Shown here: in pieces, positions 1 to 64,000 of the stretch
Numbering within the stretch: position 1 is the first letter of the stretch
Layout: every line of letters starts with the position of its first letter
Assembly: GCA_965205265.1 (NCBI GenBank)
Contig: CBDBGH010000003.1
Span: 5,376,001-5,440,000, forward strand
Direction: 5' to 3'
Length of the DNA stretch: 64,000 bases
DNA from: Alphaproteobacteria bacterium
Lineage (GTDB): Bacteria > Pseudomonadota > Alphaproteobacteria > Bin95
Translations under genes and position numbers: made by a program
The notes under the pieces: generated by a model
What the model was told of the DNA's origin: nothing
The model's database searches: none
Seen by the model: only the letters and a program-made list of their open reading frames with translations

Positions 1-882
1 CTCGACCATGGGCACGGCCCACTTCCAGCGCGTCGCCAGTTCGTCGGCCGCCGCCCCGAGCTTCGCCATGGCGAGGGTTTCCAGCAGCGCCGGGTCCTCG
101 AACCAGACGCCGTCCTCGCCGTCCTCGGCGAACAGGTCGCGCATGACCGTGCCGCCGGTGGCCTCGTAGGCCTCCGCCCCGACGAAGCGGGCGATGGCCG
201 CCGCCCCCGGCACCCGTTCCTCGGTCAAGATGCGTTTCACCTGCCAGGCAGACGGGCGGTAGCCCTGGGCCGAGACCTGCGCCCAGACCGCCAGCTGGCG
301 CGCCCGGTCGGCGGTGACGGCGAAGGCTTGCAGCGTCGCCAGGTCGATCTCGCCGGCCCGGTAGGCGTCGAGCAGTTCCGGCGCGGCGTTGCCGAGGCGC
401 AGGCGCTGCTCGACGATGCGCTCCGACGCGCCGAAGCGCGCGGCGATGGCGGCGACCGACCGGCCGGATGCGGCCAGTTCGGCGAAGGCCGTGACCTGGT
501 CGGCCGGGTGCATGGGGATGCGGATGACGTTCTCGGCGAGCGAGACCTCGCCGGGCGCGTCAGTGTCGGTTCTGACCTGGCAGGGCACGGGATGACCGGC
601 ATCCAGCGCGCCGTCCGCGGCCAGCGCCTGCATCGCCCTGAGGCGGCGGCCGCCGGCGACCACGGCAAAGCGTTCGGTTCCCTCGTCGTCGGGCTCGTCC
701 GGCCGGACGATGAGGTTCTCCAGCAGGCCGAAGGCGGCGATCGAGGCCGCGAGCGCGGCATCGGCTTGCCCATCGGGCGGGGTCCTGCGGACGTTCTCGG
801 GCGCAAGGCCGAGCCGGGAGAGCGGAATCTCCCGGATGATCGGCGTGTCGCCGGGGGCGCCGGGCGTGGCGGTGCGGTTCAT
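1..882 (-). CDS. ParB/RepB/Spo0J-family protein of ICE/plasmid type (runs off the left window edge)
   Basis: Not in the ORF track. My translation from ATG 882 (AGGAG RBS upstream) is open to base 1: MNRTATP...IPLSRLGLAPENVRR...LAASIAAFGLLENLIV...FAVVAGGRRLRA...SLAENVIRIPMHPADQ...IAARFG...VEQRLRL. These are ParB N-terminal motifs followed by an HTH. Confidence 0.9.
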   Translation of the reverse strand, partial: MNRTATPGAPGDTPIIREIPLSRLGLAPENVRRTPPDGQADAALAASIAAFGLLENLIVRPDEPDDEGTERFAVVAGGRRLRAMQALAADGALDAGHPVPCQVRTDTDAPGEVSLAENVIRIPMHPADQVTAFAELAASGRSVAAIAARFGASERIVEQRLRLGNAAPELLDAYRAGEIDLATLQAFAVTADRARQLAVWAQVSAQGYRPSAWQVKRILTEERVPGAAAIARFVGAEAYEATGGTVMRDLFAEDGEDGVWFEDPALLETLAMAKLGAAADELATRWKWAVPMVE

Positions 883-1062
883 GCGAAACTCCTGGATGGT
901 GTATGGAAAGGACGAAAGCGGCGTCGGGGACCGGACCCCGCCGGCCCGGCCGCGTCGCCCCGGCCGCCGCCCGGCTCCGCCTCTCGGCGGCGGGACCGGC
1001 GAAAGACGGCGCCGGACAACGGCGCGGGCAGCGCCCCGGACGAACGGGATCGGGGCTGAAAC

Positions 1063-2313
1063 TCAGGCGATGGCGAGATGTTCGCCCCAGGGCGGCGGGC
1101 TCCGGAAGGGTCCGGACCCGGACTGCCAGTCGCACCACAGAACCGGAAAGGGAGGTTCCGCCTCGGGGTAGCGGTCGCACGCCATGTCGGTGAAGTAGAG
1201 GCAGACCGCGGGTTGCACGCCGTGCGCCTCCAGCCAGGCGAAGCCGGGCCGGAAGTCGGTGCCGCCCCGTCCCCTGACGACGATCTCCTCGGGGAGATCG
1301 TCCGGGGCATGGTCGGCGGCGTCGCGCACCGCGGTGTCGACCTGGAGCACGATGACGCGCGCGGGATCGGTCTCCATCGCAGCCTCGCGCACCTCCGACC
1401 AGAAGGCGGCCAGGGTCGCCGTGTCGACCGAGCCCGAAGTGTCGACGATGACGGCGATGGCGTCCATGCCCTCGGAGCGAAGCGAGGGCAGGTAGAGCCC
1501 GGAGTCGATGAAGCGCCGGTTGGGGACGCTCCAGGAATAGTCGCTCTTCGCCGCCCCGGTCATGAAGCGGCGCAGCAGCGCGCGCCAGTCGAGCGCGGCG
1601 GCATGGGCGCCGCGCACGGTCTCCTCGACGGCGCCGGGCATCCGGCCTTCGGCCTTCGCGAGGCTGGCGGCCTGGTGCATGGCCTCGTCCCACGCCTGCT
1701 CCTCGGCGGCGAGAGCGCCCGGCGCATCCATGACCTCGCCGGTGCCGGCGGGATCGCAGCTCGGCGGCCCGGCGCCATCCTGTCCGGGTTCGTCCCGGCC
1801 GGACGGATCGCCGGCGTTACCGCCATCGCTGCCGTCCGGGGAGCCGGACGCGCGGTTTCCGTTGCCCGCACCGTCCGGGCCGGGCGGCGCGGCGTCATCG
1901 GCGTCGGGCTCCGGCAGGCGGTCATAGGCCTGCTCGACGCTGATCCCGTCCCAGGCCTCGGCGTCCGGCGGCAGGACGAACCCGGCGTCCTTCAGCAGCC
2001 CGTGGGTGACCAGCTGCGAGGCGTGCTGCCAGCGTTCCGGGTCGCGCCCGCCGCGCCGCGTGTGGTGCTTGAGGGCGCAGGCGAGCACCACCCGGGCGAT
2101 CGCGGTCTCGATCAGGTGGGCGTCGGTCTCCGCGATCCAGGCCGGGGAATAGCGGATCTCGCGCCCGTCGCTCGCCAGGGTCTCGCGGCCGGCATCGGCC
2201 CGCACCGGCAGGCGGAGCGCGAGTGCGCCGAAGAAGGGCTGCCGGCGCAGCAGCGCCGTGACGCAGCGGCTCACCCGCTCGGCCGACTCGCCGCGCGGCC
2301 GGGCCGCCATCAC
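1063..2313 (-). CDS. DUF2201-type protein: N-terminal metallopeptidase-like domain (degenerate), low-complexity linker, C-terminal vWA domain
   Basis: PFFGALALRL..TLASDG..RY, HHTRRGGRDP, YSWSVPNRRF...LYLPSL, MIDAS motif VDTSGS, and GRGGTDFRPGF...YFTD. Confidence 0.85.
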   Translation of the reverse strand: MMAARPRGESAERVSRCVTALLRRQPFFGALALRLPVRADAGRETLASDGREIRYSPAWIAETDAHLIETAIARVVLACALKHHTRRGGRDPERWQHASQLVTHGLLKDAGFVLPPDAEAWDGISVEQAYDRLPEPDADDAAPPGPDGAGNGNRASGSPDGSDGGNAGDPSGRDEPGQDGAGPPSCDPAGTGEVMDAPGALAAEEQAWDEAMHQAASLAKAEGRMPGAVEETVRGAHAAALDWRALLRRFMTGAAKSDYSWSVPNRRFIDSGLYLPSLRSEGMDAIAVIVDTSGSVDTATLAAFWSEVREAAMETDPARVIVLQVDTAVRDAADHAPDDLPEEIVVRGRGGTDFRPGFAWLEAHGVQPAVCLYFTDMACDRYPEAEPPFPVLWCDWQSGSGPFRSPPPWGEHLAIA

Positions 2314-3209
2314 GCCGCCTCCCGCACCGGCTCGGCCTGCGTCCCGAAATACCCCGCGAACGCCTCCGCCAGCGCGTCGGCCTCGCGCTTGACCTGCGCG
2401 CGCGCCATCGGGTCGAAGCTCTTCGACGGCCTGAGTGCGTCCGGCTCGACGCTGGCGATCTTCTCCTTCACCTGCCCGCAGAGACGCGCAAGTTCGTCGT
2501 CGCCGAAGATGTTGAGCCGCGGCACCACGTCCACCAGATCGCGGATGTTGCCGATCATCGAATCGCGGAACACCAGCGGCTTGCCCTCATCGTCTTCCCG
2601 GAGGCGTTCGGAGACCCGCTCCACCGCTTCGCCCAGGCGGCGGTAGAGGTCGCCCACCGCGTCGTGGAGGCGCTCCTCGATCTGGCTCTCGATGTCGCGC
2701 TTCACCCGCTCGGTGTCGTCGGAGGCGAGCTTGGCCATGAAGTGGTCGGCGTCCGGCACCGGGACGATGCGCCAGCGCAGGCCGAACCTCTCCCGCAGGT
2801 CCTCCTTCGCGGGATAGTCCGCGATGCGGAACAGCCTGCCGAGTTCCAGCCGGGCCCGGTCGATGTTGTCCTCGTAGTCGTCGATGAAGCGGGCGCGTTC
2901 GCGCACCAGGCGCTCGCGCAGGCCCTCCATCAGTCCGGTGTAGCGCTCGTAGTTGGCGACGGTGAGCAGGCGGCTCCCCTGGTCGTCCCAGGGCAGGGTG
3001 TTGGCGTAGTGGGCGCCGCGCGCCGCGCTGACGGTCGCGTTCAGCGCGGCGAAGGCGGCCTTCGGCAGCAGGCACTTGTTGTAGCGCCCGGCGGCGGCGC
3101 TGGCCTCGTGATGGACCGCGACATGGGTCGAGGCCTGGCGGTCGTGGAGCCGGCCCGACCAGGCGGCGATGCGCAGGGACACCAGCATGGCGTCGTGGGT
3201 GAGATTCAT
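2310..3209 (-). CDS. DUF3150-like mobile-element protein
   Basis: AMLVSLRIAAWSG, AGRYNKCLL, HYANTLPWDDQGSRLL, F..ADYP, FRDSMIGNI..L..VVPRLNI.GD..L. It overlaps the downstream gene by 4 nt and has an AGGAG RBS. Confidence 0.65.
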   Translation of the reverse strand: MNLTHDAMLVSLRIAAWSGRLHDRQASTHVAVHHEASAAAGRYNKCLLPKAAFAALNATVSAARGAHYANTLPWDDQGSRLLTVANYERYTGLMEGLRERLVRERARFIDDYEDNIDRARLELGRLFRIADYPAKEDLRERFGLRWRIVPVPDADHFMAKLASDDTERVKRDIESQIEERLHDAVGDLYRRLGEAVERVSERLREDDEGKPLVFRDSMIGNIRDLVDVVPRLNIFGDDELARLCGQVKEKIASVEPDALRPSKSFDPMARAQVKREADALAEAFAGYFGTQAEPVREAA

Positions 3210-3389
3210 GGCGGCAACTCCTGTGTGAGGGCTATCGCAGGGTCCACACCGGCACGCGCAGGGCGGCGGCGGGCCTGCGTCTTGCCGTTTCGCGGTCGGG
3301 AGCGCGCACGGCGTATGCGCGCGAGGGCGCGTCTCCCGCGGGATGGTGGAGAATCCTCCAGACCGCCGGTGCGGCCTTCGGGTCCTTCG

Positions 3390-4415
3390 TCATGGCGTGC
3401 GCGCCGCCGCCCAGCGGATGAAAGCGGGCGTGCGCTGGAGGTCCGGGTCGCGGCGGACGCAGGAGCCGACCAGGAACTCGCCGACCTCGCGCCGCAGCCG
3501 TCCGGCATAGGTGACGATGGCGTCGAGCGTGATGTCGTCGGCCATGCGGTAGAGCGCGCCGCAGAGCGCGATCAGGGCGCTGGCGTTCTCCGGCACCGGG
3601 GCGCCCGCGGGATCGTCGAGCACCGCCTTCGGATGAGGCAGTTCCCGCCACACCTTGAGGAAGGCCGAGAACTCCACCGCCGCCGCCTCGCCCACCGTGC
3701 CCCGGAACAGGGCGCGCTCGACGCCGGCATCGAGGCCGGCGCGGCGGTTGACGATGCCGGAGACCATCGCCCAGGTGCGGGGGCAGCAGAACGCCTTCTC
3801 CTTCGCCTGCGGATCGAAGCTGTGCAGCAGGTCCGGGCGCATGCGGATGTAGAACAGCACCTCCGGGGCGATACCGTGGGCCGCGCCCCAGGCGAGCCAG
3901 TCGTCGGCGTCGACCGCGATCTCCAGATGGACGAAGCGCGAAGCGAGCGGCGTCGGCATGCGGTGGACCACGCCCCGGTCGCCCTCGCGGTTGCCGCAGG
4001 CGATCAGCGAGGCGCCCTCGGGCAGTTCGTACTCCCCGACCCGGCGGTCGAGCACCAGCTGGTAGAGGGCGGCCTGCACCAGCGGCACGGCCGAGGGCAA
4101 TTCTTCCAGGTTGATGAGCCAGCGGCCGGGATCGTCCGTCGGCGGCAGGAAGGCCGGCGGCGCCCAGCGGGTGCGGCCGGACCCGTCGCGCCAGGGAATG
4201 CCGCGCAGGTCCACGGGATCGAGCAACAGTGCGCGGATGTCGACATAGGCGCGTCCGGCCTCGGCCGCCACCTGCCGCGCGATGGCGCTCTTGGCCGCCC
4301 CGGGCGGGCCCCAGACGATGCAGGGCTGGCGCGCCTCGACCAGCAGCGCCAGCGTCGCGGCAAGCTCGCTCGGGCGCAGCGTGTAGTCGGCGGAAATCGT
4401 CCCAGATTCGGTCAT
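3390..4415 (-). CDS. MoxR/CbbQ-like AAA+ ATPase (AAA_5 type)
   Basis: Likely start MTESGT at 4415 after GGAGG. Motifs: WGPPGAAKS (Walker A variant), LLDPVDLRGIP, LINLEELPSA (Walker B variant), ACGNR, PLASRF, PRTW. Confidence 0.88.
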   Translation of the reverse strand: MTESGTISADYTLRPSELAATLALLVEARQPCIVWGPPGAAKSAIARQVAAEAGRAYVDIRALLLDPVDLRGIPWRDGSGRTRWAPPAFLPPTDDPGRWLINLEELPSAVPLVQAALYQLVLDRRVGEYELPEGASLIACGNREGDRGVVHRMPTPLASRFVHLEIAVDADDWLAWGAAHGIAPEVLFYIRMRPDLLHSFDPQAKEKAFCCPRTWAMVSGIVNRRAGLDAGVERALFRGTVGEAAAVEFSAFLKVWRELPHPKAVLDDPAGAPVPENASALIALCGALYRMADDITLDAIVTYAGRLRREVGEFLVGSCVRRDPDLQRTPAFIRWAAARTP

Positions 4416-4568
4416 CGGCAGCCTCCGGATGGCGGGAAGACGGCGAAGGCCGGGCACCCTCCGGCCGCCCGACCTTCGACCGGACGGCAGCGCCGCTTCA
4501 CTCATCGTGTTTGGTGACACGGGACGGGCGTCGGCAGCCGGTGGGCGGCGGGGCGCGGACCGCCGGGC

Positions 4569-5369
4569 TCAGGCGCGGTCCGGGCCGGCCGGGCCGCCAT
4601 GCTTGGCGGCGACCGGGGAAATGCCGATCAACTTGGGCAGGGACACGCCGGACGGCGAAAGCGTGTGGCGGATGCGGCGCTCGATCGGGGCAGACCGGCG
4701 ATAGAGGTTCGGACGGAGTTTGGCTGCCCGGCGCAGGTCTTCGGGTGAGGAGAAGATGCAGAAGGAGCAGCTGCACCGCCCCGGGTGGTTGTAGATCCAG
4801 TGGGGCTTCTGGCCGGCGGCGCGGATGACCCGGACGCGTCGGCGGTCGTGAGGTCGACGATCGGCAGCCAGTCGAATGCTCGTTGCGACGCCAAGGAACG
4901 CGCCTCCCGCGCGCGGCACCCTCGTCGCGGCGGAGGCCGAGGCAGTTGACAAGCCGGCGGCAAGAGCGGGGATCGACCTTCAGATAACGGCGCAGCTCGC
5001 GTCCGATCGGCCCGCGCTTGTGACCAGCGGTGCACCATCTCTGGCGGACCCCGGAGAACATGCCGCGCCACTCGACCCGGCTGAGCCGCGACCCGCGACC
5101 CGCGACTTGCCGGATGCGGCGGGCGCGAGGATCAACGGCACGCCCCTGGGAAGCGTCGCCTCGACATGCTCGACCGTGCCGGGCCAGTCGACCTCGCCGA
5201 GCGGGGCGTGAACCGCGACCAGCCGATCGCACGGGACCCGCCGCGACAGCAGGATCGTCATGGCCTGCGAATCCTTGCCGCTCGAGGTATTGACGGCGAT
5301 GAGCGCGCCGGCGCGGATCATGTCCCTGCACCGCGGCGGTACGGGAACATCGGCCATGCGGCTGGACAT
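4569..5369 (-). pseudogene. Phosphoadenosine phosphosulfate (PAPS) reductase-family protein, frameshifted
   Basis: Motifs are spread across three frames: VNTSSGKDSQAM (PP-loop), RWCTAGHKRGPI, LGLRRDE, WLPI, HWIY, RCSCSFCIFS. Confidence 0.8.
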
Positions 5370-5890
5370 GAATCGGCCTCCCGAACGGTGGCGTCGAGGA
5401 CCGTTCCGCGGCCCCGGCTTCGCCCGGAGGATGCCGCCCACTGCCTTCCGCCGCCGCGCGTCCGACCGGCGGAGCCGCCGGGGCGTGGGTGCCGTACGCG
5501 ACAGGCGTCATTTCATGGTCGCTGGGGAATCGGATTCGGAGGCGCGCATTCCTAAAGCGCACCGAAGCGCTCGCGATTGCGGGGGAAGGAGTTAGGGAAG
5601 GCGTCGAAGTTCACGGCGGATGGGTGTAGTGTCCGTATCGCAGGAACGGCACCGACGGCTGACCCGACGAAGGAGACGAAGATTTTGGGCGGACAAAACC
5701 AGATACAAGGCACCGCCGAGTGAAGAGCGTCACTCCAAGCTTGCACCCTAGGATATCTACATTGAAACTAGACCAGTCGGCAGTGGCAGGTCAATTTATC
5801 GAACGAATTTACGGAACAAAACACTAGCGACCCTGATTCTCCCCAACATGGTCGGACCGCAGGGGCACATGATGCCATTCGCGCGCCACC

Positions 5891-6630
5891 TCACACATCT
5901 ATGTCATGGGATAATATGGCATCCAGTATTCTTTTCATCGCCGGAGGCTGAAAACCATCCCTCACCATTTCACTCACAATAATGTTTCGCAAAGTTTCGT
6001 AGCGCACGTTTCCGACTCGCCCTGCACAAAATCTTTTGAGCACGTCCCGCCCGCGAAATAGTTTTTTCCAGTTGTTGGAGCTAACACTCCTCAACAATTT
6101 GTTCTCTTCCGCCCGCACATCACCTTCTATGCGCTCCGGCGTTGCTTCCTCGGCAACTGTTTTTTTGGATAACATTTACCTTTTCTTTAGCTCGCCTCGC
6201 TAGTTCTTCTCCTACATTATTTGTTAATTGTGTAGTATCAATATGTCCAATATGCCTTATGTCCCTGCTTATTCTTCCCGCTACTCTTTCGATGGCAAAT
6301 CCCCGCGCCAGGTCCTTTCAAGTGTTCTTTAACTCTGTTCGAACCAATGCCTCTATATCCTTTTCAGGTTCCATTTCCAGTTCGAGGGACCGTAATGCCT
6401 CCGCAATGTATTTTTCTTCCAGCAGATAGTTTTCGATATGATACCTATCCCACTTTAATACTTGATTCGGTATCTGCGCACCATCCTCTTTGCTTTCATC
6501 CGCGTCCTCATCCGTTATTGCCCAAACTCGCTGTTCCCCATTCTCCTTTGCCGCGAGCTCATTCAATATCTCACGCAACTCCTTTACGCTCCGTCGAGAA
6601 CCGCCGCCAACTAAGGTTGCTTCCGTTTCC
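5891..6630 (-). pseudogene. 5'-truncated TOPRIM-domain fragment of an OLD/DUF4435-like ATP-dependent nuclease
   Basis: AT-rich segment reading LVGGGSRRSV...VWAITDEDAD...WDRYHIENYLL. It has an in-frame TGA at 6318-6320 and a frameshift in the T-run near 6160-6167, and continues to ...RGRDVLKRF... Confidence 0.6.
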
Positions 6631-7227
6631 GGCGCGGAGCTCGTGAAGCTTCAGGCGGCGGCTGCGGCGCGCAAGACGGCGCTGGCGACGATGGCTCGCG
6701 AGATGGATCAGAAGAAGGCGCTGATGGACGCGCTCGCCGAGGTCGACACGTCCGACCTGTCGGACGCGGACAAGCTCGCCGCGGCCAAGGCGGCCATCGC
6801 GGCTCTCAAGGAGGCGCTGGACGATGCGGGCGACGTGAGCGATGCCGACAAGGCGACGTATCGGACGCAACTGGCCAGTGCCCAAACAGCGGTGGACCGG
6901 AAAGAGCAGATGAACGCGCTTTCGGCTGCTTCCGGAAAGCTCGACATGGCTCTTGCGGCGTTTTCGTATAGCGCGACAATCTGGGTGAGAGCCGCGCGTC
7001 AATCAGGATGAGATTCCCCGGCGGCATCGGCGAGTTGATGATTGTCGCGCGGGGCGCGGATTGCAAGCGGTTTCGGATTTTGATTGTCGCGGCGCGACAA
7101 ACAAGGTTTTCGGAGAGCGTTTTGATTGTCGCGGGGGGGCCGTCGGGTCGGAGAAGAGACGGCCCGCGGAGGCGATTCCCGCGGGCCGTGAGTGTTGTGG
7201 CCGCTGGGCCGATCTGGCGGCAGCGGT

Positions 7228-9575
<2,348 letters not shown>

Positions 9576-11519
9576 CTACTCGGAAAAACGTCACCGTTCG
9601 CCCAGCCGACCGACCCCGCCAGAAGGTCCAGGAAAAATTTTTTGAGGCGGCGGCCCGGAACTCCGGTCGGGCTACGCCCTCCCTCCGTTCCGGGCCGCCG
9701 CCTTCCCCCGTCTCATCCTGATTGTCGCCAGCGTCTCAAGCTGATTGTCGCGCCGCAGTTTTCGGGCGTGACGCCCACGAAGGAGCAGCTCGACGCCGCC
9801 ATGGCCGCCCTCAGGGACCTGAAAGCGGCGCTCACGGGCGCCGAGGATCTGACCGACGACGAAAAGGACCGGTATCAGGCTCAGGCGGACCGTGCGGACG
9901 CTGACGACGGGCAGATCAAGACGGCGCAGGGCCATTACCAGGATCATGTTGTCGAGAACATCGAGGACATCCAGATCGCGGCGGCCATGAAGGCGGTCGA
10001 GATGGTCACTGACACCTCCGACGAAGACACCGTGACGGACGCGCAGGAGGCCATCGACGCCGCCAAGGAGGAGATCAGCGGCGCAAACATCACTGATGCT
10101 CAGAAGGCGACGCTCCTTGCGGCCATTAACATCCATCAGGGTGCGCTCGACCGGGCGAAGCTCTCCCGCACCAGGTACACGGAAAATCAGACCCGCATCG
10201 CCGGCGTCGTCAAGACGATCACGGACACCCAGATCAAGGCGGTCATGGACGCGATCGAGAAGATCACGAACACGTCCGACGACAGCACCGTGACGGACGC
10301 CCAGACCGCCATCGACGCGGCCAAGAAGGCGATCACGGACGCTCAGCTCCCTGACGCCAACAAGGAGACGCTTCGCAGGCAGCTTGACGACCAAGAGACG
10401 GCCTTTAACGAAGCCAAGATAGATCGTGAAGTCGCGATGATCACGGACGGCGAGATCAAGGCGGTCATGGAAGCGATCGGGATGATCACGGCCCTGTCCG
10501 AGGAGAGCACCGTGACCGACGTCGAAGCCGCCATCGCGGCGGCCAGGAAGGCGATCGCGGACGCACAGCTCCCTGACGTCAACAAGGAGGCGCTTCGCGC
10601 GAGGCTCGCCGCGCAGGAGACCGCCTTCGGCGCCGCCAAGATGGACCGCGCGGACGGGGCCAAGAGGGGCAAGGCGCTGCACGCGGCGATGGCCGGCCCT
10701 AAGGCGACGACGGCACCCAATAACGCGCTGACAAATCTCCAGTCCGCCCCGTACTACGTCACCGCACTCGTCGATTCCGGGAATGACCTCGGGACCGGCG
10801 AAGCCATCGGCAGACGGGGTGACTTCCGGATCGATCCCGCAGAGGGCGCGGGGGTGATCCCGGACGGCAATGCGCACAAGGCCGTGTTCTTCAGGCATGT
10901 CGGCAGTGAGCACATCGTCGATGAGGACGACGATCGGTTCGGTCAACCGCACTCCACGGCCCTCCCGAACGTCCCGAAGAAGGGGAAGTACCCGGAGAAC
11001 TTCGATACCGGTGAACATGGCAACGTGGGCACTGAGTGGTACGTCACGGACTTCACCAGGACCACCGGCTCCGGCGACGATCGGGTCACCGACAGGGTCC
11101 GGGTGTACAACGACAAGGTGGGAGGCCCGCTGACGGATACGAGGAGCGGGTACCTTCTCGAGAAGGATCTCGCGACGTACTTCGCGACCAGCGAGAAGCC
11201 GGTGAACGCGGGGGACCTCGACACGGACAAGCGCTCGCTGTCCCTGGGCACCGGGGTCTATAGCGCGACAATCTGGGTGAGAGCCGCGCGTCAATCAGGA
11301 TGAGATTCCCCGGCGGCATCGGCGAGTTGATGATTGTCGCGCGGGGCGCGGATTGCAAGCGGTTTCGGATTTTGATTGTCGCGGCGCGACAAACAAGGTT
11401 TTCGGAGAGCGTTTTGATTGTCGCGGGGGGGCCGTCGGGTCGGAGAAGAGACGGCCCGCGGAGGCGATTCCCGCGGGCCGTGAGTGTTGTGGCCGCTGGG
11501 CCGATCTGGCGGCAGCGGT

Positions 11520-13867
<2,348 letters not shown>

Positions 13868-14970
13868 CTACTCGGAAAAACGTCACCGTTCGCCCAGCCG
13901 ACCGACCCCGCCAGAAGGTCCAGGAAAAATTTTTTGAGGCGGCGGCCCGGAACTCCGGTCGGGCTACGCCCTCCCTCCGTTCCGGGCCGCCGCCTTCCCC
14001 CGTCTCATCCTGATTGTCGCCAGCGTCTCAAGCTGATTGTCGCGCCGCAGGGGTCGACCGGCACCTCGCCGCCCCGGTGTTCGACCGGTCGGGAGCCAAG
14101 ACCTACGATGTGTCTGACGGGAAGTCGGAGCAAGATCCGACCTTGATCAAGATTCCGGGCACCTACATGGGCGCGCCGGGCGACTACTACTGCCCCTCCG
14201 CCAGCACCTGCACGGTCGGGATCGGGGTCGGCGGCTGGTTCCTGAGCGAGGCCTGGTACTTCGTCTACGACGAGGGCGCGAAGGTGCAGGAGAGGGACTT
14301 CGACCATCTCTACTTCGGCTGGTGGATCAGAGAGGATGACGAAGGCGTGCCCGCGGCGGTCAGCGCCTTCTACCGGTCCGTCGGCGGGGACATCGAGCTC
14401 GCCACGGACGGCGGCAGCCTGAACGGCACGGCGCGCTTCGAGGGCCCCGCGGTCGGCGTGTACGCCATCCACGACCCGCTCAACGAGAAGGGCGACGGCG
14501 GCGACTTCACGGCGACGGCCAAGCTCCTGGCCAAGTTCGGGGCCACCAACCTGGTGCCCGAGGCGGGCATGACCGGCACGATCGACGGGTTCCGCCTGGA
14601 CAACGGGTCGGAGCCGAACTGGAGCGTGACGTTGCAGAAGGGCGCCTGGACCACCGGGGCCAGTCGTGAGATCGGGGCGCAGAAAGGCCACACCGACAAG
14701 ACGGCCAAGACGGTCTGGTCGATCAACGGCACCAAGGGGACGCCGGGCGGCAGCTGGGAGGCCTCGCTGTATGACGAGGCGGCCGGCACCATTGCGGATG
14801 GCGGCGACGGCAGCGACAGGCCGAGTTCGGTGCTCGGCAAGTTCTACGCCGAGCACGGCGACACCCATCGGATGGTGGGCGCCTTCGGCGCGAAGATCCA
14901 GCTGGAGGAGTAGCCGAACGGAGCCGGGCTCCCGTTGATGCGGGAGCCCGGCCCGGTTCCCGGTCGTGAC

Positions 14971-15005
14971 AAGGGTGGCGCGCTTCCTGCGCCGCCCTTC
15001 TTTTT
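14971..15005 (+). terminator. Probable rho-independent terminator after the TbpB-like gene
   Basis: AAGGGTGGCGC-loop-GCGCCGCCCTT followed by CTTTTT. Confidence 0.6.
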
Positions 15006-15185
15006 CGATCGAGAGCCCGGACAGCAAGCGATGCGACAGACGCGGCCCGCGCGCCGTTCTTCCAGCGGCTTCTCTCCGGGCGAGCGGCGGCGCCCCGAGG
15101 CGGTTCCTGGCCCTTCCCCCCTTTCGATGAGCGTGTCCGGGGCGATGCGGGCCTCCCTCCCGGGCGGCGGGAGACGAGTGACGCG

Positions 15186-16460
15186 ATGAGACCTTTCCGG
15201 TTCCTTGTTCCCGTGCTGGCGGGGCTGTCGGTCCTGCTTGTTGCGGCGCCCGTCGCGCGCCCCGCCCTGGGCCAGGATGCGGCCGACATGCGCTTCCGGG
15301 CCGGGATGGAGGCGCTTGCCGCCGCCGATGCCGCGCCGGACCGGGAAGCCCGCGAGGGCAGGCTCGACGAGGCGGTCGCCGCCTTCCGGGCCATCCTGGT
15401 GGACCGCCCGGAGCTGGTGCGGGTGCGTCTCGAACTCGCCCGCGCCTTCTTCCTGAAGGAGGAGGACACGCTGGCGCGGCGGCATTTCGAGCAGGTGCTG
15501 GCGGGCGACGTGCCCCCGGCGGTCGCCGCCAACATCCGGCGCTTCCTCGACATCATGCGCGCGCGGCGGCGCTGGGAGGCGTGGTTCGGGGCGGCCATCG
15601 TCCCGGACAGCAACCTCAACGCCGCCTCGGGCGAGCGCACGGTCTTCCTCGACACCCCGTACGGCCGGCTGCCCTTCACCCTGGACGATCCCGCGAAGCC
15701 CGAATCCGGCTTCGGCGTCTCCTTCTGGGGCGGCGGCGAATACCAGCATCCGCTGACGGACCGCCTGCGCCTGCGCGCCGGGGCGGATGCCAGCGTCCGG
15801 GAATACAGGGGCGGGGAGTTCGACCGGCATTTCCTCGCCGCCCATGTCGGCCCGCGCTGGCTGATCGACGCCCGCACCGAAGCGAGCCTTCTGGCGACCG
15901 CGGACCGGCAATGGACCGCCGGCCGGCCCGAGACCGACAGCGTCGGCCTGCGCCTCGAAGGCGAGCATCTCCTGACGCCGCGCCTCGCGCTCTTCGCCCG
16001 CGCCGGCGCCGCCCGGCGCAACTGCCGCGGCTGCGACTGGCTCGACGGCCCGGTGGGCGACGTCTCGCTCGGCGCCAGCTGGGCCGCGCTGACCATCCTG
16101 CGCCTCGGCGGCAATGCCGGCTGGAGCTGGGCCCGCGCCAGGGCCGAACACTGGCGCAACAGCGGTCCGCGGGCGAGCCTCGGCGCCACGCTGGCGCTGC
16201 CGGCCGGCTTCACGCTCGGCCTGCGCGCCGCCCTGCAGCGCACCGAATACCAAGGCGGCGGCGCCGCCCACCGCACCATCGACCGCAAGTCGCGCCGGGA
16301 CGAGACGCGGACCCTCTCGGTCTCGGTCCACAACCGCGCCGTGACCGTGCTCGGCTTCAGCCCCCGCCTCTCCCTCATCCGCGAGGAGCGCAAGACCAAC
16401 GCCCAGGCCCTCGACTACCAGCGCAACCGCGCCGAACTCAGCTTCGTGCGCCAGTTCTGA
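15186..16460 (+). CDS. Surface lipoprotein assembly modifier (Slam/DUF560, type XI secretion outer-membrane protein)
   Basis: Signal peptide, TPR-like N-domain (LVRVRLELARAFF..ARRHFEQVL), PDSNLNAA motif, beta-strand-rich C-domain ending in ELSFVRQF. It lies directly downstream of TbpB-like cargo. Confidence 0.88.
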   Translation: MRPFRFLVPVLAGLSVLLVAAPVARPALGQDAADMRFRAGMEALAAADAAPDREAREGRLDEAVAAFRAILVDRPELVRVRLELARAFFLKEEDTLARRHFEQVLAGDVPPAVAANIRRFLDIMRARRRWEAWFGAAIVPDSNLNAASGERTVFLDTPYGRLPFTLDDPAKPESGFGVSFWGGGEYQHPLTDRLRLRAGADASVREYRGGEFDRHFLAAHVGPRWLIDARTEASLLATADRQWTAGRPETDSVGLRLEGEHLLTPRLALFARAGAARRNCRGCDWLDGPVGDVSLGASWAALTILRLGGNAGWSWARARAEHWRNSGPRASLGATLALPAGFTLGLRAALQRTEYQGGGAAHRTIDRKSRRDETRTLSVSVHNRAVTVLGFSPRLSLIREERKTNAQALDYQRNRAELSFVRQF

Positions 16461-16672
16461 ACGAACCCGGCCGCGGCGCGCCGAAAGGGGCCGAGCGTCC
16501 GGAAAGGGTGGACCCGACCCGCAGGACATGCCACAACGTGTCCTGGACAGGGCCCCGGGCTCGCGGGCAGGAGGACAAGGAAGCGGCAGGCGGGAAGACC
16601 GGAAACCGTTGCAAAACAAGGGTTCCCCGGCAACCTCCCGCAACGCAGACCGGAAGGCGAAAAGGCATCATT

Positions 16673-17347
16673 GATGCGTCGGGCGTGCGTGCCCGGCGCG
16701 TGCGCTTCAAGGCCGAGGGCAGCTGGTGGCGCGGCGACAGCAACGCGTTGCTGGGATTCCGCGCCGAGGACGGCCGGCCGGTGGCCCTGCTGCCGGGACT
16801 GTTCGGGCGCTACCGGGAAGTCGACCCCGTCAGCAAGCGCAGCGTCCGGATCACCGGGGAGCGCGCAGGCGCGCTGGCGGAGGAGGCCTGGATGTTCTAC
16901 CGGCCGCTGCCGTCGGGGAACGTCGCGCCGGCGGACCTGCTGCGGGTCGCGCTGCGCGGATCCGGCGCGGATCTGGCGCGGCTGGTAGTCGCCGGGCTTC
17001 CGGGCGGCCTGATCAAGCTGCTGCCGGCGATCGCGCTCGGGTTCGTGGCAAGTCATGTAGCGGCGGGCGGAAGCGCCGGAGCGCTTTATGCCGTGGCCTT
17101 GCTCCTTGCGGGGTTCGGCCTCCTCGGCGCCCTGCTGCATCTGCTTCAGAGCACCGCGATGATGCGGCTCGAGGGGCGCTCGGCATCGCGGGTCGAAGCC
17201 GCCTTCTGGGACCGCCTCATGCGCCTTCCGCCCAGCATCCTGCACCGCCACCCGGCCGGCGATCTGGCCATGTCCGGGATGACATTCCAGAATCTTCGCG
17301 ACGGCCTGCAGGGAATCGTCGCCGACAGCCTGCTGTCGATCGTTTTC
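16673..17347 (+). pseudogene. Internal fragment of an NHLP/bacteriocin-type ABC exporter permease/ATPase
   Basis: SGVRARRV...WWRGDS..LLGF..DGRPVALLP...AWMFYRPLP...AAFWDRLMRLP. It has no start, no ATPase domain, and abrupt ends. Confidence 0.75.
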
Positions 17348-17349
17348 CG

Positions 17350-17547
17350 AAGAGGATACTGTCGAAGCGTCAGCTGAAGGAGTTGGTCTTGTATTCGCCT
17401 CAGCACATCCAGCGTCTGGAGAAGGCCGGGACATTCCCCAAGCGGGTCGTACTCGGGCCTAACCGGGTCGGGTGGGTTGAGGAGGAAGTGCTGGACTGGC
17501 TCAACGAGCGGCTGGATCGTCGAGACAATCCCACCAGAGACTCCTGA
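17350..17547 (+). pseudogene. AlpA-family HTH regulator/excisionase lacking a start codon
   Basis: (K)RILSKRQLKELVLYSPQHIQRLEKAGTFPKRVVLGPNRVGWVEEEVLDWL. AAG sits where an ATG would be expected. Confidence 0.8.
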
Positions 17548-17610
17548 ACGGGAGTCGGGTGACCGGAGTGATCCGGTCACCCCTTCCCCGGAACCCCAAG
17601 GATACCATGC

Positions 17611-18096
17611 ATGGATCTGTTATTTCGCCGCGAGCAGACATCGGGACGGTTCGCCCGCGTCACCTTCCGACTCTGGAGCAAGATTGAGCTGACCGAAGAG
17701 GAGACGGAGCTTGCGGACCGCTACCGATTCCATGACGCGATCCTCATTGTCACCGAGCAGGAACAGCTGTTGCGGCAGACGGTGAACGTCGGGATAACAG
17801 CGGGGTTAGTCGTCGGCGTCCTCTTCTACCTCTGGCTCGGCCTTCTCGCTGCCGGTGTCATGGCGCTCTTCGCCGGCGCGGGAACGGGCTACCTGTACTT
17901 CACGGAGAAGCGCGAGACCATCTACGTCAAGGACCTCCTGCACGGTCGGCACTTCAGCTGCCGGAGCATCGTTGACATCGCCGAAAAGGAACTACACCTG
18001 AAATCCATCGTCACCACCTTCCGGCAGGTCATGGAAGCCGCCAAGAACTGGGACGGCACCGAACAGATACCGATTGAGCCGACCGGAGACCGGTAG
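17611..18096 (+). CDS. Hypothetical membrane protein with two TM helices
   Basis: 161 aa with a central hydrophobic hairpin. Its stop abuts the next ATG. Confidence 0.75.
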   Translation: MDLLFRREQTSGRFARVTFRLWSKIELTEEETELADRYRFHDAILIVTEQEQLLRQTVNVGITAGLVVGVLFYLWLGLLAAGVMALFAGAGTGYLYFTEKRETIYVKDLLHGRHFSCRSIVDIAEKELHLKSIVTTFRQVMEAAKNWDGTEQIPIEPTGDR

Positions 18097-20220
18097 ATGC
18101 CGCTGCATCCCGGCCCCCGACTGCATGCCCTCGTGCATGGACTCTTCCGCGCAAGCGACAAGACGAAGGTCAAACGGGTCCACCGGAATGTGGAGGGACA
18201 CCTTCGTCGGCACGGGCTCTTGGACCGTAGTAGCCGGCATGCCTTCGAGGATGAGATTACCAATGACGTGCTCATCCTGCTCGGCCTTGACCCGGAGAAT
18301 CTTCACGTCCCGCACCTTGTCCGGCTGATCCGCCGGCTCCTGGTCTACGAGGAACTCTTCGAACTCCCGGAGATCGATTGGCAGGAGCGCCGGACCATTG
18401 CCACGTGGTGGCAGCTACGCGACACGCTCAGTGAACGGCTCCCGGCATCCAGGGACGCACCGGATGCCGGCTGGCTTGTCGCCCGAGTCGTTGCCGATGC
18501 CCTTGATCCCGTCATTGCCGCGACCGCCCTCTTCGGCGATCCTGATGAGGACGCGCTGACAGTCACCACGGACCTGGTGCATACCCTCGGTGACGCCGGC
18601 GCCGTCGCGGACCGGATCATCACCGCTTTTACCGATGAGGATGCGGACCGATTTAGTCTCTTCAGCCGGCTCATTGACCGGCTGGAGCGAAACACCGTCG
18701 CTGCCTCCGGCGGTGATCCGGCGAATCCGCAGGCATTCACCCGGCCGCTGAAGCTGCCGAGTGCCTCTGGGATACGCGACAACGCCCGGCTTTTGGAGAC
18801 CTACTTTGCCGGCACGCCGCTTCTTGATTTCTTTGACCGGGAGGCGGACGTTCCCCTGCCGACCGTGACCCGGTTCGAGCACCACCACATCGTCGCCGGT
18901 TCCGGTCACGGCAAGACCCAGACCCTACAATACCTTATCGGCAACGACTTGGACGCCGTTGCCCAAGGGAAGCGATCCGTCATTGTTATCGACAGCCAGG
19001 GCGATCTGATCCGTACCGTTTCCTCCCTTGCCGCGTTTGCTCCGGGCGGATCATTGCATGACCGGCTTGTCCTGATTGACCCGACCGATGTTGAGTACCC
19101 CGTCTCGTTGAATCTGTTCGATGTCGGGATCGACCGTATCTCGTCGTACGAAGCATTAGAGAAAGAACGGCTTACCAATTCTATTCTTGAACTTTACGAC
19201 TTTGTTTTGGGCTCATTACTTGAAGCGGAGATGACGCAGAAGCAGAGCGTTATCTTTCGCTACGTCACCCGATTGATGTTGCGGATACCGGATGCAACGA
19301 TACATACCCTCCGGGAATTGCTTGAACCCGACGGGGCCGAACGGTTCAAGGAACATATATCGTCTTTGACCGGTGTCTCCCGTGCATTTTTCAACACCGA
19401 GTTCTCATCCCGTGAGTTCGAGCAGACCAAACGACAGGTCGTCCGCAGACTCTGGGGCATCCTTGAAAACCGGACGTTCGAGCGTATGTTCTCACACCCC
19501 CGGTCAAAGCTTGACCTGTTCACCGAGATGAACGCCGGCAACGTCATTCTCATCAACACAGCGAAGGACTTACTGAAAGAACAGGGATCCGAGATATTCG
19601 GTCGGTTCTTCATCGCGCTCATCGCCCAGGCGGCACAGGAACGCGCAACGATACCGGAAGAAAACCGCATGCCCACCTTCGTCTACATTGACGAAGCGGC
19701 GGACTACTTTGATGAGAACATCGCCGTCATTCTCTCGCAGGCCCGTAAGTACAATGTGGGGATGGTACTGGCACATCAATATTTATCACAACTTGACGCA
19801 AAACTCCTTGATGCCTTCGCCGCCAACACCGCAATCAAGTTCGCCGGGGGAGTCTCCGCCAAAGATGCCCGCTCCCTTTCCTCCATGCTCTCCTGCGAAC
19901 CGTCGTTCATTGAAGCACAGGGGAAAGGAAGCTTTGCGGCGCACATACGAGGCAGAACCGCACGGGCGATACCCTTGCGGTTTCCGTTCGGGTTTCTGGA
20001 AGAGAGACCCCGTATGTCGGACGAAGACCGTGTGCGTGTGCGAGCCATGATGCGGAAGCGCTATGCCGTGCATTACTCAAAGATCGAGAGGACGGAACCG
20101 ACGGACGAACCGGAGCAACCACCGACACCCGAGCCACGAGGCAGACGAAGGAGACGACGATCTCCACGGAAGCCACCTGACTCCACGAATGACGGCACGG
20201 ACGCCTCGTTCGATCTATGA
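18097..20220 (+). CDS. VirD4/TraD/HerA-like P-loop ATPase (type IV coupling-protein-like)
   Basis: RFEHHHIVAGSGHGKT (Walker A), VIVIDSQGD, FVYIDEA (Walker B), SQARKYNVGMVLAHQYLSQL. Confidence 0.85.
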   Translation: MPLHPGPRLHALVHGLFRASDKTKVKRVHRNVEGHLRRHGLLDRSSRHAFEDEITNDVLILLGLDPENLHVPHLVRLIRRLLVYEELFELPEIDWQERRTIATWWQLRDTLSERLPASRDAPDAGWLVARVVADALDPVIAATALFGDPDEDALTVTTDLVHTLGDAGAVADRIITAFTDEDADRFSLFSRLIDRLERNTVAASGGDPANPQAFTRPLKLPSASGIRDNARLLETYFAGTPLLDFFDREADVPLPTVTRFEHHHIVAGSGHGKTQTLQYLIGNDLDAVAQGKRSVIVIDSQGDLIRTVSSLAAFAPGGSLHDRLVLIDPTDVEYPVSLNLFDVGIDRISSYEALEKERLTNSILELYDFVLGSLLEAEMTQKQSVIFRYVTRLMLRIPDATIHTLRELLEPDGAERFKEHISSLTGVSRAFFNTEFSSREFEQTKRQVVRRLWGILENRTFERMFSHPRSKLDLFTEMNAGNVILINTAKDLLKEQGSEIFGRFFIALIAQAAQERATIPEENRMPTFVYIDEAADYFDENIAVILSQARKYNVGMVLAHQYLSQLDAKLLDAFAANTAIKFAGGVSAKDARSLSSMLSCEPSFIEAQGKGSFAAHIRGRTARAIPLRFPFGFLEERPRMSDEDRVRVRAMMRKRYAVHYSKIERTEPTDEPEQPPTPEPRGRRRRRRSPRKPPDSTNDGTDASFDL

Positions 20221-21179
20221 CGGCGTACGACCGGATCGGGCGGCGCAAGCGGACAACGAGAACATCGACCGGCAAGCGCATCATTCTTCAGGAACGGGAC
20301 TTGTTGTGGTTCCGGACACTCAGGGAACACGGACCGTTGCCTTCGTCGTACCTTCTCTCCTTTTGCAAACGGACGCATGCGAGCGATACACGCTCCCTTG
20401 AACGGCTGACCGATCTGTTCAATGAAGAGGACACGAAACACGGCGGCGCCTACCTCTCCCGTCCCGTCCAGCAGTTCCACACCCTGGACAGCCGGTACAA
20501 CCAATTGGTGTACGATCTGACGCCGGCGGCGCACCGGGCACTGGCGGATGCCGGCGACACCGACAGTCCGTCTGTCCGGTCGGGACCGTGGCTGCATTCC
20601 TTCATGGTTGCCTGCATCACCGCCTCGGTTGCCCTTGCGGTCGCGGAGAGACCCGACCTCTCGTTCCTGAACCAGTCAAGATTGCTTGCGCGATCCGGCG
20701 CCGAACTCCGGTATCCGGTGCGGATCGCTGATCCAGCAGGAGGTGAGAGCAAACGGAAGGACCTCATCCCGGATGCCCTGTTCGGTCTTGCCTACCGGAG
20801 CGAAGAGGGTACCCGGTACCGCTGCTTTCTGGTGGAGGCAGACCGGTCAACCGAACCGGCAGTCTCCGGGAACTTCAACCGGAAGTCCTGGGAGCGCAGC
20901 TTCCGGCAGTACGAGGCGTACATCGGCAGCGGCCTCTACCGCGAGCACCTTGCCCTGAGGGCCCCGCTGCTTCTGCTTACCGTCGTCACCGACACCCGGC
21001 GGCTGATGCAGCTGCTGCACCTTGTCGAAGACCTTGACCTCTCCATTCGACCGCAAGTGCTCCTGCAGCCCTGGGGGGCGTTCAGCACCCCCTTCTCTCC
21101 GCCCACGCCGAACCCTGCGCTGCTTGGCGCTCCCTGGCTGCGTGCCGGGTTGCCCGCGTTCAGGATTGATGGGGTGTAG
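20217..21179 (+). CDS. Replication-relaxation (Replic_Relax) family protein
   Basis: N-terminal wHTH (LQERDL..FRTLREHGPL) and PD-(D/E)xK-like LIPDALFGL...FLVEADRSTEP. ATGA overlap with the upstream ATPase. Confidence 0.8.
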   Translation: MTAYDRIGRRKRTTRTSTGKRIILQERDLLWFRTLREHGPLPSSYLLSFCKRTHASDTRSLERLTDLFNEEDTKHGGAYLSRPVQQFHTLDSRYNQLVYDLTPAAHRALADAGDTDSPSVRSGPWLHSFMVACITASVALAVAERPDLSFLNQSRLLARSGAELRYPVRIADPAGGESKRKDLIPDALFGLAYRSEEGTRYRCFLVEADRSTEPAVSGNFNRKSWERSFRQYEAYIGSGLYREHLALRAPLLLLTVVTDTRRLMQLLHLVEDLDLSIRPQVLLQPWGAFSTPFSPPTPNPALLGAPWLRAGLPAFRIDGV

Positions 21180-21362
21180 CAGCGGGGTTGCCGGCGTGCG
21201 CTGGCGCATGCAGTCTGTACGCGCGGCGGTTCCGTGTATCTGGATAGGTAAGATGGGTCGCTCCCTGCACTGTAGAGCCGGGTCGCACCCGGTCGGCCAA
21301 TGAGCGGGGCCGTCGCACGTGTTCGGGAGATACTGGTATTCTCTGATTTCAGGAACATACCC

Positions 21363-21863
21363 ATGGAAGCAATTGTTCAGCACTCAGTAGATCGTGCCAC
21401 TGACGAAGCCATACGGCTCTGGTCGATGGCCAATGCTCAGTATCCCTCCACATGGGAGCCGGATATTCGTGTCCGGCTTGCACATATGATTATTGAGCGT
21501 GCGAGCATATTCGCGCTCAACGCCCGCCGTGCCATGGAGGGTTTATCTGACAAACGGCAATTCAAACTCAATCAATCGTGGTACGACTGGAAGCCGATAG
21601 CCAAGGGCGATATTGTGGAGGATTTTGTTGAGGCTTTGAATCGTATAATCCACGCGAGGGTGTTGAAGGTTGGTTATGAGAATGTTAGCAACAGCACCAT
21701 CTTGGGCGGTGCGTTAGTAATCCCCTGCCTGCAAGCCGAGACTGACAGACAAACAGTGGCGTTCATTGACATATTCTCACTTGCTCATTGTTTTCTGTAC
21801 CACGTGCTCCCGAAACTGTTTTCTCCACAGGCACACGCGCTCACGATTCTGCCTGTTCGATAA
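21363..21863 (+). CDS. Hypothetical protein, AT-richer than flanks, possibly HEPN-like
   Basis: Open frame of 166 aa from ATG 21363 (187 aa from 21300), containing ALNRIIHA. Confidence 0.6.
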   Translation: MEAIVQHSVDRATDEAIRLWSMANAQYPSTWEPDIRVRLAHMIIERASIFALNARRAMEGLSDKRQFKLNQSWYDWKPIAKGDIVEDFVEALNRIIHARVLKVGYENVSNSTILGGALVIPCLQAETDRQTVAFIDIFSLAHCFLYHVLPKLFSPQAHALTILPVR

Positions 21864-21887
21864 TTCAACATATATCTGGAACTGTAC

Positions 21888-22475
21888 TCACGAACCGGCG
21901 TCCACCCACAAATCCCCGAGACTGAACGCTACGGCATCAAACGGCGGAAGCGACACGGACGCGTTGCCGGTCAGGGTTTCAAGCAGCACCCAGCGGTCAT
22001 CGCTCAGCTGGAAGACTTCAAGCGTCCGGGCATCGGGATCAACGAACCAGAGGTGGCCGACGCCTTCTCTGGCATAGATGGTCCGTTTCTGCCCCTGGTC
22101 GAGCGCCCGAGTTGACGGGGAGAGCACCTCGCAGACCCAATCGGGTGCCAGGGAGAAGTAAGCGGTTCCCGGGAATACCGGCATCCGTTCCCTGCGCCAG
22201 CCGGCAAGATCGGGAACGACAATGTCGTCGCCAAGGTGCAGCTCGGGTTCATCGATGATCCACCAGCCGCCCGGTCCTCCCCGGCCGTAATCGAAGGGCG
22301 GCGCGATGCTTGCCCCGAGTCCGGAGCTCGCCCGCGCATGCCTCGGTGCCGGTCTGGGGCTCGTATGCAGGATGCCTTCAACGACCTCGGCGACCTTGTG
22401 CCGTGGCGCCCGGAGCACGTCCTCGTACGTTGCCCGTCTCGGTCGTGCTTTTGTCTGTACGCGCAGTGCTGTCAC
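21888..22475 (-). CDS. Uma2 (DUF820) family endonuclease
   Basis: ATYEDVL, GPGGWWIIDEPELHL, VPDLAGWRRERMP, APDWVCEVLSPST, YAREGV.HLWFVDP. GTG start after AGGGA. Confidence 0.92.
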   Translation of the reverse strand: MTALRVQTKARPRRATYEDVLRAPRHKVAEVVEGILHTSPRPAPRHARASSGLGASIAPPFDYGRGGPGGWWIIDEPELHLGDDIVVPDLAGWRRERMPVFPGTAYFSLAPDWVCEVLSPSTRALDQGQKRTIYAREGVGHLWFVDPDARTLEVFQLSDDRWVLLETLTGNASVSLPPFDAVAFSLGDLWVDAGS

Positions 22476-22692
22476 TCCCTTGTCTCTCACGGTTAGGTAT
22501 GCCAGCCTTATCGTGCAGTCAATCGCAGGTCTCCCGCTCTGTCGGGTCGCCTGCCGAATACAAGAGCCATGACCTGACAGCGGGGTCGCTCCCCGTTGTG
22601 CGGCGAATAGGTGGGGCATCTACGTACCTGTGGATTGACTGCAACGACCCGGCACCAGCCGGCGTGTGTCCGTTGCCTATGGAGCAGATCGC

Positions 22693-23661
22693 ATGCAGTC
22701 GATCAAAACGACCCTTCCTCTCTTCCTTGTCCTGTCCCTTGCCGCCTGCGGTGGTGGGGGAGGCGGTCCGAAGGCCGCCAATGATATGCCGGACATGCCC
22801 GGCGCGCAGCAGCCAGGCACTGACGTGACCGGCGGCTCCGGTGAGCAGCCCGCGACCGCTTCCGGTCCGCGCTACACCGTCACCGGTCGGGGAGCGAACG
22901 CCAGGGTCACCGGACTGGCTTACTCAACGACTGACGGTGTTATTGACCGCATGCATGTCGCGACCATTCCTGGGTTCGCCGCATATGGCGGATTCGTCTA
23001 TCACAGCTTGCAAAGTACTCCGCGCCCCGATAACCCGGAGTGGTTCGATATCGTCATGGAAACCACTTCCGTTTCCGACGGCACCCTCTCCTGGGGCATT
23101 TGGCTCGGCCCTTCGCTTGATGGTGACCCGCTGAACCCACAGGAGACCGCGTTTCATCACGGACCGTCGTACGACGCCTCGTCGCTTGCCGGATTGACCG
23201 GCAGGGCAACCTACCGGGGTATGGCGCGCGCGCATGCTCGGTATGGCGATATTGAAGACACCGGTCACCACGACGAGTACGCATTGCTGGGCGAGGCGAC
23301 GCTCACGGCGGACTTCACTGCGGAAACCCTGTCCGGCTTCATCACTGACCGTCGGGTCAACAACGTCCTTGATGATGAACGCGGCACGTGGAACATCCGG
23401 CTCGGTGCCGTTCCTCTCATCGCCGGCAGTGCCGACTTCTCCTCGGGCGCGGATGTCGTGACCGCCACGTTCGTACCCGGTGCTGATCCGCCGTACGGCT
23501 TTACCCCGAATCTCGTCACCACCGCCACCGGCTCCTGGCAGGGCTCGTTCCGGGGAACGGAAACTGACGGATCACCGTCCGGTGTCACCGGCACGTTCAG
23601 TGCGGACGCCGGATCAGCGGGTGTTGCCATTGCCGGCTCCTTCGGGGCGAGTAAGCGCTAA
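22693..23661 (+). CDS. TbpB-like (Slam-substrate-type) surface lipoprotein
   Basis: Lipobox LAAC plus a poly-Gly linker, then TGRATYRGMA, ATLTADF, GSWQGSF, AGSFGA barrel motifs. Confidence 0.8.
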   Translation: MQSIKTTLPLFLVLSLAACGGGGGGPKAANDMPDMPGAQQPGTDVTGGSGEQPATASGPRYTVTGRGANARVTGLAYSTTDGVIDRMHVATIPGFAAYGGFVYHSLQSTPRPDNPEWFDIVMETTSVSDGTLSWGIWLGPSLDGDPLNPQETAFHHGPSYDASSLAGLTGRATYRGMARAHARYGDIEDTGHHDEYALLGEATLTADFTAETLSGFITDRRVNNVLDDERGTWNIRLGAVPLIAGSADFSSGADVVTATFVPGADPPYGFTPNLVTTATGSWQGSFRGTETDGSPSGVTGTFSADAGSAGVAIAGSFGASKR

Positions 23662-23949
23662 TGGGTACCGAAGCGAGGAGAACTCTCACCATGACCCGGT
23701 ACCGTTTTGGTACTCTTGTCCTTCTTCCGCTGCTTCTTAGTGCTTGTCTGAGCACAACGGAGGTGGGTAGCGGCGGGTCGGTCGTGCAAGGCGCGGCGGG
23801 CACCACCGCCTCGCGTGCAACCCGCACTACGTCGCAGCCGACCGGCAGCACAAGCACAGGCGAGGCGAAGCAGTTAGAGAAGTGCTCCGCTCCTATTGCC
23901 ACGGTCGCTCTGGCGGAAGATGAGGGGAACAAGCAAGCATATGCGGTTG

Positions 23950-24287
23950 TGCTTTCGCAGTTGCAGTTGCCACAGTCTCCGCTTCCGTTGATCCGACTGA
24001 TGTTCCAGCAGAGCAACTGCTTCCAGATTGTTGATCGCGGCAGAGGGCTTCAGGCAATCAGCACCGAGCAGCAACTGGCCAAGCAGGGCATGCTTCAGGC
24101 AGGGAGCAATGTGCAGGGAGGCTCGCTGGTCGCGGCTGACTACACCATCACCCCAAATGTCGTCTTCTCGGACCAGAATGCGGGGGGTATGGGGATGGCG
24201 GCGGGAATGCTCGGCGCCATTATCCCCGGTGCCGGGCTCCTGGGCGGCATCAATGTCAAAAGCAAGGAAGCCCAGGTGGTGCTGTTT
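23950..24287 (+). repeat. 338-bp direct repeat, copy 1 (IS1634 target duplication)
   Basis: Matches 26204-26541, from TGCTTTCGCAG to GTGCTGTTT. Confidence 0.95.
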
Positions 24288-26203
24288 CCTGACTTCGACG
24301 GTTGATTCGCATAAGTAGTTGATATTGCCTGGTTCTCATTTCGGCTAGGCACTACATCCGGCATTTCTTCGAGCCGTGCTTCGTCGACGGTCAGGCGAGT
24401 TGATACGGGGTGATCGTCAGGGGCAGCCCCATGGTTGCGTAAATCTGCTCCGCCGCCGGTGTCGGCTTCGAGGGGATGACGTAGCGGTTGCCCGATTGCC
24501 GACAGCGCAGCAGGGAGCACTGGCGGTGGACGAGGGCGGAGCGGATGACCTCCGGGGACATCCGCCGCTTCTGGATGGCGACGCGGTACGCAAGGTGTCG
24601 AACGCAGGCGAAGGCCAGGAAGGCGATGGCGATGTGAGCGCGGATCCGGTCCGGGTTCCAGTGCCAGATGGGACGTATCTTCAGGTCGTGTTTGGTGATC
24701 CGGAAGCTCTCCTCGACCTGCCAGAGCCCCTGGTAGTGAGCCATCACTTCGGTGACGCGCGCGTCGCGCAGATTGGTGATGACGCCGGTGAGCCCGTCCC
24801 ATCGTGCGGCCTCGGCGATCTTCTCCGGGTTCACCGTGAGCCGTGCGTCGCCCTCGACGGCGATGAAGCGCTTCGCCCCGTGATTGGAGAGCAGTTCCCT
24901 GGGATTGTCGCTGCGGGCCAGCCTGTCGAGCAGGCGTTCCACCTGATGGCGGCGCTCGTGCGCGTCCTTGCGTGCGCGCTGGGGGCAGAAGACGACGATC
25001 AGGCGACGGCCCTTGTACTCCCACTCGCCGACCCGGCGGTCCTGTGAGCCCTCCAGCGGGGCATAGGTCCCGGGGTCGAGAACCTGCCCCAGCAGCGCGA
25101 GCGGCAGCTTGCGCAGCCGCGCGCCGACGACATACTCGCCGCCGATGGCGTCCATGGCGTCGAGGTTGTCGGCGCTCAGCATGCCCCGGTCGGCCACGCA
25201 TACCGTGCGCTCCACCTGGTGGCGGCGCTGCATGTCCTGCAGGACCGGGACCATGCTGTGTCCCTCGTAGGTGGCGCCGGGGAAGACCTCGTAGCTGATC
25301 GGCAGCCCTTCGCGCGTCACCATCAGCGCCAGCAGAACCTGCGAGTCCTTGTGTTTGCCGTCCTTGCTGAAGCCGTGCTGGCGAAGCTCGTCCTCGGCGG
25401 CCGTCTCGAAGTAGAGCGTGGTGCAATCGAAGAAGAGGATCGCGACCGGCTCCGGCAGCAGCGACCGGCTCGCCTCGCCGACGCGCGTGCGCAGTCGCTC
25501 GATCACCGTCGCGTCGAGCTGATCCATCATCCGGTAGACCTTCTCGAGCGGAAGACTCACGCCGAAGTCCTCCTCGAGCCGGCGCACGCTGCCCCGCTTG
25601 CTGTCGGGGTTGGCTACCCGCGCCATCACCACATGGAACAGCGCGTCATGGGAGGCCCGGTAGCGCGAGCGCGGCAGCAGCGCGTCGAGGCCCAGCAGCC
25701 GGTAGATCTCGCCATAGACCTCGTGGATGCCTGTGATCAGGCGCTGCTCCTCTTCAAGCTGCTTGAGGTCGACCGGGAGTTCCTCCTTGCCGTCCCCCCG
25801 GCGGCCGACACGGATCGCCTGCTCAGCGATCTTCTCGGGCGCAAACAATGCCGGCTGACGCTCGTCCTCCAGCTTCGCCTTGACGTACTCGCCGAGCTGC
25901 CTCAGGCGCTCGAGCTCGTCCTCGTCCATGGCCACGCCGACATGGCGGACGATGCGCTGTCGGACCTTGCCGCCGTCGCGCACGGCCTCGACGATCTGGA
26001 CCGAGCGTCGCGGGCTGTTGGGGGAGGTCTTGATGCGCACGAACATGGGGGGAGTGTAGCGCGTGGCGGAGGCATTGACAGTCTCAAAGATTTACTAGGC
26101 ACTACAACGCAGCTTGACCGCACCGCAACTGCCAACTCATTGGCTTTACTGAAAACTCCAGACGCGAGATCGGTCAGAAGTCAGCCCAACCGTCGAAGTC
26201 AGG
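24288..26203 (-). mobile_element. IS1634-family insertion sequence (1916 bp)
   Basis: Perfect 17-bp terminal IRs CCTGACTTCGACGGTTG and a single DDE transposase. Confidence 0.95.
24391..26046 (-). CDS. IS1634-family transposase
   Basis: FFDCTTLYFE, GFSKDGK, VADRGMLS, LWQVEESFRITKHDL..RPIWH, RIRAHIAIAFLA. Confidence 0.95.
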   Translation of the reverse strand: MFVRIKTSPNSPRRSVQIVEAVRDGGKVRQRIVRHVGVAMDEDELERLRQLGEYVKAKLEDERQPALFAPEKIAEQAIRVGRRGDGKEELPVDLKQLEEEQRLITGIHEVYGEIYRLLGLDALLPRSRYRASHDALFHVVMARVANPDSKRGSVRRLEEDFGVSLPLEKVYRMMDQLDATVIERLRTRVGEASRSLLPEPVAILFFDCTTLYFETAAEDELRQHGFSKDGKHKDSQVLLALMVTREGLPISYEVFPGATYEGHSMVPVLQDMQRRHQVERTVCVADRGMLSADNLDAMDAIGGEYVVGARLRKLPLALLGQVLDPGTYAPLEGSQDRRVGEWEYKGRRLIVVFCPQRARKDAHERRHQVERLLDRLARSDNPRELLSNHGAKRFIAVEGDARLTVNPEKIAEAARWDGLTGVITNLRDARVTEVMAHYQGLWQVEESFRITKHDLKIRPIWHWNPDRIRAHIAIAFLAFACVRHLAYRVAIQKRRMSPEVIRSALVHRQCSLLRCRQSGNRYVIPSKPTPAAEQIYATMGLPLTITPYQLA

Positions 26204-26541
26204 TGCTTTCGCAGTTGCAGTTGCCACAGTCTCCGCTTCCGTTGATCCGACTGATGTTCCAGCAGAGCAACTGCTTCCAGATTGTTGATCGCGGCAGAGG
26301 GCTTCAGGCAATCAGCACCGAGCAGCAACTGGCCAAGCAGGGCATGCTTCAGGCAGGGAGCAATGTGCAGGGAGGCTCGCTGGTCGCGGCTGACTACACC
26401 ATCACCCCAAATGTCGTCTTCTCGGACCAGAATGCGGGGGGTATGGGGATGGCGGCGGGAATGCTCGGCGCCATTATCCCCGGTGCCGGGCTCCTGGGCG
26501 GCATCAATGTCAAAAGCAAGGAAGCCCAGGTGGTGCTGTTT
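26204..26541 (+). repeat. 338-bp direct repeat, copy 2
   Basis: Matches 23950-24287. Confidence 0.95.
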
Positions 26542-26811
26542 CTGACGGACAACCGATCCGGCGTGCAGGTTGCCGCAGCGGAAGGTTCGGCGAAGGTCTC
26601 CGACATTGGGTTCGGCGCGTTGGGATTTGGCGGCGGTTTGGGCGCGCTCGGCGGTGCTTACGGAAGCTCCGACCAGGGCAAGGTTGTTGCCGCCGCGCTG
26701 CTGGACGCCACCAACAAGGTGATTGCCGTCGTCCGGTCGCGCAGGCAGTAGCCTCTGCTTGGCGGCGTGTCTTTACGAACCTCGCGGTCGGGGACGCTCC
26801 GCTGCGCCACC

Positions 26812-26848
26812 CGGTTCCCCGGAGGATGTACGCGCCTCCGGGGAACCG
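26812..26848. terminator. Perfect 14-bp hairpin after the CsgG-like gene (terminator- or REP-like)
   Basis: CGGTTCCCCGGAGG-9nt-CCTCCGGGGAACCG, with no clear U-tract. Confidence 0.45.
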
Positions 26849-27047
26849 TCTCACCCGATGACATACGCTCTTACCGAATCACGTTCAGGAAGGGTGACTG
26901 AAAGGTGGATGACTGCTCCGGCATCTTGATTTTTTCTTTGCAGATAACAGGTTGTGGGATGCGGCGGTTCCTCTCCTGGGCACCATCTTTCGTTCCGGCA
27001 TGTCCCGCCCGAACGTGTCGCCGGCGTCCCCGTATGCAAATGCCGGG

Positions 27048-27443
27048 CTAGAGGCAGCCCGCGCCGGCGCGGGCGCAGTCTTCGTCTTCCTGCCCGGTGC
27101 CGCCGCCGACGCCGCAGGCGCCGATGACCCGTCCATCGCGGAGGATCGGCACAGCGCCCTGGCCGTAGATGAGGCGCCCGCCGTCGGCCGCCGCGATGCC
27201 GCGGAAAGTCGGGTGGTCGGCGCGCTCCGTCAGGTCGCCGCTCGGCCGGCCGAAAGCGGCGGATGCGGCGGCCTTGCCCTGGGAGCCGTAAACGGCGGCC
27301 CAGATCGCCCCGTCCATGCGCTGGAAGGCGATGAGGCGCCCGCCGGCATCCGACACCGAAACGCAAACGAGAATGCCCAGGCTCTCCGCATGCGCGATGG
27401 CGGCCGCGGCGACACGGTTGGCTTCCTGGAGGGTGAGCGGCAT
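27048..27443 (-). CDS. GlcG/HbpS-family heme-binding protein
   Basis: VSDAGG.LIAFQRMDGA, GKA, GAVPI..DG.VIGACGVGGGTGQED. Confidence 0.92.
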   Translation of the reverse strand: MPLTLQEANRVAAAAIAHAESLGILVCVSVSDAGGRLIAFQRMDGAIWAAVYGSQGKAAASAAFGRPSGDLTERADHPTFRGIAAADGGRLIYGQGAVPILRDGRVIGACGVGGGTGQEDEDCARAGAGCL

Positions 27444-27554
27444 GAGAGGTCTCCGGATCGCTAAGGTTCAACGCCCCTGCCGGGCGCGCATAGTGTATAG
27501 CAACCGCCTTCGCCGTCGGAAGGACGGACGGGAAGCCGGCAGGGGAGGCAGCCC

Positions 27555-28937
27555 ATGCGACCGAACGAAAGAACCCTCGACCTCAGATCCTTTCTTGAAG
27601 ACCTGGAAGCGGCGGACCCCGCAAGCATCCTGCGCATTCCGGAACCGGTCGCCCTCGACTTCGACGCGACGGCGGTGGCGATGGAACTGGAGAGGCAGGG
27701 CCGCGCGCCGGTGGTCCGCTTCGACAAGATCGGGGACTCGCCCTTTCCCGTCGTCGCCAACCTGTTCGGCAACCGCCGGCGCTATGCTCAGGCGCTGGGC
27801 GTTTCCGAAGCGGAGCTGATCGAGACCTGGAGCGGGCTCGGCGACGGGACCATCGAGCCGGTGATCCTGAAAACGGGCCCTGTTCTGGACAGGGTGGTGA
27901 CCGGCGGCGATGTCGATCTCGGCGCGCTGCCGATCATGAACCATTTCGCCGAGGACGGCGGGCGCTATGTCACCAACGGCATCGTCGTCGCGCGGGACCC
28001 GGACAGCGGGGTGCGCAATGCCAGCTACCACCGGCTGCAGGTCATGGGCCGGACCCGTTTCGGCACCAGCCTGCACAGCCGCCGGCATCTCTGGAACTAT
28101 GCAGAGCGCGCCGCCGAAAAAGGCGAGGCGATCCCGGTATCCATCGTCATCGGGCACCATCCGCTGTTCGCCTTCGGCAGCGGCCTCTGGAAGGGACCCA
28201 TGGACGCCGACGAATACGCCGTCGCCGGCGGCTTCATGGGGCGGCCTCTCGAGCTGGTCCGGGGCGTGACGGTGCCGGTCGAGGCACCGGCCTTCGCCGA
28301 GTTCGTCATTGAGGGCCATATCCTTCCCGGCGAAAAGGCTGACGAGGGGCCGTTCGCGGAATTCACCGGCTATGCCTCGGCCCGTTCTACGCAGCATGTC
28401 ATCGAGGTGTCGGCGATCCTGCACCGCGAGGACGCGATCTACCAGGACATCGTGCCGGGCATTTCCGACGAGCATACCGGCCTCCTTGCGGTGCCGATGG
28501 AAGCGCGGCTGCTCAAGGTGCTGCGCCAGAACTATCCCAATGTCACCGGAGTCGCGATGCCGAAATCCGGCACCTGCCGCATGCATGTCTATATCGCCAT
28601 GAGGAATCCCGCCCCCGGCCAGGCGAAGAACGCGGCCGCCACGGCGCTCGGCGAAGACCTCAGCCTGAAGCTCGCCATCGTGGTGGACGACGACGTGGAT
28701 ATCGCCAGCGACCGGGATGTCATGTGGGCCGTCTGCACCCGCATGCAGGCGGACGCGGACGTGGATATCCTGAAGAACTGCATGGGCGCGATCCTCGACC
28801 CGTCCAACCATGACGGGCTGACCGCCAAGATGATGATCGACGCGACCAGACCCGCCGGCGACTTCCCGCCCCGCCATACGATTCCGGAAGACGCGGCGGT
28901 GCGCGCGCGGGAGCTGGTCCGGAAATACACCGCCTGA
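27555..28937 (+). CDS. UbiD-family prFMN-dependent decarboxylase
   Basis: DGGRYVT, NASYHRLQV, EFVIEG, EGPFAEFTGY, IVVDDDVD...VMWA. Confidence 0.95.
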   Translation: MRPNERTLDLRSFLEDLEAADPASILRIPEPVALDFDATAVAMELERQGRAPVVRFDKIGDSPFPVVANLFGNRRRYAQALGVSEAELIETWSGLGDGTIEPVILKTGPVLDRVVTGGDVDLGALPIMNHFAEDGGRYVTNGIVVARDPDSGVRNASYHRLQVMGRTRFGTSLHSRRHLWNYAERAAEKGEAIPVSIVIGHHPLFAFGSGLWKGPMDADEYAVAGGFMGRPLELVRGVTVPVEAPAFAEFVIEGHILPGEKADEGPFAEFTGYASARSTQHVIEVSAILHREDAIYQDIVPGISDEHTGLLAVPMEARLLKVLRQNYPNVTGVAMPKSGTCRMHVYIAMRNPAPGQAKNAAATALGEDLSLKLAIVVDDDVDIASDRDVMWAVCTRMQADADVDILKNCMGAILDPSNHDGLTAKMMIDATRPAGDFPPRHTIPEDAAVRARELVRKYTA

Positions 28938-29221
28938 GCGCCGTCCCCGGAATCCTGCGACAGCGAGTCTTTGACTCGCAGGGCGCATGGCATAAGCTGG
29001 GCGGGCACCCCGGCCGCGATGCATCCGTTTCCGGATGCACGCCTCTCATTCGGAGGCGCCGGCCTGCGGAGCGGCGTAATCGATACCCGGTTCGGCTGCG
29101 CTGCGCCTTCGCGATGCGGGTGTCTTGCACGCAGCCTGCGGGCCGCATGCAGGCGGGTTGCCGGCGCGCGCGGAGGGCGCCGCCAGCCGAGCCACGAACA
29201 CCGGGCAAAAGGGAGACCGCC

Positions 29222-30361
29222 ATGCTTCGCTCATATCTTCCACGCATTGCCACATTTGCAGGGGCCGCCGCCTTTGCCGCCGCGACGGTGATGCTTGCCG
29301 CGGCGCCGACGCCGGCCAAAGCCGAACTGGAGAAGGTCATCATCCGGGTCTCGGTGGACCTGCCGCCGCCGCCGCATCCCACGGCCATCGCCATGGAGTG
29401 GTTCAAGGAACAGGTGGAATCGCAATTCCCCGAGGGCAGCGAGGTGCGGAACTTCTATGCCGGCGCCCTCTACAAGGACCCCGACGCCATGACCGCCATG
29501 ACCCAGGGCAATCTGGAGATGGGCTGGCTGGTCTCCGGCAAGACGGCCGCAACGGACATCTGGATGAGCATTATCGGCCAGCCCGGCGTGCTTACCACGG
29601 TCGCGGCCATCCACGACCTGGAGAACCAGGCCACGGGCAAGATGCTGCTGAACCGCCTGCGTGAGAAGCACTTCATCGAGCCGTTCGGCTTCGTCGATCT
29701 CAGCTTCGCGCTCGCCATTGCGGGCAAGGAGCGGCTGCTTGCGATGGACTCCTTCCAGGGCAAGAAGATCCGGACATTCGCCGCCGCGGTGAACCCGGTA
29801 GTGGCCTCCTGGGGCGCCTCCCCGGTGGTCATGTCCTTCGGCGACGTGCCGAGCGCGCTCGAATCCGGCGTGCTCGACGGCGTCATCACCTCCATCGGTG
29901 GATGGCGCTCGATCACCGAGCAGACGCCCTATTACACCATCGCGGGCATCTCCACGGTGACCTTCGACAACTACTGGGTCGGCGCCAGCCAGGCGTGGTT
30001 CAACAAGCTGAACGACGAGACCCAGGCGAAAATCCGCGAGCTGGTCGAGCAGGCCGTGAAGTACCAGAACGAGCTCAACTGGTGCAACGACCAGTTCGCC
30101 ATCCGCCAGTACAAGGCCGAGAACCCTTCGGATGTCGGCATCTACTCCGCGACTCCCGAAGAGGCGAAGCCCCTGCAGGAAGCCATCGGCAACAATGTCG
30201 CCGACTACCTCAAGGAGCGGCTGCCGGAAGAGGCGCATGAATGGGTGGACAGGTTCCTCAAGGAGGGGCGCGAAGCCTCGGCGCGCCTCGGGCCGGGCAC
30301 CGATCCGGTGGAGAGCGTCGATTGCGCCAAGCATGAGCCGGTGCTCAAGAAGAAGGGGTAA
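29222..30361 (+). CDS. dctP: TRAP transporter substrate-binding protein
   Basis: Signal peptide, FQGKKIRT, GASPVVMSFGDVPSALESGVLDG. It lies upstream of dctQ and dctM. Confidence 0.9.
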   Translation: MLRSYLPRIATFAGAAAFAAATVMLAAAPTPAKAELEKVIIRVSVDLPPPPHPTAIAMEWFKEQVESQFPEGSEVRNFYAGALYKDPDAMTAMTQGNLEMGWLVSGKTAATDIWMSIIGQPGVLTTVAAIHDLENQATGKMLLNRLREKHFIEPFGFVDLSFALAIAGKERLLAMDSFQGKKIRTFAAAVNPVVASWGASPVVMSFGDVPSALESGVLDGVITSIGGWRSITEQTPYYTIAGISTVTFDNYWVGASQAWFNKLNDETQAKIRELVEQAVKYQNELNWCNDQFAIRQYKAENPSDVGIYSATPEEAKPLQEAIGNNVADYLKERLPEEAHEWVDRFLKEGREASARLGPGTDPVESVDCAKHEPVLKKKG

Positions 30362-30385
30362 TCCGGGCATGACCGCCCGGGAGGA

Positions 30386-30410
30386 CGGGGAGGCCCGCCG
30401 GGCCTCCCCG
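30386..30410 (+). other. Intercistronic hairpin between dctP and dctQ
   Basis: CGGGGAGGCCC-GCC-GGGCCTCCCCG. Confidence 0.6.
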
Positions 30411-30421
30411 GCCCCGCCCGC

Positions 30422-30985
30422 ATGAACCGCCTCTATTACATCTGGCGCACCTTCCAGGAACGGTTCGTCCAGTATGTCGCGGCGTCGCTGCTGCTGGCGC
30501 TGACCCTGCTGGCAGGGCTGGAGGTCATTCGCCGCTATATCTTCGGCGTGTCCTTCGAGTGGCAGCAGGACGCGGTCACCTTCGGCATTCTTGCCGGCGT
30601 GTACCTGTTTTTCGCGATCACGCAGAGCCGCGGGGCCCATCTGCGGGTGACGATCATGCTGATATTGCTGCGCGAGAAGGCCGGGCGGTGGGGCCGCGTC
30701 CTCGCTGGCCTGTTCGAGATCTTCGGCGCAATCGTCGGGCTCGCGTTCTGCGCATGGCTGGTTTGGCGGGGCCTCGAAGTGGCGGACCTGATGATCCTGC
30801 AGGAACGCAAGACCGAGAGCCTGGCGTTCCTGCTGTGGCACTTCTTCGTCGTCTTCCTCCTCGGCATGGCGTTTCTCGCGGTGAGCTATGCTTTCCAGCT
30901 CTACCACCACATTTGCACGATGCTGGGCGGAGCAGGACTGGTGGAGCGCTACGAGTCCCACACCGATGAAGGCTCGCTGCTCTAG
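30422..30985 (+). CDS. dctQ: TRAP transporter small permease
   Basis: Four TM segments, EVIRRYIFG, GAHLRVTI. Confidence 0.9.
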   Translation: MNRLYYIWRTFQERFVQYVAASLLLALTLLAGLEVIRRYIFGVSFEWQQDAVTFGILAGVYLFFAITQSRGAHLRVTIMLILLREKAGRWGRVLAGLFEIFGAIVGLAFCAWLVWRGLEVADLMILQERKTESLAFLLWHFFVVFLLGMAFLAVSYAFQLYHHICTMLGGAGLVERYESHTDEGSLL

Positions 30986-31040
30986 ATGATCCGCATACAC
31001 GAGCCGCCAGGCGCCGGAGGCCCCGAAGGAGCCTTGCAGG

Positions 31041-32330
31041 ATGGGTAGTCTGCTCGCCGGCATCCTGGCCTTTCTCGGCTCGGGAGTCACCATCGGCATC
31101 GCGCTCGGCGCCGCCAGCGCGATCTACATCCTTTTCGATCCGCTGCTGGATGCGCGGGCGCTGTCCTCGGCTTTCTTCTCGTTCCTCGGCCACTACAGCC
31201 TGATGGCGGTGCCGCTGTTCATCTTCGCCGGTTTCCTCATGGAGCGCACCGGCATGGTGCGCCAGCTGTTCCAGTTCGCGGAAGCCCTGGTGAGCTGGGT
31301 CATTGGCGGGTTCGGGCTGGCGACGGTCACGACCTGCGTGCTGTTCAGCGCCATCTCCGGCTCGAGCGTCGCCGTCGCCTCGGCGATGAGCCTCATCACG
31401 ATTCCGGAGATGCGCAAGCGCAACTATCCGGACTGGCTGTCGGCCGGCATCGTGGCCTCGGGCGGCGGCATCGGCCTGCTCATCCCACCGAGCCTCTCGC
31501 TCATCATCTACGGCATCGCGACGGAAACCTCGATCGTGCGCCTGTTCATGGCCGGCATAATTCCCGGCCTGATGCTGGCGGGTGGCATGTTCATACTCAT
31601 CATACTCGCCGCCTGGCGCACCGGGAGCCTGAGCCGAGGCCACTTCGCTTGGGGCCCGTTGGGGCGGGCGACCGTAGGGGCGCTGCCCGGCCTCGCCATG
31701 CCGGTGCTGGTGCTGGGCGGCCTCTATGGCGGGCTGTTCACGCCGACCGAAGCGGCCGCGGCCGCTTGCGGCTACGCCCTGCTCTACGGCCTTGTCACGG
31801 GCCGCGGCGAGTTCCTGCGGAACCTGCTGCCGACGGCGGCGCGGGCCATGAACCTGAGCGCCGTGGTGTTCTTCCTGGTCGGGAGCGTCGGCATCTTCCA
31901 GTTCGTCGCCGCCAACCAGGCATGGCCGCAGCAGCTCGCGCAATTGGTCATCGAGATGCAGCTGGAGCCGCTCCCGTTCCTGTTCGGCTACATGGCGCTG
32001 TTGCTGATGCTCGGCACCTTCCTCGACGGCATCGCCATGATCCTGCTGACGGTGCCTGTCGTCTTTCCCGTGGCCACGGCGCTCGGCATCGACCCGATCC
32101 ATCTGGGCATCGTGGTCACCATGGGCGTGGAGCTGAGCGTCATCACGCCGCCGGTGGGTTTCAATCTCTACGCGGTCAGCGGCATCGCCCAGATTCCCAT
32201 CCAGACCGTGCTGCGCGGCGCGATGATCTTCTTCGTGTCCGATTTCATCGTGACGCTCATCATCATCCTGGTGCCGGAGCTCTCCACCTGGCTGCCCAGG
32301 GTGCTTGGCGGCGCCTCGCCGTTCGGGTAG
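31041..32330 (+). CDS. dctM: TRAP transporter large permease
   Basis: AVPLFIFAG, ISGSSVA, LIPPS, FTPTEAA, ITPPVGFNLY. Confidence 0.95.
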   Translation: MGSLLAGILAFLGSGVTIGIALGAASAIYILFDPLLDARALSSAFFSFLGHYSLMAVPLFIFAGFLMERTGMVRQLFQFAEALVSWVIGGFGLATVTTCVLFSAISGSSVAVASAMSLITIPEMRKRNYPDWLSAGIVASGGGIGLLIPPSLSLIIYGIATETSIVRLFMAGIIPGLMLAGGMFILIILAAWRTGSLSRGHFAWGPLGRATVGALPGLAMPVLVLGGLYGGLFTPTEAAAAACGYALLYGLVTGRGEFLRNLLPTAARAMNLSAVVFFLVGSVGIFQFVAANQAWPQQLAQLVIEMQLEPLPFLFGYMALLLMLGTFLDGIAMILLTVPVVFPVATALGIDPIHLGIVVTMGVELSVITPPVGFNLYAVSGIAQIPIQTVLRGAMIFFVSDFIVTLIIILVPELSTWLPRVLGGASPFG

Positions 32331-32348
32331 GGGCGCGCCCCGCGCCCG

Positions 32349-33173
32349 TCACGCGCGGTCGAAAGAGACGGTCTCGATTTCCTTCGTGTCGATGCGCGCG
32401 ATGGTCAGGCGTCCGGGTTCGGGGCGGTCGTAGTGGATGCCGGTGTCGATCCCGAGCACGTTTCCGCGCCAGAGGGGCGCATGGAGCGAGGTGTGGCCGG
32501 TGAGCACGGCGCGAACGCCTTCCACGGCGCCCTGCCATTCATCGCCGCTCTCGCCGATATAGGGGTCCGTGCGGCCGTAATAGATACGGCTCCAGAGCGC
32601 CCGCGCACGGGCGGTGTGGCCGGCCGGCCCCGCGTCTTCGAGCCCGTCCTCCAACTCCCGCCAGGACCGGAATACGGGGCAGGCGTGGACGAGGCCGACC
32701 GGGCCGAACGGGGTCTCGACCCGCGCGGAGAAGGGCAGGGCCTTCAGCAGGTCCATCCAGGCGCGCGCGCTGTCCTCCGGGCCTCGCTCATGCCACCAGC
32801 CGCCGCCGTTCATCCGCCAGAGGCCCCAGGCGCCGCCCGCCCGCCGCAGCCCGCCGAGCGGCGGCAGGGGCGAGGAGGCGAGCGCCTCCAGCATCATCTG
32901 CTCGTGGTTCCCGCGGAGCACGAGGTCGAAGCGGGCGGACGGGTCCCGGCCGGCGATCCATGTCCGGGCCTCGAAGGAGTCCGGTCCGCGGTCGATCAGG
33001 TCGCCGAGCGAAAACAGCCGGTCGCCCTCGCCGAATTGCAGTTCGGCCAGCGCCCGGCGCAGGGTGGCGAAATGGCCGTGGACATCGCCGACGACAAGAT
33101 CGCGGCCGTTGCGGTTCGGCCCGAGGCTCACGCTGAGCGCCAGGCCGGGCGGAGAGAAGCTGTCGAGTCTCAC
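32349..33173 (-). CDS. Calcineurin-like metallophosphoesterase (PphA/lambda phosphatase-like)
   Basis: GDVHG, GDLIDRG, RGNHE, GHT, IDTG. Confidence 0.92.
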   Translation of the reverse strand: MRLDSFSPPGLALSVSLGPNRNGRDLVVGDVHGHFATLRRALAELQFGEGDRLFSLGDLIDRGPDSFEARTWIAGRDPSARFDLVLRGNHEQMMLEALASSPLPPLGGLRRAGGAWGLWRMNGGGWWHERGPEDSARAWMDLLKALPFSARVETPFGPVGLVHACPVFRSWRELEDGLEDAGPAGHTARARALWSRIYYGRTDPYIGESGDEWQGAVEGVRAVLTGHTSLHAPLWRGNVLGIDTGIHYDRPEPGRLTIARIDTKEIETVSFDRA

Positions 33174-33287
33174 GGGCCGCCGCCTTTCCTGCTGTCGGGA
33201 AAGCGGAACATAGGGCAGGTGGAGGCGCAGATTGAAGCACGCGGCGGGCGGGCGCTATGCTGGCCGGGCGCACGATGCCCGGAGACG

Positions 33288-34259
33288 ATGCCCGTGAGAC
33301 CCTATTCCGCCGCCGCCGGATGGCGCGAGGAGCCGCGCTATCCCGACCCGTCGATCGAAATCCTGGACCCGCGCTTCGAGCGCTACCGCATCTTCAGCGC
33401 GGCCGTGGAGCGGCTCTGGACGGGATGCCGCTGGGCCGAGGGGCCGGTCTGGTTCGGCGACGGGCGCTGCCTGCTCTGGTCCGACATCCCGAACAACCGC
33501 ATCCTCAAATGGGAGGAGGAAACCGGGCGGGTCTCGCTCTGGCGCCGGCCGACAGACTTCGCCAACGGCCACACCCGCGACCTGCAGGGCCGGCTGGTGA
33601 CCTGCGAGCATGGCGGGCGGCGCGTCACGCGCACCGAATACGACGGCAGCGTCACCGTGCTGGCCGACAACTGGCAGGGGAAGCGGCTGAACTCGCCCAA
33701 CGATGTCGTCGTCAAATCGGACGGCTCCATCTGGTTCACCGACCCGCTGTTCGGAATCCTCGGCGACTATGAGGGCCACAAGGCCGAGAGCGAGACGCCG
33801 ATGGCCGTCTATCGCCTCGACGGCGCAACCGGGGAGATGCGCCTCGTCGCCGACGACATCGCCGGGCCGAACGGGCTCTGCTTCTCGCCGGACGAGCGCC
33901 TCCTCTACATCGTCGAATCGCGGGGCGAGCCGACGCGCAAGATCCTCGCCTACGATGTCGGCGGGGACGGCGCGCTCTCCGGCCGGCGGGTGGCGATCGA
34001 CGCCGGCCCCGGCGGCACGCCCGACGGCATGCGCGTCGATGTGGACGGCAATCTCTGGTGCGGCTGGGGCATGGGATCTCCGGAACTCGACGGCGTGATG
34101 GTGTTCGCCCCGGACGGCGAGCCCATCGGCCGCATCGCCCTGCCGGAGCGCTGCGCGAATGTCTGCTTCGGCGGCCGCAAGCGCAACCGGCTGTTCATGG
34201 CGGCCAGCCGGTCGCTCTACGCGCTCTACGTCAACACGCAGGGCGCGCACCACGTCTAA
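33288..34259 (+). CDS. SMP-30/gluconolactonase family protein
   Basis: WAEGPVW, WSDIPNNR, LNSPNDVV, PNGLCFSPDE, PDGMRVD, CANVCFGG. Confidence 0.95.
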   Translation: MPVRPYSAAAGWREEPRYPDPSIEILDPRFERYRIFSAAVERLWTGCRWAEGPVWFGDGRCLLWSDIPNNRILKWEEETGRVSLWRRPTDFANGHTRDLQGRLVTCEHGGRRVTRTEYDGSVTVLADNWQGKRLNSPNDVVVKSDGSIWFTDPLFGILGDYEGHKAESETPMAVYRLDGATGEMRLVADDIAGPNGLCFSPDERLLYIVESRGEPTRKILAYDVGGDGALSGRRVAIDAGPGGTPDGMRVDVDGNLWCGWGMGSPELDGVMVFAPDGEPIGRIALPERCANVCFGGRKRNRLFMAASRSLYALYVNTQGAHHV

Positions 34260-34270
34260 CCGGCACGGCC

Positions 34271-35044
34271 ATGCTTGAGGCGCTGGACGGCGTCTCGGCG
34301 GCCGGGCTGGCGGTGGCCGGGGCGGCGGCGGTCGCAGGCGGCCTGGTCCGGGGCTTCACCGGCTTCGGCGGGGCGCTGGTGATGGTGCCCGTGCTGAGCC
34401 TGGTTCTGGGCCCGGGTGCGGCGCTGGCGGCGGTCTGCGCATCGGGCGTGCCCGTCATCCTGCAATTGCTGCCGGCGGCGATCCGCCACGGCGAGCGCGC
34501 CTTCGTGCTGCCCTTCGCCGCTGCCGCCTTTGCGGCCGCGCCGGCGGGAAGCTGGGTGCTGGTCGCGGTCCCGCCCGCCGCCATGAAGATCGCCATATCG
34601 CTCGCCGTGCTGGCGATGACGGCGATGATGGCCTGGGGCTGGCGCTTCCCCGCCCGCGCCGGCGCCGGCGTCATGGCCGCGCTCGGCGCGGCGGCCGGTC
34701 TGGTGCAGGGTGCCACGGGCGTCGGCGGGCCGCCGGCCGTCGCCGCCGCGCTCGCCCGGCACGGCCAGCCGGAAACGCAGCGCGGCAATGTCATCGGCGC
34801 GGTCTCCGCGCTCGGCCTCTGCGCGGCGGTTCCCTACTGGTTCCACGGCCTGTTCACGCTCGAAGCGCTGGCCGTCGCCGCCGTAATCCTGCCGGCCTAT
34901 ATCGGCTCGACTTGGGCCGGCATCCGCCTCTTCGCCGGGCGCGGCAAGGCTTGGTACCGGCGCGCGGCGCTCGCCGTGCTGGCCGCCGTCGGCCTTGCCA
35001 CGCTCGCTTTCGCACTGCATGACTACGCCTCGCCACCGAGGTAG
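34271..35044 (+). CDS. Sulfite exporter TauE/SafE family protein
   Basis: GLVRGFTGFGGAL, GATGVGGPP, multiple TM segments. Confidence 0.9.
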   Translation: MLEALDGVSAAGLAVAGAAAVAGGLVRGFTGFGGALVMVPVLSLVLGPGAALAAVCASGVPVILQLLPAAIRHGERAFVLPFAAAAFAAAPAGSWVLVAVPPAAMKIAISLAVLAMTAMMAWGWRFPARAGAGVMAALGAAAGLVQGATGVGGPPAVAAALARHGQPETQRGNVIGAVSALGLCAAVPYWFHGLFTLEALAVAAVILPAYIGSTWAGIRLFAGRGKAWYRRAALAVLAAVGLATLAFALHDYASPPR

Positions 35045-35057
35045 GGAGGGTTCCGCC

Positions 35058-35405
35058 TTGACCGTCACGATCTGGCACAATCCGCGCTGCAGCAAGTCGC
35101 GGCAGACATTGACCCTGTTGCGCGAGCACGGCGTCGAACCGGAGATCGTCGAATATCTCAAGACGCCGCCGGCCGCCGGCGAACTCGAAGCGGTGCTGGA
35201 CAAGCTCGGCATGGAGCCGCGCGACCTCATGCGCCGCAAGGAGGCCGCATACCGGGAAGCCGGCCTCGACGATCCGGCGCTCGGGCGCCGCGCGCTCGTG
35301 GAGGCGATGAGCGCGCATCCGGTGCTGATCGAACGCCCGGTGGTGCTGGCCAAGGGGAAAGCCGCGCTCGGCCGCCCGCCGGAGAACGTGCTGGCGATCC
35401 TGTAG
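35058..35405 (+). CDS. arsC: Arsenate reductase (glutaredoxin-type ArsC family)
   Basis: HNPRCSKSR, LIERPVV, GRPPE. TTG start after GGAGG. Confidence 0.92.
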   Translation: MTVTIWHNPRCSKSRQTLTLLREHGVEPEIVEYLKTPPAAGELEAVLDKLGMEPRDLMRRKEAAYREAGLDDPALGRRALVEAMSAHPVLIERPVVLAKGKAALGRPPENVLAIL

Positions 35406-35408
35406 CGC

Positions 35409-37211
35409 TCAGGTCTCGTTCATCCGGAGCGCGGCGATGAAGGCGCTTTGCGGGATGTCCACCTTGCCGAAGGTGCGCATCCGCTTCTTGCCCTCCTTCT
35501 GGCGGTCCAGCAGCTTGCGCTTGCGCGTCACGTCGCCGCCATAGCATTTGGCGGTCACGTCCTTGCGCATGGCCGAGATGGTCTCGCGCGCGACGATCCG
35601 GCCCCCGACTGCAGCCTGGATCGGGATCTTGAAAAGCTGGCGCGGGATCAGCTCCTTCAGCCGTTCGCAAAGCTGGCGGCCCCGGCCTTCCGCGCGCATC
35701 CGGTGGGTGATGCAGGCCAGCGCATCGACCGGCTCGTGGTTCACCAGCAGCGAGAGCTTCACCAGGTCGCCCTCGCGGTAGTCCTCGATCCGGTAGTCGA
35801 AACTCGCATAGCCGCGGCTCAGCGACTTCAGCCGGTCGTAGAAGTCGAACACCACCTCGTTCAGCGGCAGCTCATAGACGACCATGGCGCGGTTGCCGAC
35901 ATAGGTGAGCTCGCGCTGGATGCCGCGCCGCTCCTCGCAGAGCTTGAGGATGCCGCCCAGATACTCGTCCGGCGTGAAGATCGTCGCGGCGATCCAGGGC
36001 TCCTCGATATGCGAAATCTGCGCCGGGTCCGGCATGTCGGCCGGGTTGTGCAGCAGGTCCGTGCCGCCGTCCGTGCGGTGGACCCGATAGACGACGCTCG
36101 GCGCGGTCGCGATCAGGTCGAGGCCGAATTCGCGGTCGAGCCGCTCCTGCACGATCTCCAGATGCAGCAGGCCGAGAAAGCCGCAGCGGAAGCCGAAGCC
36201 GAGCGCCGGCGAGTTCTCCGGCTCGTATTCGAAGCCGGCGTCGTTCAGGCGCAGCTTGGCGAGGCTCTCCCGCAGGAATTCGAAGTCCGCCGAATCGGTC
36301 GGGAAGAGCCCGCAGAACACCACCGGCAGGCTCGGCTGGAAGCCCGGCAGCGGCTCGGGCGCGGGCCTGCGGTCGTCGGTGACCGTGTCGCCCACCTGGC
36401 AGTCCGCCACCGTCTTGATCGCCGCGCTCACATAGCCGATCTCGCCGGGCCCCAGCCGGTCCGCCTTTTGCCGCTTCGGCGTGAAGACGCCCACCTCGTC
36501 GATATCGTAGGCCGCGCCGGTCGCCATCAGCCGCATCTTCACGCCGCGCCTGAGTTCGCCCTCGCGGACGCGGACCAGCGCGATCACGCCGAGATAGCGG
36601 TCGTACCAACTGTCCACCACCATGGCGCGCAGATGCCCGTCGCCGGCGACCTCTGCGGCCGGCGGCGGCAGGCGGCCCGCGAGCGCCTCCAGCAGATCGG
36701 GAATGCCCTCGCCCGTCTTGGCCGAGCACAGCACGGCGTCGCTCGCGTCGATGCCGACCACGTCCTCGATCTGGCTGCGGACGCGCTCCGGGTCGGCAGC
36801 CGGCAGATCGACCTTGTTGAGCGCGACGACGATCTCATGGTCGTTGTCCACCGCCTGATAGACATTGGCGAGCGTCTGCGCCTCGACCCCCTGGGTCGCG
36901 TCCACCACCAGCAGCGAGCCCTCGCAGGCGGCGAGCGAGCGGTTCACCTCATAGGCGAAATCGACATGGCCCGGCGTGTCGATCAGGTTGAGCGAGAAGG
37001 CCCGGCCGTCCGCCGCCTCGTAGTCGAGGCGCACGGTCTGCGCCTTGATCGTGATGCCGCGCTCGCGCTCCAGGTCCATATTGTCGAGCACCTGGTCGCG
37101 CATCTCGCGCTCGGTCAGCCCGCCGCAAATCTGGATCAGCCGGTCCGCCAGGGTCGATTTGCCGTGGTCGATATGGGCGATGATGGCGAAATTGCGGATG
37201 TGCTCGGTCAT
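35409..37211 (-). CDS. lepA: Elongation factor 4 (LepA)
   Basis: [55 protein letters not shown]. Confidence 0.99.
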
Positions 37212-37387
37212 GGCGGCGCGGTATAGCAACGGTCTCCGCAGGCAACAAGCAGCCGGCCCGGGCGAACGGCAGCGGGGAGACTGCCCGGCGCGTCATGATG
37301 TGTCATGTTTGGGGCTTATATGGATAGGTTGACAACAGGTTTGGGAGGCTTCGCACCTTCTCTCCGGCGTCCAACCCGCCCCCATAT

Positions 37388-37475
37388 CGTCATACCCGGA
37401 CTTGTTCCGGGTATCCATGCGGCCGTCCGGCGGCAGCGGTGGAGAGAGATACCCGGAACAAGTCCGAGTATGACG
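37388..37475. repeat. Palindromic REP/MITE-like repeat, family A
   Basis: CGTCATACCCGGACTTGTTCCGGGTATC...GATACCCGGAACAAGTCCGAGTATGACG, with relatives at 46774-47178. Confidence 0.85.
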
Positions 37476-38215
37476 GAGGGGGCGTTGAGGTATGACGGAA
37501 GAAATGTCGTCGGTCTCCCCCGTCAACCTATCTTTGTAATCTCCTCATGTTTTGTATGCGCAAGACGCATAAGTAGCTGCCCGTTTGGGCATGAAGGCCG
37601 TCCTTCCACGAATTCCGCCTCCTTCGCCTGGCTCAGGGCGGGCCTGTCCCGGACCGCGATCCGGGGGCCGGGGCGGGTCGTCTCTCGACCCGCCGCCGGC
37701 TCCTTCGCGCCGTGGGACCCTGCTTCGCGCATAATGCGCGCGCGCCCGCCCGCGCGCGTTTCGCGGCGGCGCGCGCGAGGCGCAGGGTGCGTTGCTCCCG
37801 GCCGCTTCCTGCGGATATGTCATGAAATGTCATGTTCCCCATGTCTTCCGTGAATCCCTGCCGTTCCGTTCCTGCATATCGGTCCTCCGTCGGTTTCGTT
37901 CCCGTCCCTTTGCCACCGCCGTTTTACCCGGCGACCCCGGGGCGGCGGGGGCCTGTTTTGCGCGCGCGCCCGCCTGCGCATGTTTCGCGGCGGCGCGCCC
38001 GCGCGCGCGAGGCGGAAGGTGCACGTCTTCCATGCGTTCCCGCCGGGGTTCCCGGCCCCGGCCGCTCTCCTGCGCAGAAAGCGAAAGGCGGCCCCGGGAG
38101 CCGCCTTCTCTCTACCGCCACCCTACCACACCTTTTTCCGATGTCAAGCCCCGGGGTGGGTAGAATATGAAATTGTTCCGATATTTCTCTGGGAACCGCG
38201 CCGGAAAACCGGGGT

Positions 38216-38710
38216 TCAGGCGTCCGCGTCGTTGTCCCGCAAGGCGACGAAGACCAGGACCAGGAAGGTCAGCAGCGCGAGGTTGAAGGCGGTGGGCTTG
38301 GCGTTCCACTCGGAGGACTGCCACATCAGGAACCACTCGTTCGCGACCACGAGGAAGAGGCCGAACCAGATGAAGGCCCCGAGGCCGAGCCCCGCCAGCG
38401 CCGGGGCCTTGGCGGCGTGGAACAGGTGCGGCTCCCGCAGCCGCGACAGCAGGCGCACGCCGCCGATCCAGCAGAGCAGCGCGGCCGCCGCCTGCAACGC
38501 GATGATCGCCACATAGGCGGCGTGATGGAGCGCCGGCGCGTGGACCGCCCGCCACATCGACGCCTCGCTGCGGAAGGTGGTGTCCATCGTCATCACATGG
38601 GTGACGAAGCCCAGATTCGCGCCGTAGTCCGTCACATTGCCGAAGGCGACGAGCGAGAGATAGGCGGCCATGAGCAGCACAGCCCCGGCCTTGGCGGCTC
38701 TGGTGAACAT
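38216..38710 (-). CDS. DUF2165-family membrane protein
   Basis: FGNVTDYGANLGFVTHVMTMDTTF, EWFLMWQS..WN. Confidence 0.9.
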   Translation of the reverse strand: MFTRAAKAGAVLLMAAYLSLVAFGNVTDYGANLGFVTHVMTMDTTFRSEASMWRAVHAPALHHAAYVAIIALQAAAALLCWIGGVRLLSRLREPHLFHAAKAPALAGLGLGAFIWFGLFLVVANEWFLMWQSSEWNAKPTAFNLALLTFLVLVFVALRDNDADA

Positions 38711-38785
38711 TATGCTTTCACCCTTCTCTCCCGGAGGGAAGCGCTCCGCCGCCCCGGGCGTAACCGGCAGGCAGCGGTGCTGCGG

Positions 38786-39187
38786 TCAGGCGGCCGGGCG
38801 CCGGCCGGCGATCGCCTCGCGCAGGCCGTCGAGAAGCCCCTCCAGCCTCGCCTGCCCGTGTTCGACCGCCCGCAGCCTCTGGTCGAGCCCGTCGATGCGC
38901 GCGCCGAGGCTCCTGTCCAGGTCGTCGATGCGCCTGTTGATCTCGTCGATGCGCGCGCCGAGGCTCTTGTTGGTCTCGTCGATGCGTGCGTTGAGGGATT
39001 TGTCGAGCCCGTCGATGCGCGCGCCGAGGCTCTTGTTGGTCTCGTCGATACGTGCGTTGAGGGATTTGTCGAGCCCGTCGATGCGCGCGCCGAGGCGGTC
39101 CTCGAGCCGGGACATGGCGCGCAGCAGCAGAGCCGTCACGGCGATGAGGATGGCGGGCGTGATCCACACGGCGAACTCTGTCGGCAT
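38786..39187 (-). CDS. Small membrane-anchored coiled-coil protein with 11-aa repeats
   Basis: MPTEFAVWITPAILIAVTALLL (TM) followed by (LGARIDGLDKS/LNARIDETNKS)n, encoded by a 66-bp tandem repeat. Confidence 0.75.
   Translation of the reverse strand: MPTEFAVWITPAILIAVTALLLRAMSRLEDRLGARIDGLDKSLNARIDETNKSLGARIDGLDKSLNARIDETNKSLGARIDEINRRIDDLDRSLGARIDGLDQRLRAVEHGQARLEGLLDGLREAIAGRRPAA
38945..39096. repeat. 66-bp tandem repeat (~2.3 copies, 33-bp subunits)
   Basis: Units start at 38945, 39011 and 39077 (GTCGATGCGCGCGCCGAGGC...). Confidence 0.9.
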
Positions 39188-39252
39188 CGGCGATTCCCTT
39201 CCGGGCCAGTATGCGCCGGCAAGGTCCCGCCCGGCAAGCGGGCGCGGGGCGG

Positions 39253-40725
39253 CTATCCGTCTCCACCGCCATCCGGCGCTGCGAGCAGGCGGCGGAGGAT
39301 CTTGCCGACGGGCGATTTCGGGATTTCGTCGATGAACAGATAGCGGCGCGGGCGCTTGAAGTCTGCGAGCGCGCTGGCGCGGCAGTGCGCGTCGAGCGCC
39401 TCGGCCGTCGCCTCGCCGGAGGCCACGACGAAGGCGGCGACGACTTGGCCCCAGCGCTCGTCCGGAAGGCCGACGACGGCGACTTCCGCCACGGCCGGGT
39501 GCAGGGAGAGCACGCTTTCGATCTCCACCGGCGAGACATTCTCGCCGCCGGTGACGATCATGTCGTCCACGCGGCCGGTGACGAACAGGTCGCCGTCCTC
39601 GTCCAGCCAGCCGGTGTCGCCTGTGTAGTACCAGCCGTCCCGCAGCGCGCGGGCGTCGGCGTCCGGGCGGCGCCAGTAGCCTTCGAAGGCCTCGTCGCTG
39701 GCGAGCGTTGCGGCGATCTCCCCCTCCTCTCCCGGCACGGCATCGCGCGTCCCGTCGAGGCTCAGCACGCGGATGCGCTGGTTGAGGCCCGCTTTGCCGG
39801 CGGAGCCCGGCTTGGCCGGCGCGTCCGGGCAGACGGTGAAGGTGTAGATCTCCGAGGAGCCGTAATGGTTGACGAACAGCTCCGGCCGGAAGGCGGCGTT
39901 CAGCCGTTGCAGGAGGCCGTCGGTCATCGACGCGCCGGCAAAGCCGAGCTTGCGGACCGAGCGCACCCGCCCGCGCGAGAAAGCCGGATGCGCCAGAAGG
40001 TCGTGATAAAGCGTCGGCGCGAGGTAGAGCGCGGTCACGCCCTCGGCCTCGATCAGGTCGAGCGCGATGCCGGGATCGAAGCGCGGCTGGCAGACGAACA
40101 CGCCGTCCACCAGCGCTGACGCCAGCAGCGAGCGCACGCCCATGGTGTGGTAGAGCGGCATGACGCCGAGCGCGACCTCGCCCGGCGCATAGCGGTTCTG
40201 CGCGATATGGGCGATGGCGGCGGCCCGCTCCGCGCGGTGGCGGCGCGGCACGCCCTTCGGCCGGCCGGTCGTGCCGGAGGTGTAGAGCATGACCGACCAG
40301 TCCTCCGCCGAGGCGGCCGGGACGGCAGGCGGGCCCTGTAGCAGGGCCTCCAGCGCCGGGCCCGCCCCGATGCGGCGGATGGCCTGCGCGCGGGGCGAGG
40401 CGGCGACGGCCGCGGCGGCTTCCGGGCCGAAGACCACCGTGTCGGCCTCGGCGTCGGCGAGGCAGTAGTCGATCTCCCCGGCCTTGAGCCGCCAGTTGAG
40501 CGGCACGATGAGCTTGCCCGAAAGCTGGCAGGCCCAGTGGAGGGTCGCCGCGTCGAGCGTGTTCCGGAGCACGGTCGCGATCCGCTCGCCTTCCAGCCCG
40601 CCCGCGAGCCGGAGCGCCCGGTCGAGCCACGCGGCATAGGTCAGGCGCTCCTCGCCCGCCACGACGGCGAGCCGGTCCGGGGCGCGTTCGGCGGCTTGCA
40701 GGAGGGCCGTGCCGACATCAAGCAT
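39253..40725 (-). CDS. hmfD: Acyl-CoA ligase, HmfD (2-furoyl-CoA synthetase)-like
   Basis: YTSGTTGRPKG, PRRHRAERAAAIAH.AQN, HYGSSE, TGD. It sits after the L-M-S subunits as in hmfABCD. The family call is firm; the hmf assignment is from recalled similarity. Confidence 0.7.
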   Translation of the reverse strand: MLDVGTALLQAAERAPDRLAVVAGEERLTYAAWLDRALRLAGGLEGERIATVLRNTLDAATLHWACQLSGKLIVPLNWRLKAGEIDYCLADAEADTVVFGPEAAAAVAASPRAQAIRRIGAGPALEALLQGPPAVPAASAEDWSVMLYTSGTTGRPKGVPRRHRAERAAAIAHIAQNRYAPGEVALGVMPLYHTMGVRSLLASALVDGVFVCQPRFDPGIALDLIEAEGVTALYLAPTLYHDLLAHPAFSRGRVRSVRKLGFAGASMTDGLLQRLNAAFRPELFVNHYGSSEIYTFTVCPDAPAKPGSAGKAGLNQRIRVLSLDGTRDAVPGEEGEIAATLASDEAFEGYWRRPDADARALRDGWYYTGDTGWLDEDGDLFVTGRVDDMIVTGGENVSPVEIESVLSLHPAVAEVAVVGLPDERWGQVVAAFVVASGEATAEALDAHCRASALADFKRPRRYLFIDEIPKSPVGKILRRLLAAPDGGGDG

Positions 40726-41158
40726 CGGCGGCGTCCAGTGCGGCGGCGACGATGGGGGTGTAGCCGGTGCAGCGGCACAAATGGCCGCTCAGCACTTCCC
40801 GCACCTCGCGCTCCGTCGGATTGGGCCTCTCGCGGAGGAAGGCGCTCAGGCTCATCAGGATACCGGCCGTGCAGAAGCCGCATTGCAGGGCGAAATGGCG
40901 GCGGAAGGCGGCGTGCAGCACCCCTTCCTCCAGCCCCTCCACGGTCACGACCTCCGCGCCCTCGCACTGGACGGCGAACGCGAGGCAGGAGCGCGCCGGC
41001 CGGCCGTCGATCAGCACGGTGCAGGCCCCGCAGACGCCGTGCTCGCAGCCGACATGCGTGCCCGTCAGACCGAGCGTGTGGCGCAGGAAGTCGGAGAGCA
41101 GCAGGCGCGGCTCCGCCGCCGCCTCCACCGCCTCGCCGTTCACGGTCATGCGCGGCAT
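40718..41158 (-). CDS. hmfC: Mo-hydroxylase small [2Fe-2S] subunit (CoxS/HmfC-like)
   Basis: GCEHGVCGAC...SC, QCGFC, LCRCTGY. Confidence 0.7.
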   Translation of the reverse strand: MPRMTVNGEAVEAAAEPRLLLSDFLRHTLGLTGTHVGCEHGVCGACTVLIDGRPARSCLAFAVQCEGAEVVTVEGLEEGVLHAAFRRHFALQCGFCTAGILMSLSAFLRERPNPTEREVREVLSGHLCRCTGYTPIVAAALDAADA

Positions 41159-41901
41159 GCGAGCGCCTCCTCCGCCGTCGCCCGGCCGACGCGGGCCACC
41201 AGCCGGCGGCGGTAGGCGGCATTGGCGTGGAAGTCGTCGCGGGCGTCGATCATGTCCGCGTCGATGGCGAGGCCGTCCAGCACGACCGGCGTGTCCGCGA
41301 CGCCGCCGACCGCGAGCCGGACGCCGTCGCTGTCGGCCACGGCTGCGAAGGCCGCAAGCGCGAAATCGCCGTGCCGGAGCGCCACCTCGCGGAAGGCGTA
41401 GCCGGCGCGCGGGTCGGGCGGAGGCACCTCCACCGCCACGATCAGTTCGTCCTCCTCGCGCGCGGTCATCAGCGGCCCCTCGAAGAAAGCCGCCGCCTCG
41501 ACCGTGCGCTCGCCGCCCGCCGAGGCGAGATGAACCCGCCCGCCGAGCGCCACCAGGCAGAGCGGCAGTTCCGCCGCCGGGTCGGCGTGCGCGACCGAGC
41601 CGCAGAAAGTGCCGCGCGAGCGCGTCTGGTAGTGGCCGACATGCGGCAGGGCGCGGTCGATCAGCGGGTGCAGGCCGGCGAGCTCCGCCTGGCGGACGGC
41701 CGCGCCCACCCGGAGCCCGCGCCCGCGAAGCTCGGGAAGGTGCGCGATGTCCACCAGCAGGTCCGGCCGCGCGAGGCGCATGTTCAGCATGGCGACCAGC
41801 GACTGGCCGCCTGCAAGCGCCATCGCGCCGTCCGAGGCCAGCGCCTCCAGCGCCTCGCCGAGGCTTGCGGGGCGCAGATAGTCGAAGGGCGCGGGCTTCA
41901 C
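41146..41901 (-). CDS. hmfB: Mo-hydroxylase FAD subunit (CoxM/HmfB-like)
   Basis: MKPAPFDY.RP, LAGGQSL, RSRGTFCGSVAHADP.AE. Confidence 0.7.
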   Translation of the reverse strand: MKPAPFDYLRPASLGEALEALASDGAMALAGGQSLVAMLNMRLARPDLLVDIAHLPELRGRGLRVGAAVRQAELAGLHPLIDRALPHVGHYQTRSRGTFCGSVAHADPAAELPLCLVALGGRVHLASAGGERTVEAAAFFEGPLMTAREEDELIVAVEVPPPDPRAGYAFREVALRHGDFALAAFAAVADSDGVRLAVGGVADTPVVLDGLAIDADMIDARDDFHANAAYRRRLVARVGRATAEEALACRA

Positions 41902-44231
41902 GGGATGAGCGCCGCGACCCGCGCCGGCGTCAGCGGCAGTTCCAGGTCTTCGACGCCAAGCGCGTCCGCCACCGCATTGGCGATGCAGGCCGGCGCGCTC
42001 ATGGTGTTGCCTTCGCCGATGCCCTTGGCGCCGAGGGGGGTGAAGGGCGAGGGGCTTTCGAGATGCAGGATCTCCGGGTCCGGCATTTCGCAGGCGGTCG
42101 GCGGCGGGTAGTCGGCGAAGGTGCCGGCGAGCGGCTGGCCCGCCTCGTCATAGACGAAGGCTTCGAAGAGCGCCGCGCCGACGGCATTGGAGAGGCTGCC
42201 GCGCACCTGCCCGTCCGCCATCGGGCGGTGGAGCAGGCGCCCGGCATCGTGCGCGGTCACGTAGCGGTCTATGCGGACCCGCCCGGTATCGCGGTCCACC
42301 TCCACGCCGCAGGCGTCGAAGATGAAGCCGTAGGCGGCGGAGCCGTTGATACGGTCCTCCGCGTCGGGCGGCCCCAGCTCCGGCGGGGTCCAGAACTCGG
42401 TTGCCCTGAGCGCCGGCTCCACCCCCTGCGGCAGGGTGCCGGGCGACCAGTGGGCGAGGCCGGCAAGGCGCGCGAACGGCACCTCCCTGCCGGGTCCGGC
42501 CCCGACCGTGCCGCCCTCGAAGCGGATGTCCTCCGGCGGCAGGTCGAGCCTGGCGGCGGCGAGCCGGGCGAGCCGCTGGCGCAGGGTCGAGGCCGCCCGC
42601 CACGCCGTGCCGGCGACGGCGGGCGCGAAACGGCAGGAATAGTTGCCGGCGGCGATCGACCAGGCGTCCCGGGCGCTGTCGAACTCCGCCACGACCCGGA
42701 TGTCGGCGGGCGCAAGGCCGAACGCGCCGGCCACAACCTCCGCCAGCACGGTACGGTGGCCCTGGCCCTGGGGGATGGAATCGGCGGTGACGGTGACGCC
42801 GCCATGCGGATCGATGGCGACGGTGGCGGCGGCGAGCGCGCCGTTCTTGAGCCCGCCTGCGAGGCGGTCGTCATGCTCCAGCACCGTGGTGATGTAGCCC
42901 ATATTGGAGACGGTCGGCTCCACCGCGGCCGCCAGCCCGACGCCGTATAGCCGCCCCTCGGCGCGGGCCGCTCTGCGCCGCGCCCGGAGTTCGTCGATGG
43001 CCGGGCGGGCGAGGTCCACGACCGCGTCGAAATCGCCGGAATCGTAGAGCGCGCCCGAAGCCGTGCGGTGGGGCGTCTCGCGCACGAGGTTGCGTTGCAG
43101 CACCTCCAGCCGGTCGAGGCCGAGGCGGTCCGCGATGCGGTGCATCAGCCGCTCCAGCGCGAAATAGACCTGCGGGCCGCCGAAGCCGCGATTGAGGCCG
43201 CTCGGCGTCTTGTTGGTGACGGCGATGCTGTTCTCGACTTCGAGGTTGGGGATGTCGTAGGCCCCGGTCATCGCGCCGTGCATCCGGTAGAGCGTCGCCG
43301 GCTCGGGCGCCTTGATATAGGCCCCGCAGTCCTCCAGCTGCGTGTAGCGGAGCGCCGTCACCCGGCCGTCGGCCATGACGGCGGCCTCCAGGCGCGTTTC
43401 GCGGTTGGTGGCGGAGCCGGCGGCGGTCAGGTGCTCCAGCCGGTCCTCGATCCATTTCACCGGCCGGCCGGCAAGCCGGGCGACGGCCGCCATCAGCACG
43501 ATATAGGGTGCGAGGCCCTGCTTGATGCCGAAGCTGCCGCCGGAATCGGGCGGGGTGCGCAGGCGCAGCCGGTTGGCCGGCACGCCGAGCGCCGCCGCCA
43601 TCACCGGATGCAGCGCGAACGGCCCCTGGAAGGGCGCCGTCACCTCGAAGGCGCCGGCGTCGGGGTCCCAGGTGGCGATCAGGCCGAAACACTCGATGGG
43701 CGTCACCGCGCTGCGCGGATAGCTGACCTCGATGGCGAAGCGGCGGTCGGCGGCGGCGAAGGCGCCTTCCGGGTCGCCGTAGGAAAACCGCCGCCGGTTC
43801 GCGAGATTGGTGCCGGCGGCCTCGTGCAGCAGCGGCGCGCCTTCCGCAATGGCCGCCCAGGGCGAGACAACGGCCGGCAGGGGTTCGTATTCGACCTCCA
43901 CCAGCTCCAGCGCGTCTTCGGCCCGGTAGCGATCCTCCGCCAGCACGACTGCGACCGGCTCGCCGACATAGCGCACCTTCCCGGTCGCGACCGGGAAGTG
44001 GCGCATGGGCGTGCGAAGCGCTGCGATGAAGGGCCTGAGGCCGGCGGCGATGTCCGGTCCCGTGAACAGGCGCACGCCCTCCGGCGCGGTTATGGGGCCC
44101 AAGCGGGCATGGGCGTGGGGCGAGCGCAGGATCGCGGCATGGAGCGTGCGCGGCGGCTGGGGCAGGTCGTCGATAAACCGCCCCCTGCCGCTGAGCAGCG
44201 CCCGATCCTCCACCCGTTCGCCGCCCGTCAC
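41898..44231 (-). CDS. hmfA: Mo-hydroxylase large molybdopterin subunit (xanthine dehydrogenase family, HmfA-like)
   Basis: LRSPHAHA, GGSFGIK, NRGFGGPQ, QGQGH, GAKGIGEG. It lacks the CoxL AYxCSFR motif, so it is not form I CODH. Confidence 0.7.
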   Translation of the reverse strand: MTGGERVEDRALLSGRGRFIDDLPQPPRTLHAAILRSPHAHARLGPITAPEGVRLFTGPDIAAGLRPFIAALRTPMRHFPVATGKVRYVGEPVAVVLAEDRYRAEDALELVEVEYEPLPAVVSPWAAIAEGAPLLHEAAGTNLANRRRFSYGDPEGAFAAADRRFAIEVSYPRSAVTPIECFGLIATWDPDAGAFEVTAPFQGPFALHPVMAAALGVPANRLRLRTPPDSGGSFGIKQGLAPYIVLMAAVARLAGRPVKWIEDRLEHLTAAGSATNRETRLEAAVMADGRVTALRYTQLEDCGAYIKAPEPATLYRMHGAMTGAYDIPNLEVENSIAVTNKTPSGLNRGFGGPQVYFALERLMHRIADRLGLDRLEVLQRNLVRETPHRTASGALYDSGDFDAVVDLARPAIDELRARRRAARAEGRLYGVGLAAAVEPTVSNMGYITTVLEHDDRLAGGLKNGALAAATVAIDPHGGVTVTADSIPQGQGHRTVLAEVVAGAFGLAPADIRVVAEFDSARDAWSIAAGNYSCRFAPAVAGTAWRAASTLRQRLARLAAARLDLPPEDIRFEGGTVGAGPGREVPFARLAGLAHWSPGTLPQGVEPALRATEFWTPPELGPPDAEDRINGSAAYGFIFDACGVEVDRDTGRVRIDRYVTAHDAGRLLHRPMADGQVRGSLSNAVGAALFEAFVYDEAGQPLAGTFADYPPPTACEMPDPEILHLESPSPFTPLGAKGIGEGNTMSAPACIANAVADALGVEDLELPLTPARVAALIP

Positions 44232-44376
44232 CCTGCGTTCCGTCCCGTCATCGCCGTTCCTACTTAGCCCGGATTTCCCGGCGCTGTCATGGTCTGCGCA
44301 CCGCCATCCGCTCGTCTGGATAGGCTACGGCTTCACACATCTGCGTCCGATAGCATTGCGTTGCATGAGCCTCCTC

Positions 44377-44507
44377 CGTCACCCCGGCCCCCGAGCCGGG
44401 GTCCAGCCTCGCTTCTCGCGGCGGCCTCGGCGGCTTGTCCTGCTCTCCACCGGCTGCGGCGGCATCGAGAGCCATGGGTGGACCCCGGCTCGGGGGCCGG
44501 GGTGACG
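44377..44507. repeat. Palindromic MITE-like repeat, family B
   Basis: CGTCACCCCGGCCCCCGAGCCGGGGTCCA...TGGACCCCGGCTCGGGGGCCGGGGTGACG. The spacer is shared with 56160-56289 and 47196-47267. Confidence 0.85.
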
Positions 44508-44614
44508 AAAGGGGGGCCGGGGGGCGACCCCCGCCTTTGCGGAGGCACTCGCAACAAGGCTGGCAGGCGCACCGGATACAAGACGGCAAGAGATGTGTGC
44601 ATGCGGTAGCCCGC

Positions 44615-46246
44615 CTATGCGGCGCCTCCGTCCTTCTCCCGGAGCATGCGCTCGGCGAGGCGGCGGGCGTCTTCGCGGGTCTCGACGATGCGGTGTTCGG
44701 GCACGCTGTGCAGGCAGTGGAGCGAGTTCAGGGTCCGCGCGGCGGCGCCGTGGAGGCCTGCCACGATGCAGGAGGTTCCCGCCGCTTCGGCGAGGTCCAC
44801 CAGCTGTTCGATGACCATGGCGGCGCTGTCGTCGATATAGGCGGCGCCGGAGAAATCGAAGATGACGATCTCATGGTCGCGGATTTCCGGCCCGATGGCG
44901 TCGGCAAGCTTGTGGGACGAGGCGACGGTGAGGCTGCCCCGGAGCGCCACCAGGCCTGCCCGGGCGGTAAAGGCGCTCTCCTCTTCCTCTCCATGCGGGC
45001 CGAGAAGCGTCCGGTCGAGCAGCGGCGTTGAGATCACGCTGTCGAGTTCGAGGCGCTCCAATTGCCGCGCATGGACCATGCCGCCTGCGATGAGTCCGAT
45101 GGCCACCGCCGTGATGAGATCGACGAAGACCGTGAGCGCCAGCACCGACAGCATGACGATCAGGTGCTCGCGCCTGAGCGCGTGTATGCGGGCGAGGAGG
45201 CGCCAGTCCACAATGTCCCAGCCGACCTTCATCAGCACGCCGGCAAGGGCGGCCAGCGGAATCGGCTCGGCGAACCGGCCGAGGCCGAGCAGCAGCGCCA
45301 GCAGGAAAACCGCGCGCAATGCGCCGGATACCGGCGTCGAGCCGCCGGAGCGGATATTGGTCACCGTCCCCATTGTGGCCCCGGCGCCGGGGAGCGCCCC
45401 GAAGAGCCCGGCCACGGCATTGCCGATGCCCTGGCCGATCAGTTCCCGGTCCGGGTTGTGGCGCGAGCCGGTCATCGAGTCGGCGATGATGGAGGTGAGC
45501 AGGCTGTCCACGGAGCCGAGCAGGGCAAGAATCAGCGCCGGCTCCACCGCGCCGAGCAGGAAGTCCGCGGACATAAGCGGCAATTGCAGCTCCGGCAGGC
45601 CGGTCGGAATCGGGCCGATGACAGGTGTGCCGTCCAGCCAGAGCAAGCCCAGCAGCGTGCCCGCGACCATCGCCGCGAGGAGCCCGGGCAGGAAGCGCGC
45701 CAGCCGGCGCGGCCAGAGGAAGGCGACCGCCAGCGTGACGGCGGCGATGGCGAAGGCGCCCGCATCGATATTGCGGACCGCGTCCGGGAGCGCCGAGACC
45801 GCGCCCATCGGGCCGCCCGGGGCGATAGGCGCGCCTAGCGCCGGCAGCAGTTGGATCAGCACGATGATGATGCCGATGCCCGACATGAAGCCCGATACCA
45901 CCACATAGGGCGTGTAGGCGACGAAACGGCCGATCCGCGAGAGCCCGAGCAGGATCTGCAGCAGGCCCGCCATGACGACGACGGTGAGCGCCTCGGCAAG
46001 GCTGGTCGTGTGGCTGGTGATGACGACCGCCATGACGACCGTCATCGGCGCGGTGGGCCCGGATATCTGGGACCGGGTGCCGCCGAACACGGAGGCGAAG
46101 AAGCCGACGGCGATGGCCCCGTGCAGGCCGGCGGCGGCGCCCATGCCGGACGCGATGCCGAAGCCGAGCGCCACGGGCAGCGCCACCACGGTCGAGGTGA
46201 TGCCGCCGAACAGGTCCCCCCGGAACGTATCGAGGCCGTATTTCAC
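44615..46246 (-). CDS. SulP-family anion (bicarbonate/sulfate) transporter with STAS domain
   Basis: GDLFGG, ALPVALGFG, ISGPTAPM, ELIGQGIGN, C-terminal DFSG..YID. Confidence 0.95.
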   Translation of the reverse strand: MKYGLDTFRGDLFGGITSTVVALPVALGFGIASGMGAAAGLHGAIAVGFFASVFGGTRSQISGPTAPMTVVMAVVITSHTTSLAEALTVVVMAGLLQILLGLSRIGRFVAYTPYVVVSGFMSGIGIIIVLIQLLPALGAPIAPGGPMGAVSALPDAVRNIDAGAFAIAAVTLAVAFLWPRRLARFLPGLLAAMVAGTLLGLLWLDGTPVIGPIPTGLPELQLPLMSADFLLGAVEPALILALLGSVDSLLTSIIADSMTGSRHNPDRELIGQGIGNAVAGLFGALPGAGATMGTVTNIRSGGSTPVSGALRAVFLLALLLGLGRFAEPIPLAALAGVLMKVGWDIVDWRLLARIHALRREHLIVMLSVLALTVFVDLITAVAIGLIAGGMVHARQLERLELDSVISTPLLDRTLLGPHGEEEESAFTARAGLVALRGSLTVASSHKLADAIGPEIRDHEIVIFDFSGAAYIDDSAAMVIEQLVDLAEAAGTSCIVAGLHGAAARTLNSLHCLHSVPEHRIVETREDARRLAERMLREKDGGAA

Positions 46247-46324
46247 GGGGGAAGGTTACCTGCTGCCGCGCCGCCTGCAATCCGCTAATGTCTCTGGCGA
46301 AACCCAATGGAGGAGACCGATCCG

Positions 46325-46726
46325 ATGCCGGATACTACTGTTCAGGTCCGCAAGCTGGCCCACGCCACCGCCGAGTCGGCGCCGCTGGTTCCCGGGCGGC
46401 GGGACTTCTTCAAATACCGCGACCTCGGCGTCACCGAGGCGAGCCTCGGCAGCATGCGCGCCCAGACCATGACCGCGGTCCGCGGCATGACCGAGCCGAC
46501 CGGCTGGCACTACCATGAGTGCGAGGGCCAGTTCGTCTATGCGCTCAAGGGCTGGGTGGACCTCGAATTCGAAACCGGCGAGACGCTGCGCATCCAGGCC
46601 GGCGAATCGCTCTTCATCCCGGGCGGGCTGAAGCACAACGAGACGGCGACCTCGGACGACCTCGAAATCCTGGAGCTGTCCATTCCGGCGGAGATGGGCA
46701 CCGTCTCCTGCGACCCGCCCGCCTGA
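46325..46726 (+). CDS. Cupin-domain protein
   Basis: TGWHYHECEGQFVYALKG, FIPGGLKHNE. Confidence 0.9.
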   Translation: MPDTTVQVRKLAHATAESAPLVPGRRDFFKYRDLGVTEASLGSMRAQTMTAVRGMTEPTGWHYHECEGQFVYALKGWVDLEFETGETLRIQAGESLFIPGGLKHNETATSDDLEILELSIPAEMGTVSCDPPA

Positions 46727-46773
46727 CGCGGCGGGCGGCGCCGGCCCGGCGTCCGGCAGCCCGGTCCCCAAGT

Positions 46774-47267
46774 CGTCATGCCCGGACTTGTTCCGGGCAT
46801 CTCCCTCCACCGCTTCTCCCGGAGCGGCCGCATGGATGCCCGGATCAAGTCCATTGCTGTCCGGTTTAGATTTTGTGGACAGGGCGCATGGTTTGGATTC
46901 GACCGGGTTTCGAGGGGTTCGGCGGGATCGGGACTCGGATCGACGCCCGGCGGCCTAGCCCTGTTCTCGTCATGCCCGGACTTGTTCCGGGTATCCATAC
47001 GGCCGCCCGGCGGAGCCGCTTGAGAGAGATACCCGGAACAAGTCCGGGTATGACGAAAGGGGGGGCGTTCGGGCATGACGGACAGGAGGCCGACCGGGGA
47101 CGCCGCCGCCTCCGAACCCCTGCTCGGCTTCGCTCAATGGCTGAACCGGACAGCCGTGGAACAAGTCCGGGCATGACGGGAAGAGGGTGCGTTTTCTCTC
47201 CACCGGCTGCGGCGGCGTTGTGAGTCATGGATGGACCCCGGCTTCCCTGCTCGGGGTCGGGGTGACG
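46774..47267. repeat. Composite cluster of family A (nested) and family B palindromic repeats
   Basis: Family A arms at 46774-46852, 46968-47055 and 47155-47178, and a family B half at 47196-47267. Confidence 0.85.
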
Positions 47268-47307
47268 ATTTCGGGCTCGGGCCGAAATACGGTTCTTTCA
47301 CAACGGC

Positions 47308-48411
47308 TCAGGCGCGCAGGCGGGCGATCCGGTCTTCCGGCATCCGGCCCCTGTTCTTCTCTGCGAGGAGGGGCCGGACCAGTTCCGCAAAGCCGGTCGC
47401 GGCGGCGGCGTGCGGAAAGCCGGACAGGCAGAAGGAATGGCACCCCGCGTCGATGAAGGCCTGGAGCTGGTCGGCGCACTGTCGGGGATTGCCGACGACG
47501 GCGATGCCGGCCCCGGCCCGGACCCTGGTGATGCCGGTCCAGAGGTTCGGCCCGATCATTTCGCCATGTTCGCGCGCCAGTTCCTGCACGCGCCGGTTCG
47601 CCGCCGAGTTGAACGTGTTGTCGATGATTTCCCGGCGGTTGGCGTCGGTGCCGTGCGAGACCAGCCTGCGGGCCGCTGCCCAGGCCTCGTCTTCCGATTC
47701 GCGGCACATGATCTGCAGGCGCATGCCGAAGCCGATCTCGTCCCCGCGCCCGAATTGCGCGGCGCGCCGGCGGATATCGACGATGTTTTCGGCGATCCGC
47801 TCCGGCGTGTCGCCCCAGAACAGGTGAACGTCCGAGTGCCGGGCGGACATATCGGCGGCCTCGGGCGACCCGCCGCCGAGATAGAAGGGGGGATGGGGTT
47901 TCTGGTAAATCTCCGGAACGATCGAGCATTTCTTCAGGGTGTGGAAGCGGCCATCGAAGTCGATGGGCCCCGCCGCCGCCCAGAGCCGCTTCATGATGGC
48001 GACTTCTTCGCCCATCAGGGCGTAGCGTTCTTCCTTGCTGTAGCGGATGCCGTCGGCCTCGAAGTCCGCTTCCGCCTGCCCCGCTATCAGGTTTATCGCG
48101 AGGCGCCCGCCGGTCATCCGGTCGAAGGTCGCCAGCATCTTGGCCTGGAGAACCGGATTGACATAGCCGGGCTTGGCCGCGATCAGCGGTTTGATCGTCT
48201 TCGTCTTGCCGGCGAGGAAGGCGGCGATGACATAGGCTTCCCAGCAGATGTTGACGACCGGGATCAGGATGTATTCGAACCCCGCGTCCTCCGCGGCCAG
48301 AACGATCCGCTCCATCATTTCCGGCGACGGCGCGATCTCGGACTCCGGGTCGTGGAAGGCTGTCGTGTCGCCGTTCGTCGGCAGATACCAGCCGAATTCA
48401 AGCTGCCGCAT
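47308..48411 (-). CDS. LLM-class flavin-dependent monooxygenase (SsuD-like)
   Basis: FGWYLPTNGD, AEDAGFEYIL, GGRLAINLIAG, PPFYLGG.S, NLWTG. Confidence 0.93.
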   Translation of the reverse strand: MRQLEFGWYLPTNGDTTAFHDPESEIAPSPEMMERIVLAAEDAGFEYILIPVVNICWEAYVIAAFLAGKTKTIKPLIAAKPGYVNPVLQAKMLATFDRMTGGRLAINLIAGQAEADFEADGIRYSKEERYALMGEEVAIMKRLWAAAGPIDFDGRFHTLKKCSIVPEIYQKPHPPFYLGGGSPEAADMSARHSDVHLFWGDTPERIAENIVDIRRRAAQFGRGDEIGFGMRLQIMCRESEDEAWAAARRLVSHGTDANRREIIDNTFNSAANRRVQELAREHGEMIGPNLWTGITRVRAGAGIAVVGNPRQCADQLQAFIDAGCHSFCLSGFPHAAAATGFAELVRPLLAEKNRGRMPEDRIARLRA

Positions 48412-48460
48412 AAGCCTGCCTCCTCTTCTCCGGCGCCGCGCCCCAGCGGGAGTTCCCGGC

Positions 48461-49909
48461 CTAGCGCGCGGCGATCGGGCGCTCGCGGCGGAGCGCCCTG
48501 CCCGGACGGGCGCCGGTGGGACCACCGTCCGCCCAGACCGCTTCTCCGGCTACCAATACCATGCGGATACCGTCCGCCGGAGTCATCGGGTTCTCGAAGG
48601 TCGCCCGGTCGATCACGGTCTCGGGGTCGAACAGGCAGAGGTCCGCCACCGCGCCCGGCTCCACGACGCCGCGCCCGTCAAGCCCGAACCGGTCCGCCGG
48701 CAGGCCCGTCATGCGGCGCACGGCCTCTTCCAGCGGCATCAGGCCGAGCTCGCGGCTGTAGTGGCCCAGCACGCGCGGGAAGGTGCCCCAAAGGCGGGGA
48801 TGCGGGCGCGGGTCGTGGGGAATGCCGTCCGAGCCGATCATGGCGCGCGGGAAGCGAAGCACGCGCTGCACATCGTCCTCCGACATGGCGAAATAGATCG
48901 CCCCGGCCGGCAACAGCCGGAGCGCCATCTCCTCGTCCGTGACGCCGTGCTCGGCGGCGATGTCGGAGAGGTCGCGGCCCGCCGCCTCGGGGTAGGGCTC
49001 CGACCAGGTAATCAGCACGCGGCTGGAATCCGCCAGGCGGTCGGGCAGCAGCACGGTCGAGCTCATGGCGTAGGGATAGACGTCGAGCGACACCTGCTGC
49101 GCCGCCGCGGCGGCCTCGACCATCGGCAGGGAGCGGGCGGTCTTGCCGTGATGGGCGGCGCCGGACGCCTTGTGGTGCGAGAGCACGACGGCGACGCCCG
49201 CGCGCCGGCCGATCTCCAGCGATTCCTCGACCGACTCTTCTAGGAAGGCGCCTTCGTCGCGCATGTGGGTAGCGTAGAGGCCGCCATAGGGCGCCGCCGC
49301 CTCGGTCAGCGCCACCACCTCGTCGGTCGGCGCGGCTCTCGAAGGCGGGTAGAAGAGCCCCGTGGAGAACCCGACGGCGCCCGCCTGCATGGCCTGCTCG
49401 ACGCCGGCGCGCATGGCCGCGGTCTCGGCGTCGTTCGCGGGCCGGCCGAGGTCCTCCACATGCTGGACGCGCAGGGTCTGGTGGCCGACCAGGAAGAGCC
49501 CGTTGACCACCGGCGGCCGGGCGTCCAGCGCCTCCAGATAGGAGGAGAATGTGGGGAAGCGGTAGTCGCTCTCGCCGCCCAGCAGGTCCATCGGCGGCGG
49601 CGGGCGGCCGTCCGGCCTGAAGGGGGCCAGCGAAATGCCGCAATTGCCGGCGACCACGGTGGTCACGCCCTGGCTCGCCTTGGCGGCCATGTCGCCGTCG
49701 AGGAGCGCGCGGTCGTCATGCGTGTGCACGTCGATGAAGCCCGGCGCGACGACGAGGCCGCGCGCGTCGATCTCCCGTTCGCCGGTTGCGTCGCCGAGCG
49801 CGCCGACCTCCGTTATGCGTCCGCTGTCCACGGCGACATCGGCCCTGCAGCCCGGCGAACCCGTGCCGTCCATGACGGTTCCGCCCCGGATTACCAGATC
49901 GTGGCGCAT
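48461..49909 (-). CDS. N-acyl-D-amino-acid deacylase
   Basis: PGFIDVHTHDD, GNCGIS, THMRDE, SHHK, HPRLWGTFPRVLG. Confidence 0.95.
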   Translation of the reverse strand: MRHDLVIRGGTVMDGTGSPGCRADVAVDSGRITEVGALGDATGEREIDARGLVVAPGFIDVHTHDDRALLDGDMAAKASQGVTTVVAGNCGISLAPFRPDGRPPPPMDLLGGESDYRFPTFSSYLEALDARPPVVNGLFLVGHQTLRVQHVEDLGRPANDAETAAMRAGVEQAMQAGAVGFSTGLFYPPSRAAPTDEVVALTEAAAPYGGLYATHMRDEGAFLEESVEESLEIGRRAGVAVVLSHHKASGAAHHGKTARSLPMVEAAAAAQQVSLDVYPYAMSSTVLLPDRLADSSRVLITWSEPYPEAAGRDLSDIAAEHGVTDEEMALRLLPAGAIYFAMSEDDVQRVLRFPRAMIGSDGIPHDPRPHPRLWGTFPRVLGHYSRELGLMPLEEAVRRMTGLPADRFGLDGRGVVEPGAVADLCLFDPETVIDRATFENPMTPADGIRMVLVAGEAVWADGGPTGARPGRALRRERPIAAR

Positions 49910-49986
49910 GTCCGTTCCTCCTCCCGCCCGTCGCTGGCGCCCTCTCTACCATGCGCGTAAGGTCGCCGGAAAATCTGGGGGCGTTC

Positions 49987-50865
49987 ATGGGCACACGCGC
50001 GATCGGCGAGGTCGCCATTCACCGGGTCGAGGAAAACGCGGGTCCTTCCTTCCTGCCGGGCCAGCTCTATCCGGACTGGACGCCGGACCATCTGGAGAAG
50101 CACCGGGACTGGATGGTGCCGCGCGCCTTCCATGAGCGCAGCGGCAGGCTGATGATGAGCCTGCACAGCTGGCTCCTGCGCACGCCGCGCCACACGATCC
50201 TGGTCGATACATGCGTCGGCAACCGCAAGACCCGCTCGCGCAAGATGTGGGACAATCTCGACACGCCCTGGCTCGACCGGCTGAAGGCGGCCGGCGTGGC
50301 CCCGGAGGAGGTGGATTTCGTCCTCTGCACCCATCTGCACACCGACCATGTGGGCTGGAACACCAGGCTGGAGGACGGGCGCTGGGTGCCGACCTTCCCG
50401 AATGCGAAATACCTGATCGGCAAGATCGACTACCAGTACCGCACGCAGCGGCTGGAGCTCTATCCGGACGAGGAGCCGATGGACGGCGCGTTTGCCGACA
50501 GCGTGCTGCCCGTGGTGGAGGCGGGGCAGGCGGTCATGGTCGAGGACGGCTACCGGATCGACGAGGCGATGACGGTCGAGGCCGCGCCCGGCCACACGCC
50601 CGGCCACGTCACCATGGCGCTCGAGTCCGGCGGCGAGGAGGCGCTGTTCGTCGGCGACATCATGCACCACCCGATCCAGGTGTACGAGCCGCACTGGAAC
50701 TCGTCCTTCTGCGAGTGGCCGGAGCATGCGGCGGTCACGCGAAGGCGGGTGCTGGAGCGGGTCGCGGATACGCCGGCGCTGCTGATGCCGGCGCATTTCC
50801 CGGACCCGTCCTGCGGCCATGTGCTGAGCGCGGGCGACAGCTTCCGGTTCCGCTTCGCCGACTGA
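49987..50865 (+). CDS. MBL-fold metallo-hydrolase
   Basis: THLHTDHVGWN, PGHTPGH, GDIMHHP. Confidence 0.95.
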   Translation: MGTRAIGEVAIHRVEENAGPSFLPGQLYPDWTPDHLEKHRDWMVPRAFHERSGRLMMSLHSWLLRTPRHTILVDTCVGNRKTRSRKMWDNLDTPWLDRLKAAGVAPEEVDFVLCTHLHTDHVGWNTRLEDGRWVPTFPNAKYLIGKIDYQYRTQRLELYPDEEPMDGAFADSVLPVVEAGQAVMVEDGYRIDEAMTVEAAPGHTPGHVTMALESGGEEALFVGDIMHHPIQVYEPHWNSSFCEWPEHAAVTRRRVLERVADTPALLMPAHFPDPSCGHVLSAGDSFRFRFAD

Positions 50866-50887
50866 GCCCCGGCCGGCCCTTCCCGCG

Positions 50888-52105
50888 ATGCCCGCCCCGC
50901 CGAACGCCGGCCGTTATCCCTGGGTCGTCTGCTTCACGTCGCTGCTGCTGGTCTTCTTCGGCCAGGGCGCGATGTTCGTGCTGAATGTGGAGCTGAAGCC
51001 CATTGCCGAGGACATGGGCTGGCCGCGCGAACTGCCCTCGCTCGGCTATACCGCGGCCTTCTTCGGCGCCGGCGTGGGCGCGCTCTATTTCGGTCCGCTC
51101 TCGGAACGCCTCGGCATGGGCAATGTCGCGCTGATCGGCGCGCTTTCGATAGGGTCCGGCACCTTCCTCGCCGGCTATGTCGAGACGCCGGGCCAGTTGC
51201 TGTTGATCTTCGGCGTGCTGATCGGCCTGCTCGGCAATGCCTGCATGTTCGCGCCGCTGATGGCCCATGTGATGCGCTGGTTCGACCGCAACCGGGGCCT
51301 CGCGCTCGGCATCGCCACCGCCGGGCAGAGCGTCGGCGGCGCCATCTGGCCCTCGATCATCACCTGGCTCGACGGGACGGTCGGCTGGCGCGACACCTTC
51401 CACATATACGGTCTCCTCTGCTTCGGAATCATGGTGCCGTTGACGATGGTCCTGCGCCGCCCGGCGCCGCCGGTGACAACGGCGGGGGCCCGGGAGGCGG
51501 GGCCGGACGGGCGCGCCTTCGGCCTGCCGGGCGGGGTCGCGACGGCGGTGCTGTGCGCCGCGATCGTCGGCTGCTGCATACCGATGTCGGTTCCGCTGGT
51601 GCATCTCAAGGCCTACGGCACGGACCTCGGCCTCGCGCCGCAGGCGGCCGCGGCAGCGCTCTCGATGGCGCTCTTCGCCAGCCTTTTCTCGCGCATTCTC
51701 GGCGGCGCGCTGGCGGACCGCATCGGCGGGCTGAAGACGCTGCTGATCGGCTCGGCCATCCAGTGCGCGATGCTGGCCGTCATCTCGCAGGCGCGCGAAA
51801 TGTGGTCGCTCTACGCCGCCTGCATCGCCTTCGGCCTCGGCTATGGCGGCATCATCGGCATGTACGCCTATATCGTGCGCGAGTATTTTCCCCCGGCCGG
51901 CGCGACCCGGCGCATCGCCTGGATCTTCCTGTTCGGCACCATCGGCATGGCGGCCGGCGGCTGGTTCGGCGGCCGCCTGTTCGACGCCACGGGCAGCTAC
52001 GAGGCCGCCTTCCTGCTGGCCGCGGCGGTGAACGCGGTGCAGCTCGTCATCGTCGCGGCCCTCCTCATCCGCGCCCGCCCCGCCGCAAGGCTGGCGGCAG
52101 CCTAA
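50888..52105 (+). CDS. MFS transporter
   Basis: About 12 TM segments, WFDRNRGLALG, GALADRIG. Confidence 0.93.
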   Translation: MPAPPNAGRYPWVVCFTSLLLVFFGQGAMFVLNVELKPIAEDMGWPRELPSLGYTAAFFGAGVGALYFGPLSERLGMGNVALIGALSIGSGTFLAGYVETPGQLLLIFGVLIGLLGNACMFAPLMAHVMRWFDRNRGLALGIATAGQSVGGAIWPSIITWLDGTVGWRDTFHIYGLLCFGIMVPLTMVLRRPAPPVTTAGAREAGPDGRAFGLPGGVATAVLCAAIVGCCIPMSVPLVHLKAYGTDLGLAPQAAAAALSMALFASLFSRILGGALADRIGGLKTLLIGSAIQCAMLAVISQAREMWSLYAACIAFGLGYGGIIGMYAYIVREYFPPAGATRRIAWIFLFGTIGMAAGGWFGGRLFDATGSYEAAFLLAAAVNAVQLVIVAALLIRARPAARLAAA

Positions 52106-52222
52106 AGGTGCTTCTGAGGGCTGGCCCTCGAAGTGAAATGGGGACTACCATGGCTCCGCCCGGTCCGGGCCGTCTTCGAGGCGCCGGCCCGGATGCGCGG
52201 TTGCTGAAGAGGAGGAAACGGA

Positions 52223-52642
52223 ATGGCGAGCGTCACCATCAACGGTGAAGCCCGGACCCTGGACGGACCGGACGACACCGTCCTGTTGTGGGCCCTGCGC
52301 GACATGGCGGGCCTCTGCGGCGCCTGCACGGTGCATGTCGACGGCAAGGCCGAGAAGTCCTGTATGGTGACCGTGGGCGACGTGGCCGGCAAGTCGGTCA
52401 CCACCATCGAGGGCCTCTCCGCCGACGGCAGCCATCCGGTCCAGGTCGCATGGCGCGAGCTGCATGTGCCGCAATGCGGCTTCTGCCAGACCGGGCAGAT
52501 CATGCAGGCCGCGAGCCTGCTGGCCGAGAACCCGAAGCCGACCGACCGGGAAATCCTCGACGGCATGGCCGACAATATCTGCCGCTGCGGCTGCTATGAG
52601 CGCATCGTCTCCGCGGTGCGGCTCGCATCCACGGGAGTCTAG
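52223..52642 (+). CDS. IorA-like [2Fe-2S] subunit with an internal in-frame deletion
   Basis: LLWALRD, CGAC, QCGFCQ.GQ, CRCG. The TGTKxGCxxG segment is absent. Confidence 0.85.
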   Translation: MASVTINGEARTLDGPDDTVLLWALRDMAGLCGACTVHVDGKAEKSCMVTVGDVAGKSVTTIEGLSADGSHPVQVAWRELHVPQCGFCQTGQIMQAASLLAENPKPTDREILDGMADNICRCGCYERIVSAVRLASTGV

Positions 52643-52645
52643 GCC

Positions 52646-54961
52646 ATGCTGCACATGATGGAACAAGCGATCCTGGGCGCGCCCGTCCGCGACGCGGCGA
52701 AGCTCGCCTTCGCCAATGTCTCCCGCCGGCGCTTCCTGCAGGGCTCGGCGGCCGGTTTCGCCGTCGCCGCCTTCGCCAGCACCGCCGAGGGCTTCGCGCG
52801 CTACAAGACCGGCGGCGACTTCATGCCGAACGGCTTGCGCTACGACCCGCACATCTTCGTCTCCATCGACCCCGACGGCACGGTGACCATCGTCGCCCAC
52901 CGCTCGGAGATGGGCACCGGCTCGCGCACCTCGCTGCCGATGGTGCTCGCCGACGAGATGGGCGCCGACTGGGGGATGGTGAAGATCGTCCAGGCGGAAG
53001 GCGACGAGGAGAAATACGGCAACCAGGACACGGACGGGTCGCGCTCCATGCGCCACCACATCCAGTCCATGCGCCAGATGGGCGCCTCCGTCCGCCATAT
53101 GCTCGCCAATGCCGCAGCCGAGAAATGGGGCGTGGACGCCGCTTCGGTGAAGGTCGGCGTGCATGAGGTCGCGGGCGGCGGCAACAGGGCCGGCTTCGGC
53201 GAGCTCGCCGAGGCGGCGATGAAGCAGCCCGTGCCGGAGTTCGAGGCGCTCTCCTTCAGGGACGAGTCCGAGTTCCGCTATATCGGCAAGGGCAGGATCG
53301 GCATCTACGACCTGCACGACATCACCACCGGCAAGGCCGTTTACGGCGCCGACGTGATGCTGCCGGGCATGAAGGTGGCGGCCGTCGCCCGCCCGCCCGT
53401 GGTCGGCGCCGAGGCGAAGAGCTATGACGCAAGCGCGGCCATGGCCGTGCCGGGCGTCGAGCATGTGGTGCCGCTGCCGGCCTCGATCATGCCGGCGAAG
53501 TTCGCTCCGCTCGGCGGCGTCGCCGTCGTGGCCTCCAACACCGATGCGGCGATCAAGGGCCGCGATGCGCTGGAGATCCAGTGGGGCGACAGCCCGCATG
53601 GCGGCTACACCTCCGAATCCTACCTGGAGGAGATGCGGGCGACGGCGAAGCAGCCGGGCAAGGTGCTCCGCGCGGAGGGCGATGCGGCGGCGGCCTTTGC
53701 GGGCGCGGCGAAGACCTTCGGGCAGGAATACAGCCAGGCGCATATGGCGCATGCGATGATGGAGCCGCCGACGGCGGTCGCCAGCGTTGCGGACGGCAAG
53801 TGCGAGGTCTGGGCGCCGGTGCAGTCCCCCTTCGGCGCGCGCGGCGATGTCGCGGCGGCGCTGGAGATGGATGTCGCCGACGTGCGCGTGAACGTCACCC
53901 TGCTCGGCGGCGGGTTCGGGCGGAAGTCCAAATGCGACTTCGTGATCGAGGCCGCGCTGCTCAGCAAGAAGCTGGGCATGCCGGTCAAGGTGCAGTGGAC
54001 GCGCGAGGACGATATCCGGCACAGCTTCTACCACACCGCCTCGGTGGAGCGGATCGAGGTTGCGCTGGACGCCGCGGGCAAGGTGACGGGCTGGCGCCAC
54101 AACTCGGTGGCGCCGTCGATCCTGTCCACCTTCGCGCCGGACAGCGGGCACCAGTTCTTCATCGAGAGCGGGATGGGGCATGTCGATATCCCCTTCGAGA
54201 TCCCGAACCTCTCGGTCGAGAACGGCCCGGCGATGGCGCACACCCGCATCGGCTGGTTCCGTTCGGTCTCGAACATCCCGCGCGCCTGGGCGGTGCAGTC
54301 CTTCGCCTCCGAGCTCGCGGCCGAACTCGGCCGGGACGACCTCGAGGTGATGCTGGAGCTGATCGGTTCCGACCGGAAGCTCGACCCGCCGAAACAGGGC
54401 TTCCCGGAGGACTTCTGGGACTATGGCGAGGTGTATGACGAGTATCCGATCGACACCATGCGCCTGAAGAACGTCCTCAGGCTGGCCGCCGAGAAGGGCG
54501 GCTGGGGCCGGGAGATGCCGGCGGGCGAGGGCCTCGGCCTTGCGGTGCACCGGTCCTTCGTCACCTATGTGGCGGCCTGCGCCCGTGTGAAGATCGTGGA
54601 CGGCAGGATCACCGTTCCGGAGATCCACATGGCGCTGGACTGCGGCTTCGCGGCCAATCCGGAGCGTATCCGGAGCCAGATGGAAGGCTCGGCCGTGCAG
54701 GGCATGACCATCGCCCTCTACAGCGGCGTCACCTTCGAGAACGGCGCGGCCGTGCAGTCGAACTACCACGACTACCGGATGGTGCGTTCGGACAACTTCC
54801 CGGAGAAGGTGCACACCCACATCGTGCCGCATCCCTTCTCGGTCCATGCCTCGGGCGTGGGCGAGCCGGGCGTGCCGCCGGTGGCGCCGGCGATCGGCAA
54901 TGCCCTCTTCCATGCGACAGGCAAGCGCATGCGCGACCTGCCCATGGGCGACACCGTCTGA
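52646..54961 (+). CDS. IorB-like molybdopterin subunit (isoquinoline/aldehyde oxidoreductase beta family)
   Basis: Tat-like SRRRFL, RSEMGTG, GGGFGRK, GVGEPGVPP.APA. Confidence 0.93.
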   Translation: MLHMMEQAILGAPVRDAAKLAFANVSRRRFLQGSAAGFAVAAFASTAEGFARYKTGGDFMPNGLRYDPHIFVSIDPDGTVTIVAHRSEMGTGSRTSLPMVLADEMGADWGMVKIVQAEGDEEKYGNQDTDGSRSMRHHIQSMRQMGASVRHMLANAAAEKWGVDAASVKVGVHEVAGGGNRAGFGELAEAAMKQPVPEFEALSFRDESEFRYIGKGRIGIYDLHDITTGKAVYGADVMLPGMKVAAVARPPVVGAEAKSYDASAAMAVPGVEHVVPLPASIMPAKFAPLGGVAVVASNTDAAIKGRDALEIQWGDSPHGGYTSESYLEEMRATAKQPGKVLRAEGDAAAAFAGAAKTFGQEYSQAHMAHAMMEPPTAVASVADGKCEVWAPVQSPFGARGDVAAALEMDVADVRVNVTLLGGGFGRKSKCDFVIEAALLSKKLGMPVKVQWTREDDIRHSFYHTASVERIEVALDAAGKVTGWRHNSVAPSILSTFAPDSGHQFFIESGMGHVDIPFEIPNLSVENGPAMAHTRIGWFRSVSNIPRAWAVQSFASELAAELGRDDLEVMLELIGSDRKLDPPKQGFPEDFWDYGEVYDEYPIDTMRLKNVLRLAAEKGGWGREMPAGEGLGLAVHRSFVTYVAACARVKIVDGRITVPEIHMALDCGFAANPERIRSQMEGSAVQGMTIALYSGVTFENGAAVQSNYHDYRMVRSDNFPEKVHTHIVPHPFSVHASGVGEPGVPPVAPAIGNALFHATGKRMRDLPMGDTV

Positions 54962-54987
54962 TCCGCCTCCGGGCAGGCAGGCAAGGG

Positions 54988-55021
54988 AAAGGGCCGGCCG
55001 CCGCGCCGGCCCTTTTTCTTT
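54988..55021 (+). terminator. Rho-independent terminator
   Basis: AAAGGGCCGGC-CGCCGC-GCCGGCCCTTT followed by TTCTTT. Confidence 0.8.
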
Positions 55022-55104
55022 GGCGGGCACGGTCGGGCCTGTGACGGATCGGCCGTCTGGCATAGACTGCCCAGGCGGCGCATCCGGGAAAGGAGCCTCC
55101 GAGC

Positions 55105-56094
55105 ATGGCCATCGACGCGATTCCGGCAATCGACCTCGGGCCCTGGTGGTCCGGCGGCGCGGCCGGCCGGCGGGAGGTGGCCGGGCAGGTCGCCCGGGCC
55201 TGCGAGACCGTCGGCTTCCTGATCGTCACCGGCCACGGCATTCCCCAGCAGGTGATCGACCGCGCCTTTTCGGTCTCGCGGGCGTTCTTCGACCTGCCCG
55301 CGGAGGAAAAGGCCAGGTTCATGCCGGAAGACGGGGTGGCGCCGCGCGGCTACCACGCCGTCGCGACGCGGAACCTCGCGCGCACCTATGGGCAGGAGAC
55401 GCCGCCCGACCTGAGGGAGCAGTTCTTCATCGGCCCCCTCGCCCCGCGCGCCGAGCGGTTCGCCCATATTCCGGAGGCCGCGCTTTACTATTCGGAGAAT
55501 ATCTGGCCGGCCCGTCCCGCCGCCTACCGGGAGGTCTTCACCGAGTTCTACGGCGCGTTCGAAGGCCTCGCGGCGCGCCTGATGGGGATTTTCGCCGTGG
55601 CGCTCGGCCTGCCGGAGTCGTTCTTCGACGACAAGATCGACGGGCATTTCAGCACCTGTCCGTCGAACCACTATCCCGTCATCCAGGACGACCCGCAGCC
55701 GGGCCAGCTCCGCTGCGGCGCGCACACCGATTTCGGCAGCCTGACGATCCTCGCCTTCAACGATGCGCCGGGCGGCCTGCAGGCGCTGATGCCGGACGGC
55801 TCCTGGCTGGATGTCCGGCCGGGGCCGGGGCAGCTGGTCGTCAATCTGGGTGACATGATGGCGCGCTGGACCAACGACCGCTGGAAGTCCACCGTCCACC
55901 GCGTCGTCAATCCGCCGGCGGAACGGCGCGGGGAAAGCCGGCGCCAGACCATCGGCTATTTCCTGCACCCGAACTACGACGCCGAGATCGACTGCCTGGA
56001 AGGCTGCTGGGGCCCCGGCAACCCGCCGAAATACCCCCGGATCAGGGCCGGCGACCACATGCGCGAGAAGCTGGAAGCCCGGATCGACGGGTAG
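55105..56094 (+). CDS. Isopenicillin N synthase-like 2OG-Fe(II) dioxygenase
   Basis: HTDFG (HxD), NLGDMMARWTND.WKSTVHRV, RQT. Confidence 0.93.
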   Translation: MAIDAIPAIDLGPWWSGGAAGRREVAGQVARACETVGFLIVTGHGIPQQVIDRAFSVSRAFFDLPAEEKARFMPEDGVAPRGYHAVATRNLARTYGQETPPDLREQFFIGPLAPRAERFAHIPEAALYYSENIWPARPAAYREVFTEFYGAFEGLAARLMGIFAVALGLPESFFDDKIDGHFSTCPSNHYPVIQDDPQPGQLRCGAHTDFGSLTILAFNDAPGGLQALMPDGSWLDVRPGPGQLVVNLGDMMARWTNDRWKSTVHRVVNPPAERRGESRRQTIGYFLHPNYDAEIDCLEGCWGPGNPPKYPRIRAGDHMREKLEARIDG

Positions 56095-56159
56095 GAGGCA
56101 CGCGAAGAAGTCGAAATGCGCATCTTTCCTGTTGAAACGGGACGAAGACAGGCAAAGAC

Positions 56160-56289
56160 CGTCACCCCGGACTCGATCCGGGGTCCATCCCCGACCGTTT
56201 GCGCCTGCCGCAGCCGGTGGAGAACAGGACGAACCGCCGAGGCTGCTGCGAGGTCCGAGGCTGGACCCTGGATCGAGTCCGGGGTGACG
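56160..56289. repeat. Family B palindromic MITE-like repeat (inverted relative to the 44377 copy)
   Basis: CGTCACCCCGGACTCGATCCGGGGTCCA...TGGACCCTGGATCGAGTCCGGGGTGACG. Confidence 0.85.
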
Positions 56290-56296
56290 GAAGAAC

Positions 56297-56430
56297 TTGT
56301 CCTGAGCTTGCCGAAGGGGGCGCGGTCGCTACGCTCCCTCATCCCGAGTAGCGGCTTCAGCCGCGTATCGAGGGACGGCGGCTTCTCCCGGCGGACCATC
56401 CCTTCGGCAGGCTCAGGGCGGGCCCTTCGA
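56297..56430. repeat. Family C palindromic repeat
   Basis: TGTCCTGAGCTTGCCGAAGGG / CCCTTCGGCAGGCTCAGGGCG enclosing an inner hairpin. Confidence 0.65.
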
Positions 56431-56445
56431 TAGGGGATTATATAC

Positions 56446-56474
56446 TTGACGGCGCAAACCGGAGCGCCTATATT
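56446..56474 (+). promoter_or_regulatory. Sigma70-like promoter of the IS1595 transposase
   Basis: TTGACG-17 nt-TATATT, with a GGAGG RBS before ATG 56498. Confidence 0.7.
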
Positions 56475-56497
56475 CATCCTTACAGGGAGGATCCACT

Positions 56498-57463
56498 ATG
56501 GCGAAAGCACCGGGTAAGGCACACCGCGAAGGCATCACGCTCTTGCAGGTTGTGGAGATGTTCCCGACCGAGGAAAGCGCCCATGACTGGTTCGCGGATA
56601 TGCGCTGGGGCCGCACCGGCCGTTTCTGCCCGCGTTGCGGTAACACCGAGACGACGCAGAAGGGCTTGACCTTTTGGTGCGGCGGTTGCCGCCGTCGGTT
56701 CACGGTCCGCACCGGCACGGCGATGGAGCGGTCGAAGATTCCGCTGCGCAAGTGGGTCATCGCCATCTACTTGAGCGTGACAAGCCTCAAAGGCGTGTCG
56801 TCGATGAAGCTGCACCGCGACCTTGGCATTACGCAGAAGAGCGCATGGTTCATGGCGCACCGCATCCGGGAAGCCATGATGGGCGAGCCGGGCGGGTTCT
56901 TCGGCCCTGCCGAGGCGGACGAAACCTACTTTGGAGGCAAACGGAAGAACATGAGCAACCGGAAGCGGAAGGAGCTTGCCGGGACGGGCCGGGGCACGGT
57001 CGGCAAAGCCGCCGTGGCCGGTGTGAAGGACCGGGACAGCAACAAGGTCGCGGCCCGCGTCATGGAAGCGACGAAGGCGGACGACCTGCAACGCTTCGTC
57101 CGGGACAATGTGCAGCCCGGCGCCACCCTCTATACGGACGAAGCGGCCGCCTACAAGGGAATGCCCGAATTCGATCACGAGGCGGTCAATCACTCGGTTG
57201 CCGAGTATGTGCGCGGGCAGGCGCACACGAACGGGATGGAAAGCTTCTGGTCGATGTTGAAGCGGGCCTACGCCGGAACCTTTCACAAGTTTTCGCATAA
57301 GCACCTTCAGCGGTATGTCGATGAATTCTCGACGCGCCACAATCTCCGCGACATGGACACGGCGGACATGATGGCGGCGCTCGCCGCTGGCATGGTCGGC
57401 AAGCGCCTCCTTTACAGCGACTTGATTGCGGACAACGGCCTGTCCTCCGGCGCTCGAAGCTGA
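56498..57463 (+). CDS. IS1595-family transposase
   Basis: Zn ribbon CPRCG..C..C, SSMKLHRDLGITQKSAW, EADETYFGG, LYTDE, HTNGMESFWS, YVDEF. Confidence 0.95.
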   Translation: MAKAPGKAHREGITLLQVVEMFPTEESAHDWFADMRWGRTGRFCPRCGNTETTQKGLTFWCGGCRRRFTVRTGTAMERSKIPLRKWVIAIYLSVTSLKGVSSMKLHRDLGITQKSAWFMAHRIREAMMGEPGGFFGPAEADETYFGGKRKNMSNRKRKELAGTGRGTVGKAAVAGVKDRDSNKVAARVMEATKADDLQRFVRDNVQPGATLYTDEAAAYKGMPEFDHEAVNHSVAEYVRGQAHTNGMESFWSMLKRAYAGTFHKFSHKHLQRYVDEFSTRHNLRDMDTADMMAALAAGMVGKRLLYSDLIADNGLSSGARS

Positions 57464-57464
57464 C

Positions 57465-58259
57465 ATGGCGCTGCAAACGGTCATTCCGCCGACCGACCTA
57501 AGCGCGGAAGCCCTCGCCCGCCGCCTGCTGAATGAGGGATGGATGGAGGACGGCCGCCATCCCCTGCACCTCCGCAAGGCGCGTTTCCTCGACCGGCTGC
57601 GCAGCACCGGCAAGCTGGACTACAAGCGGTATCTGGCCTCGCCGCTGCGCTACGCGGGCGGCAAGAGCCTCGCCGTCGGCATGGTCGTGGAACTCATGCC
57701 CGATGTCGTGGAGCGCGTCGCGTCGCCTTTCATGGGCGGCGGCTCCGTCGAGATCGCTCTTGCCCGCGAACTCGAACTGCCGGTCGCGGCCTACGATGTC
57801 TTCGACATTCTCTGCGCCTACTGGCAAGAGCAGTTGCAGCGCCCGGCCGCACTGGCGAAGCGGCTCCGGGCCTTCACGCCGGATCGGCCCACCTTCGCCG
57901 CCGTCAAAGCCCGGCTGGAAGCGCACTGGAAGCGCGGGGAGGCGTTGAACCGCTACGACCTCGCCGCTCACTACTACTTCAACTCGAACACCTCCTACGG
58001 GCCGCATTTCCTCGGCTGGCCGTCCGATGTGTATCTGGCACCGGATCGTTACGGGAAGACGGTGGAGAAGGTCGAGGCGTTTCGCGCGCCGGGGCTGACC
58101 GTGGAGTGCGCGGGCTTCGAGGAGTCGATACCGCATCACGCGGCGGACTTCCTCTACTGCGACCCGCCCTACTACCTCGAAGAGGGCAAGACTTTCGTGG
58201 GGATGTATCCGCACCGGAACTTCCCGATTCACCATGACGGCTTCCGGCATGATATGTAG
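57465..58259 (+). pseudogene. Dam/D12-class DNA adenine methyltransferase, probably C-terminally truncated
   Basis: LRYAGGKS, SPFMGGGS, YCDPPY. It stops about 25 aa after DPPY, without the usual downstream SY/SN strand. Confidence 0.75.
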
Positions 58260-58594
58260 CGCCATTGCGCCAGACCTGCGCCAGAGTGCGCTGAGATACG
58301 ATTTATCATTGTGTAACAGCTATTTGTACCGCCATTTTGGTCTTGCATCCCTGCCCGGGATGCACTCCAATGCGCCGGGATACGGGTCCGGTCGCTTGCG
58401 GATTGATTACGAATTCCGCATCCACTTCCAGGACCGAAAACCCGCCGCGGGAAAGCGTTCGGTCACGCGGTGATGGAGGGGACGATGGCACAGAGCGAAG
58501 TCGGGCGAAGCCCGGCAAACCACGGAGTTGGCCTCGTCGTCCTCATCATCGTCACCCCTTGAACGAACGCTTCCCCGATCCGCCGGAGACCACG

Positions 58595-59770
58595 ATGCCC
58601 GATTCTGCCCCGAAGCTCACCAAGCGCGCCGTCGACGCCCTCGCGGTCGCCGGCAAGGACGCCGTGTTCTGGGACCGGGACCTCAAGGGGTTCGGCGTCC
58701 GGGTCCATCCAACCGGCCGCAAGGTCTTCGTCGTCCAGACGCGCGGGCCGACCGGGCCGAAGCGCGTCACGCTCGGGCGCCACGGCGACCTGACGCCCGA
58801 CGAGGCCCGCAAGCGGGCCGCCGGCGTCATCGACCGCATCCGGCGGGGGCTGGAGCCGTTCCCGGCGCCGGCCGCGCCGGAACTCACCGTGGCGGGTCTG
58901 GCGGCGCGCTACATGGAAGGCCATGTGAAGGTCAACCTCCGGGAGAAGACGCAGGCGAGCTACCGCTACGCGATCGAGAGGCTCATCCTGCCGGAACTCG
59001 GCGGCCTGCCCATAGGCGAGGTCGACCGGTCGCGCGTTGCGAAGTTCCATTACGGACTGCGCAGGACGCCGCAGGCGGCGAACCTGTCGGTGAGGATACT
59101 GTCGCGGATGTACAACATGGCCGAGGCGCTGGAGCTGGTCCCGCCGGGACGGAACCCGTGCCGGGCGGTGCGCCGGTACCGGGAGGTCAGGCGGGAGCGT
59201 TTCCTCACGCCCGACGAATACCGGGAACTGGGCCGGGTGCTGAAGGAGGCGGAGGCGGCCGGCTCGGCGCGGCCGGCAGCGGTAGCGGCGCTTCGCCTGC
59301 TGATGCTGACCGGATGCCGCAAGGGTGAGATCATGGGGCTCCGGTGGGACGATGTGGACCGGGCGGCGCGCGGGTTGAGATTGCGCGATGCCAAGACGGG
59401 ACCGCGCATCGTTCCGCTGACGCCCGCGGTCGAGGCGGTGCTCGACCGGATTCCTCGCGACGGCGACAGCCCATGGGTGATCGCGGGCAGGAAGGGGGAC
59501 GCCCATCTGGTCAACATGGATGCAGTCTGGAAGCGCCTTCGCGCGAAGGCCGGGCTGAAGGACGTCCGCATCCACGATCTTCGGCACAGCTGGGCGAGCC
59601 GGGCGCTGGCGCTCGGCGAGAGCCTTTCGATGATCGGCAAGCTGATGGGCCACGGGCAGGTCGCGACGACCGCGCGTTACGCGCATCTGGCGCGCGACAC
59701 CGAGAAGGCGTCGGCGGCCAAGGTCGGCGGCAGCATCGGCGCCGACATCCTCGAACCGGACGCCGCCTGA
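58595..59770 (+). CDS. Tyrosine integrase with N-terminal arm-binding domain
   Basis: KLTKRAVDAL..FWD..LKGFGVRV. Catalytic R (GCRKGE), K, HDLRH, GH and Y (RYAH) are present. Confidence 0.95.
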   Translation: MPDSAPKLTKRAVDALAVAGKDAVFWDRDLKGFGVRVHPTGRKVFVVQTRGPTGPKRVTLGRHGDLTPDEARKRAAGVIDRIRRGLEPFPAPAAPELTVAGLAARYMEGHVKVNLREKTQASYRYAIERLILPELGGLPIGEVDRSRVAKFHYGLRRTPQAANLSVRILSRMYNMAEALELVPPGRNPCRAVRRYREVRRERFLTPDEYRELGRVLKEAEAAGSARPAAVAALRLLMLTGCRKGEIMGLRWDDVDRAARGLRLRDAKTGPRIVPLTPAVEAVLDRIPRDGDSPWVIAGRKGDAHLVNMDAVWKRLRAKAGLKDVRIHDLRHSWASRALALGESLSMIGKLMGHGQVATTARYAHLARDTEKASAAKVGGSIGADILEPDAA

Positions 59771-59788
59771 GGCGAGAGGAAGGTCGCG

Positions 59789-60961
59789 ATGGCGAAGCTC
59801 GGGAGACGGTCGATATCGCGGCGCACGGTCGAAGCGCTCGAGGTCGACAGGGACACGGTGTTCTGGGACTCTGGACAGCCGGGCTTCGGCGTCCGGGTGT
59901 ATCCCTCCGGCTCGAAGCACTACATCGTGCAGACCCGCGCGCGCGGCGCGGCGAAGCGGCTGACCATCGGGCGGCACGGCGTCATCACGCCCGAGGAGGC
60001 TCGCCGCCGCGCGGCGCTGATCATCGCGCGCATCAAGGCGGGCGAGGACCCGGTGCCGGAGCCGCTGGCGGCGAAGCACCCGGACGGGCCGACGGTCGCG
60101 GCGCTCGCCGCGCGGTATCTCGAGGAATATGCCGAGCAGCATTGCAAGCCCAACACCGTGAAGGCCTACCGGCGCATGGCGAACGGGCACATCGTGCCGA
60201 CGCTCGGGAAGCTGCCGCTCGGCAGCGTGCGGCGCGAGCATGTGCGCGACCTGCACCATGCGATGCGGGCGACGCCGGTGCAGGCCAACCGGACGCTGGA
60301 CCTGCTGTCGCGCATGTTCAACATGGCCGAATCCTGGGGATTGACGCCCGAGGGGAGCAATCCCTGCCGGGGCACGGTGAAATACCGCCAGCAGGCGCGC
60401 GAGCGGTTTCTCACCGCCGCCGAGTTCCGCCGGCTCGGGCGTGCACTCGACGAGGCGGAGGCCGACGGCGCCGTCTCGGCGCATGCCGCGGCGGCGATCC
60501 GGCTGCTGATGCTGACCGGGTGCCGCAAGAACGAGATCGTGACGCTGCGCTGGCGGGACGTGGACCTCGAAGCCATGGAGCTGAACCTTGAAGACACCAA
60601 GACCGGTGCGCGCACAGTGCCGCTGTCGCCCGAGGCGGTTCGGGTGCTCGCGGGCATCCCGCGCGCCGAGGGCAATCCCTGGGTGATCCAGGGCCGGAAG
60701 CCGGGCGAGCGGCTGGGCTTCATCGACCGTCAGTGGTGCCTGGTGCGCGAACGGGCGAGGCTCGAGGATGTCCGGCTTCACGACTGCCGGCATTCCTTCG
60801 CCTCGCGCGCGCTGGCGCTGGGCGAGAGCCTGCCCGTGATCGGCCGGCTGCTCGGCCACGCGCATGTCGAGACGACGGCGAAATACGCCCATCTGGCGCG
60901 CGACTCCATGCACGAGGCGGCGGTAAGGGTCGCCGACAGCATCGCGGCCGATATCCTTTAG
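59789..60961 (+). CDS. Second tandem tyrosine integrase
   Basis: FWDS..PGFGVRV, GCRKNE, DTKTG, HDCRH, GH, KYAH. Confidence 0.95.
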   Translation: MAKLGRRSISRRTVEALEVDRDTVFWDSGQPGFGVRVYPSGSKHYIVQTRARGAAKRLTIGRHGVITPEEARRRAALIIARIKAGEDPVPEPLAAKHPDGPTVAALAARYLEEYAEQHCKPNTVKAYRRMANGHIVPTLGKLPLGSVRREHVRDLHHAMRATPVQANRTLDLLSRMFNMAESWGLTPEGSNPCRGTVKYRQQARERFLTAAEFRRLGRALDEAEADGAVSAHAAAAIRLLMLTGCRKNEIVTLRWRDVDLEAMELNLEDTKTGARTVPLSPEAVRVLAGIPRAEGNPWVIQGRKPGERLGFIDRQWCLVRERARLEDVRLHDCRHSFASRALALGESLPVIGRLLGHAHVETTAKYAHLARDSMHEAAVRVADSIAADIL

Positions 60962-61031
60962 CTCGGCGGTATCGCCTCATCTGGACCGGCGGCAGTTGTC
61001 CGGGCCACTCACTGCGACCGCCCTGTCCGGT

Positions 61032-64000
61032 TTATTCGATTGCCAGTTCGGGAAGGGAGCGCACGATCTTCATGGTCTCCAGGCTGACGGTGATGACCCG
61101 CAGCAAGAGGTCAAGCGGATATCGCGGATCACCGACGGTCTCGGTCGCGTAGCGGTTGGCGTCGCTGACGACCCCGCTGGCCTTGTCGGTCCTGACACAC
61201 TGGCGTTCCATGACCCAGGCGAGCGCGGGCTTGCCGTTGACGACGTATTCCCATGCCGCCTCGGGGATGTCGCGGATGGTGATGCGGGAATTGTAGATCA
61301 CCGTCGACCGATCCTTGCTCTTGCCCGATCCCGGATGGCGCATTTTCGTGACCCGAAAGGCATCCTCGGCATCGGCCAGCAGCAGTTCGCCGGCGGTGTC
61401 GATCGTGGCCGGCCAGGGATCCACGGTCTCGTAACCGACATGCAGGTGCGCCAAGCGCTTCCCCGCATCGCGGAAGGACCGATAGTCCTTCACCGGCTTC
61501 ACGCAGGGGATGCGCGGCAGTTCCTTGACAAGGTTGGCGGCAAAACGGTGGCGATAGTCCTCGGAATGCAGCAGCCCGTAGATGTAATGGAAGATGTCCT
61601 CCCGGCTCACGGACTCGGACGGATGGGCGTCACGGAAGTATTCGAGCGCGTAGACGGTGATGGCGTCGAGCCGCCTGTATCCGGCAATTCGCTCCCCGAG
61701 AAGGTCCGCTTCCGCGTCCTCGCTTCTTTCGTAGATCCAGAACGGAAAACACTGGCCGGTGTCGATTGTGTGAAGGTTCGGCAACGCATCCATCATCAGC
61801 GCCGAAAATCCGGACCGCCCGCCCTTGCCCGTGACCGCGATGACCCGGTTGGGCAGATCGGCATTCGGGAAGATGCGGGGCATCTGATAGACCATCTCAT
61901 TCAGCCGGCGGCTGAAGAATTGCCATTGCTTGGTGAAGGGGCGGTAGAGGCAGGGGACAAACGTGCCATCGCCTTGTCGGAGTTCTTTCCCTTTCCGGAG
62001 ATCCTGCTTGAGAGAACGAGTCCAGCTGATCCTGGTGGGGTCTGAATTGACGAAGCTGTCAATCCCGGGAAGCGCCTCTCCCGTGAGCTTCCCCGTCTCG
62101 GTGGCCGCTCTCAACCGCCCCAGTTCGCCGCTATAGAACGAGATCGTCGACTCGATGTTCTCGGCCAGTGCGGTCGGGGACGGATTGATGCACCAGGCGT
62201 CCCGATTGGTAACCACGCCAAGGGAGTAGCTGTCGAACAGAACGCGACCGTTCCTGTCCTGCTTGTCCCCGATCTTCGGATACGCCTCGAAGCTGCGGTC
62301 ACGCTGGTCCAGCCAGTCGCCATGTTCGTCGGGCGTGATCCGCCGCCATCCGCGGGCTTGCTCGATTCCACGGATGCTACCGAGCCGCTTGACGGTCTCG
62401 AGCTTCTGCTTCCGGTCCAGGTCGTCACCGATGTCATGGAACAGGATGCGGCCCTGTTCCGGGGCGTCCGGGTTCTTGACGAAGACCGTGATCGCGACCC
62501 CCGTCATGCTTCCCTGTCCGAACACGTTTTCACCCTCACCCGCGCGTCCGCCGGACAGCATGTTCTTGCGAATGTCGCCACGAAGGTGAAAGACGTGAAC
62601 GCGAGCGAACTCGCGGGCCAGACACTTCCGCAGACCGTCGGCAAATGCGCGCTCGATCCAGGCGCTGCCGGTAATGTACGCCATCACCCCGGCCTTCCCG
62701 AGCCGATCGCTGCCCCAGCGGATCGCGCGGATGTAGCTGTCGTAGAGATTCTGCTTCAGGCCCGCGGCAGAGCGTTCCGCATAGGTGTCCCGAATTCGCT
62801 GGTCCAGCCATGCATACGCGACATTCTTCGCGTTGTCGTTTTCGCTTTTCTGCCCTGCCGAATAGGGCGGGTTGCCGATAATGACCCGGATGTCGGTCGC
62901 TTTCTGCCGCTCGCGCCGATCCGTGTTGTCTTTCATGTAGAAGGACAGCTCGTCGTCGCCTTCGTGCAGGGCGAAGGTATCGGTCAGGCAGATGCCGGCA
63001 TAGGGCAGGTAGTCGTCGCGGTTCGCGACCGAATGGAAGAAAACGGACTCGATGTTGATGGCGGCAATGTAGTAGGCGAGAAGCACGATGTCGTTTGCGT
63101 GGATTTCCCCGCGGTACTTGCGCTCCAGGTCTTCGGGCGCGATCAGCCCCGATTGCAGCAGCCGGGTGATGAAGGTGCCGGTTCCGACGAAGGGGTCGAT
63201 GATGTGGACGCCTTCGGAGCCGATCGTCTGGCCGAACTCCTCCTGCAAGGCCTCGTTCACCGAGCGGATGATGAAGTCCACGATCTCGACCGGCGTGTAG
63301 ACGATGCCGAGCATCTGCGTCGTGCGCGGAAACGCGCTTCGGAAGAACTTGTCGTAGAGTTCCACGATCAGCTTCTGCCGCGCCTGCGGATCGGTGATCC
63401 CCGCCGCCCGCCGGCGCACCGAGGCGTAGAAGCCTTCAAGCGCCTTCGCTTCGCGCTTGATCTGCACCTCGTCGATCACGGACAGGACCTCCGTCATCGC
63501 GGCCGAGACCGGGTTCCTGTCGACAAAGGGAGACCCCTCGAACAGCGCGTCGAACACGGGCCGCGTGATCAGATGCTGCGCCAGCATCTCGATGGCGTCG
63601 TGTTCCGTGATCGACTCGTTGAGATCGTCGCGGAGCTCCAGAAGGAAATCCTGGAAGAACGACCGGGCGTCGCTTTCGGGTTGCTGCACAAGGCTGGATA
63701 TGCGCGTGACGTGGCGTTCCGCAATCTCGGCGACATCTTTCGCCCAGTCTTCCCAGTAGTCGCGCGTACCGCACTTCTCGACGATCTTCGCCATCACGGC
63801 GCGCGAGAACTCGTCAATCACCAATGGCAGAGGCTCCTGCGGCCCGCCCCTGCCTTCGGAGTCGCCCGACCCTCCTCGTCCTATACCCGGCCTGGGCGGC
63901 GCGGGGCGCCTCGGCAGGTCATCTACCGTCGCCGTGACCGCAGCGAGTTCGGCACCGGCACGCGGAGACCGGCCGTCGACGATCGCGATGCGGCCGCTGA
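61032..64000 (-). CDS. Type ISP restriction-modification enzyme, C-terminal part (coupler, MTase, TRD); 5' part lies beyond the window
   Basis: YWEDWAKDVAEIA, LGIVYTPVEIVDF, DPFVGTGTF, IGNPPYS, LYDSYIRAIRW, YRPFTKQ, YVVNGK.AL.WV. The frame stays open to the window edge. Confidence 0.93.
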   Translation of the reverse strand, partial: SGRIAIVDGRSPRAGAELAAVTATVDDLPRRPAPPRPGIGRGGSGDSEGRGGPQEPLPLVIDEFSRAVMAKIVEKCGTRDYWEDWAKDVAEIAERHVTRISSLVQQPESDARSFFQDFLLELRDDLNESITEHDAIEMLAQHLITRPVFDALFEGSPFVDRNPVSAAMTEVLSVIDEVQIKREAKALEGFYASVRRRAAGITDPQARQKLIVELYDKFFRSAFPRTTQMLGIVYTPVEIVDFIIRSVNEALQEEFGQTIGSEGVHIIDPFVGTGTFITRLLQSGLIAPEDLERKYRGEIHANDIVLLAYYIAAINIESVFFHSVANRDDYLPYAGICLTDTFALHEGDDELSFYMKDNTDRRERQKATDIRVIIGNPPYSAGQKSENDNAKNVAYAWLDQRIRDTYAERSAAGLKQNLYDSYIRAIRWGSDRLGKAGVMAYITGSAWIERAFADGLRKCLAREFARVHVFHLRGDIRKNMLSGGRAGEGENVFGQGSMTGVAITVFVKNPDAPEQGRILFHDIGDDLDRKQKLETVKRLGSIRGIEQARGWRRITPDEHGDWLDQRDRSFEAYPKIGDKQDRNGRVLFDSYSLGVVTNRDAWCINPSPTALAENIESTISFYSGELGRLRAATETGKLTGEALPGIDSFVNSDPTRISWTRSLKQDLRKGKELRQGDGTFVPCLYRPFTKQWQFFSRRLNEMVYQMPRIFPNADLPNRVIAVTGKGGRSGFSALMMDALPNLHTIDTGQCFPFWIYERSEDAEADLLGERIAGYRRLDAITVYALEYFRDAHPSESVSREDIFHYIYGLLHSEDYRHRFAANLVKELPRIPCVKPVKDYRSFRDAGKRLAHLHVGYETVDPWPATIDTAGELLLADAEDAFRVTKMRHPGSGKSKDRSTVIYNSRITIRDIPEAAWEYVVNGKPALAWVMERQCVRTDKASGVVSDANRYATETVGDPRYPLDLLLRVITVSLETMKIVRSLPELAIE

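Follow-up and report, generated by a model that had tools for sequence, protein, structure and literature searches.

What would a mobile-element gene set do with a peptidase domain whose active site is gone, placed next to an AAA ATPase with altered motifs? The window analysed here, a 64,000-nt stretch of bacterial genomic DNA, raises this question at its start. An AAA ATPase gene, a DUF3150-like gene and a gene joining DUF2201_N and VWA domains (together, the trio) are followed there by a ParB-like gene. A preliminary description had suggested that the peptidase became a non-catalytic binding domain, that the ATPase was retuned, and that the genes form an undescribed system, possibly a protein-remodelling or anti-defence complex delivered early in transfer. 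We examined each of these propositions by comparison with homologues, profiles and structure models.

Organization of the locus

The four co-oriented ORFs, two of them overlapping, are present as described and lie on the minus strand, with the ParB-like ORF cut by the window edge; in the genome this gene is complete and encodes 757 aa (locus L011, 16609-18882). The region has a G+C content of 72-74% and abundant spurious ORFs on both strands. The three complete ORFs are set apart by a third-position G+C of 0.91-0.94, and all four are preceded by a Shine-Dalgarno-like GGAG 5-10 nt upstream and have family matches and homologues. In the sequence GTGATG, the start of the DUF2201 gene overlaps the TGA stop of the DUF3150-like gene; database copy P0001 of the DUF2201 protein uses the ATG start (415 aa). 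A longer GTG-start AAA ORF, reaching 4520, is probably unused, and most of the 120 close AAA homologues listed are 341 aa long.

Table 1. Genes, domains and motifs of the locus, in window positions
Feature	Positions	Strand	Remarks
ParB-like gene	1-882	-	N-terminal 294 aa; rest cut by window edge
DUF2201_N+VWA gene	1063-2313	-	416 aa from GTG; 415 aa from ATG one codon in
VWA domain, complete MIDAS (D291-T-S293-G-S295, T352, D376)	1066-1473	-	structure matches
DTSGS	1429-1443	-	residues 291-295
Gly/Asp/Pro-rich low-complexity linker	1729-1908	-	about residues 136-195
N-terminal domain, putative pseudo-peptidase	1909-2313	-	residues 1-135
WQHASQLVTH, corresponding to WN.A.D..(I/V)N	2002-2031	-	residues 95-104
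RVVLA at the place of HExxH	2080-2094	-	residues 74-78
DUF3150-like gene	2310-3209	-	299 aa
AAA ATPase gene	3390-4415	-	341 aa from ATG
Asn of the predicted sensor 1 (ACGNR); conserved Arg (PLASRF)	3933-4001	-	N142, R160
Walker B, LINLEEL	4098-4118	-	residues 100-106; Glu104 for the usual Asp, Glu105 kept
Walker A, GPPGAAKS	4287-4310	-	residues 36-43; Ala41 where most P-loops have Gly
PAPS-reductase-like gene, truncated, upstream of the trio	4980-5441	-	153 aa; phrog_424, 0.002

Loss of the active site in the DUF2201_N domain

The DUF2201_N+VWA protein matches PF13203 (137.8 bits) and PF09967 (78.6 bits), both well above cut-off, as well as phrog_1314 (1.6e-72), and its AF2 model has a pLDDT of 89. 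Judging by the name of its Pfam family and by the HExxH motif of relatives, the N-terminal domain is putatively zincin-like; in the model, the former active site lies on helices 65-80 and 92-109. In an alignment with three syntenic homologues that have an intact site, RVVLA falls under HE(V/C)LH and WQHASQLVTH under WN.A.D.(A/R)(I/V)N, which bears out both earlier motif assignments: HExxH...N..D..N of the homologues reads RVVLA...Q..Q..H in the window protein. Neither an intact metal site elsewhere nor retention of HExxH by close homologues was found; the translation, read directly, contains no HExxH or HxxEH at any other place, and R-VVLA-...LKHHTRR is invariant in 20/20 close homologues.

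The replacement extends well beyond these. HExxH is absent from all 80 related genome loci, where the place reads R.V.(A/S/T), and a single clade (support 0.83) takes in 80 of the 84 non-HExxH representatives. Conservation in the HExxH group is 98% for N96, 100% for D100 and 98% for N104; in the group of the window protein, 91% have Q at position 96, and the residues at 100 and 104 vary. H74, E75, H78, N96, D100 and N104, each 98-100% conserved in the HExxH group, are thus all replaced, several of them variably. Within the protein, dN/dS is lowest, and constraint therefore strongest, in the pseudo-peptidase domain (0.19, against 0.32 for the VWA domain, 0.52 for the linker and 0.32 for the gene); the linker varies in length across the homologue alignment, with pLDDT below 50 at residues 147-169. 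The dead domain is under tighter constraint than the remainder of the protein and so would not be merely dispensable. H83, R86, R87, R90 and W95 are conserved in both the HExxH and the non-HExxH clade. At the level of sequence, these results support the conclusion that a zincin-like domain has lost all of its conserved active-site residues across a large, old and well-conserved lineage, under purifying selection, and that its inactivation is a lineage trait.

The VWA domain carries the intact DTSGS that had been noted, and both clades conserve D291, S293, S295, T352 and D376 at 85% or more. Its model matches the CLCA1 VWA domain and the CD11b I-domain, each with a VIA-align Z of 12.7.

The AAA ATPase

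The AAA protein matches phrog_1297 'ATPase' (1.5e-89) and differs from MoxR-type ATPases in missing the cut-offs of both AAA_5 (14.3 bits vs 22) and AAA_3. Compared with the PDB, its family profile matches midasin best (2.9e-33) and NorQ at 8.2e-9. By sequence, this AAA+ ATPase belongs to the midasin/MoxR-like kind and is AAA_5-like in character.

Both variant motifs that had been pointed out are present. In an alignment with three syntenic homologues having an intact peptidase site, AAKS lies under GK(T/S) and NLEEL under (L/I/F)D(E/D)(L/V). G.PG.AKS occurs in 119 of the 120 close homologues listed (79-99% identity), and the 55 readable clade loci divide into 48 with AK and 7 with GK; because these seven members carry GKS, AKS fails as a fixed feature conserved together with the other variants. 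The Ala is moreover ordinary, the E. coli RavA P-loop being GPPGIAKS. An NLEEL-type Walker B is found in at least 112 of the 120 close homologues listed and in 58/58 readable loci clade-wide, while D(E/D) occupies this place in locus L038 and in each of the 14 AAA proteins whose neighbour is of the HExxH/HHxxH type. NLEEL co-occurs with HExxH loss in every pairable locus, a set that leaves out the more divergent non-HExxH representatives, and the co-occurrence could stem from a single inherited event. Retuning of the ATPase is accordingly upheld for the Walker B Asp-to-Glu change and not for Walker A.

N142 and R160 are invariant in 16 diverse family members, and from AAA+ topology we infer that they are sensor 1 and the Arg finger, respectively. 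K42/S43, E104/E105, N142 and R160 are kept, AKS is shared with RavA and the gene has a dN/dS of 0.21, all of which suggests that the ATPase is probably alive; because the Walker B Asp is replaced, it may bind ATP without hydrolysing it.

The DUF3150-like middle protein

The middle protein (AF2 pLDDT 84.5; dN/dS of the gene 0.30) is predicted to consist of a small alpha/beta N-terminal part, a long helical hairpin and a C-terminal helical bundle. It has no match to Pfam DUF3150, even at E<=10; the PF11348 model matches nothing in the whole genome, and BLAST finds no similarity to the middle protein in four canonical DUF3150 genes. By hhalign, canonical DUF3150 aligns remotely and only N-terminally (92.8%, E 4e-7, 115 columns), and the model's top BFVD match, over its full length, is a 'DUF3150 domain-containing protein' from a phage (E 9.9e-17). 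The label 'DUF3150-like' therefore holds for a remote relationship by profile and fold, and not for Pfam membership. Genes 30-35% identical, annotated as DUF3150 or hypothetical, take up the middle place between an AAA and a VWA gene in plasmids and cyanophages. The third protein is not obligatory for the AAA-DUF2201 pair, since more distant pairs are without a DUF3150-like gene and the four canonical DUF3150 genes stand apart from AAA and DUF2201 genes. The PDB contains no sequence relative of either the DUF2201 or the DUF3150-like protein.

Mobile context

The order AAA, DUF3150-like, DUF2201 is found in 60 of 80 genome-contig loci, the remainder being mostly interrupted by contig ends or insertions, and recurs on Rhodovastum and Cupriavidus plasmids and in cyanophage MinM2. 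It is thus conserved across genomic islands, plasmids and phages, which for plasmids and phages supports the recurrence on mobile DNA described earlier. This genome holds three full copies and one fragment; trio relatives occur in 9/301 genomes of the class, with at most 11 matches per genome, in hosts that span several phyla.

The neighbours of the trio include ParB, RadC (RadC/JAB), DUF6573, a Sno-like helicase, SSB, DUF7146-Toprim, DUF4326 and YAcAr, with integrases upstream. The ParB-like protein scores just below the ParB_N cut-off (25.9 vs 26.3 bits) and matches phrog_7783 (7.7e-56). A PAPS-reductase-like gene occurs in 23 of the 52 loci having room upstream; in genome copy 3 it encodes 303 aa, and the intact paralogue (L013:7270-8181) matches PF01507 (4.5e-9). 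Next to this copy, the search turned up neither T4SS genes nor a relaxase or an oriT, except for a small and unrelated TrwB-like/Replic_Relax pair at 18097-21179, so that delivery early in transfer is without support here. A leading-region paper contains no mention of such genes.

Proposed function and alternatives

We propose, with roughly even confidence, that the trio forms one machine of the mobile-element backbone that remodels or holds a target during establishment. By analogy with NorQ/NorD, CbbQ/CbbO, RavA/ViaA and midasin, an ATPase ring would use the VWA protein as its adaptor, and the MIDAS site would grip a client protein by an acidic residue. In this lineage, the dead peptidase cleft would hold this client without cutting, so that the outcome would be remodelling, holding or release of the target and not its processing. 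The Glu-for-Asp Walker B would probably slow or gate hydrolysis, not abolish it, and the DUF3150-like protein could be a third subunit linking the complex to the target, or the client itself. In the most speculative step, the target would act in establishment or maintenance of the element and be either a protein of the host or a nucleoprotein complex of the element, as hinted at by the ParB-like, PAPS-reductase-like, RadC/JAB, SSB, Toprim and Sno-like helicase neighbours.

Alternatively, the trio could act as a chaperone in assembling something that the element itself builds: in phages the virion, in islands and plasmids a nucleoprotein complex for partition or transfer. The peptidase would then be dispensable where maturation cleavage is unneeded. 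Iyer et al. 2021 (Viruses, PMC7824862), in the available text, treat MoxR with a vWA protein bearing an N-terminal metallopeptidase as a chaperone-cochaperone pair of jumbo phages, proposed for virion assembly with proteolytic processing. HExxH forms dominate the phage and plasmid examples, and a ParB homologue follows the trio within 5 kb downstream in 54/80 loci. We nevertheless consider this reading rather unlikely, as the window's element has no virion genes in the 140 kb covered and the constraint on the dead domain speaks against dispensability.

It seems still less probable that the trio is cargo serving defence or conflict, of the MoxR-vWA ternary type, and protects host or element against phages or rival elements; here the ATPase-VWA pair would set a threshold and the DUF3150-like or pseudo-peptidase part would be sensor or effector. 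Kaur et al. 2020 (PMC7159879) describe MoxR-vWA pairs joined by a third gene as a theme of conflict systems, there is a weak match to the bpMoxR model (18.3 bits, cut-off 27), and the trio is carried, patchily and in several copies per genome, by mobile elements that often bear defence cargo. However, no PADLOC model matches the trio proteins, the sole match being the sub-threshold ParB; profile search of these proteins found no nuclease, pore or NADase effector domain; and the place of the trio is fixed among replication/partition-type backbone genes in those 60 loci. In lytic-type cyanophage genomes the trio also lies beside primase genes, a setting in keeping with a role that serves the element.

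We judge it very unlikely that a reconstructed metal site, using for instance invariant His83/His84 with other residues, keeps the peptidase active, as a variant protease and not a pseudoenzyme. H83, R86, R87 and R90 are indeed conserved in both clades, and His66..Glu69, on the same helix, is conserved in the close clade, but His66 and Glu69 are not kept in the non-HExxH clade as a whole (Asp 63% and Arg 34% as top residues), and the six replaced positions and the lack of an HExxH or HxxEH elsewhere also argue against it. Decay in this strain, brought to mind by broken copies elsewhere (L031 split by an insertion; L023, L024 and L025 truncated) and by the truncated PAPS-reductase-like gene alongside, can be dismissed almost entirely, having already been refuted by lineage-wide variant motifs and purifying selection on three intact genes that are 77-99% identical to their closest copies in other assemblies.

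Comparison with known systems

The best PDB relative, midasin/Rea1, combines six AAA modules with a C-terminal MIDAS domain; one of its AAA modules has NIEH aligned under the window's NLEE, and the window VWA aligns with midasin MIDAS domains (Z 10.6). Midasin is, however, a single eukaryotic giant protein on pre-ribosomes, whereas the window encodes separate small ATPase and MIDAS proteins on a bacterial mobile element. Like the trio, NorQ/NorD, CbbQ/CbbO and RavA/ViaA, which serve host enzymes, have an AAA+ ATPase gene adjoining a VWA/MIDAS gene; RavA shares the GPPG.AKS P-loop, and the VWA domain of NorD in the NorQ-NorD complex aligns with the window VWA model (Z 10.9). Their NorD, CbbO and ViaA partners differ in having neither a zincin-like domain nor a DUF3150-like third gene.

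The claim of an undescribed system may hold for the trio and the dead-peptidase lineage, of which we found no description, but not for the ATPase-VWA/peptidase pair, which was noted in jumbo phages in 2021. As far as the proteins are described in the available text of PMC7824862, the pair from jumbo phages of group 2.2 has the same two-gene architecture on a mobile genome, and the strong phrog_1297 and phrog_1314 matches likewise point to phage families. Set against that description, the window form is distinguished by the absence of HExxH, a Glu-Glu Walker B, a DUF3150-like gene between the two, and a place on a genomic island without virion genes.

Organization of the cassette

The minus-strand cassette encodes an AAA ATPase, a DUF3150-like middle protein and a DUF2201_N-VWA protein, and is followed by a ParB-like gene. 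Because the G+C content of the cluster region is 72–74%, every frame contains long open reading frames (ORFs); what sets the three complete ones apart is a third-position G+C of 0.91–0.94, and all four genes have GGAG-type ribosome sites, family matches and homologues. An Rfam scan of window positions 1–7000 returned nothing at E ≤ 0.1, and a promoter and terminator scan of positions 1–6000 returned one promoter-like site (5938–5911) and no terminators. The two spacers inside the cluster are identical in length and hold neither an Rfam match nor a terminator-like site.

Coordinates of the cassette genes and of features around them (G000:C3, contig of the source genome; L013, locus of cassette copy 3; L131–L133, surroundings of the window)
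Feature	Location	Positions	Strand	Remarks
AAA ATPase gene	window	3390-4415	-	341 aa from ATG, the same length as most of the 120 close homologues listed
Middle (DUF3150-like) gene	window	2310-3209	-	299 aa
DUF2201_N + VWA gene	window	1063-2313	-	416 aa; GTG/ATG start and the TGA before it overlap in GTGATG
ParB-like gene	window	1-882	-	first 294 codons; 757 codons in the genome
Spacers inside the cluster	window	883-1062; 3210-3389		each exactly 180 nt
PAPS-reductase-like gene	window	4980-5441		153 aa
PAPS-reductase-like gene of copy 3	L013	7270-8181		303 aa
Two further full cassette copies	G000:C3	3463161-3464429; 4303241-4304644		DUF2201 proteins 88% and 61% identical to that of the window
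Cassette fragment	G000:C3	3540375-3540788		TAA stop
IS21-type copies	window	6967-9758; 11259-14050		2,792 bp, 100% identical; IstA 499 aa, IstB 279 aa
ORF between the IS21 copies	window	9642-11303		553 aa; no Pfam match
Slam genes, paralogous	window; L131	15186-16460; 2444-3823		near IS copies
Region of lower G+C	window	17611-24305		G+C 0.58-0.63
TrwB-like gene	window	18097-20220
Replic_Relax gene	window	20217-21179
DDE transposase gene copies	window	24391-26046		551 aa
DDE transposase gene copies	L132	15890-17545		551 aa
DDE transposase gene copies	L133	12771-14426; 15390-17045		551 aa
Ankyrin-repeat and fn3/PKD/Ig entries	L133	17145-19837
Ankyrin-repeat and fn3/PKD/Ig entries	L132	1834-2523; 9967-14460

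The peptidase site and the MIDAS of the DUF2201 protein

The same three genes occur in the same order, at 30–38% identity, on a Rhodovastum plasmid, on a conjugative Cupriavidus plasmid and in cyanophage MinM2. These syntenic homologues keep HExxH, GK and D(E/D) at the aligned places where the window differs, and the MIDAS is present; the motif reading in the preliminary description (RVVLA, WQHASQLVTH, GPPGAAKS and NLEEL, with an intact MIDAS) is therefore correct. In their DUF2201 proteins AHE(V/C)LH and (W/H)N.A.D.(A/R)(I/V)N stand opposite ARVVLA and WQHASQLVTH, and in their ATPases G.PG.GK(T/S) and (L/I/F)D(E/D)(L/V) stand opposite GPPGAAKS and NLEEL. The window protein matches PF13203 (DUF2201_N) at 137.8 bits against a cut-off of 23.2, residues 15–279 aligning to model positions 7–271 of 271, and phrog_1314 at 1.6e-72. 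The HExxH of PF13203 is absent, with RVVLA (residues 74–78) at the aligned place, and the WN.A.D..(I/V)N helix is not kept, the window segment (residues 95–104) carrying Q96, Q100 and H104. Modelling gave an N-domain pLDDT of 95–98 over residues 11–130 (AF2 model of the whole protein, pLDDT 89, linker apart); the structural matches listed covered the VWA domain only.

Peptidase sites were classified at aligned columns in 151 proteins, namely the query and the best 150 cluster representatives of the full HMMER search. Because relatives of the query are over-represented in this list (at E ≤ 0.001 the whole family numbers 13,836 cluster representatives), its class and tree counts do not describe the DUF2201 family at large: HExxH with the downstream Asp in 44/151; Glu, second His and Asp all lost in 90/151, 15 of these with the first His still present; H...H without Glu in 4/151; motif lost with Asp present in 4/151; fragments in 9/151; and, in a midpoint-rooted FastTree phylogeny built from 136 usable sequences, a single clade (support 0.83) that takes in 80 of the 84 fully degenerate proteins, with scattered independent motif losses inside the HExxH clade. 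Among the 44 HExxH representatives, H74, E75, H78 and D100 are 100% conserved and N96 and N104 98%; in the 80 non-HExxH representatives, position 74 is Arg in 66%, 78 is Ala in 82% and 96 is Gln in 91%, and positions 75, 100 and 104 are variable. Both sets alike conserve H83, R86, R87, R90, W95 and the MIDAS residues. Within 20 close homologues (64–88% BLAST identity) neither RVVLA nor LKHHTRR varies, and the Cys that separates them is Arg in a single sequence. A substitute site at His66/Glu69 was rejected, since it is not conserved across the non-HExxH clade.

The distant AAA-DUF2201 pairs at loci L041–L045 read HH(V/I)LH in place of HExxH, so that His replaces the catalytic Glu and both motif His are kept; their Walker motifs are canonical. 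This alteration of the peptidase site is independent and of a different kind.

The C-terminal domain matches PF09967 at 78.6 bits (cut-off 26.4), and its model has a VWA fold, with Z 12.7 and an rmsd of 2.6–2.7 over 131–133 residues against solved VWA/I-domains. It also aligns with the VWA domain of NorD, from the NorQ-NorD complex, at Z 10.9, and with the MIDAS domain of midasin at Z 10.6. The MIDAS (DxSxS...T...D) is complete, with D291, S293, S295, T352 and D376 present and each conserved to 85% or more in either clade; T352 and D376 are those that we infer to be MIDAS residues from their position in the modelled fold.

The ATPase and its Walker motifs

The ATPase matches phrog_1297 at 1.5e-89 and misses all Pfam cut-offs (AAA_5, 14.3 bits vs 22; bpMoxR, 18.3 vs 27), so that, of the two models against which alignment had been proposed, DUF2201_N fits its protein and AAA_5 falls short. 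AAA_3 gave no match to the ATPase; the true MoxR of the source genome scores 199.5 bits on AAA_3 and has the P-loop GVPGLGKT. When a profile of 16 family members was compared with the PDB, midasin AAA modules came far ahead (2.9e-33), followed by NorQ (8.2e-9) and classical AAA proteins (VCP, Cdc48; 1e-8 to 1e-12 range), the VCP/Cdc48 matches being confined to the P-loop half. The closest solved relatives by this profile are thus the midasin-dynein-MoxR group.

Against the Walker A consensus GxxxxGK[ST], GPPGAAKS has Ala at the second Gly. G.PG.AKS is found in 119 of the 120 close homologues listed and NLEEL in at least 112 (by pattern match); these homologues also retain the ACGNR Asn and the PLASRF Arg. 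Across 80 genome loci, Walker A reads AK in 48 and GK in 7, and as the clade mixes the two forms Ala appears interchangeable with Gly inside the lineage. E. coli RavA, an active ATPase, has the P-loop GPPGIAKS, the same Ala form. Walker B reads LINLEE in the window, with Glu for the Asp of the consensus hhhhDE, and is Glu-Glu in 58/58 readable loci of the clade. Whether the variants are conserved together had been raised as a check; this is borne out for LEE and fails for AKS, with 7 GK among 55.

The first acidic place is Asp in all 14 ATPases beside an HExxH/HHxxH neighbour, and also at locus L038, where the neighbour gave no tblastn match; it is Glu in all ATPase partners of RVV.A-type proteins. 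Relatives outside the clade have D(E/D) in Walker B. The Glu Walker B and the loss of HExxH that it accompanies may be one inherited event. The branch to which the window belongs is large and old: its peptidase is strongly conserved though predicted to be catalytically dead, its Walker B has Glu for Asp and its MIDAS is intact.

Selection and damaged copies

Pairwise Nei-Gojobori estimates (75–86 full-length copies per gene; pairs with dS 0.05–1.5) gave a median dN/dS of 0.21 for the ATPase, 0.30 for the middle gene and 0.32 for the DUF2201 gene, from copies that are not independent of one another (one genome supplied several of them, and a few loci entered twice) and with synonymous rates that are hard to estimate at such G+C. 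Within the DUF2201 gene, the presumed dead peptidase domain has the lowest value (0.19), the VWA domain 0.32 and the Gly/Asp-rich linker 0.52. This value, and the reading R.V.(A/S/T) at the motif place in 80/80 loci of species-representative genomes, uphold the suggestion that RVVLA is conserved in the lineage under purifying selection.

Several copies from other genomes show damage. At locus L031 ~1.4 kb splits the DUF2201 gene, and at L027 that gene is broken into two frames; L023 and L015 lack the ATPase and have a truncated middle gene; L024 and L025 have a truncated ATPase or DUF2201 gene, and L034 an in-frame stop in the ATPase.

The middle protein

The middle protein matches no model of Pfam, NCBIfam, PHROG or PADLOC; PF11348 (DUF3150) gave nothing on it at E ≤ 10 and nothing across the genome at 1e-5. 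Several observations connect it with DUF3150: (i) a precomputed PF11348 match exists on 2 of its 120 close homologues listed, and its plasmid and phage orthologues carry the DUF3150 annotation; (ii) hhalign to canonical DUF3150 yields a probability of 92.8% (E 4e-7) across 115 N-terminal columns; (iii) its AF2 model (pLDDT 84.5) matches a phage 'DUF3150 domain-containing protein' by Foldseek over its full length (E 9.9e-17, 300 columns); and (iv) the protein-atlas clusters nearest to it consist of phage proteins, and in one of them 12% of the members carry PF11348. Against the PDB, Foldseek of the model found nothing clear (best E 0.08), and the best VIA-align hits (Z 9.7; generic helical bundles, residues 163–297 only) lie below the helical-protein noise level. 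Canonical DUF3150 genes in four other genomes (L127–L130; 150–253 bits) have no AAA/DUF2201 neighbour, and their proteins show no BLAST similarity to the middle protein. The latter is best called a divergent, mobile-element branch of DUF3150, on both sequence and model comparisons. A complex prediction for the DUF2201 and DUF3150-like proteins scored 0.00, which weighs neither for nor against binding. In genome G659 a DUF3150 gene and a DUF2201 pair lie on separate contigs.

Genomic context and spread

The source genome holds three full cassette copies and one fragment. Around the copies lie genes for PAPS-reductase-like, 757-aa ParB-like, RadC/JAB, DUF6573, 1609-aa Sno-like helicase, SSB, DUF7146-Toprim, DUF4326 and YAcAr proteins, and farther out tyrosine integrases, ankyrin-repeat genes and many IS copies. 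No T4SS or relaxase of the cassette's own element was seen in ~140 kb. The window ParB protein is clearly ParB-like by its match to phrog_7783 (7.7e-56) and falls, by cut-off, outside PF02195 and TIGR03734: ParB_N PF02195 scores 25.9 bits for the portion inside the window and 24.0 for the complete protein (cut-off 26.3), and the PRTRC ParB models score 67.2 vs 278.6 (TIGR03734) and 69.3 vs 640 (PRK13832). The PAPS-reductase-like gene upstream of the cassette looks truncated when set against that of copy 3.

The DUF2201_N domain was found in 9 of 301 sampled genomes of the class, with up to 11 matches each, and in 13 of 401 of the phylum. A set of 80 loci, limited to relatives 53–77% identical to the window protein, spans assemblies labelled Alphaproteobacteria, Binatia, Delta- and Gammaproteobacteria, Gemmatimonadota and Acidobacteria. 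The gene order AAA, DUF3150-like, DUF2201 is seen in 60/80, and in most of the remainder a contig end or an insertion interrupts it; ParB lies within 5 kb after the trio in 54/80, and of the 52 loci with enough sequence upstream, 23 have a PAPS-reductase-like gene. In distant pairs (24–31% identity) the ATPase and DUF2201 genes are adjacent, without the middle gene. The Cupriavidus trio lies downstream of a PRTRC cassette, and that of MinM2 is interspersed with small ORFs. Viral scans with the plasmid and phage DUF3150-like proteins as queries returned 0 and 1 locus.

Two IS21-type copies, each with its own short flanking duplication (TTTCG-like and GGGTC), bracket a 553-aa ORF, and paralogous genes for Slam (surface lipoprotein assembly modifier) lie near IS copies. 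A stretch of lower G+C with TrwB-like coupling protein, Replic_Relax, Uma2 nuclease-like and CsgG-like genes looks like a separate small mobilisable element. The DDE transposase gene is present in at least 4 copies with identical Pfam scores within ~140 kb. Upstream of the island, beside two tyrosine integrases, are genes for ankyrin-repeat proteins and a 1,497-aa fn3/PKD/Ig-domain protein.

Discussion

The cassette is a mobile-element backbone module built on the ATPase-plus-MIDAS-adaptor principle, and the genes around it suggest a part in DNA processing, partition or establishment. On the most economical mechanism, the complex would take hold of a client and remodel it, or keep it bound, rather than cleave it. 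As a speculation that we think improbable, the trio would be an undescribed establishment or counter-defence machine, a 'split bacterial midasin', in which a midasin-like AAA ring pulls on a host or element protein via the MIDAS adaptor, with the target held by a zincin-derived cleft and the DUF3150-like partner; one large lineage in several bacterial phyla would have switched from cutting to holding or dismantling, with the ATPase clock reset in the same step (Walker B Asp to Glu).

To our knowledge, MoxR-type ATPases with VWA partners are common and the client is known in few. The DUF2201 family is large (those 13,836 representatives) and rides plasmids, islands and phages, and within it stands a natural experiment: sister lineages with a live or a dead peptidase and an Asp or a Glu Walker B, the MIDAS being constant. 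Cleavage, gripping and ATP turnover are thereby separable at the bench. If the target is a host defence or DNA-processing protein, the trio would be a new class of mobile-element establishment function; if its function is that of a housekeeping chaperone, it would still be a clean example of a conserved pseudo-protease.

Our search of the literature on DUF3150, DUF2201, PRTRC and MoxR/vWA/metallopeptidase, with subscription journals outside it, found no functional study and no non-HExxH lineage; judged by title and abstract, none of the DUF3150 and DUF2201 papers deals with these genes, the PRTRC papers listed hold nothing on function, and the main text of a leading-region paper (PMC11541004) leaves vWA, MoxR, AAA, metalloprotease and ArdC unmentioned. 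Two other roles have parallels in described systems. The trio may serve as an assembly chaperone: virion assembly is proposed by Iyer et al. (PMC7824862) for a jumbo-phage MoxR and vWA/metallopeptidase pair. It may also act in defence: Kaur et al. 2020 (PMC7159879) describe conflict systems of the MoxR-vWA 'ternary' type in which the third component is a different one; in PADLOC-DB 2.0 the three trio proteins match nothing, and ParB reaches 13.2 bits to PD-Lambda-5_A.
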